Below, in pieces: positions 1-64,000 of a stretch of 64,000 nt of DNA. The position numbers were made by a program, and so were the translations under genes. The notes beneath the pieces are model-generated. The model ran no database searches and had not been told where the DNA came from. It saw only the letters and a program-made list of their open reading frames with translations. Numbering within the stretch: position 1 is the stretch's first letter; each line of letters begins with the position of its first letter. This DNA comes from a virus: positions 11,248 to 75,247 of IMG/VR virus record IMGVR_UViG_3300009374_000001; one strand, 5' to 3'.

Positions 1-2
1 GT

Positions 3-1037
3 GATGAACACTTAAAATTAATTTATGATTCACTAGATTCATTTTATATACCAAAGGGTGGAGATATGATAAACACCCGAGTAATTGGAAAAACAAAAAC
101 AGATATAATTGTTGAAATGAATGGTAAGCAGTCAGCGTATATGTCTTTAAAAAAAGAACCTACACGCTTAACTGAGAAGATAGAAATAGGAGATATGGTT
201 GATGTAATGGTCTTAGAAGCTGACAGCAAGAGTGCTACTAAAAAAGAAAGCGAGCCTATTGAAGTTTCAATGGAACTAGCAGAACTCCAAACCACATATA
301 ATAATATGAGAACTGCAATTTCTGAAGAAGATAATACTGCATATCTTGGCACGATAAAAGATATGATTGATAACGGTGGCTATATAATTAACGTAGCAGG
401 GGTTGATTGTTTTATGCCAGGTTCTCATGCAGGAATTAATAAACTTTATGATTTTGCAAGTATCATTGGTGATGAGGTTTATGTTATACCTATCAATTAC
501 GTAAGAAGTAGAGATATGATAGTTGTATCGCATAAAAAATTCTTAGAATTGCAAAAACCATTAGCACTAGAAACTCTTAGAGATAATATGAGTGAACAAA
601 AAACGGGCTCAGTCACAGGTACTACTAAATTCGGAATTTTTTGTGAATTTGATGACTGTTTAACTGGGATGATTCATAAGAGTGAATTTACAGATGAGCT
701 TAGAGAAAGACATAGCAATAGTCTAGTTAAACCAGGTGAAAGCATAGATTTCTATATTAAAGAGATTATATCTGAAAAGAAGATTATACTGAGTTTAGAA
801 AAATATGAAAACCCATGGGATAACATAGAAGAAAAATACCCAATCACTAGTAACGTAGAAGTGACAGTTACTTCTATTAAAAATTATGGTGCCTTTATTA
901 AATTCGAAGAAGGGGTCTTTGGTCTGGTACCCATTAAAGAACTAACTAGTAAAAAAGTCAACGAAGGTGATAAAATAGAAGTTACTATTACTGGCATTGA
1001 TAAAGGATCTAAGAAGATTTTTACAACTTTTCGATAA
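3..1037 (+). CDS. Ribosomal protein S1-like, multi-S1-domain RNA-binding protein (5' end probably outside the window)
   Basis: Repeated S1 motifs (GGYIINVAGVDCFMPGS, TTKFGIFCEFDDCLTGMIHKSE, IKNYGAFIKFEEGVFGLVP). Frame is open from position 3 (DEHLKLIYDSLDSFYIPKGGD) upstream of the ATG at 66. Confidence 0.85.
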   Translation, partial: DEHLKLIYDSLDSFYIPKGGDMINTRVIGKTKTDIIVEMNGKQSAYMSLKKEPTRLTEKIEIGDMVDVMVLEADSKSATKKESEPIEVSMELAELQTTYNNMRTAISEEDNTAYLGTIKDMIDNGGYIINVAGVDCFMPGSHAGINKLYDFASIIGDEVYVIPINYVRSRDMIVVSHKKFLELQKPLALETLRDNMSEQKTGSVTGTTKFGIFCEFDDCLTGMIHKSEFTDELRERHSNSLVKPGESIDFYIKEIISEKKIILSLEKYENPWDNIEEKYPITSNVEVTVTSIKNYGAFIKFEEGVFGLVPIKELTSKKVNEGDKIEVTITGIDKGSKKIFTTFR

Positions 1038-1065
1038 GCTATTGCACTTATATTGTTAAGATTGT

Positions 1066-1076
1066 AATATATAATA
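1066..1076 (+). promoter_or_regulatory. Candidate late promoter RATATATAAT
   Basis: AATATATAATA in the intergenic gap; the same motif recurs before virion genes. Confidence 0.45.
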
Positions 1077-1094
1077 TAAATATAATGCACATGA

Positions 1095-2384
1095 ATGACA
1101 ACAGAAAGTACACTTAATGAAGTTTTAATTAATTCACTAGTTGGATTTGAATTTGAATTTTATTATGATAAAAAGTCAGAAGAAGCTAGTAGAGAACTTC
1201 AAAAATATCTTAATAAAGATGTTATTGTAATTGATAAAGTTCATAGTAAGCTTGAGCCAACTGATAAAGTCTTTAAGCTTGAGCCAGATTATTCAGGTGG
1301 CAAAGATTTAAAAGAATTAATTACAGGTCCTTTAAAATATAATGAAGCTAGATTATTGCTTATATCAATGCTTAAGTGGATTGATAAAAATGCATATACC
1401 ACAGATAAATGTTCGATTCATTTAAACATATCATTTAATTCAAGATTTGCAAATGTCTATAGGTTAAATGTATTAAAGTTTATTTTAGACTTTGATGAAG
1501 ATAAAGTCTATAGCATGTTTCCGCATAGACAAAATTCTGTTTATGCAAAGTCTATCAAATATGTTGTCCCAAGACATATAGATTCTCAACCTAGTACATC
1601 TGAAGTTTCAATTACTAATTACGTATACCCTATCGAAAAATACTATGGTATAAACTTTAGTAAAATAGCAAAGAATTATATTGAATTCAGGTATATTGGT
1701 GGGAAAGATTATCAAAAACAAGTTAATGATATATTAAGCCTGTTAGAGTATTTTATAGAGTTTTTATATAGTAACGTTTCAGATACTGAATTTACAGCAT
1801 TACATAAAATTAAACTTGATAAATTAATTAATGATAATAAAAAGATACACGAATCATTTAAGAGTGTAGATTATTTTATTAAGCATTTTCCAGATATACA
1901 ATTTACAGTTGATTTAAAAGATGATATTGAGATACTTAAACTTTATTGGAATAAAATAAGAGTTCAAATAATTGATTTATTAGTTATTGGTTCTTTTTCA
2001 AAGGGTCTAATAAATTATGATTCAGATACTGGGCGCTTACAAGTAAAAGATGCTAAATTAGAAAGAATATATAATATAGAAAAACTAGATTTAATAAGTT
2101 GTAAGCTTTCTGGTAATATTAAAAAAGCAGATATATTTAAATCAGATATATCAAGTTCAATATTAGAAGACTGCAACTTATTTGATCACTGTAAATGTAA
2201 AGAAAGTAAATTGAAAAATTCATATATAAATAGAACATCAGAATTAAATGACTGTTATATATTTGGACCATTATCAATCATGAATGGAACTATGAATGGC
2301 GGCATTTTTAGAGAAGGTAAAATAACAGGTATCTCTAAATTAAATAATGTCAAAGAAATTGATGTAAAACAAATTGAAGGATAA
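1095..2384 (+). CDS. Putative amidoligase (COOH-NH2 ligase, glutamine-synthetase-like fold) with C-terminal repeat/beta-helix-like tail
   Basis: Motifs VGFEFEF, ELITGPL, CSIHLNISF, KYYGIN and YIEFR in the order typical of phage amidoligases. Confidence 0.7.
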   Translation: MTTESTLNEVLINSLVGFEFEFYYDKKSEEASRELQKYLNKDVIVIDKVHSKLEPTDKVFKLEPDYSGGKDLKELITGPLKYNEARLLLISMLKWIDKNAYTTDKCSIHLNISFNSRFANVYRLNVLKFILDFDEDKVYSMFPHRQNSVYAKSIKYVVPRHIDSQPSTSEVSITNYVYPIEKYYGINFSKIAKNYIEFRYIGGKDYQKQVNDILSLLEYFIEFLYSNVSDTEFTALHKIKLDKLINDNKKIHESFKSVDYFIKHFPDIQFTVDLKDDIEILKLYWNKIRVQIIDLLVIGSFSKGLINYDSDTGRLQVKDAKLERIYNIEKLDLISCKLSGNIKKADIFKSDISSSILEDCNLFDHCKCKESKLKNSYINRTSELNDCYIFGPLSIMNGTMNGGIFREGKITGISKLNNVKEIDVKQIEG

Positions 2385-3238
2385 TGGGAGACTCAGATAT
2401 TAGAGTAGGCACAGAAAGCTGGGAAGATTCAAATGATAAATCTAATGATTTAAACAATAGCATTGGTAGTGCTTTAGATTTATTTATGAATGAAATTACT
2501 CAAGAAGTAACAGGCGGCGGGATGATCCCAATGAATTTGCCTAAGAAAGAAGTATATAGAATAATACAAGAAGCAAAGAAATGGTTCTATAAGAATTATG
2601 AATATTCAGTAGCAGAGAACTTTTATATCATACCAAATGCAGAATTTGAAACAGATACATTTAATGCTAAACGAGCGTTTAAGCTCCCATCAGCAAGAGA
2701 AGATGGCAGCGGAAATATCGTTTCTGTGCATGGGTGCAACTTAACTACTCCCAATGCTGGAGAATTCAGCACAGGGAGCTTAGGGTCTGACTTTGCAGTT
2801 GATAAGCTTATATTTCAAGGCATGATGAGGGGAGGAGAAGCTGCAGCAGGAGAAACTCTATTACAGTATGTAGTTAGAGAAAAATATATAGATATGATGA
2901 ATAGCATATTTATTAATCCGATTAGTTTCAGTTATAATCCTAATAGTCATATATTGAAAATACTAGGAGAAACTCCAGACGGGGACAAGCATCTGGTGCT
3001 TGAAGTATATGAGAGCATACCAGATGAAGATTTATTCATTGATGAAATTTTTATACGATATACTACAGCAAAAGTTAAAAAGCAATTAGGTATAATGCTA
3101 ACAACTTTTGAGTACAATCTACCGGGTGACATAACTATTAACGGTGATGCTATTAAGGATAGCGCAGAAGCTGAGCTCGAAGCTATTATTGAAGAAATAA
3201 AGGGCGATGAGGGCATTGACTATTTTCTTACCAGCTAA
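2384..3238 (+). CDS. Neck protein, T4 gp13-like
   Basis: C-terminal YTTAKVKKQLG...YNLPGDITINGDAIKDSAEAELE matches the gp13 pattern; lies at the start of the structural block. Confidence 0.7.
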   Translation: MGDSDIRVGTESWEDSNDKSNDLNNSIGSALDLFMNEITQEVTGGGMIPMNLPKKEVYRIIQEAKKWFYKNYEYSVAENFYIIPNAEFETDTFNAKRAFKLPSAREDGSGNIVSVHGCNLTTPNAGEFSTGSLGSDFAVDKLIFQGMMRGGEAAAGETLLQYVVREKYIDMMNSIFINPISFSYNPNSHILKILGETPDGDKHLVLEVYESIPDEDLFIDEIFIRYTTAKVKKQLGIMLTTFEYNLPGDITINGDAIKDSAEAELEAIIEEIKGDEGIDYFLTS

Positions 3239-3249
3239 TATAATATTAA

Positions 3250-3260
3250 AATATATAATA
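3250..3260 (+). promoter_or_regulatory. Candidate late promoter RATATATAAT
   Basis: AATATATAATA just upstream of the gp25-like gene. Confidence 0.4.
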
Positions 3261-3262
3261 TA

Positions 3263-3619
3263 ATGGACATTTATATTAAAAACTCAGGTGACCCGAACTT
3301 TAACCCTAGAGCATTAGAATCACAGGATGATATAGATATATTGATTGAACAAATTAATATGTTACTTTATACTGAAAAAACTGAGGTTTTAGGCGAGCAT
3401 CAGATGGGTTCTGGGTTAGAAGGGCTAATATACGAATTTAATCTAACAGCAGGGCAAATAGAACGAACGCTTGAAGAGCAAATTGAGAAATATATTCCAA
3501 TGTCAAGTAATTATAACATTGAAGTAAAGTGCCAATTTTATAAAGGCACGGTGCGAGATATTGCAACACTTGATGTTCTTATAAATAGTACGCCAGTAAC
3601 AGGAGTAACCATAAATTAA
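3263..3619 (+). CDS. Baseplate wedge subunit, gp25-like
   Basis: 118 aa; INMLLYTEKTEVLG..MGSGLEGLIYE...IEKYIP pattern; directly before a gp6-like gene. Confidence 0.7.
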   Translation: MDIYIKNSGDPNFNPRALESQDDIDILIEQINMLLYTEKTEVLGEHQMGSGLEGLIYEFNLTAGQIERTLEEQIEKYIPMSSNYNIEVKCQFYKGTVRDIATLDVLINSTPVTGVTIN

Positions 3620-3629
3620 AGAAATTTAG

Positions 3630-5360
3630 ATGATTAGTAACAAGAAAGATTTAAGATTTATAAGCAGAACTAGAGTTTCAGCTAATGACATGTTTAATGA
3701 CGCAAAAGCATATTTAATTAGTACTTACAATAAAGCAAGCACAGTATTTACATCAGCTAGCCCATTTGCACAGATATTAAAAGTAATGTCAGAATTGACA
3801 GAACTTATATTGTATTATATAGAAGATGCTACGGTTGAACAGAATATTGCAACAGCAACAAACAAATCAAGCATTTACGGTTTAGCAAGACTTACTGGCC
3901 ATAATCCTACTAGAGGGATAAGTGCAATTGGTGAAATCAAAATTCGCTACATGCCAGAAGTTAAGTTAGATGATATAGCTGGAGATTATATTTTTATACC
4001 AAATAGAGCAAAACTTAAATTAGCAACTAATGGCTTAATTTATTCTATTTCTGATAATCTTGATTATATTAAAATGGATAAGACCAAGCTTAACAGGTTT
4101 GTAAGCGTAAAAATTACCCAAGGGATTTTTGATAAACAAACAGTTACTGGTACTGGTAAATCAATGCAAAGTTTTAACATCGATACGCAAGGTAGAACAG
4201 ATCATCACGAAGTAACAGTTACAGTAAATGGAAAGATATGGCCAAATTTCGATTCATTATATGATATGAGAAGAAATACAGAAGGTTGCTTAATTAAAAC
4301 TGGCATTTCAGGCGGAATTGACATATTCTTTGGAAATAATCATTTCGGGAAAATCCCAGATCTCGGGTCTGTTATTGACGTAGAGTACATTAACACTGAC
4401 GGGAGCAGAGGAAATGTCGCAGACTCAGCAGACGTATTCTATATGTTTGAAGATGAAGGCTTTGATTCTTTAGGGGCGCCGGTGGACTTAAACGAGTTTC
4501 TTGTGATAGAAACTAAAATTTCACCTAAAATGGGAGCAAATTCTGAAGATACAAACTTTACAAAAGTTATAGCCCCATACGCAAGTCGTAATTTTACACT
4601 ATCACACCCTAGAGACTTTGAATACTTTTTGTCTAGATATGATTCATTCTCTCACATTGAAGCATATAATACGGCTGGAGATGACAACTTAGAAGATGAT
4701 AACATCATTTATTTAAATATTTTGCCAGATGTTGCTAAGAAAATATATGGGACTTACGACTATTTTCAATTTCCAGAAGAGGAGTTTACATTAAGCCCCT
4801 CAGAAATGCTAATGCTTAAGACAGCATTAAACAAATCAGGTCAGCTTATGATTGGGTCGGAGGTTCAGTTTATAGACCAGCATGTTACAAGATATGCAGT
4901 GGAATTGCACATTAGATACTGGAATAATACAGACCCAGAAAACATATATTATGATATTAGAAAAAGTTTAAGTGAATATTTTTTAAATAATAAAAGAAAA
5001 GACAGAATACCAAGGTCTGATATAACAGGTATAGTTGAAGATATTGAAGGAGTTGACTCTTTAACAATTCAATATTATAGTCAAGATTATGAAGCACTTA
5101 AGCAAATACCTAATGCTAATTTAGAACAGCTGCGTAATAAGTACTTTGATAAGTTAGGAGATATTCGCGTTCAAGAAGGAAAATTTCCAATCATAAGAGG
5201 AGGGTGGGTTACAGCAGATGGTATTGAAGTTATAGATGAACCCTATTATATGATAGGTAACAGCGAATCTGAAGAAGGAAGTAAAATGTATAGTTTAAAG
5301 GTAGTTTTTGATGAAGCTTTAACTTATAAATCAAACATTAGAATTAAATCATCACAATGA
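3630..5360 (+). CDS. Baseplate wedge protein, gp6/baseplate-J-like
   Basis: NIATATNKSSIYGLARLTGHNP, FFGNNHFGKIP, YINTDGSRGN and APYASRN motifs typical of gp6. Confidence 0.8.
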   Translation: MISNKKDLRFISRTRVSANDMFNDAKAYLISTYNKASTVFTSASPFAQILKVMSELTELILYYIEDATVEQNIATATNKSSIYGLARLTGHNPTRGISAIGEIKIRYMPEVKLDDIAGDYIFIPNRAKLKLATNGLIYSISDNLDYIKMDKTKLNRFVSVKITQGIFDKQTVTGTGKSMQSFNIDTQGRTDHHEVTVTVNGKIWPNFDSLYDMRRNTEGCLIKTGISGGIDIFFGNNHFGKIPDLGSVIDVEYINTDGSRGNVADSADVFYMFEDEGFDSLGAPVDLNEFLVIETKISPKMGANSEDTNFTKVIAPYASRNFTLSHPRDFEYFLSRYDSFSHIEAYNTAGDDNLEDDNIIYLNILPDVAKKIYGTYDYFQFPEEEFTLSPSEMLMLKTALNKSGQLMIGSEVQFIDQHVTRYAVELHIRYWNNTDPENIYYDIRKSLSEYFLNNKRKDRIPRSDITGIVEDIEGVDSLTIQYYSQDYEALKQIPNANLEQLRNKYFDKLGDIRVQEGKFPIIRGGWVTADGIEVIDEPYYMIGNSESEEGSKMYSLKVVFDEALTYKSNIRIKSSQ

Positions 5361-5611
5361 GAAGAAAATACGTAAAGAAAAGTTTATATGACGAAGCATA
5401 CAATTCTGTGAATAGAGTGTATCGGACTAACTTCGGGTATCAAGGCCAGATTTTTGAAAAGACAATCTCAAATCACATCTTAAGAAATGAAAGAACTAGA
5501 CTGTTCTTAAATTATATTGAAAGTATTTTTATTAAGCTGATTGATAGTGCTAGACAGTTACAGCTTTGGAAAGTATATACAGTAAGTAAAAAATACGATA
5601 AGATTAGATAA
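5357..5611 (+). CDS. Hypothetical protein (baseplate region)
   Basis: 84-aa ORF translationally coupled on both sides. Confidence 0.5.
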   Translation: MRRKYVKKSLYDEAYNSVNRVYRTNFGYQGQIFEKTISNHILRNERTRLFLNYIESIFIKLIDSARQLQLWKVYTVSKKYDKIR

Positions 5612-7017
5612 TGTCAGTTTACAATAAATATAGACATTTATACTTTTTTGATAAAGAAGGCGAATCATTAAATCTCATTTTTGATGTAGAAAACGATAGA
5701 TGGCGCGGGAAGTTGTATTTCCCTAAAGTATCTGTTAAGCTTTTTGAAAGCATTAATATGTTTATTACTGAAGAATTTTCAAACACTGATGGTAGACACG
5801 GGTTCCCAAAGATTGGTATACCTAATGCAGATTCGAAGAACTGGAATTTTGAGTGGGAAGACTCTAATACTGAAACTATTTCACTATACGGGTTTGAATT
5901 TGATGAAAAAGAGAATGCAAATCTAATTATATATGAAGATTTATCACTGACTTTAGATAACCATCCCACATCAAACCCAGTATTTAGCGACGACTATCAT
6001 AAAATAACAAGCGATATTGATAGAAGATGCATGCAAATAAACTTTGCATTTAGATCATTTGACGAAGACATATATGAAAGAAAGCTTTTTATAAAAGAAG
6101 AAGAAACTAATGATATTATAGCAGAGATAGATTTTTACGCAGAGTCTGAAGCAGAAGATGATAGATTAAATGTGCTATTAGATAACTTAGGTCATGATGT
6201 TAAAGAATCAGAATTTAAAGCACTTAGAGAAGCAGATATTAATGAAGACTTTATTGATTATGAATTACTTAATCAAAAGCGTAAAGAAATGCTACTAGAA
6301 GGACATAACATTTACCCTTACGTTGGAAGCTATAAGGCTTTAGTAAATGTTATTAAGTTTTTTGGTTATGATAATATTAAAGTAAGAGAATACTGGAGAT
6401 TGATAGGAAATCCGAACATAGAGTTTAAGGAAAACTCAGCCACAGATGACTGGGCCACTAAATATAAATCATTTGACGTTAATGCCATATTAGAAGACGG
6501 TGCAGATTTTTCAAAACCTAACATTAATTTGCCATCTAAAACATATAGAAAATCTAATAGGCTTTCACTAGTATTTCAAATTAATAAGCCAACCGGGAAG
6601 TATGATAAGTTTGATATTATGATGACAGAGGAGTTGCTGGAATATCCGATAGAAGAAGTGCTATTGAAACTTTTTGCTCTTAAAGAAATATTGCGTGATA
6701 AATATTTGCCATTAAATGCTAGGATTTGGGAAATAATTGGCGAAGCAGATTACTTTAATAAAGTAGAATTTAATGCATTTACTAATCAGCAAAGAATAGA
6801 TGAAGTAAGTACAGGTATAAAAGCAACAATGAAAGTAACTCAAGCTGGTAGATTTATAAAAGATTTAAGAGGTCTCGGATCTGAGTTTATGTATGCATTT
6901 ACTGAAAAAGAAGACTTTGAAGAAATAAACGACACAACGATGTCCATGTCCACAGATGATATAGCAGACTTTTATGTAGACCCTGGATATTATTATGCAG
7001 GATATACAGAAGATTAA
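5611..7017 (+). CDS. Putative baseplate/tail structural protein
   Basis: Long ORF after gp6; YVGSYKALVNVIKFFG resembles the gp7-like wedge motif. Confidence 0.5.
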   Translation: MSVYNKYRHLYFFDKEGESLNLIFDVENDRWRGKLYFPKVSVKLFESINMFITEEFSNTDGRHGFPKIGIPNADSKNWNFEWEDSNTETISLYGFEFDEKENANLIIYEDLSLTLDNHPTSNPVFSDDYHKITSDIDRRCMQINFAFRSFDEDIYERKLFIKEEETNDIIAEIDFYAESEAEDDRLNVLLDNLGHDVKESEFKALREADINEDFIDYELLNQKRKEMLLEGHNIYPYVGSYKALVNVIKFFGYDNIKVREYWRLIGNPNIEFKENSATDDWATKYKSFDVNAILEDGADFSKPNINLPSKTYRKSNRLSLVFQINKPTGKYDKFDIMMTEELLEYPIEEVLLKLFALKEILRDKYLPLNARIWEIIGEADYFNKVEFNAFTNQQRIDEVSTGIKATMKVTQAGRFIKDLRGLGSEFMYAFTEKEDFEEINDTTMSMSTDDIADFYVDPGYYYAGYTED

Positions 7018-7034
7018 ACAACAAAGATAAACAC

Positions 7035-8822
7035 ATGGGAGATATAGTACTGACAACAGCGGGTTTACCAATAAGCGAAGGCGGATACGCATTACTTCGT
7101 GAATTAGAAAATGGTGAACTTTATAACACAGAGACCAGTATGTCATATACTGTATCAGAAATAGCAGATGTTGTTTTAGGCTATTTTGATGCATACAATT
7201 TTGATAATTTTTCTCAATTACCAGATACTGAAGGAATACCTGCAGGCTCTCCTGTCGTGTTAGAGAATACCTCATTTCACTTAACTTGGGCCGAAGCATT
7301 GACCACTTGGGAAAATTTAGATACAAACGGATTAATAACATATTCTTTTACTATGGACAATTTACAGGTCGGAACAGTGTTTGGCATAGAGAATAAAGCA
7401 ACAGGTGAAAAAGCAGAAACCACAATGATTGATGGAGATTCTATTAAAAATATATTTGATAAAATTGTTGCAACAAATGCAAACTTTTTAAGTTCATTCA
7501 ATATTTCCTTTATGGATGAAAGCGGTGATGGAAATGATGATACGATGCTCTTAAAAAGAAATACTTCTGTGCATGCAGATATCGACTTAATAGCATATCC
7601 AAGGTATAAAGGAGAAGGGAGACCTGCTTTATTGTTAACAGTTGATTCTTCTACGAACATTAATACATGGGAAAGTATTGGGAATGGTAATTTTTATGAA
7701 GTAGAATGGTTTATTGAAAAAGAAAGCAATGAGTATGAAGATTTTTACTATGAATCTAGAGGGCTAATATCAACGCACAATAAACTTGCATTAATATTGC
7801 CATACCCAGGCAATTATAATGTAATTATGAAGTTGTATGACTCATTTAATAATGTTGTTTTAAATCACAATAAAGAAAGCATTACTGTACACCCATACGA
7901 AGCTGAAATAGCTGGAGTATATAAAACACTTGGAGATGAAGTTACATGGGAGAATGCAAAATATAGCTGGGAAGACTTTACATCAACATGGGAATTACCA
8001 TTTTTACCAAAAGATATGCCGAGAGAAGAACTTAAATACTTGTATGGAAGCTTAAGTAGAAGTGGCTTTCCTGCTAGTGATAACCTTGATATGGCAATGT
8101 CATTAAGATATATAGATGATAGCGATGATGGGTTTTCTACACTCCCTGGTCCTTATAGATGGGATAACTTAGAGGATGCAACATGGGAAGATACTAAGCA
8201 TATTTGGTGGGATGCAACTCTGTTAGGGATTAATACTCCAGCCTCTTTTAGAATTAACACTGTTAGTAATGGAGGTACTTTAAGTATTGTTCAGCAGTTA
8301 CCTATCCCAGATATTGGGACGATAGAATTTACGAGTAATATTCTTTCAGATGCAGTAAATCTATTAAATGCATCAACAGCACCAGTATTTAGTAAGTATG
8401 AGTATAAACTTATAATTGATACAGATACTGGCGTTGAATACTTTATACTTGCGATTGCTAAAGAGCTTGGGGAAAGCGGAGATTGGTATCATATAGAACC
8501 AAATAACATTGAGCTAAGTCATTTAAACTTACACAAAGATTTAGGTTATACGCAGAATAATTCAATTATATTTGAAGAACACCAAGAATTACCAAAGCTT
8601 ACCCATGTTGTATTTTCTGCTGACCATTCTAGAATACCTGGAAAGACGAAAGCTAAATGGACATTGAATTACAATGATAATATAAGCGAGGATATATATT
8701 CAAACAGTAAATACTTTTCTTATCTTTTTAAGAAAGCTGGTAATTATACATTATCTTTAGAATTAGAAGATTCAAATGGAAATGTATATAACAAAAATAA
8801 AAATATAATAACAATAAAATGA
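7035..8822 (+). CDS. Putative virion structural protein with PKD/Ig-like segments
   Basis: PGNYNVIMKLYD and AGNYTLSLELEDSNG PKD-like strands; Trp-rich TWE repeats. Confidence 0.5.
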   Translation: MGDIVLTTAGLPISEGGYALLRELENGELYNTETSMSYTVSEIADVVLGYFDAYNFDNFSQLPDTEGIPAGSPVVLENTSFHLTWAEALTTWENLDTNGLITYSFTMDNLQVGTVFGIENKATGEKAETTMIDGDSIKNIFDKIVATNANFLSSFNISFMDESGDGNDDTMLLKRNTSVHADIDLIAYPRYKGEGRPALLLTVDSSTNINTWESIGNGNFYEVEWFIEKESNEYEDFYYESRGLISTHNKLALILPYPGNYNVIMKLYDSFNNVVLNHNKESITVHPYEAEIAGVYKTLGDEVTWENAKYSWEDFTSTWELPFLPKDMPREELKYLYGSLSRSGFPASDNLDMAMSLRYIDDSDDGFSTLPGPYRWDNLEDATWEDTKHIWWDATLLGINTPASFRINTVSNGGTLSIVQQLPIPDIGTIEFTSNILSDAVNLLNASTAPVFSKYEYKLIIDTDTGVEYFILAIAKELGESGDWYHIEPNNIELSHLNLHKDLGYTQNNSIIFEEHQELPKLTHVVFSADHSRIPGKTKAKWTLNYNDNISEDIYSNSKYFSYLFKKAGNYTLSLELEDSNGNVYNKNKNIITIK

Positions 8823-9262
8823 AACTAACAGAAGCACAATTAAGAGAAACTATCCAAGAAGTTATTAAAGAAGATGGAATTAATGAAGCTAAAGGTGAAG
8901 AAGCTAAAGCAATCTACAAAGAGTTTACAGATCTTGTTAAAGAATATAGAAAAAAAATTAAAGCTAAGGTTCTTCAAACGGGGCGCGGGTCTCATAGCTT
9001 AAACTTTGGCATTGAATCATTTTCTCATCACATTTTACCACAAACCACTGTTTATTTTGTAGATGAAAGTATTTTTGGTGATGATTCTCACGAGATAGAA
9101 AAAGTAAGTTTTTCTTCAAGCAACATGGAAAGTAAAAAAGATTTAGACGTTTTCATTACATTACTAAAAGAAATTCAAAACAATTGGGAATTAATGGAAG
9201 AATATAAAGAAAAAGAAAAAGAGATTCAAGCAAGACTTGATGACCTACGTACAAAAAAATAA
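8819..9262 (+). CDS. Hypothetical protein with helical leader (candidate head-packaged protein)
   Basis: N-terminus MKLTEAQLRETIQEVIKEDGINE, a leader shared with five other ORFs. Confidence 0.6.
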   Translation: MKLTEAQLRETIQEVIKEDGINEAKGEEAKAIYKEFTDLVKEYRKKIKAKVLQTGRGSHSLNFGIESFSHHILPQTTVYFVDESIFGDDSHEIEKVSFSSSNMESKKDLDVFITLLKEIQNNWELMEEYKEKEKEIQARLDDLRTKK

Positions 9263-9270
9263 ATTAGACT

Positions 9271-9891
9271 ATGTCAATTACAACAAAAGAGCTATCAGCA
9301 ACAGCTTCATTATATCAGTCAAGATTTGATATTAACGAAAATTTTGCTATAGTAACAGATGCGATTAATGATGTACATGCGTATTTAGATGTAGATGCAC
9401 AGATTTTAGACGGCATGACGAATGTTAAGTCAAATGCACTTTCAATTGGAGATCAAGCAGATCCTTCATTTTCAGTGACATCAAGCTTAGCGTCATTTAC
9501 ATGTCCTATAACTTTTAATGATCTTGCAACATTTAATAAACCAGTTATTAGTCCATCATACGCAGATAAAACATTCGATGGCGGTTCTACATATACTTTA
9601 AGTGAAGTTTCAAGCGACCCAGATAACGTATATAAGCTTAAGGTTGCTAACGGAGACGGGAGCGACGTTAATGTAACTTTACCAGCTGGGGCAAACGGAC
9701 AAAAAGTTATGCTAATCTCAGAAGATTCATCAGATTTTACAGGTAAAGAAATGATTATAACATCAGATTCATTGTTATTGCCAGGTTCTAGTACTATGGT
9801 AAAATTTACAGGACAGAATCAAACTGCAACATTTATACAGGTAGATAACAACTGGTATTTGGAATCATCTTTTGGCATTACTGTAGCATAA
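9271..9891 (+). CDS. Putative virion structural protein
   Basis: SRFDINENF N-terminal motif and beta-rich C-terminus (VTLPAGANGQKVMLI...TATFIQVDNNWY). Confidence 0.5.
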   Translation: MSITTKELSATASLYQSRFDINENFAIVTDAINDVHAYLDVDAQILDGMTNVKSNALSIGDQADPSFSVTSSLASFTCPITFNDLATFNKPVISPSYADKTFDGGSTYTLSEVSSDPDNVYKLKVANGDGSDVNVTLPAGANGQKVMLISEDSSDFTGKEMIITSDSLLLPGSSTMVKFTGQNQTATFIQVDNNWYLESSFGITVA

Positions 9892-9910
9892 ATAAAAGAA
9901 AATAATAACA

Positions 9911-11998
9911 ATGGCAACACCATTAATCAGAACATTACAAGTACAGGGCGGTACTTTGTATGCATTTACATCAGCGTCGCAAGACTTGACTATGGCGTTT
10001 GGTAATGAAGATCTTAACTTTGAATTTTCAAAGTTTGCATTAATAGATATTCCAGATATGGATGTCCCTTCACAGGGTGAAAATTTCATACAGTTTAATA
10101 CTATTGATGGAAGAATTTTTGATCAAGAACCAAACGATACTAACGTTGAGCTTGCTCAATCATTACAGAATTATGCATTAAATCTAGAATCATTATTATT
10201 AATAGATGATGATTATAATTCAGGTTTAAAGAGAACAGTAGCTGAGCGTGTATTCTGGAAATGGATGAAAGAACTGGGGGCAATAAGATTTCAAGAAGCA
10301 AGCGCAGATGATACTTTATTAACAAACAAGTATAAAGAAGAAAATAGCGTAGATAACCAATATAACCGCGTAGTAAAATATATGGGAGATATCGAAATAA
10401 CAAACAACGTGAACTACGCAGGAAACTCGTATTCAGAATTATATCTAAATATACCGAGTCATGTCGGTGCGCAACCTGCCATACTATTTGATACAATTTC
10501 AGATGCAAATTATTATCCATCAATGGCTGTACTAAATTCTAGCGAATATGTTTATGGCAGAGATGATAGTACAATACATCCAGATGGGCTAAGTATTAGT
10601 GCATATTATGACTATGATGCACTAGTTAATTATGGTACAGCAGAGACTAGCGATGGCACAGAAAATGCAAGATGGCATGAGGCATGGGAAGAAGACTCAT
10701 ATTATACAGATTTAACATTTGATAATGTAGAAAATGATTTAATTATAAAAGATCATGCTGATTACCCAACAGCAGACTCATTTACAACTATAACATACAA
10801 GCGTAGTAAATTAGACGGAATAAGTCTCGATTGGAATCCTGAATCATATAAAGAGATTCAAGATGAAGTAAATATGGAAACTTTATATGACTATGCACAG
10901 GCAAGCAACTCAAGCTCATTTAAGTTTAATGCTGCTTTGATTTATTATGATTTATACAATACATCTAATAGGGATGATTCTGTGACTAATTTGTATGGCA
11001 TACTAATTTTAGATAACATATATGAGACTACGAATAAATCATACATTCAGCGATATGATAAATTTAAGCCAGATGCAGTTACTAAACTTAATGGTAATGC
11101 ATACGGGTTAAAAGTTAATATTAAATTCGATACAAGCATTGATAATGTAGCAATAGAATCTAACATTAATGACTATAATACTATGTCAATGGATCTTTTT
11201 AATGATGCAAGTTTAATTATTCAAAATTCTGCGCACTTAGTTGAAAATATACAAGAACAAAGTAACTCATTCGCAGCTAGAATAGACAATTTAGAAGCAC
11301 TAGCTTTTTCAAGCACAAATGTTGTAGAAATGCAAGCTAAGTTAGCTGAATTTGAACAATCATTAATAGATGCAAAGATGATGTATGATAGTGCAACTTC
11401 TTTAGTTGACTTGATAAGTCAAAATGCAAACGATATTACTGCATTAGCAGATGGAGCACTAAATAAAAATATTCAATATAATCTCGATGTATTTGAAGGA
11501 AGTGATGGTATTTCTATAAGCAAAGCTTCGCCTAATTCAATTAAAATCATTAACAGAAATCAAGCATACAATATAAATAGATTTTATGAGTATGATAAAG
11601 ATACAAATGAAAAGTTTAATGAAGTCACAGCAGCTTCACCGTTTTCATTATTGACATCATCTAGTAAATCATTATACTTGAAGTTAATTCCGTTTACGAA
11701 TATGGCAAGGGTAAGCGTTGAAGATTCTGCAAACGATAATCTTAATATTTACATTGATGATTATATAAACAGATTTAAAAATGGTCAAACATTAAAAATT
11801 TCATGGAATAGCGAAATGGATTTGAATGGCTTTAATGTTAATATATTTACAGATTCAAGAAATAGATTTAGAACTGGAACATACGGTAAAATTATAAAAT
11901 CTATCTCAAATAGCAGTTTTATAACAAATAAACCAGTCATAGAAATTATATGTATTAGTGAAAGTACATATGAGTTCGGCATAGACATTTTAAGATAA
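9911..11998 (+). CDS. Putative virion structural protein
   Basis: 695-aa acidic Asn/Asp-rich ORF in the structural block, with a coiled-coil segment. Confidence 0.5.
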   Translation: MATPLIRTLQVQGGTLYAFTSASQDLTMAFGNEDLNFEFSKFALIDIPDMDVPSQGENFIQFNTIDGRIFDQEPNDTNVELAQSLQNYALNLESLLLIDDDYNSGLKRTVAERVFWKWMKELGAIRFQEASADDTLLTNKYKEENSVDNQYNRVVKYMGDIEITNNVNYAGNSYSELYLNIPSHVGAQPAILFDTISDANYYPSMAVLNSSEYVYGRDDSTIHPDGLSISAYYDYDALVNYGTAETSDGTENARWHEAWEEDSYYTDLTFDNVENDLIIKDHADYPTADSFTTITYKRSKLDGISLDWNPESYKEIQDEVNMETLYDYAQASNSSSFKFNAALIYYDLYNTSNRDDSVTNLYGILILDNIYETTNKSYIQRYDKFKPDAVTKLNGNAYGLKVNIKFDTSIDNVAIESNINDYNTMSMDLFNDASLIIQNSAHLVENIQEQSNSFAARIDNLEALAFSSTNVVEMQAKLAEFEQSLIDAKMMYDSATSLVDLISQNANDITALADGALNKNIQYNLDVFEGSDGISISKASPNSIKIINRNQAYNINRFYEYDKDTNEKFNEVTAASPFSLLTSSSKSLYLKLIPFTNMARVSVEDSANDNLNIYIDDYINRFKNGQTLKISWNSEMDLNGFNVNIFTDSRNRFRTGTYGKIIKSISNSSFITNKPVIEIICISESTYEFGIDILR

Positions 11999-12010
11999 AA
12001 ATAATAAAAG

Positions 12011-15000
12011 ATGGCAAATAACACAATAAATTCAGACGGTGATATTATAACAGAAAACCCTGTAACAGATATCCCTACAAATTCGTTAGCTAGTAAAGTT
12101 GCACAGTATGTAAGATTAAACACAAATGCAATAGATACTTATTCTAAGATTAGCGAAGCAGTTTATTCTGACAAAGATAACGTCACGCTTACGATATTGA
12201 AAGATGATCATTCAAGAGTAAATATCAATATACCTACATTTGGGTGGATGGTGAAAGAACTTGAAAGACTTAACTTGAATTTTGAAAATTTATCAAGTTT
12301 TTCAGGGCAAGAAGTTGCTGTTCAATTAGCAGACGGGACATTTCAAAAAGTAATAAAATCAGAATTGCTAAAAGAAGCAAATGATATCTCAGGGCTAGAA
12401 GTTCCAAGTAAATTTAATACTAAATCAAACTGGTTCTTTGAAGACTTTTTAAATCCACAGCTCTATATAGCGCTTGACTTTTCAGATAAAATTGACATCG
12501 CAACAGAAGATGTTAAAGTAAAAAGGTATATTCTTGATTTAAGTGAAAGCGTTATACAAGAACACTTTGATAATAATTTCAAAGGAAGCTCCTCTATTAA
12601 TCATGATTTGTTTAACAGCTTTTTAACTGATAATAACATATCATATGAATTAGATGAAGATATTGTTAAAATGCCACCAAGAACAGTTAATTATGAGGGT
12701 AATTTTTCAGTTATATCAATACTTAAAGACGCTAATGATAATAAAAACATTTATCAATTAAATAAACTTTCATACACAGATTTAAAGAGTGGAGTAAGTG
12801 ACGGTTTGATGATAAACACAGGAGATACATTAAAGCTCAATAATACTAATACAAGATATACAATTACAGCTATTGATAAAGCTACTAAAACTATTAAAGT
12901 TAATTTAATGGACGGGAGAGATATACTCAAGGTAGGAGCAAATGTTCTATCAATCTATAAGGGATATGAGAGTGATTTATCAACTAATATAAATATAGGA
13001 TTTGATGAAAATTTAGTTATATTCGTTAAGGGAATCAATCCAATTAGTAAAATAGAGTCGAAGCACTGGTCAAATGGTATTGGATTTAGTAGTAATGAAC
13101 TAACGATTATAGATAGTGCTGGTAAACATATGAGCTTAGCAGATTATTATGATGAATATGTCGTAGACTTCGGTAGATTTATACATTCATATCAATTAGA
13201 TAATGTCCCGCCATCAGCATTTGGAGTTACTCCAAATGCACCAGAACTTGATAGTAGAGATTTTAGAGTAACATCTATTAACGATCATCTTACAGGTTCT
13301 GATGCATTTAAAAATGTACAAGATTTACAATCAACGAAAGAAGAAGCAGAGAGTAAGGTTAAAGCATTCGATACAGAGCTTAAAGCTCAACGAGATCTAA
13401 TGAGTAACAAAGAGTACTCGACAGATGCTGAATATCAAGCAGATAGAACTGTATATAGAAGTTTAGTAAATGACCGTGAAACTGAAAGCACGCTATTTGC
13501 TTCAGTTGTAAGGGATATTAAAAGTACTATTAATGATACTAATTTAGTTAACGTAAGCCCAAAGTACAGAGTTCGTGGTTTTTGGGAGATTCCACAAGCA
13601 CAAACTCATAAATCTACAGGAGACCAGAAAGTTATAGGGTTTATACTTAACTATAGATATTTAACAAAGTCTGGAGATTCTAGCAATACTGAAACATTTG
13701 ACTTTGGTAGTGAAGATTCAAAGAAGCGTGGTACATTTTCTGATTGGATCGAAATGAAATCACCAGTATTAATACGAGCACTAAATGCATCAGGTAAATA
13801 CGAATGGGTTAGTAGCTCAGTTGAGAATGGAGATCTTATAAATATCAATCAACTAGATATTCCGATTAACTATGGTGAAACTGTAGAAGTTAGAATTAAA
13901 TCAGTTTCAGAAGCAGGCTATCCAAGTAATTCTATGATGTCAGAATGGAGCAACTCAATTAGAATTAATTTCCCTGATTCTTTAAATAAGTTAACACCAC
14001 TAGGCTCTATTATAAAGGAAAATTTACAAGATTTATCTAAAATCAAAATGTGGGAAGAGCTACAGGGCTTAGGCGTTTTTAGCCATGTAGAATCATCTTA
14101 TAAATCAGGAGGTAAAGAGTATTTGCATGATGCAAATTCAATTTCATCTGGCTTCTTTACACCAGAACAAAGCCCAATAGCATTATATGATAAGCTTAAC
14201 GAATTATCAAATATGATTAGCCAGTTGCAAACAGAATTAAGTAAAACTAAAGGCGAAATGAGTGTTAAAGTAATTGCTCCAGATGGTACTATTATTCCAG
14301 TTAAGATAAATGGAACTACAAACATTTTTGCAGGATTTTATAAGAATGACGTAGAAGGCATGGCTATTAAAAAAGGTGCAATTATTAGTAAAGAATATGA
14401 AGTGGTTATAGAAAATATACAAGCTGGACCAGTCGAACTTGCAAGTTTACTCCCAGGGAGTGTAAATACAGAAATTTACTCATCTGGAGATTTTTTCAAT
14501 AATGGTAATGAAGTTTCATCTGTAGTCGACAATAACTTATATTTTATGAATAACGGGAGATATGACTATGTGCCTGTTAATTATATGTCTGAGCTAGATC
14601 AATTACAACCATATCAGGGAAGACAGACAAATGGACAGAGCGTGTATGTAAGACTTAAGTCTATCGATGGTGCGCATAATAACTATTCAGATATTGATTT
14701 AGATACAAATTCTGTTCCAGCAAATGCAAATAGAAATAATTATGAATACAGTGCAGATTCTATTCCAAGTACAGAAGTTGGAGGTAGCACAGCATTTATA
14801 TGGAAGTATAAATATTTTAACATGCACCCAGAGTTAATAGACACAAGCAATGTAAATGATTATGCTAATTCTTTATATGTGCATAAAGATCACCCTATTG
14901 TAGCAGACTATCACCCTGCAGCATTTGAATATAGCGCAGAAGTTACAACAGCATTGTCAGATATAAATACAAACGGCAAAATTGTTCATAATAAGTATTT

Positions 15001-15460
15001 TAAAACAACGCTCAATAACGCATATTTTAATGACGGAAATAGAGCAATGAAGTCACAATTTGTTGAAAACGATCAATATCTACTAGGCGGCAGAAGCTGC
15101 GGGTGTTATCTTTTTGTCAAATTAAACAACAAAGAAAGTTTAAATATTGGAGGTGAAACTCAATTCTCATATAAAAATATAGCAATGGGCTCAGAAAATG
15201 CAATAAGATTTCCTATAGTATTTCAATACAGAATGACAGATTATTCTGGAGCGAATGATGGTGGCTCTGGCTTTATAGACGGAGATCCAGAAAATTCAGG
15301 CTTTTTACAATACAACAAAACAATAGGTTTTGATATTAAAGAAAAAGATAATGATATTACAAGCTTTGATTTGAAATTTAATGTAACGTATAAAGAACTA
15401 GGATTTGGGAGTACGAAATTTAGCCCACAGGACTTAGGTAACACCGGCGGTGAACAATAA
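12011..15460 (+). CDS. Large putative virion structural protein
   Basis: 1149 aa; coiled-coil plus FnIII-like segment (VEVRIKSVSEAGYP...SEWSN). Confidence 0.5.
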   Translation: MANNTINSDGDIITENPVTDIPTNSLASKVAQYVRLNTNAIDTYSKISEAVYSDKDNVTLTILKDDHSRVNINIPTFGWMVKELERLNLNFENLSSFSGQEVAVQLADGTFQKVIKSELLKEANDISGLEVPSKFNTKSNWFFEDFLNPQLYIALDFSDKIDIATEDVKVKRYILDLSESVIQEHFDNNFKGSSSINHDLFNSFLTDNNISYELDEDIVKMPPRTVNYEGNFSVISILKDANDNKNIYQLNKLSYTDLKSGVSDGLMINTGDTLKLNNTNTRYTITAIDKATKTIKVNLMDGRDILKVGANVLSIYKGYESDLSTNINIGFDENLVIFVKGINPISKIESKHWSNGIGFSSNELTIIDSAGKHMSLADYYDEYVVDFGRFIHSYQLDNVPPSAFGVTPNAPELDSRDFRVTSINDHLTGSDAFKNVQDLQSTKEEAESKVKAFDTELKAQRDLMSNKEYSTDAEYQADRTVYRSLVNDRETESTLFASVVRDIKSTINDTNLVNVSPKYRVRGFWEIPQAQTHKSTGDQKVIGFILNYRYLTKSGDSSNTETFDFGSEDSKKRGTFSDWIEMKSPVLIRALNASGKYEWVSSSVENGDLININQLDIPINYGETVEVRIKSVSEAGYPSNSMMSEWSNSIRINFPDSLNKLTPLGSIIKENLQDLSKIKMWEELQGLGVFSHVESSYKSGGKEYLHDANSISSGFFTPEQSPIALYDKLNELSNMISQLQTELSKTKGEMSVKVIAPDGTIIPVKINGTTNIFAGFYKNDVEGMAIKKGAIISKEYEVVIENIQAGPVELASLLPGSVNTEIYSSGDFFNNGNEVSSVVDNNLYFMNNGRYDYVPVNYMSELDQLQPYQGRQTNGQSVYVRLKSIDGAHNNYSDIDLDTNSVPANANRNNYEYSADSIPSTEVGGSTAFIWKYKYFNMHPELIDTSNVNDYANSLYVHKDHPIVADYHPAAFEYSAEVTTALSDINTNGKIVHNKYFKTTLNNAYFNDGNRAMKSQFVENDQYLLGGRSCGCYLFVKLNNKESLNIGGETQFSYKNIAMGSENAIRFPIVFQYRMTDYSGANDGGSGFIDGDPENSGFLQYNKTIGFDIKEKDNDITSFDLKFNVTYKELGFGSTKFSPQDLGNTGGEQ

Positions 15461-15478
15461 AAATAATATTTAAATATA

Positions 15479-18400
15479 GTGAATGTAGATTTAACTCATG
15501 ATGCATCATTTCAACTATTACGAACAAATCCTAAGTTAACTGGAAACGTTAAACTGATTGCTAATAGTTCAAATGATATTTTTTTAGAAGCTTTTGATGT
15601 TGGGAGTGCTTTAAGTAAAAAGAAGTATAAAAAGTACCCAGTATCAAGTTCTGGAAAGTATGAAGAAGACTTGATTCGTTTTTATGATAACGGAAATTTA
15701 TCTCTAAAGAATATTTTTGAAATTGAAAATATACAATTAGATGTAAAGCGCAAGTTTAATTCACAGTATTATACGAAATATTGGTCTGGTGGTGATTACG
15801 CTCCAAATTACTATGATGAAAATTTTAGCTATTTTGCTCCACTATGGCTTAATAAAAATGTTCCAGATTATTTTATAATTTTTAGAAATGAAGATAGTTT
15901 AACAGAGCATATTGATGAATCTAATTTATTTGAAAAATCAACAATTGTTAAAACATTTAGTCTAAAGGAAGATAGTTCAATAGGGAAGTATATAAGAAGC
16001 TACTCAGATAGGCTTTTTCAATACTCAGATGCTCTATCAATTTCATTTAATAAAAATATAGGTGCAACTATTACAGGCATCGATGTAACTAAGGGTGGTT
16101 TTGTCAATAAAAGCGAAATAATAAACAGCAATTTTATATCGACAGACGGGAGCATTATTAACGATGATGAATATATTACTTTAGGGTTTGAACGAAATGG
16201 GTTAGCAATTGGAAATATCTTGAATCTTGAATTTATGTTTAACGATGAAAATGCTGAAATTTTTAAGCCTTATAGATATTTCGGTTTATATATATCTGAG
16301 AATGAACTCGGGACTTTTAGATTAGACGGCTCAGCTGCGCTACGTGATATAGATAATGAAAAAAATCAAATACCTAAAATTTCTAGCGAGTATGACACTA
16401 ATGAAACAAATTTAAGTGACTTTATCCAAGCGAATATAGACGGAATAGCAGTATATCCAGAATATGAATCTACGCCAAAGTCTCAATATATGAGTGATAA
16501 GCCAAGTTATTTAATCCCGAATGAAGAAGACTTGCAGTTTAACTCAGTATTTTATTTAAAAGGAAAAAGCGGTGATTTTTATAATTTTAAGAATAATTCT
16601 GATAGTAGCTTTAAGAAGATTAGACTTGCAGCTAACAAAATTAACTGGAAAGATTTAACAGGTGGTAATGAAATAGTACTATCAGCGCATGTACAGCAGA
16701 ATAATATAAATGGTATAGCAAGATTTGAATTTGCAATGAAAGATGCTCCTAAGCATGGTGATAGATTTTTTATAGCTAGACCTAAAAGACAATCATATGA
16801 ACTAATTCTTTCAAATGTTTCTGAGTTTGACACTATTAGAATAGCATATACAGAAAAAGATTACATCGATTTTGCAATACCACCAGATTCAGGAGATATT
16901 TTAGGTGAAGCATATCAAGCTTGCATAGATGCATGGGAATCTACGCCTGTTCTTGAATTTACAAAGTACCAAGTTTCTAGACAGGGAGATAAGCTTGTAA
17001 TTCTTGAAAATGATTTTCACGGAGAAGACTCAGATTTTAATGTTAGTAATTTATCAGGCGGAGATACCTCATGTACTTTAAATAAATTGGTATCATCAGA
17101 ATTTAAAAAATATGTAGTAACTGCTATTGATCATAATCTTATAAGCGAGGGTGAATTATTAACGCTTAAAAGAGGCAAGCATTTAAATAAATTCTTTTCT
17201 AATCAAGGTACTCTTAAAGAAGTTACTAATGCACTTGTTGATGCATTAAACGAGGGTGAAAATCTCCCATATAAAGTTATTATCATAGATAAAAATTCAC
17301 ATAAAATTCTTGCTACTGCAAAGAGCGATGGTGAAAGATCAAATTCTATAATATTTGGAGAATATAAATTGAATACTGGAGATTCTATAAGTTTAGAATT
17401 TCAAGCAATATCTCAGCATAACATCGATGGATATAATAGCTGGAGTTTTATTGGCGGGAGTGATTCCCCATATAATAAAATAACAATAGATAAAGATTTG
17501 TTTTCAGCATTTAATGAAGATGAGAAATTTATAAGGGGAATTAGACCGCCAAGTAGAGATAACGAGCTACTCCAGATAGCATACGTATGTTCTTATATCG
17601 ACGAACCAATATATGATACGCTAAACAACATAATAGATTTTAGAGATATTGATACAAAGGTAACAGTTTATACAGAAAAAAATACAAAAATATACATAGA
17701 CTCAACAGAATCAATTGGCTTGTATGAGCTATATAACATACCATTTGGTGCACTATCTATATTTAAAGTAAAAGACTTTGATTTTAATTTCTATAGCACA
17801 GAATATAGTATTTCCGATGAATTGAAAAGTGAATTAATTTTTTATAAAGACATTTTTAATAATGCGACTAATAACAACCCAGATATAGAATACTTTATAA
17901 ATAACGTAGGCTTTAATTCTGTCAACACAGTTGATTCAAATGGAACGATAATACCAGCAGAAAATGAGTATACATTGTTTAATGAAAATGCAGGAAATAA
18001 TAAGCATAAGTCTAGAATAAATCCATATATTACTAAATGGTCATCATTATCAAATACAGATTCTAGATTAAATCCGCATAGATTAAATTCTTCGATAGCA
18101 TTTAGTAATGCAGGCATTTTGCCAATCACAAAGGCAGATGAACGACTTTCTTTTGCATTTACGCACGAATGGTTCTATCTTCATACAATGCCAAATTGGC
18201 TAGGAGCGGTTGATTTAGAATTAAACGATATTAAAAACTATTTTGACTATGCGATAGACATAAGCGAAGATGGCTTATATAATAGCAATGTCAATTACTT
18301 TGAAAAGTACTTCACGATTAATACACTAAGGAAAGTTATTTTAGATGATTTAGCAAATCCATATAGTGCAACTGTAACTAGAGGAGAACAGGAAGTTGTA

Positions 18401-20140
18401 GAAACTCAGCATAGATATAGCAAAGTTAATGCACATGGTGAAACTATTTTTAGAGGAGTAAAGTTTAAAATTAGCAATACCATCCCATCTAACGGTGATA
18501 TTAATGAAACTAACTATAATAACTATAAGTTTTCTGCTATTCTTATTCCTCACGACGGCACTAACTATGGAGAAGATAAGAAGCGTTTTGAAATTAAAAT
18601 CATAATGAATAAAAAGTTTAAAAATATAACATTCTTAGTATTTTTACAGCTTGACCACTTCATGACAGACTTTGCAGTTGATAGAACGTTACTTTACTCA
18701 TTAGATACTTTTTATGAAGATTTATCTGGTACATCAGTAGGTGATTTACAAATCCAAGGCATTATTGACTGTAGAGCTGAAGAAATTAGCGGCACAGATT
18801 TTTTAAATGGGATTGTTAAAGGCAGCTATGACGATAGAGGAATGCCAAGCAGATTTAAAGAAGATATTAAGCTTAATGAAGAGGGCGTGTTTAATTCAAT
18901 TAGAATAGATTATTTAGATTTAATATTTGACGTTGATAAAGTTATTTCAAATGGTGAACTAAGTTGTAGCAATTTTAGATATATTTCAACTGGAGAAATT
19001 GCATCACAGCCAACTACTATATCAAATTCAATATTAAGAGAATCAGAGTATGTTTATGAAAATGGTAGATTTAAAGCTGCATCTGGCATTTTAAGTAATT
19101 TAGCGATTGGGAACGTAGCTAAATTGCTAGCAGAAAACTCAGATTTTATTTCGTATGAAACTATTGATGAAAATGGAATTCTTTCGCAAAGCCAGTATAG
19201 CGTATCAGTAATTGACCAGACTGCATATTCAACAGCATTTGGAGATTTATATAGATATGGAGATAAATTTATGCCTAAGTTTAATGATGTAATTAGAACG
19301 TCCCATTATAGAATTAATGAATTTGATAATGCTGAAATAACTGAGAATGATAGAAACGCTGTTATATTTAATGCATTTAAAAATAGAAGCACAGAAGTTT
19401 TTAATGATATAGGTGGTGCTTTAATAGAAGGGCTATCATATAATGCCGTGATGAATAATTATATACCAAGCAACGGGGGTGTGCTAGGTTTAATAGACCC
19501 TGTAAGAATGAAAGATTTAAACGTTTTTGATAGCACATGGGCCAATGGCTATTACACGCAAAGCTACTCTGTTAATAAACATGTTCTACAGAACGACATT
19601 CCAAATTTACTAGAGCATAAGGCGATGTTTGGCTCTAAGATGATAAATTTAATTGATGAATTCGAAGCTGAGTACTTTATAGCAGATGAATTAACTTACA
19701 CAGAATTAAATGAAGTAAGGTATATAGAAGGTGGAAGTAATATTAGATATGCTGAAACGCAAACACAGATACTATTAGATATAGACGTAACAAAAATAGC
19801 AATAAATGCTATATATGATACGTTTGTTAAGAACACGCTAAGCTTATATTTAAATGAAAGAGATAGTAAAGAATATATTTTTAATAATTTATTGGATAAA
19901 TATAATGTAGAAAGTATACAACTATATTCTGTTATTTCAACTGATGCAAATTTAAATGAGAGTTTACCGGTAGTTAACTTTCTAAATATGAATGACAAAC
20001 TTAACTTAGGATATTCAATAAATAATAATTATAGTACTGAACAGTCTATAAAAAATAAATATGATGTGAGAATTATAGTTAATAAAACTAAAGGCTATAA
20101 CTATTCATTTTCACCTACAATAAAAATGATAAAGATTTAA
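15479..20140 (+). CDS. Large putative virion structural protein
   Basis: 1553-aa ORF with GTG start in the structural block; no recognisable enzyme motif. Confidence 0.5.
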   Translation: MNVDLTHDASFQLLRTNPKLTGNVKLIANSSNDIFLEAFDVGSALSKKKYKKYPVSSSGKYEEDLIRFYDNGNLSLKNIFEIENIQLDVKRKFNSQYYTKYWSGGDYAPNYYDENFSYFAPLWLNKNVPDYFIIFRNEDSLTEHIDESNLFEKSTIVKTFSLKEDSSIGKYIRSYSDRLFQYSDALSISFNKNIGATITGIDVTKGGFVNKSEIINSNFISTDGSIINDDEYITLGFERNGLAIGNILNLEFMFNDENAEIFKPYRYFGLYISENELGTFRLDGSAALRDIDNEKNQIPKISSEYDTNETNLSDFIQANIDGIAVYPEYESTPKSQYMSDKPSYLIPNEEDLQFNSVFYLKGKSGDFYNFKNNSDSSFKKIRLAANKINWKDLTGGNEIVLSAHVQQNNINGIARFEFAMKDAPKHGDRFFIARPKRQSYELILSNVSEFDTIRIAYTEKDYIDFAIPPDSGDILGEAYQACIDAWESTPVLEFTKYQVSRQGDKLVILENDFHGEDSDFNVSNLSGGDTSCTLNKLVSSEFKKYVVTAIDHNLISEGELLTLKRGKHLNKFFSNQGTLKEVTNALVDALNEGENLPYKVIIIDKNSHKILATAKSDGERSNSIIFGEYKLNTGDSISLEFQAISQHNIDGYNSWSFIGGSDSPYNKITIDKDLFSAFNEDEKFIRGIRPPSRDNELLQIAYVCSYIDEPIYDTLNNIIDFRDIDTKVTVYTEKNTKIYIDSTESIGLYELYNIPFGALSIFKVKDFDFNFYSTEYSISDELKSELIFYKDIFNNATNNNPDIEYFINNVGFNSVNTVDSNGTIIPAENEYTLFNENAGNNKHKSRINPYITKWSSLSNTDSRLNPHRLNSSIAFSNAGILPITKADERLSFAFTHEWFYLHTMPNWLGAVDLELNDIKNYFDYAIDISEDGLYNSNVNYFEKYFTINTLRKVILDDLANPYSATVTRGEQEVVETQHRYSKVNAHGETIFRGVKFKISNTIPSNGDINETNYNNYKFSAILIPHDGTNYGEDKKRFEIKIIMNKKFKNITFLVFLQLDHFMTDFAVDRTLLYSLDTFYEDLSGTSVGDLQIQGIIDCRAEEISGTDFLNGIVKGSYDDRGMPSRFKEDIKLNEEGVFNSIRIDYLDLIFDVDKVISNGELSCSNFRYISTGEIASQPTTISNSILRESEYVYENGRFKAASGILSNLAIGNVAKLLAENSDFISYETIDENGILSQSQYSVSVIDQTAYSTAFGDLYRYGDKFMPKFNDVIRTSHYRINEFDNAEITENDRNAVIFNAFKNRSTEVFNDIGGALIEGLSYNAVMNNYIPSNGGVLGLIDPVRMKDLNVFDSTWANGYYTQSYSVNKHVLQNDIPNLLEHKAMFGSKMINLIDEFEAEYFIADELTYTELNEVRYIEGGSNIRYAETQTQILLDIDVTKIAINAIYDTFVKNTLSLYLNERDSKEYIFNNLLDKYNVESIQLYSVISTDANLNESLPVVNFLNMNDKLNLGYSINNNYSTEQSIKNKYDVRIIVNKTKGYNYSFSPTIKMIKI

Positions 20141-20141
20141 T

Positions 20142-21590
20142 ATGTCAAATATAAAAATTAAAGAATTAACAAGTGCTGATAAACTTTCTGAGTTAGTTGG
20201 GAAGCTTAATTATAATTTTAACCAAATTTTAATCAATGGCGGAGGACCAGCTGGGTTTCGTGGAGAGGAAGGGCCCCAGGGTTTAATGGGTTTAATTGGA
20301 CAACCTGGAGAACAAGGCATACAGGGTCTTCAAGGAGATGCTGGCTTAGATTTAACAGAAGAGTGGATTCAGCATAATCAAAACGGTGCTAGAATACTAA
20401 CGCCTGGCATTGATGAAACTGGAAACCCTGCCAAAATATTACTAGGGGCAAACGACTATGCATCATATGATGATTGGAACGAAATTGGTAACTACTCTGA
20501 TGGAGGGTATATTTCAAGTATTGTAGATGGGACAAATATAGTCAATAATGCTATTTTTGGGCATACTACCATGATAGGTGGAGATGGAAAATATCAAGCT
20601 TCTCAATTTGCAAGGTTTGCTGTAGATAATACAGGTACTTTACTTATACAGGGCGCGCAATCAATTGCTTCAGGAGCAGAAAATGGACTCATTATAGAAT
20701 CTATAGATGCATTTATTAAATTACAAAATTCTGCAGCAGGAACTCCGTCATATACAATAGAAGATTCGCATTGGTTTAAGGGTGGTCATGTAATATTAGA
20801 AGATATTGATTTACAGTTATCCTATAATGAGCAAGGTCCGGGTGGTTTTATTAAAATTCTTGATCAAGATGGCAATATTCATAATTCGTTATGGCTTGAC
20901 ATGGATAACACTTTACATATAGGCCCAAACAGTTCTCAAATTGATCAGATTACTTTTTCTACAAATATAAATGGAAAGTACGTAAGCATAGATGAAAATA
21001 GATTACTTATTAATTCGGGTGCAATAACAGAGTCTAGTGATTTAAAGTCTAACTTTCAAATTGATAAAGATTTTGCAATTGAAACAAATGAAAGATGGGT
21101 TATATTTGGAAATAACTTCCATAGTATAACTACAGGAGATGAGCCTATTGAGAAGACTTGGAGTGAGGATGACAGTTTTGCACTTGCAATTGATAAACTA
21201 AGCAAAGAGTTTAATATTATTGCATTTGATGGAGATGCTGGAGAAATAGATAATTACAGAGTAGCATTTAAAATGGATAAAAACGGGAGTTTAGAAATAG
21301 ACTCAAGTTTTTTAAACCCGCCATTAAAGACAGGGAGTTATTTAAATCATTCTGCACTTGAACCAAGATATGTTTCTCAAGGTGGATTTAATAGCACTAT
21401 TGCTGGATTTACAGAAGATGTTTGGATCAAAAGTTTCACTGGATATAACGCAGAACTTAAATGGGTCGATGCTACGTATAAAGCAGTATATGAACCAGAT
21501 GAACAAACTGGGATAGATGGAAATGGTATGATAAGTTTTATAACAGGAGATGGAAAAATGCATTTTGCAGGAGTACATGAAAATAATTAA
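20142..21590 (+). CDS. Tail fibre-like protein with short collagen-like Gly-X-Y region
   Basis: GPAGFRGEEGPQGLMGLIGQPGEQGIQGLQGDAG after KLNYNFNQI. Confidence 0.65.
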   Translation: MSNIKIKELTSADKLSELVGKLNYNFNQILINGGGPAGFRGEEGPQGLMGLIGQPGEQGIQGLQGDAGLDLTEEWIQHNQNGARILTPGIDETGNPAKILLGANDYASYDDWNEIGNYSDGGYISSIVDGTNIVNNAIFGHTTMIGGDGKYQASQFARFAVDNTGTLLIQGAQSIASGAENGLIIESIDAFIKLQNSAAGTPSYTIEDSHWFKGGHVILEDIDLQLSYNEQGPGGFIKILDQDGNIHNSLWLDMDNTLHIGPNSSQIDQITFSTNINGKYVSIDENRLLINSGAITESSDLKSNFQIDKDFAIETNERWVIFGNNFHSITTGDEPIEKTWSEDDSFALAIDKLSKEFNIIAFDGDAGEIDNYRVAFKMDKNGSLEIDSSFLNPPLKTGSYLNHSALEPRYVSQGGFNSTIAGFTEDVWIKSFTGYNAELKWVDATYKAVYEPDEQTGIDGNGMISFITGDGKMHFAGVHENN

Positions 21591-21605
21591 ATAAAAAGAT
21601 AAATA

Positions 21606-23009
21606 ATGTCAGTTAAAAAGAACTTAACTAATGATGAATTAAAGAATGCTATAGCATTTACAATTGATTATAAGAATAAAAGAGTAGGAATTAATAAACC
21701 AGAACCTGAGTTTGAGATGGATGTTAGTGGAGACATTAATGCTTCAAATAATATACAAGGTTCTAAAATTATTGGCTTAAGTAATAACAATACATTCGGT
21801 AGTACTACAGTAACTGGTGTTTTGAATGTAGATGGGATTACACAATATACTCCTTACGCATTCCCACCAGATGGAGTTTCACTAGGCTCAGAATATTTTA
21901 ATGCAAATACTAAGAAAAAATACTACTATGATGGTAATAACTGGATCCCTGTGGTTGGTGACTTAAACGATTTTCAACTAATACTCGATATTGAGCCGAT
22001 AGCAGATAATATAGAATTTAGAAAAGTAGCAGGGTATAATACTATTATCACAGCAAACGGGGCTGTTCCTTCAAACGGCGACCCTACCTCACACCACTAT
22101 GTACCTTTTATTACTACTAATAATTTTGGTACTGCACTTATTGCGAAGTTATCAGCAGAAACTATTACCACAAGAGGCGTTGGCGATGATAATAACGTAA
22201 GTCATTTAAGTATAGGTGATGTGACATTTAACGGGTATGCAATAGGACAACATACTATTCAAGTTTTAAATACTGATAATAGTGTTCATAATTTTATGTA
22301 CTATCCAAATGACCAAGATATAAGCTTCGATTTAGAAACAGTTGAAGCAAATCCAGTAATATTAAAGGGATTAAGTGAGTGGGGTATCGGAGAAAGTGAA
22401 GTACAAATAACTGTAGATAATTTAGTTACAAATGACGCAGGCGGTGCATATATACCAGCAGAAAATACCATAGATGGAGTTAGGTGGAATTTGTCAGGAT
22501 GGGAAATTGAATGGGTTGGTTTAGATGAAACTATTGAATTCTTAGTAGAAGGCGATTCTTTTCAATTTGGAAATTCAACGCTTGGTGCATCAGTTGGAGC
22601 TACAGCAGCTGATAATGACGTAGGAAAGCTAACGCTTTATATTAATAACATTACAGGAGATGGTAGAAGAGTTGCAAAAGTTACAGGGAAGTTTTCACAA
22701 GAGCAAGGCGCTGTAACTCATGAACTTATATTATCTCAATTAGGCTTAGACCAAGGAGTTGAACCATTAAATAATACATTAGGAACAAGCACATTAAATG
22801 AAAATTCACAAATTGGATTATACGTAAAAGATGAAAGTGACTATAGAGAAAGATTCATGTATTGGTTGGTTAACGGCGTTCAGTATAATGGGTCTGGTTC
22901 AGCATTCCTCTTGATGCTAACTATGGATTCAGACAAAACAGTGGTTGCAAGATTTGGTCCACCGAGTCCTGACGGTGATGAACAGCTAGGTGGCGGACCA
23001 CAATTTTAA
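21606..23009 (+). CDS. Tail fibre/adhesin-like protein
   Basis: RVGINKPEPEFEMDVSGDI fibre repeat; Ig-like C-terminal region. Confidence 0.55.
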   Translation: MSVKKNLTNDELKNAIAFTIDYKNKRVGINKPEPEFEMDVSGDINASNNIQGSKIIGLSNNNTFGSTTVTGVLNVDGITQYTPYAFPPDGVSLGSEYFNANTKKKYYYDGNNWIPVVGDLNDFQLILDIEPIADNIEFRKVAGYNTIITANGAVPSNGDPTSHHYVPFITTNNFGTALIAKLSAETITTRGVGDDNNVSHLSIGDVTFNGYAIGQHTIQVLNTDNSVHNFMYYPNDQDISFDLETVEANPVILKGLSEWGIGESEVQITVDNLVTNDAGGAYIPAENTIDGVRWNLSGWEIEWVGLDETIEFLVEGDSFQFGNSTLGASVGATAADNDVGKLTLYINNITGDGRRVAKVTGKFSQEQGAVTHELILSQLGLDQGVEPLNNTLGTSTLNENSQIGLYVKDESDYRERFMYWLVNGVQYNGSGSAFLLMLTMDSDKTVVARFGPPSPDGDEQLGGGPQF

Positions 23010-23023
23010 AAATAAAAGCTAAT

Positions 23024-23263
23024 ATGCAATTAAGTAAAAAAGAATATTTTACAATAAAAAACATGATAGATGATTATAAAAATGTCTATAATAAGATTTG
23101 TGAATTAGAAGATGAGATGAAAAAATGTCATGAAACACAAATTAAATTAGAAGAACATTTAAGATATATTAGAGAAAATGAAAAAAGATTCTCAAATAAA
23201 CTAGAAGAAAGATACGGTCCTGGGAAATTAAACGCAGCTACCTTAGAATATGAAACGAAATAA
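23024..23263 (+). CDS. Small coiled-coil hypothetical protein
   Basis: 79-aa charged helical ORF ending LEERYGPGKLNAATLEY. Confidence 0.55.
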   Translation: MQLSKKEYFTIKNMIDDYKNVYNKICELEDEMKKCHETQIKLEEHLRYIRENEKRFSNKLEERYGPGKLNAATLEYETK

Positions 23264-23275
23264 AGAAGTATAAAC

Positions 23276-24631
23276 ATGGGAGAAAGTTCAAAATATTTTA
23301 AAATCTCTAGCGAGATATTAATGGAATACATTTATCATGACCCAAGCGCTGCAGCACAGGGCTATCATGTTAAGGGTAACTCGAATCATCCAGATTACCC
23401 TGATGATCCAAGAGGGCCTATTATTGAAACAGACTTAAACGATGCAACTATCAACATATTAGAGAATTTGCATAACGGTAGTAATTATTTCTCATTTGCA
23501 AAGTACCTAAGTCACCCTGGTATAAACACAGATCTATACCCGCTAGGAAATTATAGAGATAGGAGCTCTTTAGAAATCAATGCAGATGAAGCTAAATATG
23601 CATTACTTAATGATAATAGCCAAGTCAATTATATAGACTTTGATAGTAATATTACAGGAACTGATGCGCTAAACGCGCAAATTACAGATGCTTTAAATGT
23701 TGCACCTAAGAAATCTATGGTATATGATACAGTTAAGCTTCATTTAGTAAATTCATATGACATAAGTAATGAATATGGTGGATTTATATTAGAACTAAAT
23801 ATGCTAGATTCTATAGATGTTAAGCACTATTTATCTTCTTTGTTGTATCTAAATTCAGACTCATTTGAGAAGATTAACCCTAGACCTTTTATCTTAGGTG
23901 GGGCAATGTTTAATAAGTATATAGAGTTTAAAGTACCATCGTTAAAATGGATGGAAGAAGACTGGAATAATGACCCGACACAAACAGATACTTTTGTTTA
24001 TGCATTTACAAATGGTAATGGGCCAAAAGAAAATGGTAATATTGATGTATCATTAAGATTTATTAGTAATATATATGAAGATTCAGGCTATACGTATTTT
24101 AATGCACCAGAATCTATGGGATTTAATCTTAATAGAGAAGATGAGTATGCGGGATTAATTGCAGTGCTAGAAGAAGCAGAAGATGGAGAGTATTTTAAAC
24201 TTTATGGAGAATATGATGGTGAAATTTATGAAAACTTTATTACTTCTTTAATGAATACAAGTAATGCAGATTATATAGTATTTCATGACATCCAAGTATT
24301 TGAACAGATTGGTCTTTTAGGAGAAGGGAGCACGAGCAGTTTTATTGAAACGAGTAACATTACATTTGTGCAAACATCTGACTTTGAAGATCCATATCTA
24401 TTTAGACCGATTATAAAAAATGCGAATGCTGCAGTTTCATATAGAATTGAATACAACTTAAGATTATATAACAGTATCGATAATTCACAAATAATTAAAC
24501 GAGCAAGCTTCGGCAGCTTTGATACAAAGAAGTATGGAAAAAAGATGAAAAGAATAAATTTAGGCACAGTTCCTACTGTCACGAAGATTTATAATGTTAT
24601 TGATAAACTTGCAACTATGGAGATTAAATAA
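23276..24631 (+). CDS. Hypothetical protein, probably structural
   Basis: 451-aa ORF coupled to the next gene (TAATG). Confidence 0.5.
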   Translation: MGESSKYFKISSEILMEYIYHDPSAAAQGYHVKGNSNHPDYPDDPRGPIIETDLNDATINILENLHNGSNYFSFAKYLSHPGINTDLYPLGNYRDRSSLEINADEAKYALLNDNSQVNYIDFDSNITGTDALNAQITDALNVAPKKSMVYDTVKLHLVNSYDISNEYGGFILELNMLDSIDVKHYLSSLLYLNSDSFEKINPRPFILGGAMFNKYIEFKVPSLKWMEEDWNNDPTQTDTFVYAFTNGNGPKENGNIDVSLRFISNIYEDSGYTYFNAPESMGFNLNREDEYAGLIAVLEEAEDGEYFKLYGEYDGEIYENFITSLMNTSNADYIVFHDIQVFEQIGLLGEGSTSSFIETSNITFVQTSDFEDPYLFRPIIKNANAAVSYRIEYNLRLYNSIDNSQIIKRASFGSFDTKKYGKKMKRINLGTVPTVTKIYNVIDKLATMEIK

Positions 24632-25173
24632 TGTTATTAAATGCAAGAAATAATCAGTTCGACTTTAAATTCCCTAGAAACTTTATTCCAGAAGCAATTG
24701 AAGAGAAATATGGGTCTTACTTAAACAGAATCCCAGGGAATGTAGTTGAAAAAACTATAGATTTTATCAATTATACAATTCAAAGTGTATCAATACCAAG
24801 CTTTGGCTTTGACCCCGCAGAAGTTCAAACTAACGACGGGACAGTTACATACTTTAAGGGAAGTCAGCCGCTTCAGCAATTAATTGATAGGGAGTTTACT
24901 GTGACATTCCAGCTTGTCGACGGGTATATAAACTATTGGATATTACTAGACACGCTCTTATATTATTACGTGTTAGATAATAATATTGATGATTTTTTAT
25001 TAAGAATGAAAGATTCAGAAGGGAATGCATTGGTAACAATCAAAATGATTGAACCGATTATGAAAATGCTAACTGAGCTAGAGTTAAGTTTTGCAAGTAA
25101 TGTAGCAGAGTTCCAGACATTTGATGTTTCTTTTACATATAATATTATGGAAATAAATATGGAGATTGATTAG
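24631..25173 (+). CDS. Tail-tube-fold protein (gp3 tail completion / gp19-like)
   Basis: IQSVSIPS...FTVTFQLVDGYINYW...LRMKDSEGN...FQTFDVSFTYN pattern. Confidence 0.55.
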   Translation: MLLNARNNQFDFKFPRNFIPEAIEEKYGSYLNRIPGNVVEKTIDFINYTIQSVSIPSFGFDPAEVQTNDGTVTYFKGSQPLQQLIDREFTVTFQLVDGYINYWILLDTLLYYYVLDNNIDDFLLRMKDSEGNALVTIKMIEPIMKMLTELELSFASNVAEFQTFDVSFTYNIMEINMEID

Positions 25174-25532
25174 TGGAAGATGTAGTACAAGAAATAACAA
25201 CTGAGCTTATAGGTAAATATGGCTGGATGGCACTTGCATTTTTTACTCTTTCTATATTTAGAAACACTATAACAGAAATGATAGAGGCGTTAGGCATTTT
25301 TATTGGAAATGATTTTAATAATGATGATGTAATATATGTAAATGGCAGAGAAGCCAGAATTATTAGAGTTACTTTAAGAAAGACAGTTTTTTATATGGTT
25401 GAAGAAAATACAAAGATGGTAGTTAAAAATACAAGATTAAAGTCTTTAACACTGGAGAAAAAATTACCAAATACTGAGTATAGACAAAAATATATAGAAA
25501 TGAGAAACAAACATAAAAAAGATAATATATAA
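25173..25532 (+). CDS. Small membrane protein with MscS-like beta domain
   Basis: N-terminal hydrophobic helix, then FNNDDVIYVNGREARIIRVTLRKTVF...VVKN. Confidence 0.5.
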   Translation: MEDVVQEITTELIGKYGWMALAFFTLSIFRNTITEMIEALGIFIGNDFNNDDVIYVNGREARIIRVTLRKTVFYMVEENTKMVVKNTRLKSLTLEKKLPNTEYRQKYIEMRNKHKKDNI

Positions 25533-25535
25533 TTT

Positions 25536-25913
25536 ATGGAAACATTTTTAGAATTTATAGAAAAGGAAGATAAAATTTCAGAAGCTGAAGTTGAATCGCT
25601 TAATGAAAATCTCAAGTCAGAATTAACTGAAGAAGAAGAAGCTGAAGTTGATGCAGCAATCGATGCGTTTGTTGAAGAGTACTTAGATAAAGGAAAAACA
25701 CTCGCGGATCTTAATGAAGAAATGACAAATGAAGGCATACTTGGTGGTATATTTGGTGGACTTACCGGATTTGCATTTGGCAAGAGTGTAGGAAAGCTTA
25801 TTGCAAAAGTCTTAGGAATTAGTAAAGGAGTTTTATATGACTTATTGACTTCAAGACTTGTAGGGGCAGCTCTTGGTGCGGCAATTGGAAATAGTTTAGG
25901 TAAGAAAAAATAA
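25536..25913 (+). CDS. Glycine-zipper protein with acidic N-terminal pro-region and CTS-like start
   Basis: METFLEFIE..., acidic helix to MTNE, then GILGGIFGGLTGFAFG and LVGAALGAAIG. Confidence 0.6.
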   Translation: METFLEFIEKEDKISEAEVESLNENLKSELTEEEEAEVDAAIDAFVEEYLDKGKTLADLNEEMTNEGILGGIFGGLTGFAFGKSVGKLIAKVLGISKGVLYDLLTSRLVGAALGAAIGNSLGKKK

Positions 25914-25924
25914 AATAAGATAAA

Positions 25925-26263
25925 ATGAAAACATCAGAATTACAAAAAATAATTAGAGAAGAAATTCAAAGCTTGAATGAAGGCAACATTGCAATAAACA
26001 CTAAGCATAGATATTGGTATGGTGTAGATTCTCCAGAAAAGCAATCTGATAAATTTTTAGTTGCAAATAAAGGTGTTGATAAGAAAAAAATAGAAAATAA
26101 AGATTTACAAATATGGATTACTAAATTTGTAAAAGATAATAAATTAAAAGATGCTTGGGATTATAATTGGATTGCAATGTTTTGCTATTCTATGAAGTAT
26201 ACAAATAAATATAAAAACGTTGATTTAGGTAAAATGGACGAATGGGCAAGAAAAAACCATTAA
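25925..26263 (+). CDS. Hypothetical protein with helical leader
   Basis: MKTSELQKIIREEIQSLNE N-terminus. Confidence 0.6.
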   Translation: MKTSELQKIIREEIQSLNEGNIAINTKHRYWYGVDSPEKQSDKFLVANKGVDKKKIENKDLQIWITKFVKDNKLKDAWDYNWIAMFCYSMKYTNKYKNVDLGKMDEWARKNH

Positions 26264-26926
26264 TTGAAAGACATTTTCATAGGCATAGACTTTAGTCTTA
26301 AAAGCCCAGGCATTTGTATTTATAAAGATAACACGTATAAGTGGTTAAGCTTTATTTCACTTGATAAAAAACACACAAAGAAAGAGATTAAAGTCATTGA
26401 AGAACTTTCTACATTAGCAGATGTTGAGGTTATAGAATTAATTTCAAGAGATATTAAAAAGAAAGTATTGCGTTCAGAATTTGAGAAACTCAGGCTTTAC
26501 ACAGATAATGCATTACTCATATTAAAACATCTTAAGTTTGCAATTGGACAGAGGACAGATGATACAAGTTTACACTTTATATTTGAAGGATATAGCTATG
26601 GAAGTCAAACAAATAATTTGATAGACATTGTAGGAGCTACCACAATCTTAAAAAACATGATAATATTGGAATTCATATATGCAGAAGATTCTATGATAGT
26701 TCTTGCTCCTACTACTATTAAGAAACAAGCAGGTCATGGGAGATATAATAAAAGAGAATTATGGGATGTCTTTTCAGAGAATAGACTAGGTGATAAAGAT
26801 ATAGTGAAGTCAGATTTTTATAACTTTGCAAAAGAATTAGAAATAGGTAAGAAAGTCTATGCACCATTAGATGACTTAGTTGATTCATACTTGGTTATTA
26901 ATGCAGGAATTAGATTAAAAGATTAA
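26264..26926 (+). CDS. RuvC-like Holliday junction resolvase
   Basis: IGIDFSLKSPG, IFEGYSY, PTTIKK and DDLVDSY RNase H-fold acidic motifs; TTG start. Confidence 0.75.
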   Translation: MKDIFIGIDFSLKSPGICIYKDNTYKWLSFISLDKKHTKKEIKVIEELSTLADVEVIELISRDIKKKVLRSEFEKLRLYTDNALLILKHLKFAIGQRTDDTSLHFIFEGYSYGSQTNNLIDIVGATTILKNMIILEFIYAEDSMIVLAPTTIKKQAGHGRYNKRELWDVFSENRLGDKDIVKSDFYNFAKELEIGKKVYAPLDDLVDSYLVINAGIRLKD

Positions 26927-26930
26927 ATAC

Positions 26931-26959
26931 ATAAACAAATAATCATTATTTAATATAAT
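26931..26959 (+). promoter_or_regulatory. Candidate early/middle promoter ATAAAC-N17-TATAAT
   Basis: Same architecture at 41979 and 56780. Confidence 0.55.
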
Positions 26960-27026
26960 AATTGTTAAAGAGCTAATAGGCACTTTACAGGCAATAAACA
27001 AAACAAAGAAGTTAAGAGGCAATAAA

Positions 27027-27941
27027 ATGGCAAAGAACGAACTAGACATTTTTAATATCGGCGTAGACGATATTGAAATGCATAAACGAGAAAAGACACA
27101 ATCTGATATTTATAAACCCAATGCACTAGATGGGAAAGATGGCGTTTATAAAGCACTAATCAGATTCATCCCAAACATAAACAATCCTACAAATCCATTA
27201 ATTCATAAATGGGTATATTGGCTGACAGATCAAAATGGTGATGGCAAACTTATAGATTCACCAGGCACTGTTAATAAAGAAGATCCAATTGCAAAGTTGT
27301 TTTTTAAGCTTCGTAAATCTGAATCTGCAGTAGACCGCAAGAATAGCGAAAAGCTTAAGCGCAGAGAACAGTTTTATGGCATTGTTCAAGTTATTAAAGA
27401 CCCACAGAATCCTGATTTAGAAGGTACATTGAAGGTTTTTAAATTTGGTTACAAGATTAAGCAAAAACTTGATGAAGAATTAAAACCTGCATTTGGTGAA
27501 GCTACTCAAATTTTTGATCTTTTTGATGGAAAGAACTTTGAGTTAATTATCACAAGACAGGGCGATTTTAATAATTATGATTCAAGTAAGTTTTCTAACT
27601 CAACATCTCCAATTGCTATTGATGATGTAGAAATGGAACGCAACACAGAAAGTATGGATCTTATTAGAACGCATTTGACTGATAATACACCAAACGTCTC
27701 TGTATTCGAGTATAAAGAATGGGATGATGAAACACATGACTGGGTAAATACATGCTTAAACCAGTATAGAAGTCCTGGGGAGTATATCACATCCACATCT
27801 GCTCCAGTAGTTGAAGAAAAACAAGTAGCGACATCTTTAGTAAATGATGAACAGCCGACTGATACAGAAGTAGCTGGTGATACCAATAAAGATACAGGCG
27901 ACGAAGCTCTTGATGATTTCCTTAATAACTTAGATATTTAA
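27027..27941 (+). CDS. Single-stranded DNA-binding protein, gp32-like
   Basis: ALIRFIP, VFKFGYKIKQKL, FDLFDGKNF and NYDSSKF motifs; acidic tail LDDFLNNLDI. Confidence 0.9.
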   Translation: MAKNELDIFNIGVDDIEMHKREKTQSDIYKPNALDGKDGVYKALIRFIPNINNPTNPLIHKWVYWLTDQNGDGKLIDSPGTVNKEDPIAKLFFKLRKSESAVDRKNSEKLKRREQFYGIVQVIKDPQNPDLEGTLKVFKFGYKIKQKLDEELKPAFGEATQIFDLFDGKNFELIITRQGDFNNYDSSKFSNSTSPIAIDDVEMERNTESMDLIRTHLTDNTPNVSVFEYKEWDDETHDWVNTCLNQYRSPGEYITSTSAPVVEEKQVATSLVNDEQPTDTEVAGDTNKDTGDEALDDFLNNLDI

Positions 27942-27951
27942 GGTATAACTA

Positions 27952-29019
27952 ATGGAGGTAAATTCAGGTTTATTTGATGAAATAACAAGTTTAATTCATC
28001 AAATTTTAACTGAGCAGCACTCTAATCATTCTAAACAAAGCATGCGGGACATGCAAGGTCGTTTAAACTTTGCATGCCCGTATTGCGGGGATTCTGCAAT
28101 TGACAAGAATAAAGCAAGAGGCAACTTATATTTCGATACGCTCCAGTATCACTGTTATAACTGTGAAAAGCACACAGACATATATAGATTGTTTAAAGAC
28201 TTTTCAGTTTCATTCAAAGACCCAAACACAACATTAAATGTTTTAGATTATATTAAAGCAAATGCCAGTTTTGGAAAACAAGCAGAAGTTTTAGAATTTG
28301 AACTATTTGAGAAACTTAAAAGATATGCAGTCCCAATAAGTAAAATTCAAGACAAGTTTAAATGCTATCCAATTTCACAAAATAGCACAATCTATCCGTA
28401 TCTTAAAAAAAGACTTATACATATATTCTCCCAGTCATTTTTGTATTCTGAAAAGTATGATAAGTTGTATATATTAAATCTTTTGCCTACTGGAGATGTA
28501 GTATCTTTCCAAATTAGAGATATGAAAGGCGGGCCAAACAAGTATATGACATTTAATCTTGAAAAAATTATAAACAACTGTAAGCTAGATTCAATGCATT
28601 TAACAGAAGAAGCTGAAGAAGTAAAAAACATTAATAAGTTATCAACATTGTTTGGTATTGGGACTATTGACTTTTCAAAATCTTTTACTTTGTTTGAAGG
28701 GCCATTAGATGCAAAGTTTTTATATAACTCATTAGGTCTAACCACAGCTGGTAGAAATACTATAGAATTTGACGAGCTAAGTACAGTCAGATATTTATTT
28801 GATAACGATGAAGTAGGTAAGCGCATTATGCTTGAAAAGTTAAAAGCAGGAAAGCACGTTTTTTTATGGAAAAAGTTAATTGATGATTATAATTTATATA
28901 AATATAATATCAAGGATTTGAACGATTTAATGATGATATGTTATAAAAACAAAATAAATGCACATAGACATATTGAAAAGTATTTCTCAAACGAAAGTTT
29001 GGATATGATTTATGTATAA
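27952..29019 (+). CDS. DNA primase, gp61-like
   Basis: Zn finger CPYCGDS...YHCYNC; TOPRIM motifs FEGPLDA, FDND and KDLND. Confidence 0.9.
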   Translation: MEVNSGLFDEITSLIHQILTEQHSNHSKQSMRDMQGRLNFACPYCGDSAIDKNKARGNLYFDTLQYHCYNCEKHTDIYRLFKDFSVSFKDPNTTLNVLDYIKANASFGKQAEVLEFELFEKLKRYAVPISKIQDKFKCYPISQNSTIYPYLKKRLIHIFSQSFLYSEKYDKLYILNLLPTGDVVSFQIRDMKGGPNKYMTFNLEKIINNCKLDSMHLTEEAEEVKNINKLSTLFGIGTIDFSKSFTLFEGPLDAKFLYNSLGLTTAGRNTIEFDELSTVRYLFDNDEVGKRIMLEKLKAGKHVFLWKKLIDDYNLYKYNIKDLNDLMMICYKNKINAHRHIEKYFSNESLDMIYV

Positions 29020-29218
29020 TTATATGATTGATAAAGAAATAGAAGAATTTTTAAGAGATTCAATTTTAGACGAGCGAAAGAATAAGTTACTGATTGACTT
29101 AAAGCTTGAAGATACAAAGGAAATAGAACTGCCCGTTTTAAAAATTGAAAAGCCTAAAAGAAAAAAAGTAAAAGTATTTAAGCATTGGAAAAAGAAGAGC
29201 AAAAGGGATTTGTTTTAA
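29012..29218 (+). CDS. Small basic hypothetical protein
   Basis: 68-aa ORF overlapping both neighbours; ends KRDLF. Confidence 0.45.
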   Translation: MYNYMIDKEIEEFLRDSILDERKNKLLIDLKLEDTKEIELPVLKIEKPKRKKVKVFKHWKKKSKRDLF

Positions 29219-29646
29219 TGAATGATAAAGAGAAAAAACTAGAAGATTTAGAAAAGTTTCTTTCTTCTAAAAGAAGCGAGTGGACCAGCAGAATTCGTGA
29301 AATAATTAAAGGTATTCGTAATGTTGAAAAGCTAGAAGATGATATCGCACTAATGCTTTCATATAGACAAATGCTAGTAGAAGAAGTAGCAGACTTGAAC
29401 TCCACGATTTTTAAAAACAAAAAGTCATACAATGTACTTCAAAAGCATAAATATATATCATATTATAAAAACGACTACAAATGGTCTGACAAACAAAAAA
29501 ATATGATGTTAAAATCTGATTTGGCGATAGAAATCATGCAAATACAATTACTAGATTCTCAGCTTGAATTTTTCAAAGAATGTATACAGACGCTTGATAA
29601 AATGGGATGGGCTGCTAAAGTTAGAGTAGACCTAGAAAATATATAA
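29218..29646 (+). CDS. uvsY: UvsY-like recombination mediator
   Basis: Helical ~142-aa protein directly before UvsW, with QLEFFKECIQTLDKMGWAAKVRV; start taken at the TAATG overlap. Confidence 0.55.
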   Translation: MNDKEKKLEDLEKFLSSKRSEWTSRIREIIKGIRNVEKLEDDIALMLSYRQMLVEEVADLNSTIFKNKKSYNVLQKHKYISYYKNDYKWSDKQKNMMLKSDLAIEIMQIQLLDSQLEFFKECIQTLDKMGWAAKVRVDLENI

Positions 29647-29649
29647 TGT

Positions 29650-31149
29650 ATGAAATTATCACTAAACGGAAATAAAAAGATTCTAATAGTTAGCGATGCT
29701 ACTGAACAAGAACTCGAACAGCTTAATGTATCTTTAACTAAAAGAATTGAAAGTTGGAGATTTAATCCTCTTGTTAAGAAGGGAGTATGGGACGGTTATG
29801 TAAGCTATTTTAAAAATGATAAATACATTCCAGCTGGCTTATGGAAAGAAGTTCTAGATATTGCAAAGAAGTTTAAGCTTAATATAGAATTTGATGACTC
29901 AATTAATAAGTTATTTGATAGAAACATTAAATATGAAGATTTTGAAATATGGGTAATTACTTTACTTAAAGAAAGCAATTTAACTCCGCGAGATTATCAG
30001 ATAGAAGCTGCATTTAATATATTAAAGTATAGGAAGTGTCTTACTGAGATGGCTACCTCATCTGGAAAAACATTAGTTGCTTATTTAGTTATTGCGTATT
30101 TGCTAGAATTTGAGAAAACTAAAAAGATTTTATATGTAGTCCCGAACGTTAGCTTAGTTATTCAGGCATCAGAAGATTTTTATGAATATAGTGATAACAG
30201 CCAGATAGATTTAGAAATACAGCAAATTTATTCAGGTAAAAAGATAAAAGACAATTGCAATGTAGTAGTTGGCACATATCAAAGTTTAACTAAAAAGTCT
30301 AAAGAGTATTTTGATGTATTTAACGCTGTAATAGTAGATGAAACACACAAAGCAAAGGCAATTTCGATTAAAAAGATTTTAGAAAAATGCACGTGTGATT
30401 ATTCTATTGGGCTAAGCGGGACGATCCCTAAGCCAGGGACTTTAGATAGACTTACTCTTATGAGCGGTGCTGGACCTGTCGTAACAGATATTGACACAAA
30501 GACATTGCAAGATTCTGGGTATGTTTCTAAATGCAAAGTATCTGTATTAGATTTAAATTATGCACCTCAAAAAACAAGAGATTCATTTGAATCTTTGCAA
30601 AAATCTGGATATGATAGTAAAAAAGTATTTGAACTTGAAAAGAATTATGTAATACAATCTAATACGAGGCTAGATTTTGTCACAGATGTTATAAGCAAAG
30701 TGACAAAAAATACGTTAGTGCTATTTCATAGAATTGAATATGGGAAAACACTATATAAAGAACTTAGAAAATTAAATGATAAAGCAATTTATTATGTCGA
30801 TGGATCTGTTGATGCAGATATTCGAGAAACATATAAAGAAAAAATGGAACACGGGGATGACGTCATATTAATAGCAAGCTTTGGCACATTCAGCACTGGA
30901 ATTTCAGTTAAAAACATACATAATATTTTCTTTACAGAATCGTTCAAGTCAGAAGTCATAATAAGACAGAGTATAGGGAGAGGGTTAAGATTAAGAAAAG
31001 GAAAAGACATGTTAAATATAATTGATTTTGTAGATAATTTTTCTACGCTTAATTGGCAGAATCATTTATATAGACATGGCATAGCAAGACAAAAAATATA
31101 TAAAGAGCAACATTTTCCATTTACTGTTAAAAAGATAAAATTAGCTTAA
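29650..31149 (+). CDS. uvsW: SF2 DNA helicase UvsW
   Basis: PRDYQ, ATSSGKT, VDETH, GLSGT, TFSTGIS and QSIGRGLR. Confidence 0.92.
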   Translation: MKLSLNGNKKILIVSDATEQELEQLNVSLTKRIESWRFNPLVKKGVWDGYVSYFKNDKYIPAGLWKEVLDIAKKFKLNIEFDDSINKLFDRNIKYEDFEIWVITLLKESNLTPRDYQIEAAFNILKYRKCLTEMATSSGKTLVAYLVIAYLLEFEKTKKILYVVPNVSLVIQASEDFYEYSDNSQIDLEIQQIYSGKKIKDNCNVVVGTYQSLTKKSKEYFDVFNAVIVDETHKAKAISIKKILEKCTCDYSIGLSGTIPKPGTLDRLTLMSGAGPVVTDIDTKTLQDSGYVSKCKVSVLDLNYAPQKTRDSFESLQKSGYDSKKVFELEKNYVIQSNTRLDFVTDVISKVTKNTLVLFHRIEYGKTLYKELRKLNDKAIYYVDGSVDADIRETYKEKMEHGDDVILIASFGTFSTGISVKNIHNIFFTESFKSEVIIRQSIGRGLRLRKGKDMLNIIDFVDNFSTLNWQNHLYRHGIARQKIYKEQHFPFTVKKIKLA

Positions 31150-31160
31150 ATATATAATAA
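31149..31160 (+). promoter_or_regulatory. Candidate late promoter heading the cargo cluster
   Basis: AATATATAATAA. Confidence 0.5.
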
Positions 31161-31181
31161 AACAAAAAAACAAAACACATT

Positions 31182-31517
31182 ATGAAAAACATAAAATCAT
31201 TTCAAAGTTTTAGTGACTTTCGCAAGGAAGCTGTTATTAAACAAGTAACTGAAGAAAAATCTGCACTACAACAAGAATATGCAGATTTCTTTAAAGACCT
31301 TCTGAAAAAGTATGACGTAGGCTCTCCTGCTGAATTATCTGATGAAGATAAGTCAAAATTCTTTGATGAAGTTTCTACTGGCTGGGATAAAGGCGAAGGT
31401 AAGAATGCTAAAGGTGAAGAATCAGTTGAAGATGTTGAAGAATCAGTTGAAGAATCAGTTGAAGATGCTGAAGAATCACTTGAAGAAGAATTAGATATTG
31501 AAATAACTGAAGAGTAA
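31182..31517 (+). CDS. Acidic prohead-core-like protein with CTS-like start
   Basis: MKNIKSFQSFSDF; ESVE(D/E) tandem repeats; ends EELDIEITEE. Confidence 0.6.
   Translation: MKNIKSFQSFSDFRKEAVIKQVTEEKSALQQEYADFFKDLLKKYDVGSPAELSDEDKSKFFDEVSTGWDKGEGKNAKGEESVEDVEESVEESVEDAEESLEEELDIEITEE
31415..31490 (+). repeat. Short in-frame tandem repeat (gaagaatcagttgaa)
   Basis: About four imperfect copies encoding EESVE. Confidence 0.7.
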
Positions 31518-31521
31518 TATA

Positions 31522-32811
31522 ATGAGGCTTCATTCATTTAAAGATTTTGTAAATGAATCTATGTCTAATTTATTAATTGAAGGTGGATCATTTGGCCATC
31601 TTCAGCACCCATTTGAAGATTTAACATTATCATTTACAGAGATAAAAGAACTTATTGAACTTTCTTTAGATATTGGATTTAGAAGGGAGAACATGGTTTC
31701 TGAGAAAACAGATGGCATTCAACTTTCTATTACATGGAAGAATGATGAGATAAGATTTGCAAAACAGGTTCACACAAAGAAGAATCAGGCAGAGAAAGCT
31801 TGGTTTCTTTCTGATGTTAAAGAGCAATGGAAAGCTGTAGCTGATGTGATGTATTTAGCAGGCTCGGATTTAAGTGCTGCTCTTTCTGCATTACCTAAGA
31901 AATTACTATTAGAAGTATTTGGTGAAGGCAGGAGATTTCTTTCATTAGAAGTTATTCATCCGAAGTCATCCAACACAGTTTATTATGGAAGCCCTTTATT
32001 AGTATTTCATGGCTTAATAGAATATGATGATAATGGTAAACAAGCCTCTGAGATGGATTCTAAGATTACTAAGATGCTTGAGAAAGAACTTGTTAAAGTT
32101 AATGCAAATAAACAATCATCGTTTTCTTTACAAGCTCCTAATTTTATTACACTAGTTAAGTCTGACAAGTTTCCAAAGATAGCAAATACGTTAAAGAGTA
32201 ACGTGAATAAAATTATAAAAGAAGCTGGGCTTAAAGACAGCGATACTATAGGTGATTTGCTATATTATTCGTTCGGTGAAAAGATTAAGTCTTGGGCAAA
32301 TTCATTTAATTATGAAATATCTATAGATGAAATTAATCTACTTTCGCAAAGATTTGCTGAACAAAAAGGTTCATACTTTACAGTTAGAGACATGAAGAAA
32401 ATTGAAAATGAAAAGTTTCAAGAGTGGGTGATTGGCTATTCAGCAAAAGCTGGCGGATGGAAGGCAGATTGGAAAGATTTTGTTCAGCCAATAGAAACTG
32501 TCTTTCTTAAGGTAGGTACAGAAGTAATGCAGCAAATGAGTTCTTATTTAGCAACTGATTTAGATGGAAGTAGCGAAGTAATGAGAAAACAATTAGAGGA
32601 TGCAATTAATGTTATAAACGCGTCTGATAATGCTACAGCTATTAAAAAAGTTGAAAGTGAAATGAAAAGAATTGAAAACGCGGGTGGCTTAAACAAATTA
32701 GTTGCAAGTGAAGGTATAGTTTTTAACTTTAAGGGAAAGCTTTATAAGTTTACTGGTCTTTTTGCTCCAATACATCAAATTGTTTCAATCATAAAATTTG
32801 GAAAGTTATAA
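31522..32811 (+). CDS. ATP-dependent ligase-fold nucleotidyltransferase (RNA-ligase-like) with CTS-like leader
   Basis: Motif I EKTDG, III LSLEVI, IIIa LVFHG, IV EGIVF, V YKF; leader MRLHSFKDFVNE. Confidence 0.65.
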   Translation: MRLHSFKDFVNESMSNLLIEGGSFGHLQHPFEDLTLSFTEIKELIELSLDIGFRRENMVSEKTDGIQLSITWKNDEIRFAKQVHTKKNQAEKAWFLSDVKEQWKAVADVMYLAGSDLSAALSALPKKLLLEVFGEGRRFLSLEVIHPKSSNTVYYGSPLLVFHGLIEYDDNGKQASEMDSKITKMLEKELVKVNANKQSSFSLQAPNFITLVKSDKFPKIANTLKSNVNKIIKEAGLKDSDTIGDLLYYSFGEKIKSWANSFNYEISIDEINLLSQRFAEQKGSYFTVRDMKKIENEKFQEWVIGYSAKAGGWKADWKDFVQPIETVFLKVGTEVMQQMSSYLATDLDGSSEVMRKQLEDAINVINASDNATAIKKVESEMKRIENAGGLNKLVASEGIVFNFKGKLYKFTGLFAPIHQIVSIIKFGKL

Positions 32812-33207
32812 ATGGGTATTATTAAAACGTTTGAGAACTTTATTAATGAAAGAATAGATTATCTTGAAGTTGCAAGTTCTCTTATTAAGCACTATGGCTT
32901 TAATACTAAAGTAAAGTTTGTTAAAAATTTAAAAAATAAAGCTGAATATGATTGGGATAGTGACACAATAAGATTAAGAACTTCATATAAAACAGAGAAA
33001 GATTTTCTTATTACTGTTTTACATGAAATTAATCATGTCAGGGGTGTATATGAAATGGGTGTTAAGAAATATAAAGATGAATATAAGCATGCAGGTGACA
33101 TTGCTTTAGCTAATAACGGAGATTTTTATAAAGATAACAGCTTTGAAATAAAGGCTGAAGATTGGGCACAAAGAGAAGTGAAAAAATGGATAAATAAAAT
33201 AAAATAA
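32812..33207 (+). CDS. HExxH zinc metallopeptidase-like protein with CTS-like leader
   Basis: TVLHEINH...FEIKAE; leader MGIIKTFENFINE. Confidence 0.65.
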   Translation: MGIIKTFENFINERIDYLEVASSLIKHYGFNTKVKFVKNLKNKAEYDWDSDTIRLRTSYKTEKDFLITVLHEINHVRGVYEMGVKKYKDEYKHAGDIALANNGDFYKDNSFEIKAEDWAQREVKKWINKIK

Positions 33208-33211
33208 TAAG

Positions 33212-33481
33212 ATGAAACAATCAGAATTAAGAAAACTAATTAGATTAACAATTAAAGAGCATATGAATGAAGATTCTTCTGGATCATTTCGGTCTAAGAA
33301 GCAAGTAGAACGGTTGACAAAGGGCAAATCTATTCGAGAAACATTTGTAAACCCATCGGTTGAATATAACGTTACTAACGATGGCGGTATTGTAATTTTT
33401 GGTAAAAGAGAAAAAGTTCATTTTACAAAGCAAGACGTTGAAGCTTTAGTAAAACAACTTAAAAGAAAAGGGATTGCTTAA
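33212..33481 (+). CDS. Small hypothetical protein with helical leader
   Basis: MKQSELRKLIRLTIKEHMNE. Confidence 0.6.
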   Translation: MKQSELRKLIRLTIKEHMNEDSSGSFRSKKQVERLTKGKSIRETFVNPSVEYNVTNDGGIVIFGKREKVHFTKQDVEALVKQLKRKGIA

Positions 33482-34068
33482 TGATTTTAGAGTTTAAACA
33501 ATTCGTAGAGTCTATCCAGTCTGAACATACCGGAGAGAAGGTAATTATATTCCCTGGGAGATTTCAGCCATTTCATAATGGGCATCTTAAAGCATTTGAA
33601 AAAGCTTATAAAATGTTCAAGTTAAGAGTTATACCTATACAAATAGTTAGTAAGAATAAGAACTCTCCAATTAAAGACAAAAAGCTCTTACAAGATATGG
33701 GTAATGCATTAGCAAAAGAGAATAAGAAGTTTATTGCAGATATACTGGTAAAGCCTGACAATGTTATGGGAAATATACCGCAAATGATTAAATGGCTTAG
33801 AAGCATTGGTTATAATCCAATGGGCATGGGAACTGGTGAAGATAGATATAAAGGCTATAAAGGCCAAATTGATTATCTTTTATCAGATAAGTCAGATGTG
33901 CCTACAGAAGAATTTGAATTAAAGGTAGTAGATGATAGAACAAGTGGTGCAAGTGGAACCGCAGTAAGACATGCATTTCAAGATGATGACGCAGATGCAC
34001 TTAAAGCGATGATTCCAGAGGTACTATTCTTTAAATTTTATAATAAAATAAAAAAAGCAATACAATGA
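33481..34068 (+). CDS. HIGH-family (cytidylyl/adenylyl-transferase-like) nucleotidyltransferase
   Basis: IFPGRFQPFHNGH, GEDR and SGTAVR; leader MILEFKQFVE. Confidence 0.85.
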   Translation: MILEFKQFVESIQSEHTGEKVIIFPGRFQPFHNGHLKAFEKAYKMFKLRVIPIQIVSKNKNSPIKDKKLLQDMGNALAKENKKFIADILVKPDNVMGNIPQMIKWLRSIGYNPMGMGTGEDRYKGYKGQIDYLLSDKSDVPTEEFELKVVDDRTSGASGTAVRHAFQDDDADALKAMIPEVLFFKFYNKIKKAIQ

Positions 34069-35072
34069 AGATAACAGAACAGAAATTGAGAAAACTTATA
34101 CAAGAAAACATTAAGACCCTTACTGAAAAACTTAAAAGATCATCTAGTGAATATGATAAATTTGAACAATGGCTAATCACTCTTGATCAAATGACAGTTG
34201 GTCATATACTTGACACGTTTGGGACAAAGTTACCAGACGGAGCAGATTTTGATACACCAGGCTATTTCCAAGATGAAGAACTTGACTACGACGATGCTTA
34301 CGATTTCTTTAGGAGTAACATGGGTGCATCTTGGGTTCAAGATATGGAAAAGTTTTATAGCAAAAATAAATCTAAATGCGATAAATACACAGAAAGATAT
34401 ACAAAGCAACTTAAAATCTTTAACGAAAATCATTTAAATGAAAAAGACGTATGGTCTATTAAAGGCTTAGACTCTTCAGATCAACAGGATGTTAATTTAA
34501 TGAAGCGCGCATTTGAACTTGCAAAAGTTAAAATTATAAAGATAGAAAAATATAACGATAGAGCTTACTTTATTACTTTAATTGCAAAAGATGGCAAAGC
34601 CATTATTGATACAGAGATTGATACTTTAAGTAATGTCTTTTATATGAATGATAATAGAGGCAGAAATAAAATCGGCACACTGCATAGAACAAGTGAAGTT
34701 GTTAAGGGTATTAAAGCTCTTGCAAAACTTCCAGGATTTGGACAAACAAGCTTAGTTAAAGTTAAAGAGTCTTTGGACGAAACATATAAGCTTCGCAAAA
34801 TTATTAGAAAAGAACTTCAAACTTTGAATGAAGCTAAGATGAGCAAGAAAGAATATCAAGAAGCAGCAAAAGAATTTGTTAATCAATGGGAAGATGATTT
34901 TAAACAAAGAATCAAAGATGACGGCGGATTTGATTATGAAGAAATGACATATGACACTGCTCAAGCTAATAACTTATGGAACGATGGACCTAAGATGGAC
35001 GCAGATTGGTTATATGACTATATAGAAAAAGAATTAGAAAAGCGACAGTGGTATAAAAAATACACAAAATAA
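34065..35072 (+). CDS. Multi-module hypothetical protein with N-terminal and internal helical leaders
   Basis: MKITEQKLRKLIQENIKTLTE; internal HLNE; internal YKLRKIIRKELQTLNE. Confidence 0.6.
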   Translation: MKITEQKLRKLIQENIKTLTEKLKRSSSEYDKFEQWLITLDQMTVGHILDTFGTKLPDGADFDTPGYFQDEELDYDDAYDFFRSNMGASWVQDMEKFYSKNKSKCDKYTERYTKQLKIFNENHLNEKDVWSIKGLDSSDQQDVNLMKRAFELAKVKIIKIEKYNDRAYFITLIAKDGKAIIDTEIDTLSNVFYMNDNRGRNKIGTLHRTSEVVKGIKALAKLPGFGQTSLVKVKESLDETYKLRKIIRKELQTLNEAKMSKKEYQEAAKEFVNQWEDDFKQRIKDDGGFDYEEMTYDTAQANNLWNDGPKMDADWLYDYIEKELEKRQWYKKYTK

Positions 35073-35082
35073 AAATAATACA

Positions 35083-35310
35083 GTGAAAGAGCAAGAATTA
35101 AGAAAACTTATTAGAAAAGAGCTTAACGAACGTATTTCTGGTTATGATGAATTTGATGTAGCAGTTAAAATTGATTCTGCTATGGAAAAGCTTGACAAAA
35201 ATATGGGAGTTGAAGTATTTGCAAAGGGTATTGCTAATATGTTTAATGACGTATATGGGAAAGAATATGCAAAAGATTTTTATGAAAATATTAACAAAAA
35301 ATATCAATGA
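35083..35310 (+). CDS. Small hypothetical protein with helical leader
   Basis: GTG start, MKEQELRKLIRKELNE. Confidence 0.6.
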   Translation: MKEQELRKLIRKELNERISGYDEFDVAVKIDSAMEKLDKNMGVEVFAKGIANMFNDVYGKEYAKDFYENINKKYQ

Positions 35311-36188
35311 TTAAAACTTTTAAAGAGTTCTTGAAGCTTTATGAAAGCGGTAATGCTATTGATGACGTAAGACCTATTTTAGGTAGAGAGATACCTGAAA
35401 CCTTAGAGCATGTAGAAAGGGATCTTTTAAATGCAGTAGGTTTAGATGGTTTTGATATAGATGCAGCAGTTATAGGTTCAGCTGGAAAGAAAGGCGATGA
35501 TATAGAATCAGGAGATATTGATATTGCGGTAAGTATTGATAAACTTGCAGGTGAAAACTCAACTTCTATCAATGAAGTATTAAAGTTTTTAAATATGACT
35601 TTAAAAGCTGCAGGTTATGATACTGCAGTTAATTATGGATTCAAACAAGTTTCAGTGCCATTTCCTATTAAAGGAGATAAAGCCAATGGATATTGTCAAG
35701 TTGACTTAATGCTTTCGGATAGCTTAGAATGGTCAAAATTTATGTATCATAGTCCAGATTTTACCAAGACAGAGTCAAGATATAAAGGTGCATACAGAAA
35801 CTTATTAATGATGGCAATTGCAACAGAGTCTAAAAAAGAAGCCACTAAGAAACTAGACACTGGAGAAACCGTTGAATATGAGCAGTTAGTCATTAGATTA
35901 AATACAGGTCTTGTTAAAGTTAGAAAGTCTTTACAGGGTAAACGTGGCTTGGTTAAAACACCTAAACTTTTAAAAGATTTTGATAGAGTTGTAAGCAATG
36001 TTCCAGATGAAGTAGCTGAAGCTTTATTTGGTGAAGGCGTTAAAGCTAAAGATATAATGACATTTGAAAAATGCTGGGATCTTTTTAATTCAAAAACATT
36101 TCCATATAAAAATAAAGAAGATATTATTATACAAAAATTTGAAATATATTTAAGTAAATCAAAGTTACCATTCCCTGAGGAACTATAA
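35307..36188 (+). CDS. Pol-beta-superfamily nucleotidyltransferase with CTS-like leader
   Basis: IGSAGKK...SGDIDIAV and third Asp in QVDLM; leader MIKTFKEFLKLYE. Confidence 0.75.
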   Translation: MIKTFKEFLKLYESGNAIDDVRPILGREIPETLEHVERDLLNAVGLDGFDIDAAVIGSAGKKGDDIESGDIDIAVSIDKLAGENSTSINEVLKFLNMTLKAAGYDTAVNYGFKQVSVPFPIKGDKANGYCQVDLMLSDSLEWSKFMYHSPDFTKTESRYKGAYRNLLMMAIATESKKEATKKLDTGETVEYEQLVIRLNTGLVKVRKSLQGKRGLVKTPKLLKDFDRVVSNVPDEVAEALFGEGVKAKDIMTFEKCWDLFNSKTFPYKNKEDIIIQKFEIYLSKSKLPFPEEL

Positions 36189-37090
36189 TGAAAATTGAAT
36201 CATATTCAAATTATACAACTCTACAAGAGGCTAAGCTTTATGGCTTTACTATTAAACAACTGTTAAACAGTACCTTAAAATTTAAAGGTAAGACTCTAAT
36301 TTATTTTGATACTGAAACACTAGGGCTTAAGCCTCATGTAGATTATATTCAGCTTACGCAAGTTGCAGCAATTGCGTATGATGGCTCAACTATGAAAGAA
36401 CTTGATTCGTTTAACACTAAGGCTAAATTAGGAGACCCCGCAAAGCATTTATTAAAACCTGATTCTGATGAAAGAAAAGGATGGGAAGAAAGACAAAAGG
36501 CAAGAGGTAAAAGTAAAGGGTTAAGCAATCCTGATGAACTCTTAAAAATGACAAGATACGGCGATGAGGGTGTTGATTTTATAGAAGAGAAAAAATCAAT
36601 AGAAGATTTTATTTCATTTATATCTAAGTTTAAAGATCCTATTTTAATTGCGCACAATGCACCCTTTGATATGAAATTTATGCATGTAAGAGCTAAATTA
36701 TTTGATTTAAAGTTCCCTAAAGCTGAAGTATTAGATACATTAAAATTGTCAAGACTTTATTTTGTTCCTCTTTTACAAGCTGCTGAGAATAGCAAAGAGT
36801 TAGAAAGTATTTTAACAGCTTTATCTAATAAGTTAAAAACAGGAGAACGTGGAAACAAAGTTTCATCGACGCTTGGAAATTTAGGAAAGGCGTTAGGCGT
36901 AAGTGTTGATTCATGGCATGACGCAAAAGCTGATGTTGAGATGTTAATGCAAATTGTTGAAAGAATGAAAGAATTCTTTACCCAATACATTGATATAGAT
37001 ATTAGTAAGGAGCATCAGCATGCTGCAAAACTCGATGCTCTTTCTAAAAAGCCTTGGTGGTGGTCTAAGAAAAAGAAATACAGGATATAA
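36188..37090 (+). CDS. DEDDh 3'-5' exonuclease (DnaQ-like) with CTS-like leader
   Basis: FDTETLGL, AHNAPFD and WHDAKADV; leader MKIESYSNYTTLQE. Confidence 0.85.
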   Translation: MKIESYSNYTTLQEAKLYGFTIKQLLNSTLKFKGKTLIYFDTETLGLKPHVDYIQLTQVAAIAYDGSTMKELDSFNTKAKLGDPAKHLLKPDSDERKGWEERQKARGKSKGLSNPDELLKMTRYGDEGVDFIEEKKSIEDFISFISKFKDPILIAHNAPFDMKFMHVRAKLFDLKFPKAEVLDTLKLSRLYFVPLLQAAENSKELESILTALSNKLKTGERGNKVSSTLGNLGKALGVSVDSWHDAKADVEMLMQIVERMKEFFTQYIDIDISKEHQHAAKLDALSKKPWWWSKKKKYRI

Positions 37091-37497
37091 TGAAAATTAA
37101 ATCATATCCAAATTATATTACAGAAAATCCAGACAAGATCTATGTTGGTAAGGTAAATGAGTTTGATTATTTAAAATCAGAGCTTGATAATGCTAAGAAA
37201 GTTTTTAAAGAATTACAGAAGATGTACCCAGATATTCCAAAGTTTCCATTAGTCTTTAAAGATTTAAAGGGAAGAGGGAGTGGGTTTTTAACTACGACTA
37301 GATTAAGAGGCGGCAAGTTTATTTTTATAGATAAAATGACTATCGATAATACAGGTTTAACTAGTAACCCAGCGGACTATGCAGTGTGTCATGAATTTGC
37401 TCATGCAATTCTTGCACATACAAAGCAATCGCTTGCTCATAGTAAAGCACACGACAAGCTTACATATAAACTTGCAAAAAAATTTAATTTAGTATGA
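37090..37497 (+). CDS. SprT-like HExxH metallopeptidase with CTS-like leader
   Basis: VCHEFAHA...AHSKAH; leader MKIKSYPNYITE. Confidence 0.65.
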   Translation: MKIKSYPNYITENPDKIYVGKVNEFDYLKSELDNAKKVFKELQKMYPDIPKFPLVFKDLKGRGSGFLTTTRLRGGKFIFIDKMTIDNTGLTSNPADYAVCHEFAHAILAHTKQSLAHSKAHDKLTYKLAKKFNLV

Positions 37498-38558
37498 AAA
37501 TTAAATCATATACAAACTTCATTAATGAAGGTGGCTGGTCAAGTGCAAAGACACAATCTACTGTATTAACCCCACATGTTTTAAAGCTTGCACATGAAAC
37601 ATTACAAAGTATTTTTAAAGAGTTTAATGCCTGGCTTGATAAAGAAGGAATGCCTCCGATGAAACCAATACGGGCAGTTGGCTCAGGCAGTTATTGGGAA
37701 GATGATTTAGTTAATCAACCAGATAAATTATATGGTGATATTGATTACTTATTTGAATATCCGATTTTAGAGTTTGATCCAAATCCTACAAATAATAGAA
37801 AAAATGAATTAGATACAATTAAGCTTTATAATGAAATGCTTTTAGATTGGATAAAGGCGTTTAAGCCAAATTCTGTTGATTATGAAGAGTCTGTTAAGAT
37901 ATCAAGCCCAACAAGTATTAAGCTTTTAATAATTCCAAAAGATGACATGTTTATACAAGCAGACATTTTAATTACTAGTGGCATCTATAAAGATTGGGCG
38001 ATAGGTAGATATACACCAGTAAAAGACATAAAAGGTTTTGTTATTGGCTATTTGTATAAAGCAATTGGCTTGACTTTAACCATGAGCTTTCTTGATAGAG
38101 GAGTAAGAGCAAAGTTTATTGATGGTAACTTAGTTAGTTTTAGAAAGAGAAAAAATGTCGAAGAGATGATTATTAGTTTAGACTTTGGCAACTTCTTATA
38201 CGATATTGCTGAATGGGCAATGGAATTTGATGGTAAGAATAAAAAGAAGATGAAAGTACATAAGCTCCTAAAGCAGCAAAAAGGTTTAACAAGAGATAAT
38301 GTTACACTTGAAAAATTCTGTGTAGGCATTAAGGGTCTTGCATATACATTAGAAATGAACGACTTATTACACATATTCTCTCTTTCAAGTGCAGATGACA
38401 TGATAAACAAGACAGAAGAAAATTATATAAATTCAATATCTGATGTAAGGCATAGCAGTAAGTTTAAGAAAGCTGAAACAGCTCATGCTAGGGCTGCTAT
38501 GGAGAAGATATTTAAATTCATTGATTATGGAATAGAAACAGTAAGTAGAAGTTTATGA
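37494..38558 (+). CDS. Pol-beta-superfamily nucleotidyltransferase with CTS-like leader
   Basis: VGSGS...YGDIDYL and IQADIL; leader MKIKSYTNFINE. Confidence 0.7.
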   Translation: MKIKSYTNFINEGGWSSAKTQSTVLTPHVLKLAHETLQSIFKEFNAWLDKEGMPPMKPIRAVGSGSYWEDDLVNQPDKLYGDIDYLFEYPILEFDPNPTNNRKNELDTIKLYNEMLLDWIKAFKPNSVDYEESVKISSPTSIKLLIIPKDDMFIQADILITSGIYKDWAIGRYTPVKDIKGFVIGYLYKAIGLTLTMSFLDRGVRAKFIDGNLVSFRKRKNVEEMIISLDFGNFLYDIAEWAMEFDGKNKKKMKVHKLLKQQKGLTRDNVTLEKFCVGIKGLAYTLEMNDLLHIFSLSSADDMINKTEENYINSISDVRHSSKFKKAETAHARAAMEKIFKFIDYGIETVSRSL

Positions 38559-40792
38559 AATCACTATATAAAGAAAAGAACTTAGACAAATTATTTAAAC
38601 AGAGTCTTTTAGTAACAGAAAAGATTGACGCGCCTAGAATTAAGGTGAAGAAAGTTAACGATGGTTTTGAAATATTTAAGGCAAATTCAAATACGGCATT
38701 AAACGTAGTTGATAGAACTTTAACATCATTATACGAAAATGCGTATGAGCATTTTTCAAGTTTTTGGAAAGATATGATTGAAGAAGTCCCAGATAATTAC
38801 ATATTTGAAATGTATTATATGACTAATACAAAGCCAGTAAGAACTGAATATGACAGGCTACCGAAGAATAATCTAATACTTATATCAATTCAAGTAATGG
38901 AGAATGATAAAGTTAAAAAGATTATTAGAGAGCCTAAGATACTAAATGAATGGGCAGATAAATTTGAAATAGAACACCCGCCTATTTTATTTAACGATAA
39001 ATTAAGTGAGAATCAGAAATTTAAGTTAAAAGAGTTGCTATCACAGAGCAGTAAAGATGTTTTTGGGCTATTCAGTAATAGTTCATTTACAGCACATATT
39101 ATGTCAGTGCTAGACCCTAGAATTCATGAGATGACACTTAACAAAGATACACATAAGAATACTAATGGATTTATTTTTACATTTCATGCAGGAAAGGTTG
39201 TTTCTAATCTGCTACTACAGAGCTCTCTTAAAGAAAGTAATGATTCATATACGCCTAATGATTCATACGACTTAGTATTACTAGACTTAGTAGAATATAT
39301 GATAAAAGATGAATCATGGGAGCATATTTTGCTTAAAGAACATGGTGAAGATTTAAGATATTTAGAGTGTATCTCAAATATTTTTAATATGTATATGGAA
39401 AAGAATATGCATAGACTTTTAGGAATGAGTTTAGAGAAAATGGATTTTGCAAATAAGCCAGAATTTAAACTTAATAAAAAAAATATTAAGAACAAAAGAA
39501 CTAACGAATTATTAGACATTCATGTTTTAAGTGAAATCTTTCAGGCAATGTTGGGTAGTTTCAGAAAGCATAGAAGCAAAGAAACTACACTAATTTCAAA
39601 TGCTGCTATTACAGAAATAAATTTATTGATTGATAAGATTAATGAAAAGATAGGAAAAGAACCAGATATTATAGAGGACAGCGATGAAGTTAAAGATTTT
39701 GAAAGTTTTATGATTAGTGAAGGTAGAGATGAAATAATTAATAATATAAATCTTTCATTGAAAGACTTGGAGATTGATCAATTAAATTATATCAATACAT
39801 ACATTAATAAACAAGGATTAAGTTCAAAAATTAAAGAGATTTTTTCAGGCTTAGGCTTAACGACTGGTATAGATAAAGTAGTTAATGGCTTTTTATCTTT
39901 ATTAGTTGGCGCAGGCGGATCATTAGAAGATAATATAGAAATAGTTGATAAATTATCAATAGACGGGACGTTATTCAATGATTTAGATATTGGGAAGGTG
40001 TCAAATTTTAAGAATAATTTAATTACTAATAGCAAATTTCACACAAAGCTTATCAAGACTTTTATTGACTGGGAGCCTAAAAAAATAGATAAATCTGCAA
40101 TTGGAAAAGGAGAAGCATTTTTAATTGCTTTATTGGGCGGACGAAAAGCAGAACATGGAGATATTAAAATAGGTGATAATAATTATGAAGTTAAAGGTAG
40201 AGGGGCTCGATTAAAAGCGCAAAGGGGCTATGGTACTTTTATAAATAATGAAAAAACTTTCATTAAAGATTTTTCTAGTGTTGTTAACTATGGGTTTACA
40301 CCAAAAGAGAAAATAAATAATAAATATTTAGATAAAAAGAAAAATATACTACCCTTTAAAGAAATATCTAAAAACATTAACAATATTAATTTTACTGATA
40401 AAGGATTATCAATGTATAGAGAGTTTATATTAAATGCAGATAACCCACTTAAAGCTGTAGAAGTATTACAAGAGTTGTTTAGAAAGATTTTTGTAAATGT
40501 TAGTAATTTTAATGAATTATCATTTTTAGATACTTTAAATTCATCCGCTTCAGAAAAAAAGATGCTTATGGATTTTAAATTAGAGTACAGCAGATTTATA
40601 TTTGATTATTATAAGAAACAAGAAAAATGGGATTATTTAATGTTTATAAATTTAGATAACGCTAATTATGTCTGCATTGAAAAATCTAATGAATTTGTGA
40701 ATTTAATAAAAAATGGAAAAATAAAAATAAATGTAAGCCATAGCTGGACCCAAACACAAAATAATGTTCCACAATATACATTAGTGGCTTAA
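38555..40792 (+). CDS. Fusion: degenerate ligase-like N-domain plus C-terminal PD-(D/E)xK-like nuclease domain
   Basis: VTEKIDA (KxDG-like) near the start; internal VKDFESFMISE; IGKGE...GDIKIGDNNYEVKG. Confidence 0.5.
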   Translation: MKSLYKEKNLDKLFKQSLLVTEKIDAPRIKVKKVNDGFEIFKANSNTALNVVDRTLTSLYENAYEHFSSFWKDMIEEVPDNYIFEMYYMTNTKPVRTEYDRLPKNNLILISIQVMENDKVKKIIREPKILNEWADKFEIEHPPILFNDKLSENQKFKLKELLSQSSKDVFGLFSNSSFTAHIMSVLDPRIHEMTLNKDTHKNTNGFIFTFHAGKVVSNLLLQSSLKESNDSYTPNDSYDLVLLDLVEYMIKDESWEHILLKEHGEDLRYLECISNIFNMYMEKNMHRLLGMSLEKMDFANKPEFKLNKKNIKNKRTNELLDIHVLSEIFQAMLGSFRKHRSKETTLISNAAITEINLLIDKINEKIGKEPDIIEDSDEVKDFESFMISEGRDEIINNINLSLKDLEIDQLNYINTYINKQGLSSKIKEIFSGLGLTTGIDKVVNGFLSLLVGAGGSLEDNIEIVDKLSIDGTLFNDLDIGKVSNFKNNLITNSKFHTKLIKTFIDWEPKKIDKSAIGKGEAFLIALLGGRKAEHGDIKIGDNNYEVKGRGARLKAQRGYGTFINNEKTFIKDFSSVVNYGFTPKEKINNKYLDKKKNILPFKEISKNINNINFTDKGLSMYREFILNADNPLKAVEVLQELFRKIFVNVSNFNELSFLDTLNSSASEKKMLMDFKLEYSRFIFDYYKKQEKWDYLMFINLDNANYVCIEKSNEFVNLIKNGKIKINVSHSWTQTQNNVPQYTLVA

Positions 40793-40800
40793 ATATATAA
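40792..40800 (+). promoter_or_regulatory. Candidate late promoter
   Basis: AATATATAA before ORF 40819. Confidence 0.4.
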
Positions 40801-40818
40801 AAAAACAAATATAAAATT

Positions 40819-41166
40819 ATGACTAAAATTTATGAAAACTTTGAAGACTTTGTTTTTAATGAACTTAATAAAGAAATTGATATTGAACTAGTTGATGAAA
40901 GAGTTGAGGTTAAGCGTAAATACACAGATAAATATCCATCTAAATCCATTAACGCAAAAGCAAGAGTTAGAAGTGCAGTGCTAAGTGCAATGAAAGATGG
41001 GATAGTTACTGAAGAGGAACTTGATAATATTATAGCTGCAGCACAGGGCAGTAAAGCATGGAAGCGTAAAAATACTAAGCTTTTTAAAGTTACAGAAGAT
41101 GGCATTAAACTTTCAAAATTTGGTTCACGAATCTATAGAAGAACTCTAGTTACAGAGGAAAAATAA
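40819..41166 (+). CDS. Small basic hypothetical protein with CTS-like leader
   Basis: MTKIYENFEDFVFNE...LVDE, then a basic domain. Confidence 0.55.
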   Translation: MTKIYENFEDFVFNELNKEIDIELVDERVEVKRKYTDKYPSKSINAKARVRSAVLSAMKDGIVTEEELDNIIAAAQGSKAWKRKNTKLFKVTEDGIKLSKFGSRIYRRTLVTEEK

Positions 41167-41588
41167 TGCCATCTAAGTCAATCGCACAGCAGCGTCTGTT
41201 TGGGATGGCTCTTGCATATAGAAGAGGAGAGCTTAAAAAGTTTGAAATATCTCAAGAAGTTATTGATCTTGCAAATTCAATGTCTGAAAAAGACTTAGAA
41301 GATTTCGCTGAAACTAAGCATAAAGATTTACCATACAAAGTTAAAGAAAATATAGAACTTAATGATATTTCAGGTATGGGAGATGTAGCACTACCTAATA
41401 TGCAAACGCATAATATAGGAAGTGGGGATATGCCGTTTGGGCATCATTATTGCAAATGTTTAAATTGCGGCGAAGTTGCAATTAAAGATGAAGAGGTTTC
41501 ATGCGAATTAATGACTTGTCCTGTATGTCAAAATTCTATGGTAAATGAAAGAAAGTATATAAAAAAATATATTGACTATGTTAGATAA
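41166..41588 (+). CDS. DUF3008-like protein with C-terminal zinc ribbon
   Basis: MPSKSIAQQRLFGMALA...MSEKDLEDFAETKHKDLP; CLNC...CPVC. Confidence 0.6.
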   Translation: MPSKSIAQQRLFGMALAYRRGELKKFEISQEVIDLANSMSEKDLEDFAETKHKDLPYKVKENIELNDISGMGDVALPNMQTHNIGSGDMPFGHHYCKCLNCGEVAIKDEEVSCELMTCPVCQNSMVNERKYIKKYIDYVR

Positions 41589-41970
41589 ATTATTAACATT
41601 TTTTACAGGTAATACAATAAAAGAAATAGGAGATGCTGTAGATAATCTTGTTACGAGCGACGAAGAACGTATGAAGCTAAAAACTGAAGTAAAGCAGATT
41701 TTAGTAAATGCAGAAGAAGCTGCGCAAGAACAAGTTTCTGCCAGATGGGAAAGTGATATGAAGCATGGTAGTTTTTTAAGTAAGAATGTTAGACCATTAA
41801 GCTTAATATTTTTAACTTTAATGTTTGTTGTAATATCTATATTTGATGGTAACATTGGGGAATTTCAAATAAATGATTCATATATCCCAGTTTATCAAAC
41901 TCTATTAATGACAGTATATGGTGCATATTTTGCAGGCAGAAGTTTTGAAAAGATTAAAAAATCAGAGTAG
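41572..41970 (+). CDS. Holin (3TM/GTA-holin-like)
   Basis: RWESDM..SFLSKNVRPL, two hydrophobic helices, AYFAGRSFEK. Confidence 0.7.
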   Translation: MTMLDKLLTFFTGNTIKEIGDAVDNLVTSDEERMKLKTEVKQILVNAEEAAQEQVSARWESDMKHGSFLSKNVRPLSLIFLTLMFVVISIFDGNIGEFQINDSYIPVYQTLLMTVYGAYFAGRSFEKIKKSE

Positions 41971-41978
41971 ATAAATAG

Positions 41979-42008
41979 ATAAACAATTACATCATTATTT
42001 TATATAAT
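41979..42008 (+). promoter_or_regulatory. Candidate early/middle promoter ATAAAC-N18-TATAAT
   Basis: Precedes the dUTPase-RNR-polymerase operon. Confidence 0.55.
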
Positions 42009-42024
42009 AATTAAAAATTATTGT

Positions 42025-42480
42025 ATGAAATTTTATAAATTAAGAGATGTTAAAAGTCCGGTTCGTGGCACAAAAGAAAGTGCAGGATTGGACTTTTTTA
42101 TACCAGATGATTGGAATGATGGTAATACTAAATTAGTAAAACCAGGTGAAAGCTTATTAATACCGAGCGGTATTAAAGCAAATGTCCCTAAAGGATTTGC
42201 ATTAATAGCTTTTAATAAATCAGGAATTGCAGTTAAAAAACAATTATATGTAGGTGCTTGTGTAGTAGATGAAGATTACCAAGGAGAAATTCACATTAAT
42301 GTAAGCAATGTATCTAGGGATACTGTAACAGAGGTTAGCCCTGGGGATAAAATCATGCAATTTTTATTATTACCTATAAATTATGAATTACCAATCGAGG
42401 TAAATTCAGAAGAAGAATTATGGAAAGACAAAGCCAGTGAAAGAGGCACTGGTGGCTTTGGATCAACTGGAACAAATTAA
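42025..42480 (+). CDS. dut: Trimeric dUTPase
   Basis: SAGLDF, KSGIA, VVDEDYQGEI, MQFL and RGTGGFGSTG. Confidence 0.95.
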   Translation: MKFYKLRDVKSPVRGTKESAGLDFFIPDDWNDGNTKLVKPGESLLIPSGIKANVPKGFALIAFNKSGIAVKKQLYVGACVVDEDYQGEIHINVSNVSRDTVTEVSPGDKIMQFLLLPINYELPIEVNSEEELWKDKASERGTGGFGSTGTN

Positions 42481-42494
42481 CGTAAAGAATATAA

Positions 42495-44996
42495 ATGACA
42501 GTAATTGACGTTGGGCATTCATCAGAATTATTAATTGACTATTTTAATGGAGATGAATTAGCAGCAAATACTTTTTTGAATAAATATGCACTTCGAGATG
42601 AAGATGGTAATTTACTAGAGCATCACCCAGATGAAATGCATATGAGACTTTCAAGAGAATTTGCAAGAATAGAACGAAAGTATAAAAACCCATATAGTAA
42701 AGATGAGATATATGATTTACTAAAAGACTTTAAGTATCTTGTACCACAAGGAAGTCCGATGTTTGGGATTGGTAATAAGCACCAAGTCATTTCATTGTCA
42801 AATTGCTTTGTGATTGGTAATGGTGCTGATTCTTATGGCGGTATTACAATGGTTGATGAAGAGCAGATACAGCTTATGAAACGAAGAGGTGGTGTAGGCC
42901 ATGATCTTTCTCATATAAGACCTAATAAAACTAAAGTGCATAATTCTGCAATGACCTCAACCGGTTTAAAGCCATTCATGCAGCGATTTTCAAATTCAAC
43001 TAGAGAAGTTGCACAAGGAGGTCGAAGAGGAGCACTAATGCTCACGCTTGATATTAGACATCCAGACGTTGAAAGTTTTATTGATGCAAAGATGAATAAG
43101 ATTGACATAACTGGTGCTAATATTTCATTAAAATTAAGTGATGAATTCATGAGAGCTGTTGATGCTAATAAAACATTTAAGCTTCAATATCCAGTAGAAT
43201 CTGAAAATCCGAAGATAGAACTTGATATTGACGCAAAGTCTTTATGGGATCATATTATCAATAATGTTTGGTCAAGCGCAGAACCTGGTATATTTTTCTG
43301 GGATAAAGTGCTAAGCGAGTCACCAGCAGATATGTATGCAGAAGAAGGCTTTAGAACTATCTCCAGCAATCCCTGCGGTGAGCTCCCTCTCTGTCCTTAT
43401 GATTCTTGTAGACTTTTAGCTATAAATTTATCAAGTTATGTTGAAAACGAATTTACAGAAGATGCAAGTTTTGATTTTGATTTATTGGCAGAACACACAA
43501 AGATTGGTCAAAGACTTTTAGATGATATGATTGACTTAGAAATTGAAAAGATTAATGCAATTTTAAGAAAGATAAGTTCTGACCCTGAGAACAATAGTAT
43601 TAAAAGAGTTGAAAGAGAACTTTGGCAAAAGATAAAAGAAAAGGCTATACAAGGAAGAAGAACTGGGTTAGGTGTAACTGCAGAAGGCGATATGCTTGCA
43701 TATATGAATATGCAATATGGCTCAGATGAGGCAATAAAATTCTCAGAACAGGTTCATAAGTTAATAGCGGTTAGTTCATACGTAAGTTCTATAGAGCTTG
43801 CTAAAGAAAGAGGCTCATTTCCAATTTGGGATTATGACACAGAGAAAGAAAATGATTTTCTTAAACGAATCGATATGAATTTATCTATGCAACAAAGAAA
43901 AGATTATAAAAGATATGGTAGGAGAAATATTGCAAACCTAACTCTTGCGCCTACTGGTACTGTAAGCATGATGACTCAGACTACATCAGGGATTGAACCG
44001 GTATTTCTTATTCAATATACAAGAAGAAAGAAAGTAAACCCAAATGAAATTGCAACATCAGATTTTGTAGATGATCTAGGCGATGCATGGACAGAGCATA
44101 CTGTATTTCATAATGGTTTTAAAAGATGGATGAATATAAATGGGATATTTGGTGAGCTTAATGATGAAGAGATAGAAAAATTTGTAAAAGAATCCCCATA
44201 TTACAAAGCAACATCAAATGACATTAACTGGGTTCAAAAAGTTAAAATGCAAGGCGTAATACAAAAATGGATAGATCACTCAATTTCAGTTACAGTGAAT
44301 GTACCACAAGATACTAAAAAGTCAACAGTAAATGAGGTTTATATGACTGCATGGAAAGCTGGATGTAAAGGTGTAACTTTATATAGAGAAGGGAGTAGAA
44401 GTGGTGTACTAATTGCAAAAGAAAAGAAAGAAGAAGAAAAGTTTGAAAAAATGGCAGCAGTTGAAAGACCTAAGACATTAGAGTGCGATATACACCACAG
44501 AATAGCAACGGGGGAGGCGTGGTTGGTTATTGTAGGAAAGTTATTGGATAAGCCTTATGAAATATTTGCATTTAGAAAATGGACAGAAGATGAAGAGTCT
44601 GAAGATAAATTTAATCTGCCACGTTATATCAAGCTAGGCAGACTTGAAAAGAGGTCTCATGGGAAATATGATTTAATTTGTGGTAAAAACGATAACTTCA
44701 TCGTAAAGGATATTACAAACCTGTTTAAATCAGAGGAAGAAGAAGCATTAACAAGATTAATTTCATCTGCGCTTCGACATAGAATGGGCGTTGAATATAT
44801 CGTCGATCAATTAAATAAAGTCCCATCGAATATTACAAGTTTTAGTAAAGTTGTTGCTAGAACGCTGAAACAATATATCACAGAAGATATAGAATTAATA
44901 AATAAAACATGTACAGAATGCGAAGATCCTGACGGACTAATTATTCAAGATGGATGTTTAAGTTGCAAAAGTTGTGGTTTTAGTAAATGTGGATAA
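42495..44996 (+). CDS. nrdJ: Class II (adenosylcobalamin-dependent) ribonucleotide reductase
   Basis: SLSNCFV, QGGRRGALM, SNPCGELPL, APTGTVS and GCKGVTLYR; C-terminal domain with CxxC...CxxC...SKCG. Confidence 0.9.
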   Translation: MTVIDVGHSSELLIDYFNGDELAANTFLNKYALRDEDGNLLEHHPDEMHMRLSREFARIERKYKNPYSKDEIYDLLKDFKYLVPQGSPMFGIGNKHQVISLSNCFVIGNGADSYGGITMVDEEQIQLMKRRGGVGHDLSHIRPNKTKVHNSAMTSTGLKPFMQRFSNSTREVAQGGRRGALMLTLDIRHPDVESFIDAKMNKIDITGANISLKLSDEFMRAVDANKTFKLQYPVESENPKIELDIDAKSLWDHIINNVWSSAEPGIFFWDKVLSESPADMYAEEGFRTISSNPCGELPLCPYDSCRLLAINLSSYVENEFTEDASFDFDLLAEHTKIGQRLLDDMIDLEIEKINAILRKISSDPENNSIKRVERELWQKIKEKAIQGRRTGLGVTAEGDMLAYMNMQYGSDEAIKFSEQVHKLIAVSSYVSSIELAKERGSFPIWDYDTEKENDFLKRIDMNLSMQQRKDYKRYGRRNIANLTLAPTGTVSMMTQTTSGIEPVFLIQYTRRKKVNPNEIATSDFVDDLGDAWTEHTVFHNGFKRWMNINGIFGELNDEEIEKFVKESPYYKATSNDINWVQKVKMQGVIQKWIDHSISVTVNVPQDTKKSTVNEVYMTAWKAGCKGVTLYREGSRSGVLIAKEKKEEEKFEKMAAVERPKTLECDIHHRIATGEAWLVIVGKLLDKPYEIFAFRKWTEDEESEDKFNLPRYIKLGRLEKRSHGKYDLICGKNDNFIVKDITNLFKSEEEEALTRLISSALRHRMGVEYIVDQLNKVPSNITSFSKVVARTLKQYITEDIELINKTCTECEDPDGLIIQDGCLSCKSCGFSKCG

Positions 44997-45006
44997 AGGA
45001 ATTTAA

Positions 45007-46410
45007 ATGCTATTAAGTATTGAGCAAGATGATAATAGATTAACTGTTTCGTATTATGATAAAGAAGGTGAAACAGCATATAAGATATATGATTTAAATC
45101 AATTTAAAAATTGGTATGTTTGTCATGATGGTGATAGATATAAATCTGATATTTACACGAATTGGGATGGGAGACCTGTTAAACAAGCAAATGCAAAGTT
45201 TTTAAATAAACATAGTATTATTGATTTTTTGCAAACTCTGCCTCAAGAAGATAAAGACTTAATTTTTGCACACAATTATCCAAAGATGTATTTTATGGAT
45301 ATTGAAGTTGAAGTAACTGATGGCTTCCCAGAAGCAAAAAAAGCAGAAAATAGAATTATTACAGTTTCTATAGCAACGCCTGATAAAGAAATTATAATCT
45401 TAGGGTTAAAAGATCTTTCTCCTAATGAAATCACAAATATCGAAATTGATATACATAATCATTTTCTTAAAGTTACAGATGATACTTGGAAATTAAAGTA
45501 TATTAAGTTTAATTCTGAGTATGATATGGTATATACGCTATTGACTAAATATATAAGTAAATTGCCCATTATATCTGGGTGGAATTTCATAAGCTACGAT
45601 TGGACATATATTATTAATCGCTGCTATAGATTACAAATAAACCCAGATATTGCAAGCCCTTCATTAAAACTAGAAGGTGCTGATAACACGCCAATGCATG
45701 TTGGTATTGTAGATTATATGAGACTCTATCATCAGTATGATAGGACAGTAAAAGTTAAAGAATCATCAACTTTAGCGCATGTTTCGAATATAGTACTTGG
45801 TGTATCTAAAGTTAAAAACAATATGAATCTTAAATTACTATATGAGCAGAAATATGCTCAATATGTTTTTTACAATGCCGTTGATTCTATATTAGTTCAT
45901 ATGCTTGATCAAAAGCTCAAGCTAGCAGATGTGCTATATACAGTTGCAAGTATGACTAAATCAACTTTATACAGAGCAAGTTCTCCTGTTACTATAACAG
46001 AAAGTCTTTTGCTACCGCTATTTAAGCAAAATAACAAGGTATTAGCAAGAGATAATGCTGAAAAACAGAAAAAAATAAAGTACACTGGCGCGTACGTTAA
46101 AGCACCGAAGGTCGGGTTTCATAAGGGCGTTGCTTGTTTTGACTTTGCAAGTCTATATCCATCTATGATGAGACAATTTAACATATCTCCAGAAAATTTA
46201 AAAAATAAGGTGCCTCCAGTAGCTGTTGAAAAAACTAAAAATGAAAGTAATATAGTAACTATTAATGGCTGCGTCTTTGATAAAGAAGACTCATATCTTA
46301 GAATGATTTTAACAGCTCTATATGCTAAGCGAAAAGAGTATAAGGGAAAAGCGTTTAACGCAAAGTTAAAAATGGAAAAAATAAAGAAACAATTAAAAGA
46401 AATTAAATAA
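45007..46410 (+). CDS. Family B DNA polymerase, N-terminal subunit (exonuclease, motif A, first finger helix)
   Basis: MDIEV, GWNFISYD, YNAVD, YTGAYV and FDFASLYPS; ends after KRKEYK. Confidence 0.9.
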   Translation: MLLSIEQDDNRLTVSYYDKEGETAYKIYDLNQFKNWYVCHDGDRYKSDIYTNWDGRPVKQANAKFLNKHSIIDFLQTLPQEDKDLIFAHNYPKMYFMDIEVEVTDGFPEAKKAENRIITVSIATPDKEIIILGLKDLSPNEITNIEIDIHNHFLKVTDDTWKLKYIKFNSEYDMVYTLLTKYISKLPIISGWNFISYDWTYIINRCYRLQINPDIASPSLKLEGADNTPMHVGIVDYMRLYHQYDRTVKVKESSTLAHVSNIVLGVSKVKNNMNLKLLYEQKYAQYVFYNAVDSILVHMLDQKLKLADVLYTVASMTKSTLYRASSPVTITESLLLPLFKQNNKVLARDNAEKQKKIKYTGAYVKAPKVGFHKGVACFDFASLYPSMMRQFNISPENLKNKVPPVAVEKTKNESNIVTINGCVFDKEDSYLRMILTALYAKRKEYKGKAFNAKLKMEKIKKQLKEIK

Positions 46411-46429
46411 AATAAAACAAACACATAAT

Positions 46430-46606
46430 ATGAAAGCATATGAAAAGTTAGTAGAAACGCTACAGAACACTGATAAAGATGTTTACAAATTTTATGAAAA
46501 GGGCAATAGCTCAGCTGGAACTCGTATTCGTAAAGCAATGCAAGAAGTTAAAAGATTAGCACAAGAACTGCGTGTTGATATTCAAAATGTTAAAAATGCA
46601 AAATAA
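46430..46606 (+). CDS. Histone H1-like (Hc1-family) small DNA-binding protein, absent from the ORF track
   Basis: Hand translation MKAYEKLVETLQNTDKDVYKFYEKGNSSAGTRIRKAMQEVKRLAQELRVDIQNVKNAK; KGNxxAGTRxRK motif. Confidence 0.75.
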   Translation: MKAYEKLVETLQNTDKDVYKFYEKGNSSAGTRIRKAMQEVKRLAQELRVDIQNVKNAK

Positions 46607-46618
46607 AGAAAGTAATAA

Positions 46619-47386
46619 ATGTTAAATTTAAAAATAGACAAAATAAATGTAGCTCAACTTTCAGAATTCATCAGTTCTGTTATAAGCATCTCAGAGTTTG
46701 TGTATATGAGAATCATTGGTGATGAGCTAATATCAACTTGCTATTTGCCACAAAAAGATGCAGTAAAACAGCATAGAGCAAATCTGAATGATGTATTTAC
46801 TTTCAGTAGTGACTTTAGTAAAATAGAATCTAAAGTTGTTAAAGTGGCGTTTTTTGATGGCATAAAAGTATTAAAAGCTTTATCGCATTTTTCTGGAAAA
46901 GAAATTTCTGGTATATTAACATTAAGCGAAGAAGATGAATCATATACAGGTTCATCATTGATGCTGGTAAGTGATAATTTAACTATAGAACTTGCGTGCG
47001 CAGAACCCACGCTAGGTTTTACAGATATACCAGAAGATAAGCTAAATGGGATATTATCCGCAAATAATTATAAGTTTAATTTTACATTAGAACATGAAAT
47101 GATTAATAAACTTAAATCATTATTTAAGCTCGAATCAGATAAAGATACATTTAAAGTTCATTTAAAAGACAATAAAGTAAACATTATTGGCAATATGTAT
47201 AATATTGCTGCTGCTGATGTAGATAGTTTGAATACGACCAGTGAATATGAAACTACCCTTTACAAAAAGTATATTTCATTGTTAGGAAAATATAACTATA
47301 AAACGTCAGTATGTGAGAATAAACTAGTGTTTGAATCGCCAGATAAAAATACAACATTAACTGTAGCAGTATGTGAAGAAAATTAA
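46619..47386 (+). CDS. Sliding clamp, gp45-like (tentative)
   Basis: 255 aa with a two-domain alternating alpha/beta pattern; lies between the polymerase halves. Confidence 0.55.
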   Translation: MLNLKIDKINVAQLSEFISSVISISEFVYMRIIGDELISTCYLPQKDAVKQHRANLNDVFTFSSDFSKIESKVVKVAFFDGIKVLKALSHFSGKEISGILTLSEEDESYTGSSLMLVSDNLTIELACAEPTLGFTDIPEDKLNGILSANNYKFNFTLEHEMINKLKSLFKLESDKDTFKVHLKDNKVNIIGNMYNIAAADVDSLNTTSEYETTLYKKYISLLGKYNYKTSVCENKLVFESPDKNTTLTVAVCEEN

Positions 47387-47402
47387 GTCTTAGGGTTTAT
47401 TA

Positions 47403-48548
47403 ATGAACTTAAATGACTTATCAAAAGAAGATCTAAAGCACCAATACGATATAGCAGAATCAGAATCTTTAAAATTTAGAAATTATGAACAAGCTGTAAA
47501 GTTAATTTTAAACTCAATGTATGGAGCTTTTGGCAATAACTATTTTCATTTTTTTAATATTGACTTAGCAGAAGCAATTACACTACAGTGCCAAGATGCA
47601 ATATTGTATACTGAGGTTGCTATCAATAAATATTTTAATGATTTTTGGCATAAAGATAAGGAATTACATAAATTATTAGATATTGAAGTTACTGATTCAA
47701 TTAAGGACGCCGTAGTTATATATATTGATACAGATTCTTGTTATGTTTCATTTGAAGAAGTTTATCAAAATGCAAATTATGATGGTGATGTAACAGAATT
47801 CATTAAAGACATATATGAATATAGATTAAAAAACTATATTAAAAATGTACTTTATAAATATTCGGATAAATGGAACACTGATTCTTTTTTAAAGTTTGAA
47901 TTAGAAACTATTGCATATTCTGCAATTTGGCTATCAAAAAAGAAATATATTCAAAACATTGCATGGGAAGATCCTGGCATTGATCATAACAAGTTAGAAT
48001 TTATTAAAGCTACAGGTTTTGAAATTGTCCAATCATCAAGCCCTAGCTTTGTAAGAACTAAATTAAAAGAAGCTTTAATTTTAATGTTTAAAGATGATAA
48101 TCCAAATTTAAGTGAACTTGTTTCATTTCTTAAAGATGTTAAGAAAGAATTTAAGTTAGCAAATATTGAAGAAATTAGCTTTAGTAAACGAGTCAATAAC
48201 ATTGAAAAATACATTATAGATGATTATTCACATTTTGAAGTTGCAAAATCTTGCCCAATAAATGTAAGAGCAGCAGGGTATTATAATTATCTTTTAAACA
48301 ATTCAGAATATAAGAGTAAGTATCATAATATACCAAGTGGTGAAAAAGTTAGAATATATTTTACAGATGACAATTTATCTAACGTATTTGCATTTATGCC
48401 TGATGAGCATCCGTATGAATTTGCACCTAACGTTGACTATGATTTGCAATTTGAAAAGTCAATATTAGATCCGCTGAACAGAGTTATTAAAGCAGTAGGT
48501 TTAAAGACTCTTAATTCGAACTTAATTTATGCAAAAACACTTTTTTAA
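47403..48548 (+). CDS. Family B DNA polymerase, C-terminal subunit (motifs B and C, thumb)
   Basis: KLILNSMYG, YIDTDS, KKKY and GFEIVQSS. Confidence 0.9.
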   Translation: MNLNDLSKEDLKHQYDIAESESLKFRNYEQAVKLILNSMYGAFGNNYFHFFNIDLAEAITLQCQDAILYTEVAINKYFNDFWHKDKELHKLLDIEVTDSIKDAVVIYIDTDSCYVSFEEVYQNANYDGDVTEFIKDIYEYRLKNYIKNVLYKYSDKWNTDSFLKFELETIAYSAIWLSKKKYIQNIAWEDPGIDHNKLEFIKATGFEIVQSSSPSFVRTKLKEALILMFKDDNPNLSELVSFLKDVKKEFKLANIEEISFSKRVNNIEKYIIDDYSHFEVAKSCPINVRAAGYYNYLLNNSEYKSKYHNIPSGEKVRIYFTDDNLSNVFAFMPDEHPYEFAPNVDYDLQFEKSILDPLNRVIKAVGLKTLNSNLIYAKTLF

Positions 48549-48550
48549 GG

Positions 48551-48736
48551 AGACTATATGAAATTAACTTTGAAGACCAAAAACAAAATTTAGACTTAAT
48601 GATGAATACTATTAAGTCCGTATATAAGGAATATACTAAAGTACCAATGAAAAAACTAGATGAGATATTAAAACATGATTTGCTATGGGACGCTGAAACT
48701 TGCAAATCAATGGGTCTTATCGATAAAATAATATAA
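48551..48736 (+). pseudogene. C-terminal remnant of a ClpP-like protease
   Basis: Hand translation ...FEDQKQNLDLMMNTIKSVYKEYTKVPMKKLDEILKHDLLWDAETCKSMGLIDKII*; the catalytic Ser/His region is absent. Confidence 0.65.
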
Positions 48737-48746
48737 GGATAAACTT

Positions 48747-49886
48747 ATGGCAAAATCAAAATTTTCATTTGATGATTTAAACGCTGAACTAGAAAAGTCA
48801 TCAACGACATTTAGTTTAGGAACTAGAATGGATAAATCTACATTCGCAGATGTAACTGAATTTATAAATACAGGAAATTATGCACTAAACGCATGTCTTT
48901 CAGGTTCATTATTTAAGGGTTGGCCAAATAATAGAACTATGGCCATTGCAGGACCAAGCGGTACTGGAAAAACATTTTTAGTATTAAATTCAATTAGAGA
49001 AGCAATCAGGATGGGCTATAACATTGTATTTTATGACTCTGAAGCTGCAGTGGATAAAGAACTTATGGCTAAATTTAATATTGATACTACAAAAGTTCGA
49101 TATGAACCAGTCGCGACAGTTCAAGAATTTAGAACAAAAATTACTGGGCTTACAGATTTTGTGCAAAAGAGACTTCGTAAGAATGAAGATGTGCCGAAGT
49201 TAATGGTTATTTTGGATTCAGCTGGAAGTCTTGCAACAGATAAAGAAGTTGATGATGCAATAACAGGTTCTAGCAAAGCTGATATGACAAGAGCAAAAGT
49301 ACTAAAAAGCATATTTAGAATCATTACAGTAAGATTAGCAGAATGTAAAATACCTATGATATTTACAAATCATACGTATATGACACAGAGCTTTATTAGC
49401 CAATCAGTTGCAGGCGGTGGAACAGGCCCTGAATATTCTGCTTCGATTATTTTATTCTTGACAAAGGCACAGCTAAAAGAAAAAGATGTAAAAGCAGGAA
49501 TTATTGTTACTGCAAAGCCAAACAAGAATAGATTTGCAAAACCTAACCCTATAAAATTTCATATTCATTATACTAAAGGGATGAATCCTTATGTCGGGCT
49601 TGAGCAGTATATTGATTGGAAAGATATTGGTATTGCCAAGGGAAAGATAGTAAAAGGCGAAAAGGTTTTAGTCAAAACAGCTAGGCAATGGATCTGTAAG
49701 CATCTTGATGAAACAGTTTCAAATGCAGATTTTTTTACAAGCAAAGTATTTACACAAGAAGTACTTGAAAAAATAAATGAAAAAATCCAGCTATTATTTA
49801 ATTATGGTGATGTTGAAGATCATGAGACGACTGAAGATTTTTTAAGCCAAACTAAAGAAGTTGATGAAGAAGAAGCTAACGTTTAA
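48747..49886 (+). CDS. uvsX: RecA-like recombinase UvsX
   Basis: AGPSGTGKT, YDSE, ILDS, FTNHTY and GGGTG. Confidence 0.92.
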   Translation: MAKSKFSFDDLNAELEKSSTTFSLGTRMDKSTFADVTEFINTGNYALNACLSGSLFKGWPNNRTMAIAGPSGTGKTFLVLNSIREAIRMGYNIVFYDSEAAVDKELMAKFNIDTTKVRYEPVATVQEFRTKITGLTDFVQKRLRKNEDVPKLMVILDSAGSLATDKEVDDAITGSSKADMTRAKVLKSIFRIITVRLAECKIPMIFTNHTYMTQSFISQSVAGGGTGPEYSASIILFLTKAQLKEKDVKAGIIVTAKPNKNRFAKPNPIKFHIHYTKGMNPYVGLEQYIDWKDIGIAKGKIVKGEKVLVKTARQWICKHLDETVSNADFFTSKVFTQEVLEKINEKIQLLFNYGDVEDHETTEDFLSQTKEVDEEEANV

Positions 49887-50175
49887 TAGAGATAAATTCA
49901 AAATTAAACACATATTAGGTATTGAGAAAGAATTAGATTCATGGCCAGATGCAAATGATTTAATTTATATACTCATTAAAAAGAAGCATGATCATATTAG
50001 ATGGAACGGGAGTATGAGCTTCTCAGATATTAAAATTAAACACTCATATATTAGAGGCTTTGATGATAAAGTTGATGTAGCAATTGAAGATCTTATAAAA
50101 CAAGGGATAATTAAACTAGTAAGCGAAACAGAGGATAAGAAACAATATATGATAATTAAAAACCCATTCGAATAA
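49864..50175 (+). CDS. Hypothetical protein, possibly winged-helix
   Basis: VDVAIEDLIKQGIIKLV...KKQYMI C-terminal pattern; ATG at 49864. Confidence 0.5.
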   Translation: MKKKLTFNRDKFKIKHILGIEKELDSWPDANDLIYILIKKKHDHIRWNGSMSFSDIKIKHSYIRGFDDKVDVAIEDLIKQGIIKLVSETEDKKQYMIIKNPFE

Positions 50176-51515
50176 TGAATATATCACAAGATTTTGAAAA
50201 AGTATTTTATGCACTATCGTTAGAAAGACCTAAGTATTTAAATAAAATACAAGCAGGATTCTATGCGAGCAAAGAACTTGATATTATGTCAATGCTTGCT
50301 AAGAAATTTTATGAAAGATTTAAAGAGACTCCGTCTTCAAGTCAAATGAAGTTGCTTGTTCAAAATAGTAAGCAGGCAAAGAATAGAATTAAAGATAATA
50401 TCATTGACTTAGTATATAATGTTGAATTAAGTGAATATGACAATGAATGGCTAGAATCAACAGCAGAAGGTTGGATACGCTGGCGTAATTTTGATAGAAC
50501 GTTGATAGATACAGTTGAGTACATTAAGACTACTGAGATTACTCCAGAAACTGTAGAAAGCATTATTACTAAAGCAAAAATCTTAATTAATGATAGAAAT
50601 GCTATATCATTTACTTCTGATATCGGATTAGATTTTTTTAATTTTGACAATCATAATCAAAAGAGCGAAGAAAAAATTGCAAGTCATTATGACTTTGTTA
50701 ATCAAGCGCTTGGCGGTGGTTTTGATAAAAAGAGTCTTATTGTTTATGCAGGAGAGCAGAGCATTGGTAAGTCCATATTTCTTGCAAACGATGCAGGGAA
50801 TTTCATGAGAATGGGTCATAACGTTGCAGTTATAACTCTAGAGATGTCAGATCATAAATTCGTAAAGCGAATAGGTGCTAACGTGCTAGATATAACAATG
50901 GCAGAATATGATACAAAGTCAAAAAACAAAAAATATATGAAACGGCGTCTTGATAGAGTTACAGTAGGGTTAGTTCCTCCTGGAGAATTGTATATTAAAC
51001 AATTCCCTACTTCACAAGCTACAGTTAATGACCTTGAACTTCATCTTACAGAAATTGAAGAAAATAAAGGAATTAAATTATCCGTAATTGTTATAGATTA
51101 TATTAACATTCTTGCAAATTATCGAAATACAAATTCTGAAAATACTTATATGAAGATTAAACAAATTGCAGAAGATTTAAGAGCAATGGCTGTAAGAAAT
51201 GATTGGCTAATTATTACAGCAACGCAGATTAATAGATCTGGCTGGGACAGCTCAGAGATTTCAATGGGAGTTATTGCAGAATCAGCAGGCCTTGCTCACA
51301 CAGCAGACGCAGTATTTGGTATTATACAAAATGATGAAATGCATGCTGATAATACATACTGGTTAAAACTTTTAAAAGTCAGAGATGGTGAGGGAAAGGG
51401 TTTAAAATTCAAGCTAGATATAGATTATTCGCACATGAGAATAACTGAAACTACACAGACGAGTACCAGCAGTATATTCACAAAACAAATGACAGATGAT
51501 GAAAAAACGAGATAA
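50175..51515 (+). CDS. Replicative DnaB-like helicase, gp41
   Basis: GEQSIGKS, ITLEM, VIDYINI, TATQINRSG and IAESAGL. Confidence 0.92.
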   Translation: MNISQDFEKVFYALSLERPKYLNKIQAGFYASKELDIMSMLAKKFYERFKETPSSSQMKLLVQNSKQAKNRIKDNIIDLVYNVELSEYDNEWLESTAEGWIRWRNFDRTLIDTVEYIKTTEITPETVESIITKAKILINDRNAISFTSDIGLDFFNFDNHNQKSEEKIASHYDFVNQALGGGFDKKSLIVYAGEQSIGKSIFLANDAGNFMRMGHNVAVITLEMSDHKFVKRIGANVLDITMAEYDTKSKNKKYMKRRLDRVTVGLVPPGELYIKQFPTSQATVNDLELHLTEIEENKGIKLSVIVIDYINILANYRNTNSENTYMKIKQIAEDLRAMAVRNDWLIITATQINRSGWDSSEISMGVIAESAGLAHTADAVFGIIQNDEMHADNTYWLKLLKVRDGEGKGLKFKLDIDYSHMRITETTQTSTSSIFTKQMTDDEKTR

Positions 51516-51927
51516 AATATTTAATAATACATTCTGGGAAAAGAGCTTAGATACTTCAAAACCAATATTATTTACACTTAAGAGTGCATGTAACGCTGAA
51601 GAAGTTTCAAGATTAGAGAATCTTGAAATTGAAATTCATGAAATCGTTAAAGCTTTAAAAAATCCAATATACCTCAAAAAAGATGATAATAATAAATATG
51701 TTAAACTTAATAAAGAAGCAATTAATGAAATTTATGGGATAGCACTAGATAGTCTAAGTAATAATTATAAGAAAGTAGAATTATATGCTGGCGTTTCAAA
51801 TTATTTTAATATTACACATACGAAATTTTATAACTCATTGTCTAATAAGTATAAAGAAGATTTAATAGATGAATTAGATAAAAGCACTAACGCATTAAAA
51901 AGAATGGGGATACATAAGCTATTTTAA
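51496..51927 (+). CDS. Hypothetical protein; possible gp33-like late transcription co-activator
   Basis: C-terminal LSNKYKEDLIDEL...LKRMGIHKLF resembles gp33-family ends. Confidence 0.4.
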   Translation: MMKKRDKIFNNTFWEKSLDTSKPILFTLKSACNAEEVSRLENLEIEIHEIVKALKNPIYLKKDDNNKYVKLNKEAINEIYGIALDSLSNNYKKVELYAGVSNYFNITHTKFYNSLSNKYKEDLIDELDKSTNALKRMGIHKLF

Positions 51928-51929
51928 AT

Positions 51930-53003
51930 ATGAATAATTTTAAAAGAATATGGATGATTTCTGATACGCACTGGGGTGCAAGAGCAAATTCATCAATGTG
52001 GCAAGATACTATAGAGAACTATCATAGAAAAGTTTTTATACCATTACTTAAGAAAGAAGTTAAAAAGGGTGATGTTCTCGTACATGCTGGAGATATGTTT
52101 GATAATAGACAAACGCTTAATTTATTAGTTGGCAATGCTGCTCTTAGTGTCTATACAGAAATTGCAAAAATACTACCCATTTACATCATAGTAGGTAATC
52201 ATGACATTTACAGAAAAAAAACTAATGATATATCTAGCCTTGATTTTTTAAAGAATGTTGAAAATATACATGTACTAAAAGACGCAAAGGTTTTTGAATG
52301 GTCAGAAGAAAAAGTATTACTAATGCCGTGGCAAAGCGATAGAGAGTCAGAAATTAATACAATTACAGAACATAGTAGCGCAAGTATTGTCATTTGCCAT
52401 TCTGAAGTAGCAGGGGTGCAGTTAAATCATGGGATCAAAAGTTTTGATGGTGTACCTATTGCAAATTATAAGAAATTTAAGCAAGTATTCTCTGGGCATA
52501 TACATCATAGAGCTCTATATGATAATGTACAAATGCTAGGCTGCCCTTATCAAATTACACGCTCTGATACAAAGAACTCTAAAGGCGTGACATTATATGA
52601 TATTAAAAAAGATGAAATTGTCTTCTTTGAGAATAACTATAGCCCTAAGTTTTTGAAAATACCACTTGACAAGATACTTGATTTTAAGCTAGAAGAGTTA
52701 AAGAAAGTAGTATGTAATAATTATATAGACTTATACATACCATCGAAAATTGCAAGTAAATATAATATGTCATTATTGCTTCAAGAACTTCAAAATATTT
52801 CAAAAACAATAGACCCGATAATATATGATGAAAATGAAAATATAAATCTTAGCATATATCACATGAGTGATTTTAGTGGTAGTGCAATGGATATAGTGGA
52901 TCTTGCTAAAAAGCATATTGCTAGTACAACGTATGATGATAAATTAAAGAAAAGGATATTAGATACAGTTTTAGAATTATACAGTGACTGTCAGAAGATA
53001 TGA
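51930..53003 (+). CDS. Mre11/SbcD-like nuclease, gp47
   Basis: SDTHWG, GDMFDNR, GNHD and SGHIH. Confidence 0.92.
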   Translation: MNNFKRIWMISDTHWGARANSSMWQDTIENYHRKVFIPLLKKEVKKGDVLVHAGDMFDNRQTLNLLVGNAALSVYTEIAKILPIYIIVGNHDIYRKKTNDISSLDFLKNVENIHVLKDAKVFEWSEEKVLLMPWQSDRESEINTITEHSSASIVICHSEVAGVQLNHGIKSFDGVPIANYKKFKQVFSGHIHHRALYDNVQMLGCPYQITRSDTKNSKGVTLYDIKKDEIVFFENNYSPKFLKIPLDKILDFKLEELKKVVCNNYIDLYIPSKIASKYNMSLLLQELQNISKTIDPIIYDENENINLSIYHMSDFSGSAMDIVDLAKKHIASTTYDDKLKKRILDTVLELYSDCQKI

Positions 53004-54679
53004 AAATAAAATATATAGAGTTTAAGAATATTGCGAGCTATGGAAATAAGACGCAACGAATAGAATTTAAAGATGAAGCGACTGTATTAAATTTAGTAGT
53101 CGGTAAAAATGGAAGCGGCAAGAGCACCATTTCAAATGCAATAGTATTTGCGCTTTATGGGAAAGTCGATAACATGAAGTTAAATGATTTACCTAACAGA
53201 ATTAACAAAGGGTTAGAGACTAAAATTAGCTTACTGTGCGGGAACAGAGATGTAATTATTGAACGAAAACTACAACCTAAAGATCTTAAAGTAACAATTA
53301 ATGACATTGAAATTGATATAGCAGGTAAGACTAGTATTGAAGACTTTTTAGAAAAAGAAATATACAAAATACCGTATCAAGTATTCAAGAACGTTATTAT
53401 ATTATCAATTAACGATTTTAAATCTTTTCTTACAATGACGCCTACAGATAAACGTAGTGTAATTGACAAAATATTTGGTTTTAGCATTATTAACGATATG
53501 CAAATAAATATTAAAGAACGTAAAAAGATTACAAATGATGAACTTACTGTGGTTGAGGCAGAATTAAATGCAGTAACAGATTCAATTAATCATGTAAATT
53601 CTAAAATTAGCGATTTGCATGCGCTTGATTCTAAGAAGAATAAAAAGAAACTTAAAATTTTACAAGAAACTTTAATAGATTTAGAAGATAAACAAGAAAA
53701 ATTAAATGCTAACTTAGTTAAGTTTGCTGATAAATCTGTAGATATAATAGCAGCAAAAGACGATGAGCTTTCTGCGCATGCTATGAAAAATTCACGTTTG
53801 AATGAAGCTACTGCAAAGTTAAAACTTTATAAATCTTCGAAATGTCCCACATGTGAAAGCAGCTTAATAACAGAGTGGCATGATAATAATAAAGAAAAAT
53901 ATAAACAAATAGTAAAAGTAGTCCCTGAAGATTTAGTTAAAATCGAGGAAAAAGTTAATAAATTAGATATAGCACTAAACGGCATTAAGAGTAAAGAAAA
54001 AGAATCACATACGCGCGCTGGTAAGTTAAGTGCTAACATTTCAAATGTTAATAGGAATATTAATGAATTATCAAGTAGTTTAGAAATTAATACAAATGAC
54101 GAATATGAGAATCTTAATAGTTTAATTAAAGACTTTAAGAAAAAAGAGAGTATTAAGATGACAAAAAATAATGAACTTGTAGATGAAAGACATTTCATTG
54201 ATGTTTTAGATCTAGTAATAGGGGACGAGGGAATAAAGGGTATGGCGATTCAAAGCGTGTTGCCAATTTTAAATAATACTATAACTGCAATGTTAAAGAA
54301 AATGCATTTGAATTTCTCAATTAAATTTGATGAAAGCTTTAAAGTGAATGCAACGCATTTAGGAGAAGAAATACATATAGGGTCGCTATCTACTGGCGAA
54401 AGAAAGAAAGTTGATTTTGTTGTAGTAATTGCAATCATAAAGATTTTAAAAATGAGATTTCCACAATTAAATATTTTATTCTTAGATGAAATATTTAGTT
54501 CTGTTGACGCAGACGGAATATATAATATATTAACAATATTAAATAAAGTTATTAAAGAAAATGGCATTAATACATTTGTAATTAATCACACAGTATTACC
54601 ACATGAAATATTTGATAATAAAATTGAAATATATAAAGAAAACGGGTTTAGTAAAATGAATATCGAAAAAATAGAATAA
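53000..54679 (+). CDS. Rad50/SbcC-like ATPase, gp46
   Basis: GKNGSGKST, CPTC hook, LSTGE and LFLDE. Confidence 0.92.
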   Translation: MKIKYIEFKNIASYGNKTQRIEFKDEATVLNLVVGKNGSGKSTISNAIVFALYGKVDNMKLNDLPNRINKGLETKISLLCGNRDVIIERKLQPKDLKVTINDIEIDIAGKTSIEDFLEKEIYKIPYQVFKNVIILSINDFKSFLTMTPTDKRSVIDKIFGFSIINDMQINIKERKKITNDELTVVEAELNAVTDSINHVNSKISDLHALDSKKNKKKLKILQETLIDLEDKQEKLNANLVKFADKSVDIIAAKDDELSAHAMKNSRLNEATAKLKLYKSSKCPTCESSLITEWHDNNKEKYKQIVKVVPEDLVKIEEKVNKLDIALNGIKSKEKESHTRAGKLSANISNVNRNINELSSSLEINTNDEYENLNSLIKDFKKKESIKMTKNNELVDERHFIDVLDLVIGDEGIKGMAIQSVLPILNNTITAMLKKMHLNFSIKFDESFKVNATHLGEEIHIGSLSTGERKKVDFVVVIAIIKILKMRFPQLNILFLDEIFSSVDADGIYNILTILNKVIKENGINTFVINHTVLPHEIFDNKIEIYKENGFSKMNIEKIE

Positions 54680-55735
54680 ATGAGTTCATATAATTTAAAA
54701 TTTAACAAAGATGATAGCGTAATTCGCCATATTATTATAGGTCTTTTAGCAGACTTAAATAAAAAAGTCTGGTATTGGACTCAAATTAGTAATGATGAAA
54801 GAGTTAGAGTTGATGTACCCTTTTATTATACAATAAGTGGAGATGATAATTTTATGCATGACCACTTTATTTTTTCAGATGATGAATACATTAATAATTT
54901 CGGAGATAAACATCAAAGTAAAGCTATTGGGAATTATGATAAAATTCCAAGAGGTGTTGTTCAACTGTCTTCTATGACAATTGATTCTAGCTCATTAGTA
55001 AATAAAGGAATTAGAGGGAAATATGAAAAGCTAGACGAGAACAATATATTGAAGACGTTTACGAGCGAGTTTGAAATGATTCCAGTTGAAATGTTATTCG
55101 ATTGTACATTATTATTAGATAGTCAATTAAATATCTTTAAGATCACAGAATCTTTAATTAAGAACTTATATAAGAATAATACATACAGTGTAGATGTTGG
55201 TCATTTAGATGAAGGGACATATCGTATTGCAAATTATTATAAATTACCAGAAGATTACACACAAGAAAGACCTATAGAATATTCATTTTCAGATAAAAAA
55301 GAATATAAAGTTGAATTTTCAGTAGAGCTTAGCTCTTCAATTCCAAGCTTTAAATTTGAAACTGAAATGTTTGCAGGAACTAGAATGGTTCAAATTCAAA
55401 CGCATTCTAAAATAAGTAATAATCTTAATTCTAGTGGATTTTTTCCATCACTATCACAAATACAAAATTACAATTTTGAGAATCTTTTAGTTTCTACAGA
55501 TGATGGCGATGTTGTAACTGAAACTTCTCTTAAAGGATTATCGCAATATTATTCTTATATAAGTAATGAAGATTTAATTGGGATTATTAATGCAGAAGGT
55601 GTTTTATCTAATCGTTCAAATTATAATGGAGTATTTGCTGGATTTGTGTTTAAAAATACGTCAACTAGCGAGATATATATAAAAAGAACATCTGACTATG
55701 GTGACTGGTTTGGTCCATTGCAGTATTTAGAATAA
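54680..55735 (+). CDS. Tail terminator/sheath stabiliser, gp15-like, with C-terminal extension
   Basis: VDVPFYY, IPRG, IPVEMLF and FKITESL pattern. Confidence 0.6.
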   Translation: MSSYNLKFNKDDSVIRHIIIGLLADLNKKVWYWTQISNDERVRVDVPFYYTISGDDNFMHDHFIFSDDEYINNFGDKHQSKAIGNYDKIPRGVVQLSSMTIDSSSLVNKGIRGKYEKLDENNILKTFTSEFEMIPVEMLFDCTLLLDSQLNIFKITESLIKNLYKNNTYSVDVGHLDEGTYRIANYYKLPEDYTQERPIEYSFSDKKEYKVEFSVELSSSIPSFKFETEMFAGTRMVQIQTHSKISNNLNSSGFFPSLSQIQNYNFENLLVSTDDGDVVTETSLKGLSQYYSYISNEDLIGIINAEGVLSNRSNYNGVFAGFVFKNTSTSEIYIKRTSDYGDWFGPLQYLE

Positions 55736-55748
55736 ATTTAAATTAAAT

Positions 55749-56750
55749 ATGAAAGCATACAATTTTCTAAAAGAGTCTATTTCTACCCCTCTTTATAAAA
55801 AAGACAACACAAAGGTATATTCTCCAATTTTAGTAGAGAACGATAGAATATTATTTTATCTTGACAAAGTAGTATATGAAGTAAAAAATAGTATAGTTAA
55901 ACCTATTCGTGAAAAGGATGTACCTTTAAGTTTTACTGTATTAACTAATGTATCAGACTCATTTAAATTTTCTGAGAATAGCATGGAATTTTTTGGAAAA
56001 GCAAGAATACTAATTAATTTAGATGAACATGATAGCGTAATGATAAATGACTATTTATTAGTTGAAGGAGAAATAAGAGATTACTTACTGAAGATAGGTC
56101 TATATAGTTATGGTGATCCAGAAATTACATTAATTGAAAACGCATTTAAGAATGTTAGGCAGTTTGTTATGCTAGACTTTGTCACAACAGCTATACATGA
56201 AAATACCAAAATTAATTTCATGAGATTCAAGAATAACATTTATTTTAATGAAATAAACTTAGTTACTTTTACGAACAGATTTGAAAAAATTAATAATGCT
56301 AGTAATTTCGTTAATGAGATGAAAGATTTAGTAAACTATGATTTTTCAAATCAAGTTATTGACTTACTTGAAGGAGAAGAGCTCGCTAAAGCACAACTCC
56401 AAAAAATTGAAGATAACTTAATTGATAAACTTGCATTCTTAAAGGAGCAGAGAAGTAAACTTGCCGAAGAAGATAAATCAATAATATTTATTAAAGAAGC
56501 AGATAAATTATTAGTGGATGAAATTACAAAGATTGAAGAAGAAATAAGAAAAACTAGATCTGACGGATTTGTTCCTGGAAGATTGAACGATGATTTTGGT
56601 GATTATAAAGAAGGAACAAATTTTCGATTAGAGGCAATAGACTATACGAGTAAAGGCAATGATGATTTAATTGATTGCTATCTTACAGATGATACTCCTA
56701 TTTTAATTCCTAAATCTTTAATAAAATTAGACGCAATAGAAACAATTTAA
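55749..56750 (+). CDS. Hypothetical protein with CTS-like start and coiled coil
   Basis: MKAYNFLKE; C-terminal coiled coil. Confidence 0.5.
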   Translation: MKAYNFLKESISTPLYKKDNTKVYSPILVENDRILFYLDKVVYEVKNSIVKPIREKDVPLSFTVLTNVSDSFKFSENSMEFFGKARILINLDEHDSVMINDYLLVEGEIRDYLLKIGLYSYGDPEITLIENAFKNVRQFVMLDFVTTAIHENTKINFMRFKNNIYFNEINLVTFTNRFEKINNASNFVNEMKDLVNYDFSNQVIDLLEGEELAKAQLQKIEDNLIDKLAFLKEQRSKLAEEDKSIIFIKEADKLLVDEITKIEEEIRKTRSDGFVPGRLNDDFGDYKEGTNFRLEAIDYTSKGNDDLIDCYLTDDTPILIPKSLIKLDAIETI

Positions 56751-56779
56751 AAAAACAATATATTAGCAGTATAAGTTGT

Positions 56780-56808
56780 ATAAACATTTTACATATTTCT
56801 TATATAAT
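56780..56808 (+). promoter_or_regulatory. Candidate early/middle promoter ATAAAC-N17-TATAAT
   Basis: Precedes the gp55-like sigma gene. Confidence 0.55.
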
Positions 56809-56822
56809 AAAATAAAATATAT

Positions 56823-57194
56823 ATGCCAAGAAAGCGCGGTAAGTACTTTGTAGACAATAAAGAGCTATATAGACAGATAAAAATTTCAAAAGAGCAAGAT
56901 GAACTAACTAAAGAAGCATTAGATATGCTTATGTTAATTGCTCAGCGCGCTATTACACGTTTAACATTTGTTAGACCTGATGATAAAGAAGATTGTTTAG
57001 CATCTGCTTATATGGACTTAATTAAATATTGGAGAAATTTTAATCTTGATTATACAAACCCATTTGCATATTACACAGAAATTGCTAAGCGGGGTTATGC
57101 AAAAGCATGGAATAAGCTTTATCCTAAAAAATATAAAGGGACAATAAGCTTAGATTCTGGATTTGATGATGACGGAGGTATTTATTCCATTTAA
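56823..57194 (+). CDS. Late-transcription sigma factor, gp55-like
   Basis: YFVDNKEL and NPFAYYTEI. Confidence 0.85.
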   Translation: MPRKRGKYFVDNKELYRQIKISKEQDELTKEALDMLMLIAQRAITRLTFVRPDDKEDCLASAYMDLIKYWRNFNLDYTNPFAYYTEIAKRGYAKAWNKLYPKKYKGTISLDSGFDDDGGIYSI

Positions 57195-57195
57195 C

Positions 57196-57669
57196 ATGGG
57201 TATAAAAGATGTAAAACCTTCTAAAGGCAGGCCATATAACCAGGGCTATTACCGACTAATAAACGAGTCTAAGTATGTTGGTGAGCACCCAATCATCTAC
57301 AGAAGTAGCTGGGAAAGGAAATTTTGCATTTATTGTGATAAAAAAGCTGAAATAATTAAATGGAGTTCTGAGCCATTAGGCATAAAATACATAAATCCTC
57401 TTTCTAATAAAGAAAGCATATATTACCCAGATTTTTACATGGAAGTTTTACAAAAAGATAATACAGTAAAGAAATTTTTAGTAGAGATTAAGCCAAAGTC
57501 TCATTTACAGAAGCCAAAGAAACCTAAATTAAATAGAACAAGCTCAATAAAAAGTTTTAAGTATTTAGCAAACGAGTATATGAAAAACGTGGTTAAGATA
57601 AAAGCAGGAAAAGAATATGCAAAGTCTAAGGGTTGGGATTTTATTGTTATTACAGAGGATAGTATATGA
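57196..57669 (+). CDS. Head completion nuclease, gp4-like (TnsA fold)
   Basis: YRSSWE, WSSE, YYPDF, VEIKP and FIVITE; start taken at ATG 57196. Confidence 0.88.
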   Translation: MGIKDVKPSKGRPYNQGYYRLINESKYVGEHPIIYRSSWERKFCIYCDKKAEIIKWSSEPLGIKYINPLSNKESIYYPDFYMEVLQKDNTVKKFLVEIKPKSHLQKPKKPKLNRTSSIKSFKYLANEYMKNVVKIKAGKEYAKSKGWDFIVITEDSI

Positions 57670-58253
57670 CATCTTTTTTAACTAAAGTAAATAATATGAT
57701 TAAGGAGAATCATGGAAAAGCTAAAGCAGCAAATGTTGCAAAGACATGGTTTAACAAGGGTAGGTCTATAGGAATTAAACATGCTCCAACGAGATTTAAA
57801 CCAGGGAAGATTTATATATTTAGGTATGAAGACCCAAAGACGCCTAATTTACCCTGGTGGGATAGAAACCCTATAGTTTTGAGTTTAGGCTGGGAAAAGA
57901 AAAATGATATAGGAATCAACCTTAATCTTTTACCACACAAGCCAAGAATGGCTATTTTGGACAAGGTATATAGTGTATATGAACAAGAGATTAAGAGAGC
58001 AATGAATGTTAAAAAAGGAAGAGATCGTACATTAAGAGAAAAACCACTTAATCTTAATTATGATAAAATTAAGCCATACTTAGAAAGATATGGTTTTAAG
58101 TTTGCAGTTAGACAATATATTCCTAATTTAAAATCAAATCAAGCTTTAGTATCTTATGATAAGTGGACTTATGTTGCAATGCTTGATTTAGTAGATATTG
58201 CGGGAGCAGATATTAACGAAGTGTATGATGAATTCTACAACTATACAAAATAA
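57666..58253 (+). CDS. DNA end protector, gp2-like
   Basis: PGKIYIFRYEDPKT..LPWWDRNP and GINLNLLP. Confidence 0.8.
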   Translation: MTSFLTKVNNMIKENHGKAKAANVAKTWFNKGRSIGIKHAPTRFKPGKIYIFRYEDPKTPNLPWWDRNPIVLSLGWEKKNDIGINLNLLPHKPRMAILDKVYSVYEQEIKRAMNVKKGRDRTLREKPLNLNYDKIKPYLERYGFKFAVRQYIPNLKSNQALVSYDKWTYVAMLDLVDIAGADINEVYDEFYNYTK

Positions 58254-58258
58254 TTATT

Positions 58259-58270
58259 GATATATAATAA
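58259..58270 (+). promoter_or_regulatory. Candidate late promoter
   Basis: GATATATAATAA before the leader-bearing ORF and portal. Confidence 0.5.
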
Positions 58271-58287
58271 AACAATGAATATTAAAA

Positions 58288-58572
58288 ATGAAACTAACTA
58301 AAACACAGCTGAAGCAAATCATAAGAGAAGAAATCTTAAGTTTGCACGAAGAAGTTACACCAGATAAACTTGAAACTTTTAGAGATGTAGATAAAGATAC
58401 AATTTATATTATACCAAAAGTTAAATTTACTGGAAATATTAAGAAAGATATAGAAGCTACTCTTGAAATTACAGGAGAGTTTTTATATGCAGATTTAGGC
58501 ACAGACGAGGGGATAACTGATAAAAAGAAAAAGATTGTGTATTGGGGATCTGATGTACAAGACAATTTATAG
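58288..58572 (+). CDS. Small hypothetical protein with helical leader
   Basis: MKLTKTQLKQIIREEILSLHE. Confidence 0.6.
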   Translation: MKLTKTQLKQIIREEILSLHEEVTPDKLETFRDVDKDTIYIIPKVKFTGNIKKDIEATLEITGEFLYADLGTDEGITDKKKKIVYWGSDVQDNL

Positions 58573-58593
58573 ATTAATTATAAGGAGTATAAC

Positions 58594-60186
58594 GTGGCAG
58601 GTTTTTTAGATAGATTTGGGCCATTTTCAAATACAGCGTTTAAGGCAAGTGATGCTTTAAAGACTTTATCAAACATGGGCATGCGCTATGACGACATGGT
58701 ATTAAGACAGTCTCAAGCAATTGGCGTTATGGAAGATAAATATGGCTTTCATGGCACTAGCAATCTTTTTGGTTCTATGGGCCAGGGTGCAATGCAAGAT
58801 GATTTTTGGTACCCATTTGCAGCAATGTCAATGACTGATGTTTCAATGCGTAAGAACATTAGCTTCTTTGACATGGATTATAAGCAAAGACGAAATGAAT
58901 TAAGGCAGTTTTCAACAAATGACGAAGTAGAAGATATACTTGATACTATGTGTGATGAAGCAATAGTTTATGATGATAGAAACTTTTTTGCAAGTCCAAA
59001 TTTTGGCTCAAGTGACGTTTCAGATGAAGTTAGAAAAGATATTAACAAGTCATTTAATAACATTTATCAATACTTTGGTTTTAATCAAGATCAATCTGCT
59101 TGGACGTTTTTTAGAAAGTGGTTAATTGATGGCTATTTAGCATTTGAAATTATTTATGATGAAGATCAAAAAGAAATTATTGGGTTTAAAGAACTCGATC
59201 CTGCAACACTTATCCCAGGAGTAGATCCTGAAACAAATAAGAAGGTTTGGATTCAAAACAAAGATGAACACCAAAAAGAGCGCAAGCTTTATGATTCTCA
59301 GATTATTTATTTATCATATAGTTCTATTTCATTACAGTCGCGCTCTAGTTATGTTGAGCGGCTGGTAAGATCATTTAATCTTTTACGTATTATGGAACAT
59401 ACAAGAATTATATGGGCAGTTACAAATGCTTCATATAAAATGAAATTTGTTATACCAGTAGGCGGCAAATCAAAGACAAGAGCAAAGCAATCTCTTGCTG
59501 CATTGATGAATAATTATAGAGAAGTAGTTGACTTTGATTATGAATCAGGTAAAATGGAAGTTAATGGTAAACCTATGATGCAATTTAATAAAGAGTATTG
59601 GTTACCAAGTAAAGAAGGTGAAAGACCAGAGATTGAAACACTTGCAGATGAAGGGCCAGATCTTTCAGATACAGAAGCATTAACTTACTTTTCAGATAAG
59701 CTTAAACTCGCAAGTAAGATACCATTCACTAGATTTGAGTATGGGGAAGGTCGCGGGGATTTTGAAATGTCAGGAGATAGCTTAATTAGAGAAGAAATTA
59801 AGTTTAGTAAGTTTATTAATAGACTAAGAAGTTCATTCCAAGAAATACTAATAAAACCATTATATATTCAAGTGGTACTAAAATACCCAGAACTTAAAGA
59901 TGATATGAATTTTAGAGCTAATTTAAGTTTATCATATAATCAAGAAAACATGTTCGCAGAGTTAAAAGAAATTGAAATTATGACAAGACGCTTAGACTTT
60001 ATTTCTTCAATGAAAAATGATCTAACATTTGAAGATGCAGATATGAATGAAATACCATATTTTGATTTAAATTTCTTAATAGAAAGATATTTGAAAATGT
60101 CTCCAGATGATTTAGAAAAGAATAAAGGTTATAAAGAAAAACTTGATAAAGAGGATGATGAAGAGGATTTGAGCGATTTAATCTAG
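58594..60186 (+). CDS. Portal protein, gp20-like
   Basis: FRKWLIDG, YWLP...EIETL, IREEIKFSKFINRLR and FAELKEIE. Confidence 0.92.
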   Translation: MAGFLDRFGPFSNTAFKASDALKTLSNMGMRYDDMVLRQSQAIGVMEDKYGFHGTSNLFGSMGQGAMQDDFWYPFAAMSMTDVSMRKNISFFDMDYKQRRNELRQFSTNDEVEDILDTMCDEAIVYDDRNFFASPNFGSSDVSDEVRKDINKSFNNIYQYFGFNQDQSAWTFFRKWLIDGYLAFEIIYDEDQKEIIGFKELDPATLIPGVDPETNKKVWIQNKDEHQKERKLYDSQIIYLSYSSISLQSRSSYVERLVRSFNLLRIMEHTRIIWAVTNASYKMKFVIPVGGKSKTRAKQSLAALMNNYREVVDFDYESGKMEVNGKPMMQFNKEYWLPSKEGERPEIETLADEGPDLSDTEALTYFSDKLKLASKIPFTRFEYGEGRGDFEMSGDSLIREEIKFSKFINRLRSSFQEILIKPLYIQVVLKYPELKDDMNFRANLSLSYNQENMFAELKEIEIMTRRLDFISSMKNDLTFEDADMNEIPYFDLNFLIERYLKMSPDDLEKNKGYKEKLDKEDDEEDLSDLI

Positions 60187-60214
60187 TTTTTTAAATTTTT
60201 TAACTTAATTCCCT

Positions 60215-60226
60215 AATATATAATAA
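60215..60226 (+). promoter_or_regulatory. Candidate late promoter
   Basis: AATATATAATAA before the protease-capsid operon. Confidence 0.5.
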
Positions 60227-60254
60227 AACAAATAAAACTATACAAATATACAAG

Positions 60255-62144
60255 ATGTTGAATAATACAGGTCTTTTAATTCTTGAGAGAAGTGACAATC
60301 CACTAAGTAAATCAGATGAATATATTCTTAGCGGAGTTTTTGGTCAAATTGGCATTAAGAATAAGAATAATAGAATTTATGACAAGAAGGAGCTATTGCC
60401 ACAGATAGAAGCTTTACAGAATAAAATTAAAGCAAGAACACTTTTAGGTGAACTTGATCATCCAGAAAAGTTTGATGTTAGTTTATCGAAGGTCTCTCAT
60501 ATGATTGAAGAACTAATATATGAAGAAGATTCTGGTTTAGTTAAAGGTAGATTAAGACTGTTAGATACTAGTGCAGGCAAAGAAGCCAAAGCATTAGTTG
60601 ATGCTGGCATCCCAATTCATATTTCAAGTAGAGCCGCTGGTTCTGTAAAAGAAAATGGCCATGTTCAAATTGAAAAACTTTTTACATATGATTTAGTTGC
60701 AGATCCTGGTTTTGAAAATGCACAACTTAAAAGGGTTAATGAATCATTAGGTTTTGATAATGATTCAAATGTTCAAATCTTTGAAGTTCAAGGTTATGAT
60801 GAAGCAATAAAAGAAACTGAGGTTACTTCTACACCAGAAGCAGTTAAAGTTGAAGATTTTAACAAGTATTCAAAATATCTTTCATCTGAGCTTAACAAGA
60901 TTAAAGATACAATAAAAGAACCAATTAAGGAAGATAAAAAACCAGAAGAAACTTTAAAATATGTACAGTATTTAGCAGAAACTCTTGACAAGGTTATTTC
61001 ACATAATGACTATCTTGTAAAGAATTTAAATAATACTGTTGCATATACAGAATATCTTGGTGAAAATCTTGATAGCAATATACAATATGCCGAGCATGTT
61101 GCAAAGTCTACTAAAGAAGTTACAGAGTATTCAAATTATCTTGGTGAAAACTTAGAAAATACCCAAGAATACACAAATTATTTAGGTGAAAACATCAGTA
61201 AAGTTATTGATTATGCAGAATATCTTAAAGAAAATTTAGAAACTGTTGGAGATTACTCAGATTATATTGGACTTTCAATTGATGAAATTAGACAGAAGTT
61301 TAATGAAGATCATGATGAATTGGAAGAACTTGATGAAGAACTTGATTTAGAAATAATTGAGGAAGATGAAACAGAAGACATTGAAGATGAAACTGCTGAT
61401 TTAGTCGAACCTGAAGAAGCTGAAGAAGTAGAAGAAGCTGAAGAAGTAGAAGAAGTAGAAGAAGCTGAAGAAACAGAAGACATCGAAGAAGCTGAAGAGC
61501 TTCAAGCTGAAGAACTCGATTTAGAAATAATTGAGGAAGAAAAGCCAGAAGAAGATTTTTATGAAAATGAAAAAATTAAAAGAGTTAAAGACTCTAAACA
61601 GATTATAGCAAAAAATTATAAATCTGAAATAGCTGAAAAGCTAGAAGAATTAGTAAATGCTGCTCATAAACAAACAGCAGCGACTGACGAAGGTGATCTA
61701 CACTTCTTAAAATTCGTAGGTCAAGAAAAACGCAATGAATTTGATTCTCTTTCAGATGATAATAAAGCAAGATTAGTTAAAGTTTTTGAAAGCAAAAACT
61801 ATACTAACGAGAGCGATGTTATTACTGAATGGAATAACGAGTTCGATGAAAACAAAGATACTGAGCCTAAGTTCGTTAAGCTTATGCCAAGTGAATATAA
61901 AGAAGAATGGGAATCATTAACTGAAGAACATCAAAATCTTATATATGCACAAGCTACGCATTTCAATTTAAATTCTCAATATCAAATTGACAGTTTTTGG
62001 CAAGGCAGAAACATGAAAGCTAGAAAAGTTGTTTTAGAAAAGCTTGAAAGCAAGAAAGTTGATGCTCCGAAAGTTAAAAAACTGGTTGAAGAATCTTACT
62101 TGGATGGTTTCCAAAAGAATCTCGCAATGCGTTTTAAAAAATAA
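60255..62144 (+). CDS. Prohead protease (gp21-like) fused to a scaffold/core region
   Basis: NKNNRIY, LGELDHP, ISSRAAG and YDLVADPG, followed by 14-aa YxxYLxEN repeats and a Glu-rich tract. Confidence 0.88.
   Translation: MLNNTGLLILERSDNPLSKSDEYILSGVFGQIGIKNKNNRIYDKKELLPQIEALQNKIKARTLLGELDHPEKFDVSLSKVSHMIEELIYEEDSGLVKGRLRLLDTSAGKEAKALVDAGIPIHISSRAAGSVKENGHVQIEKLFTYDLVADPGFENAQLKRVNESLGFDNDSNVQIFEVQGYDEAIKETEVTSTPEAVKVEDFNKYSKYLSSELNKIKDTIKEPIKEDKKPEETLKYVQYLAETLDKVISHNDYLVKNLNNTVAYTEYLGENLDSNIQYAEHVAKSTKEVTEYSNYLGENLENTQEYTNYLGENISKVIDYAEYLKENLETVGDYSDYIGLSIDEIRQKFNEDHDELEELDEELDLEIIEEDETEDIEDETADLVEPEEAEEVEEAEEVEEVEEAEETEDIEEAEELQAEELDLEIIEEEKPEEDFYENEKIKRVKDSKQIIAKNYKSEIAEKLEELVNAAHKQTAATDEGDLHFLKFVGQEKRNEFDSLSDDNKARLVKVFESKNYTNESDVITEWNNEFDENKDTEPKFVKLMPSEYKEEWESLTEEHQNLIYAQATHFNLNSQYQIDSFWQGRNMKARKVVLEKLESKKVDAPKVKKLVEESYLDGFQKNLAMRFKK
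60960..61270 (+). repeat. 14-aa (42-nt) coding repeat, about 8 units
   Basis: YVQYLAETLDKVIS / YTEYLGENLDSNIQ / YSNYLGENLENTQE / YTNYLGENISKVID / YAEYLKENLETVGD and others. Confidence 0.8.
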
Positions 62145-62162
62145 AATAAAGACAATAATATT

Positions 62163-63509
62163 ATGAAACATATTAATGAAGCTGAAATTCGTGCTACATG
62201 GGCACCTGTTATTGAATCAGCAACTGGCATCAATGAAGATGCTAAATTGAGCTGGATGTCAGAATATTGTCATTATCATAAGCTATATGAAGATACCCTA
62301 CATTTAGATCCTAACATGAGCCTTAGTGGTATGGGTGATGTTGTTTTACCTGTTCAAGGTGGAGCAGATGGTTCTGGAGATAAAGCTCCAACACTTCTTC
62401 CATTAGCTATGCAAGTCGCTGCTCAAACGATTGGTTTGGACTTAGTTCCAGTTGTACCAATGAGCGGTCCTATGGGATTACTCTCATACTTAGACTTTAT
62501 TTATGATGGTGGTAAAAGACCTTGGTTTGTAAAATCTGCACTTGCAGCAGAAGGAAATGATGAAGTAGTTGGTACAAGTCGTATCGATGGAAAAAACATT
62601 ATTAAAATCGTTGATGCAATTGCTGATGGCGAAACTGCTGCAGACCGTTATGCTGATGCTGAAGCTGTAAAAGCTTTAGAAGATCACATTGCTGGTTTCT
62701 CAGGTCAAGCTGACGGAAATCCTTATTCAAGAGGTGCTGGTGAATCTACAGATTCTAAAGTTATGGGTCTTTCATTGTTTAACAAATCAGTAGCTGCTGA
62801 AACATTTCAGGTTGCTGCTGCTGTTACTCGTGAACAAGTACAAGATTTGAAACAATACGGTATTGATGCTGTTGCTCAAGTTGAAACTGTTCTAACTAAT
62901 GAAATCACTCAATCTATCAACAAACATATCCTTGGTCGTTTATTTGATCATGGTTCAGCTAATGCTGCTGCTGCTGGTTATCTAGTAGGTGGGGATGCTG
63001 CTGGTGTTGATACATTCGCTTTGAGTTCTACATTCACAGGTGGACAAACTGAAGGTTCTGAAGCAAGAAGACTTCTTTCTGCTGTTTTAGCTGCTGCTAA
63101 CATTATCGCTTTACGCGGTCGTAGAGGTGCAGGTAACTTCGCAGTTGTAGATGGTAAAACTGCTACAGTATTACAATCAGTTGCTGGTTTCCAAGCATAT
63201 CCAATGCAAAATGCAATCGGTCAAGCTGCTGGATCTTTATTCCCAGTTGGTTCTGTTGCAGGTGTTAACGTTTACACTGACCCTAACATGGCTTGGGGTG
63301 ATGGTAGAATCTGTGTTGGTATGAAAGGTGACGGAAATGGCCCAGGTGTTGTTTTCATGCCTTACTTAATGGCTGAATCTGTTCAAACTATTGCTGAAGG
63401 GACAATGGCTCCGAAAGTTGCTGTTAAATCTCGGTACGCATTAGTTGATGCAGGATTCCATCCTGAAACTATGTATTACACATTTAAAGCTACTGGCGTA
63501 AGTCTATAG
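62163..63509 (+). CDS. Major capsid protein, gp23-like
   Basis: VPVVPMSGPMG, EQVQDLK, LTNEITQSIN, VFMPY and PKVAVKSRYAL. Confidence 0.92.
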   Translation: MKHINEAEIRATWAPVIESATGINEDAKLSWMSEYCHYHKLYEDTLHLDPNMSLSGMGDVVLPVQGGADGSGDKAPTLLPLAMQVAAQTIGLDLVPVVPMSGPMGLLSYLDFIYDGGKRPWFVKSALAAEGNDEVVGTSRIDGKNIIKIVDAIADGETAADRYADAEAVKALEDHIAGFSGQADGNPYSRGAGESTDSKVMGLSLFNKSVAAETFQVAAAVTREQVQDLKQYGIDAVAQVETVLTNEITQSINKHILGRLFDHGSANAAAAGYLVGGDAAGVDTFALSSTFTGGQTEGSEARRLLSAVLAAANIIALRGRRGAGNFAVVDGKTATVLQSVAGFQAYPMQNAIGQAAGSLFPVGSVAGVNVYTDPNMAWGDGRICVGMKGDGNGPGVVFMPYLMAESVQTIAEGTMAPKVAVKSRYALVDAGFHPETMYYTFKATGVSL

Positions 63510-63536
63510 ACTTTAAATAGTAACGCAAACACTCTT

Positions 63537-63570
63537 AAATGGCCTTCTTAATTGAGGGCCATTTTTGTTT
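63537..63570 (+). terminator. Rho-independent terminator after the capsid gene
   Basis: aaatggccttc-ttaatt-gagggccattt hairpin followed by a T-run. Confidence 0.8.
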
Positions 63571-63590
63571 AAACTTTTCACTTTTTTCCA

Positions 63591-63611
63591 TATAAATATA
63601 TGATATATAAT
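63591..63611 (+). promoter_or_regulatory. Candidate late promoter(s)
   Basis: TATAAATA (T4 late consensus) at 63591 and GATATATAAT at 63602. Confidence 0.45.
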
Positions 63612-63643
63612 TAAAATAACATTAAAAATTAAAAGACATTCTA

Positions 63644-64000
63644 ATGAATATTAAACAAATAGATTTTTATCTTAAAACAATGAATGAATCAAATCAAGAA
63701 GTTTCTTTTGATAATTTTTCAAAAACAGAATTAAGCGAGGGTATTAATGAAGGATTATTTAACTCATATTTGAAGTTTAAAAACAATATAGGTATTGTAT
63801 CGTTAAACGAATATCAAGAAATTAAGAACTTTGCTGAATTTTCAAAAGATTTTACAGTTGAAGAAACTGAAGATCTTGATGAAGAATTAGATTTAGAAAT
63901 AATTGAGGAAGATGAAGCAGAAGACATTGAAGATGAGATTATTGATTTAGGCGAACCTGAAGAAGTAGAAGAAGCTGAAGAAACAGAAGAAGCTGAAGAA
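63644..64000 (+). CDS. Acidic prohead-core-like protein (3' truncated by the window; absent from the ORF track)
   Basis: Hand translation MNIKQIDFYLKTMNE...EIKNFAEF...DLDEELDLEIIEEDEAEDIEDE; open to the window end. Confidence 0.65.
   Translation, partial: MNIKQIDFYLKTMNESNQEVSFDNFSKTELSEGINEGLFNSYLKFKNNIGIVSLNEYQEIKNFAEFSKDFTVEETEDLDEELDLEIIEEDEAEDIEDEIIDLGEPEEVEEAEETEEAEE

Follow-up and report, generated by a model that had tools for sequence, protein, structure and literature searches.

Three adjacent, unrelated genes in the window (the whole analysed stretch of viral DNA, 64,000 nucleotides, from an uncultured marine T4-like phage) are nearly identical over their first 27-36 bases, which raises the question of how this likeness arose and what it serves. 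An earlier note on this DNA had read the repeated starts, or leaders, as sites of recombination at which cargo genes are inserted, deleted or swapped as cassettes while staying in frame with a packaging tag. We consider it probable that the three 5' ends are copies of the phage's own T4-type capsid-targeting propeptide and that the leaders are the points at which cargo is gained, lost and exchanged, with T4-like recombination as the likely agent.

The quoted strings were verified at their coordinates, the genes starting with ATG AAA ATT GAA TCA TAT TCA AAT TAT (36188), ATG AAA ATT AAA TCA TAT CCA AAT TAT (37090) and ATG AAA ATT AAA TCA TAT ACA AAC TTC (37494). Pairwise identities are 25/27, 23/27 and 22/27, exact matching extends over at most 18 nt (37090 vs 37494), and the variable codon 7 (TCA, CCA, ACA) consists of single-base changes of one template. 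Among 2,485 gene-start pairs of the 75-kb contig the trio took ranks 1-3, confirming the near-identity, with pairs of a second, helical type of leader next; these two sets were also the top two families in a direct-repeat search of 25-42 kb. Over its full 54 nt the trio's repeat family (D2) is 65-74% identical, the upstream 18 nt being poorly conserved. The DNA said to be shared by the helical leaders of the 33212 and 35083 genes was likewise recovered (20/21 nt identical, 33224 vs 35095), and the contig carries at least nine aromatic-type and at least six helical-type leaders. The leaders and their cargoes are as follows.

36188..36229, + strand: leader of the exonuclease gene, MKIESYSNYTTLQE, with the aromatic pair Y6/Y9 and the end L-Q-E
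36188..37090, + strand: DEDDh-type exonuclease cargo, 300 aa (RNase_T, PF00929, E = 1e-10; phrog_192), its stop overlapping the next start (TAATG)
37090..37125, + strand: leader of the HExxH peptidase-like gene, MKIKSYPNYITE, with Y6/Y9 and the end I-T-E
37126-37161, + strand: second short segment, NPDKIYVGKVNE, ending in V-N-E, directly after the 37090 leader and absent from the closest homologues
37090..37497, + strand: small HExxH (CHEFAH) peptidase-like cargo, 135 aa (weak SprT-like match, E = 0.02), its stop overlapping the next start (ATGA)
37494..37529, + strand: leader of the 354-aa gene, MKIKSYTNFINE, with Y6/F9 and I-N-E, fitting the T4 pattern Y-x-x-F-I-x-E
37494..38558, + strand: 354-aa cargo of no recognised family, with 15 homologues of equal length
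33212..33271, + strand: helical-type leader of an 89-aa gene, MKQSELRKLIRLTIKEHMNE, repeat family D1
35083..35130, + strand: helical-type leader of a 75-aa gene, VKEQELRKLIRKELNE, its core 20/21 nt identical to the 33224 core
34065..34127, + strand: helical-type leader of a 335-aa gene, MKITEQKLRKLIQENIKTLTE
25925..25981, + strand: helical-type leader of a 112-aa gene, MKTSELQKIIREEIQSLNE, third member of family D1

The exonuclease assignment at 36188 held (PF00929, E = 1e-10). The peptidase assignment at 37090 is founded on an invariant C-H-E-F-A-H motif (HEFAH is kept in 12/12 homologues) and on the weak SprT-like match; the NTase at 37494 is a putative one, recognised by a GS...DxD motif seen by eye, and has no Pfam or PDB sequence match. 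A PDB sequence search with the 354-aa and 135-aa proteins returned nothing meaningful. These two are enzymes by motif only; the cargo includes at least one enzyme, the exonuclease. The three bodies (RNase_T exonuclease, HExxH protein, no-family protein) gave no mutual matches, and whole-gene tandem duplication was ruled out on this lack of similarity. The three junctions have no intergenic space, and the genes overlap.

Likeness of the leaders to the T4 capsid targeting sequence

The capsid targeting sequence (CTS) of T4 is MKTYQEFIAE, in which targeting depends on positions 4 and 7 and processing on 8 and 10 (PMC9026906; PMC8442874). The window leader, K-S-Y-x-N-[YF]-I-x-E, carries these functional positions, the version at 37494 being K-S-Y-T-N-F-I-N-E; all three leaders of the trio have aromatics at i and i+3 and end in L/I-x-E. 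In the T4 sequence (AF158101), ipI starts with MKTFKEF, similar to the leader of two related contigs (L005 and L092), and ipII and ipIII are identical over 30/30 coding nt and 15 nt upstream. Homologues of the cargoes retain the peptide pattern despite quite different DNA. Just before the conserved body, exonuclease homologues have a Glu in 11/12 cases, mostly as [LI]-x-E and in one as W-E; the leader of the 354-aa homologues ends in Glu directly before GG[WF] in 15/15, as x-N-E in 13/15.

The window also encodes the matching head genes, and the nearest capsid relatives of the contig are huge uncultured phages.

60255..62144, + strand: prohead protease, Peptidase_S77 (T4 gp21 family), with a long C-terminal extension (PF03420, E = 1.9e-13), flanked by a gp20 portal (PF07230, E = 6e-79) and a gp23 capsid protein (PF07068, E = 8e-45)

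From the likeness to T4 we infer that the leader is a head-packaging tag that is subsequently cleaved: in each leader the I/L-x-E that follows two aromatics three residues apart would be a cut site of the gp21-family prohead protease, and the S77 enzyme presumably removes the leaders after [LI]-x-E. On this reading we offer as an annotation rule that the cargo starts after [LI]-x-E, and the leaders may serve as compact natural tags with which foreign proteins could be brought into the heads of non-model phages.

Codon bias and probable copying of leader DNA

The earlier note had taken identity at synonymous positions as a sign of recent copying. Against a null in which the peptides are fixed and synonymous codons are redrawn from the contig's usage, the trio shares 76/99 compared positions where 64.8 +/- 3.8 are expected (p = 0.004, uncorrected for a post-hoc choice and borderline if corrected for it), and the helical pair gave p = 0.015; drawing on the codon usage of the first 14 codons left p the same. 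Codon bias and the same peptide thus explain most of the trio's identity, though not all of it (bias supplies 65% where 77% was observed), and the excess is modest. It is far larger in two related arrays (L024 and L035), which exceed the codon null by over 6 SD; in L024 the Leu codons CTC-CTA-CTT recur in 4/7 leaders, and exact matches between leaders of this array reach 26 nt. No synonymous excess was present in three other arrays (L005, L007 and L012) in the same test, and the leaders of L007 differ at synonymous sites (TCA/TCG, ATT/ATA, TAT/TAC), indicating that constraint at the peptide level can keep leaders alike without copying of DNA. We take the trio's excess over this expectation to be real.

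A further line of evidence comes from orthologous cargo, which carries MKI[KE]SY in the window, MKTFK in L005 and L092, MKSFI in L007, MIKLK in L085 and L088, and MKLLLENWRKY in L024 and L035. The nearest homologues of the peptidase-like protein (80% identical) carry MIKLKDILLE and farther ones MKTFE or MRTFKEF. Leader flavour is a property that follows the genome and not the cargo, which argues for copying or homogenisation within a genome. Together, the synonymous excess and the genome-specific flavour show that leader DNA has apparently been copied or homogenised among neighbouring genes.

We regard as unlikely the alternative that the leaders are alike by convergence only, with the same fit to scaffold and protease and an AT-rich codon bias producing the likeness, and selection on illegitimate rearrangements placing the borders at leaders. 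Peptide and bias already give 64.8 of the 99 positions, all codons common to the trio leaders are the commonest ones, and the three arrays lacking an excess behave as convergence predicts. It is opposed by the p value of the trio and by the deviation of L024 and L035, where three different Leu codons stand in the same order; moreover, the junctions in relatives described below are codon-precise (at the final Glu in L006/L092, inside the leader in L008/L010), where joins made at random should have left spacers of varying length.

Much less probable still is an RNA-level element at the start codon, either a translational operator or coupling device of the kind seen in T4 RegA targets or an unstructured A-rich start, to which the peptide would be secondary. 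The repeat does include the ATG and overlaps the upstream stop (TAATG, ATGA), and efficient starts are typically A/T-rich with AAA as their second codon. The poorly conserved upstream part of family D2 does not fit such an element, nor does the conservation itself, which tracks the T4 CTS residues (aromatics at i and i+3, then I-x-E) and, in homologues, survives as peptide in quite different DNA; the null with first-14-codon usage, with its unchanged p, also speaks against it.

Breakpoints and gene orders in relatives

Copied leaders that double as points of cargo exchange would leave breakpoints at leaders, and the relatives were aligned accordingly. These are metagenomic contigs with about 50% protein identity or less to the window phage, retrieved via the exonuclease or the peptidase. 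At least eight cassette orders occur among 20 related contigs. L010 differs from L008 by one extra unit of leader and cargo, a 656-nt indel lying between leader repeats that are 33/42 identical, and the flanking similarity changes over inside the leader. In L006 and L092, DNA is 95% identical through the closing codon of a leader (Glu), continues into different cargo and is 90% identical again from the ATG of the next leader. In L004 and L005 homology ends 30 nt into the third genes, which are unrelated, and homology between relatives repeatedly enters the next gene for 22-41 nt and then ends. Near a leader ATG lie 29/92 block edges, compared with 4% for random positions, a descriptive figure biased toward the exonuclease and peptidase genes by the way the loci were retrieved. 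Relatives also carry in-frame fusions of cassettes through internal leaders. The indel and the swap are thus bounded by leaders, as the earlier note had foreseen. The two outcomes that the note had named as refuting its idea, breakpoints that do not coincide with leaders and an identity accounted for by AT-rich codon bias, did not occur, and the idea of recombination and cassette exchange at leaders gained support.

That this shuffling is an assembly artefact of mis-joins at repeated leaders is scarcely credible: the relatives are all metagenomic contigs and the L024 leaders match exactly over as many as 26 nt, but single arrangements turn up in more than one independent sample (L092 with L095 and L097, L090 with L091, L093 with L096), the L004 fusion protein represents a cluster of 39 member sequences, and the L008/L010 junction repeats, only 33/42 identical, have exact runs far shorter than the longer assembly k-mers commonly used.

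The phage's own population weighs neither for nor against leader recombination. Eight runs from two seawater studies contain the stretch, and the contigs of four of them (Logan) are identical to the window across the locus, contigs being a form of data that hides rare variants. No credible leader-to-leader joint was present in the contigs of these four runs; the joints listed had sides of 21-24 nt with 80% likeness, did not join leaders and were treated as spurious. Megablast against 50,697 phage records found no close relative of the locus. When IMG/VR was scanned with one protein at a time, the helicase, the 354-aa protein and a 745-aa protein each returned nothing, the exonuclease scan returned only distant GC-rich contigs in which the leaders are absent, and the trio consensus DNA had no exact match in IMG/VR. 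A literature search for the leader motifs LLENWR, LREYIR and MKTFKEF gave nothing relevant.

Each cassette opens with a 30-40-nt in-frame repeat, and the genes abut by overlapping stop and start, so that under the copied-propeptide reading the leaders would be points at which cargo is exchanged with frame and tag intact. We infer homologous recombination between leaders, and the likely agent would be the phage's T4-like machinery acting on short homology, of which the window encodes the following.

48747..49886, + strand: RecA/UvsX-type recombinase, within a T4-type recombination set
27027-27941: gp32
29650-31149: UvsW
51930-54679: Mre11/Rad50

Recombination in T4 reportedly needs less than 50 bp of homology (PMC2839356); the exact homology of the window leaders, at most 18 nt, is short for homologous recombination. 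It also counts against a special role of the leaders that selection, in any phage, tends to spare those rearrangements whose ends lie at gene borders.

Known counterparts and wider meaning

The closest precedent is found in the T-even internal-protein (IP) loci with CTS (Mullaney & Black 1996 and Repoila et al. 1994, as cited in PMC9026906, PMC3012670 and PMC2839356). Similar shuffling was proposed by Repoila 1994, as related in PMC2839356 and PMC3012670, and by Arbiol 2010 (PMC2839356). Leader-bounded shuffling therefore has a T4 precedent, of which the window system is a variant. Both have a short N-terminal leader with aromatics three apart and I/L-x-E on unrelated proteins, near-identical leader DNA in neighbouring genes (30/30 nt in ipII/ipIII), ORFs that vary in number, order and identity among relatives, and an encoded gp21-family protease, gp20 portal and gp23 capsid protein. 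The window differs in that its trio cargoes (135-354 aa, including the 300-aa DEDDh exonuclease) are unlike small basic IPs, leaders of two types are numerous on one contig, and the coding leader is the sole repeat, among overlapping genes that have no conserved promoter/RBS block; its relatives fuse cassettes in frame via internal leaders, and packaging of its cargo is presumed.

If the leaders act like their T4 counterparts, this phage and many of its ocean relatives would fill the capsid with an exchangeable kit of proteins, to be injected with the DNA: an exonuclease, a peptidase-like protein and probable nucleotidyltransferases. Exchange bounded by leaders would explain rapid diversification of the kit with the address tag kept, and would extend the 1994 T-even observation to abundant uncultured phages. 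More broadly, it is conceivable, although we lean against it, that one 30-40-nt coding leader at once addresses its protein to the capsid, marks the protease cut and acts as the site of recombination across a broad group of uncultured T4-related marine and huge phages. Cassettes would then be in frame and integrase-free, enzymes would be shuffled between phages, polyprotein fusions would be tolerated, every internal leader being a cut site as well, and the window trio would be the freshest local product.

In the giant phages phiKZ and SPN3US many head-internal proteins are cut after Glu by a gp21-related protease (PMC5694885, PMC7411985). Such propeptide-tagged ejection proteins resemble what is proposed for the window phage, and the nearest capsid relatives of the contig are likewise huge phages. 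The propeptides of phiKZ and SPN3US, long and unlike one another, are not known to include a short leader that recurs, and we know of no recombination role proposed for them.

In the T4-type phages RB49 and phi1, hyperplastic regions contain PeSL (promoter-early stem-loop) cassettes, single ORFs with short repeats on either side (Arbiol et al. 2010, PMC2839356), for which excision and insertion of ORFs via the phage's recombination has been proposed and mini-circles have been shown by inverse PCR (PMC2839356). Short repeats bound single-ORF cassettes in both systems; the PeSL is an intergenic promoter and stem-loop of about 100 bp, whereas the window repeat is 30-40 nt of coding DNA, and the three junctions have no intergenic space for a PeSL-type repeat. 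Integron cassettes differ from those of the window, where the site is translated and in frame and, in the genes examined, neither an integrase nor an attC-like site was noticed; both form single-gene arrays exchanged at a short repeated site.

The shared 5′ DNA of three adjacent genes

Three genes of the window abut one another, each stop codon overlapping the next start codon, and begin with a short N-terminal tag (the leader) followed by the protein body (the cargo).

Genes of the trio and their cargo
36188 (start), exonuclease, RNase_T family (PF00929, E = 1e-10)
37090 (start), peptidase-like gene, 135 aa, invariant CHEFAH motif
37494 (start), 354-aa gene, matching no family

The 27-mers quoted in the earlier note were recovered letter for letter at these starts, with pairwise identities of 25/27, 23/27 and 22/27 and a longest exact match among the leaders of 18 nt. 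They occupy ranks 1–3 among all 2,485 gene-start pairs of the contig, and an unbiased repeat search of 25–42 kb returned as its top two families this trio and a set carrying a second, helical type of leader (25909/33196/35067). Mutual comparison of the three bodies revealed no similarity, identifying them as unrelated cargo and confirming the earlier observation of near-identical 5′ DNA on adjacent unrelated genes. As to the names first given to these genes, the exonuclease is borne out by PF00929, the peptidase is a candidate by its CHEFAH motif, and the "NTase" is without any family match.

The peptidase carries an additional 12-residue segment, NPDKIYVGKVNE (37126–37161), between leader and conserved body, ending in V-N-E and absent from its closest homologues; this could be the remnant of an earlier leader, or an additional site of cleavage. 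At 36275–36318 and 42349–42432, short contig pieces of very high depth (up to about 700), contributed by other organisms of these samples, match the FDTETLG motif region of the exonuclease, and related exonuclease genes therefore appear abundant in these waters.

Codon bias and leader likeness

Identity at synonymous positions had been taken as pointing to recent copying. When the three trio peptides were fixed and synonymous codons redrawn from the contig's usage, 76/99 identical positions were observed against 64.8 ± 3.8 expected (p = 0.004, uncorrected for the post-hoc choice of the trio), a result unchanged with a null rebuilt from first-14-codon usage; the helical pair (33224/35095) gave p = 0.015, likewise uncorrected for post-hoc choice. 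Shared codons per pair numbered 6/7, 4/5 and 7/8 against 3.7, 2.6 and 4.3 expected, every codon in common among the trio leaders is the commonest synonym, and codon 7 (TCA/CCA/ACA) differs by single bases. Codon bias accounts for most of the trio likeness but not all of it, leaving a modest excess over the null.

Among the metagenomic contigs of related phages, the leader arrays of L024 and L035 lie more than 6 SD above the codon null, and those of L005, L007 and L012 show no excess over it. Seven consecutive L024 genes (span 1520–5447) begin MKL[LV]LENWR[KR], and in four of the seven leaders one identical series of three distinct Leu codons is used. Six L035 genes, five of them consecutive (L035:3076–6252), begin MKL[LV][LF]ENWR.., the motif that represents a third flavour of aromatic leader in these two contigs; the L035 leaders are apparently mosaic, their 5′ and 3′ halves matching different subgroups.

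Leader junctions in related phages

Breakpoints among the relatives coincide with leaders. The 60 nt upstream of L008 gene 1570 match the sequence upstream of L010 gene 870 (53/60), and the cargo downstream at L008 1570 corresponds to the L010 gene at 1526. Within L010 the two leaders match each other at 33/42 positions, the 218-aa cargo of L010 is missing from L008, and the difference is an indel of a single cassette lying between leaders in direct repeat. Comparison of L006 and L092 revealed a swap, in which a 95%-identical block stops at the last codon (Glu) of the internal leader MLTFKEYLNE and 90% identity resumes from the exonuclease leader's ATG onward, with two small genes between the blocks in L006 and a peptidase copy in L092. 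L004 and L005 are 84% identical across exonuclease and peptidase, homology ending 30 nt inside unrelated third genes, and in the window the third gene after the conserved peptidase 3′ end is different again. The MKTFK clade (20 contigs) displays at least eight cassette orders downstream of a DUF6267 gene, and its arrangements were found again in independent samples.

Several homology blocks that cover the exonuclease and no other whole gene start at its leader ATG and end 35–41 nt inside the next gene; the relatives, at most about 50% identical to the window in protein, were collected via the exonuclease or peptidase, a route that pulls block edges toward these two genes. Junctions at gene borders are favoured by selection even on its own, and the exact homology open to recombination between the window's leaders is short, at 18 nt. 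The stretch is present in eight marine or seawater metagenome runs of two studies, and no locus variant of the phage's own population was found in the assembled contigs of the four runs compared, in which rare forms are invisible. Leader-bounded cassette exchange, as the earlier note proposed, is supported by the comparative evidence from relatives, in which leaders would serve as swap points for cargo cassettes.

The leader of orthologous exonuclease and peptidase genes differs from phage to phage.

Leader flavour by genome
Window: MKI[KE]SY
L005/L092: MKTFKQF and VRTFKEF
L007: MKSFI
L085/L087/L088: MIKLK.LL.E
L024/L030/L031/L035: MKLLLENWRKY
L008/L010/L012: helical, LREYIR or MKITKxQLR types

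Flavour tracks genome rather than cargo. The closest homologues of the peptidase are 80% identical over the body yet start MIKLKDILLE; leaders have therefore been replaced or homogenised within lineages. GIY-YIG (Seg-like) homing-endonuclease genes lie within the cargo arrays of some relatives (L095:4105–4584, a 159-aa ORF of L097, L085:3471–4328) and may stimulate local recombination.

Leaders as probable T4-type capsid tags

In MKTYQEFIAE, the capsid targeting sequence of T4, targeting needs residues 4 and 7 and processing residues 8 and 10, and gp21 cleaves after L/I-x-E (PMC9026906, PMC8442874). The window leader K-S-Y-T-N-F-I-N-E has the same spacing, and further aromatic leaders on the contig, e.g. 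MGIIKTFENFINE and MRLHSFKDFVNE, also fit the pattern. Whichever leader is present, Glu directly precedes the conserved body in 11 of 12 aligned exonuclease homologues, mostly as [LI]-x-E; leaders of the 354-aa protein's homologues vary, all 15 ending right before GG[WF], with x-N-E in 13. This spacing and the Glu kept at the body boundary make it a well-founded inference that the tagged proteins would be packaged into the head and cleaved.

The 75-kb contig (31% GC) to which the window belongs encodes T4-type head genes, and also a replication and recombination set of T4 type comprising gp32, UvsW, UvsX-like RecA, DnaB-like helicase and Mre11/Rad50.

T4-type head genes
58594–60186, gp20 portal
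60255–62144, Peptidase_S77 (gp21-family) prohead protease
62163–63509, gp23 capsid protein

The capsid protein is nearest to those of uncultured huge phages (52% identity to LR756500). Directly upstream of the head genes, a 168-aa ORF (57163–57669) contains a TnsA-like endonuclease N-terminal domain (PF08722, E = 2e-18).

Among known systems, the two polymorphic IP loci of T-even phages come closest to this leader system; shuffling of their IP ORFs, mediated by conserved flanking sequences, was proposed (Repoila et al., 1994, as cited in PMC2839356 and PMC3012670); also close are the PeSL cassettes of RB49 and phi1, for which mini-circles were demonstrated (PMC2839356). In T4, ipII and ipIII have in common 30 identical coding bases and 15 upstream bases, and ipI begins MKTFKEF, close to the leader of related contigs. 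None of the marine leader motifs was found in the searchable literature. Unlike the T-even IP and PeSL loci, the trio locus carries at least one enzyme as cargo and is devoid of an intergenic regulatory block, so that the translated leader is the sole repeat, and relatives join cassettes in frame through internal leaders.

In these relatives, a HIGH-type nucleotidyltransferase ORF without a stop codon (L004:1323–2849, L006:39–941, L092:1833–2825, L095:4584–5576) continues in frame into a second cargo (an exonuclease, a 77-aa protein or a peptidase), the two being linked by ES-MLTFKEYLNE or MLLKTYTKFKKEISE as internal leader; the fusion is polyprotein-like, its partner varying by phage. Finally, an AT-rich repeat (TTAAATATATAA...AAAAA) occurs three times in the window's cargo region (31133–31170, 34019–34056 and 40776–40813), at gene ends or intergenic spots, perhaps as a signal resembling a promoter or a terminator.
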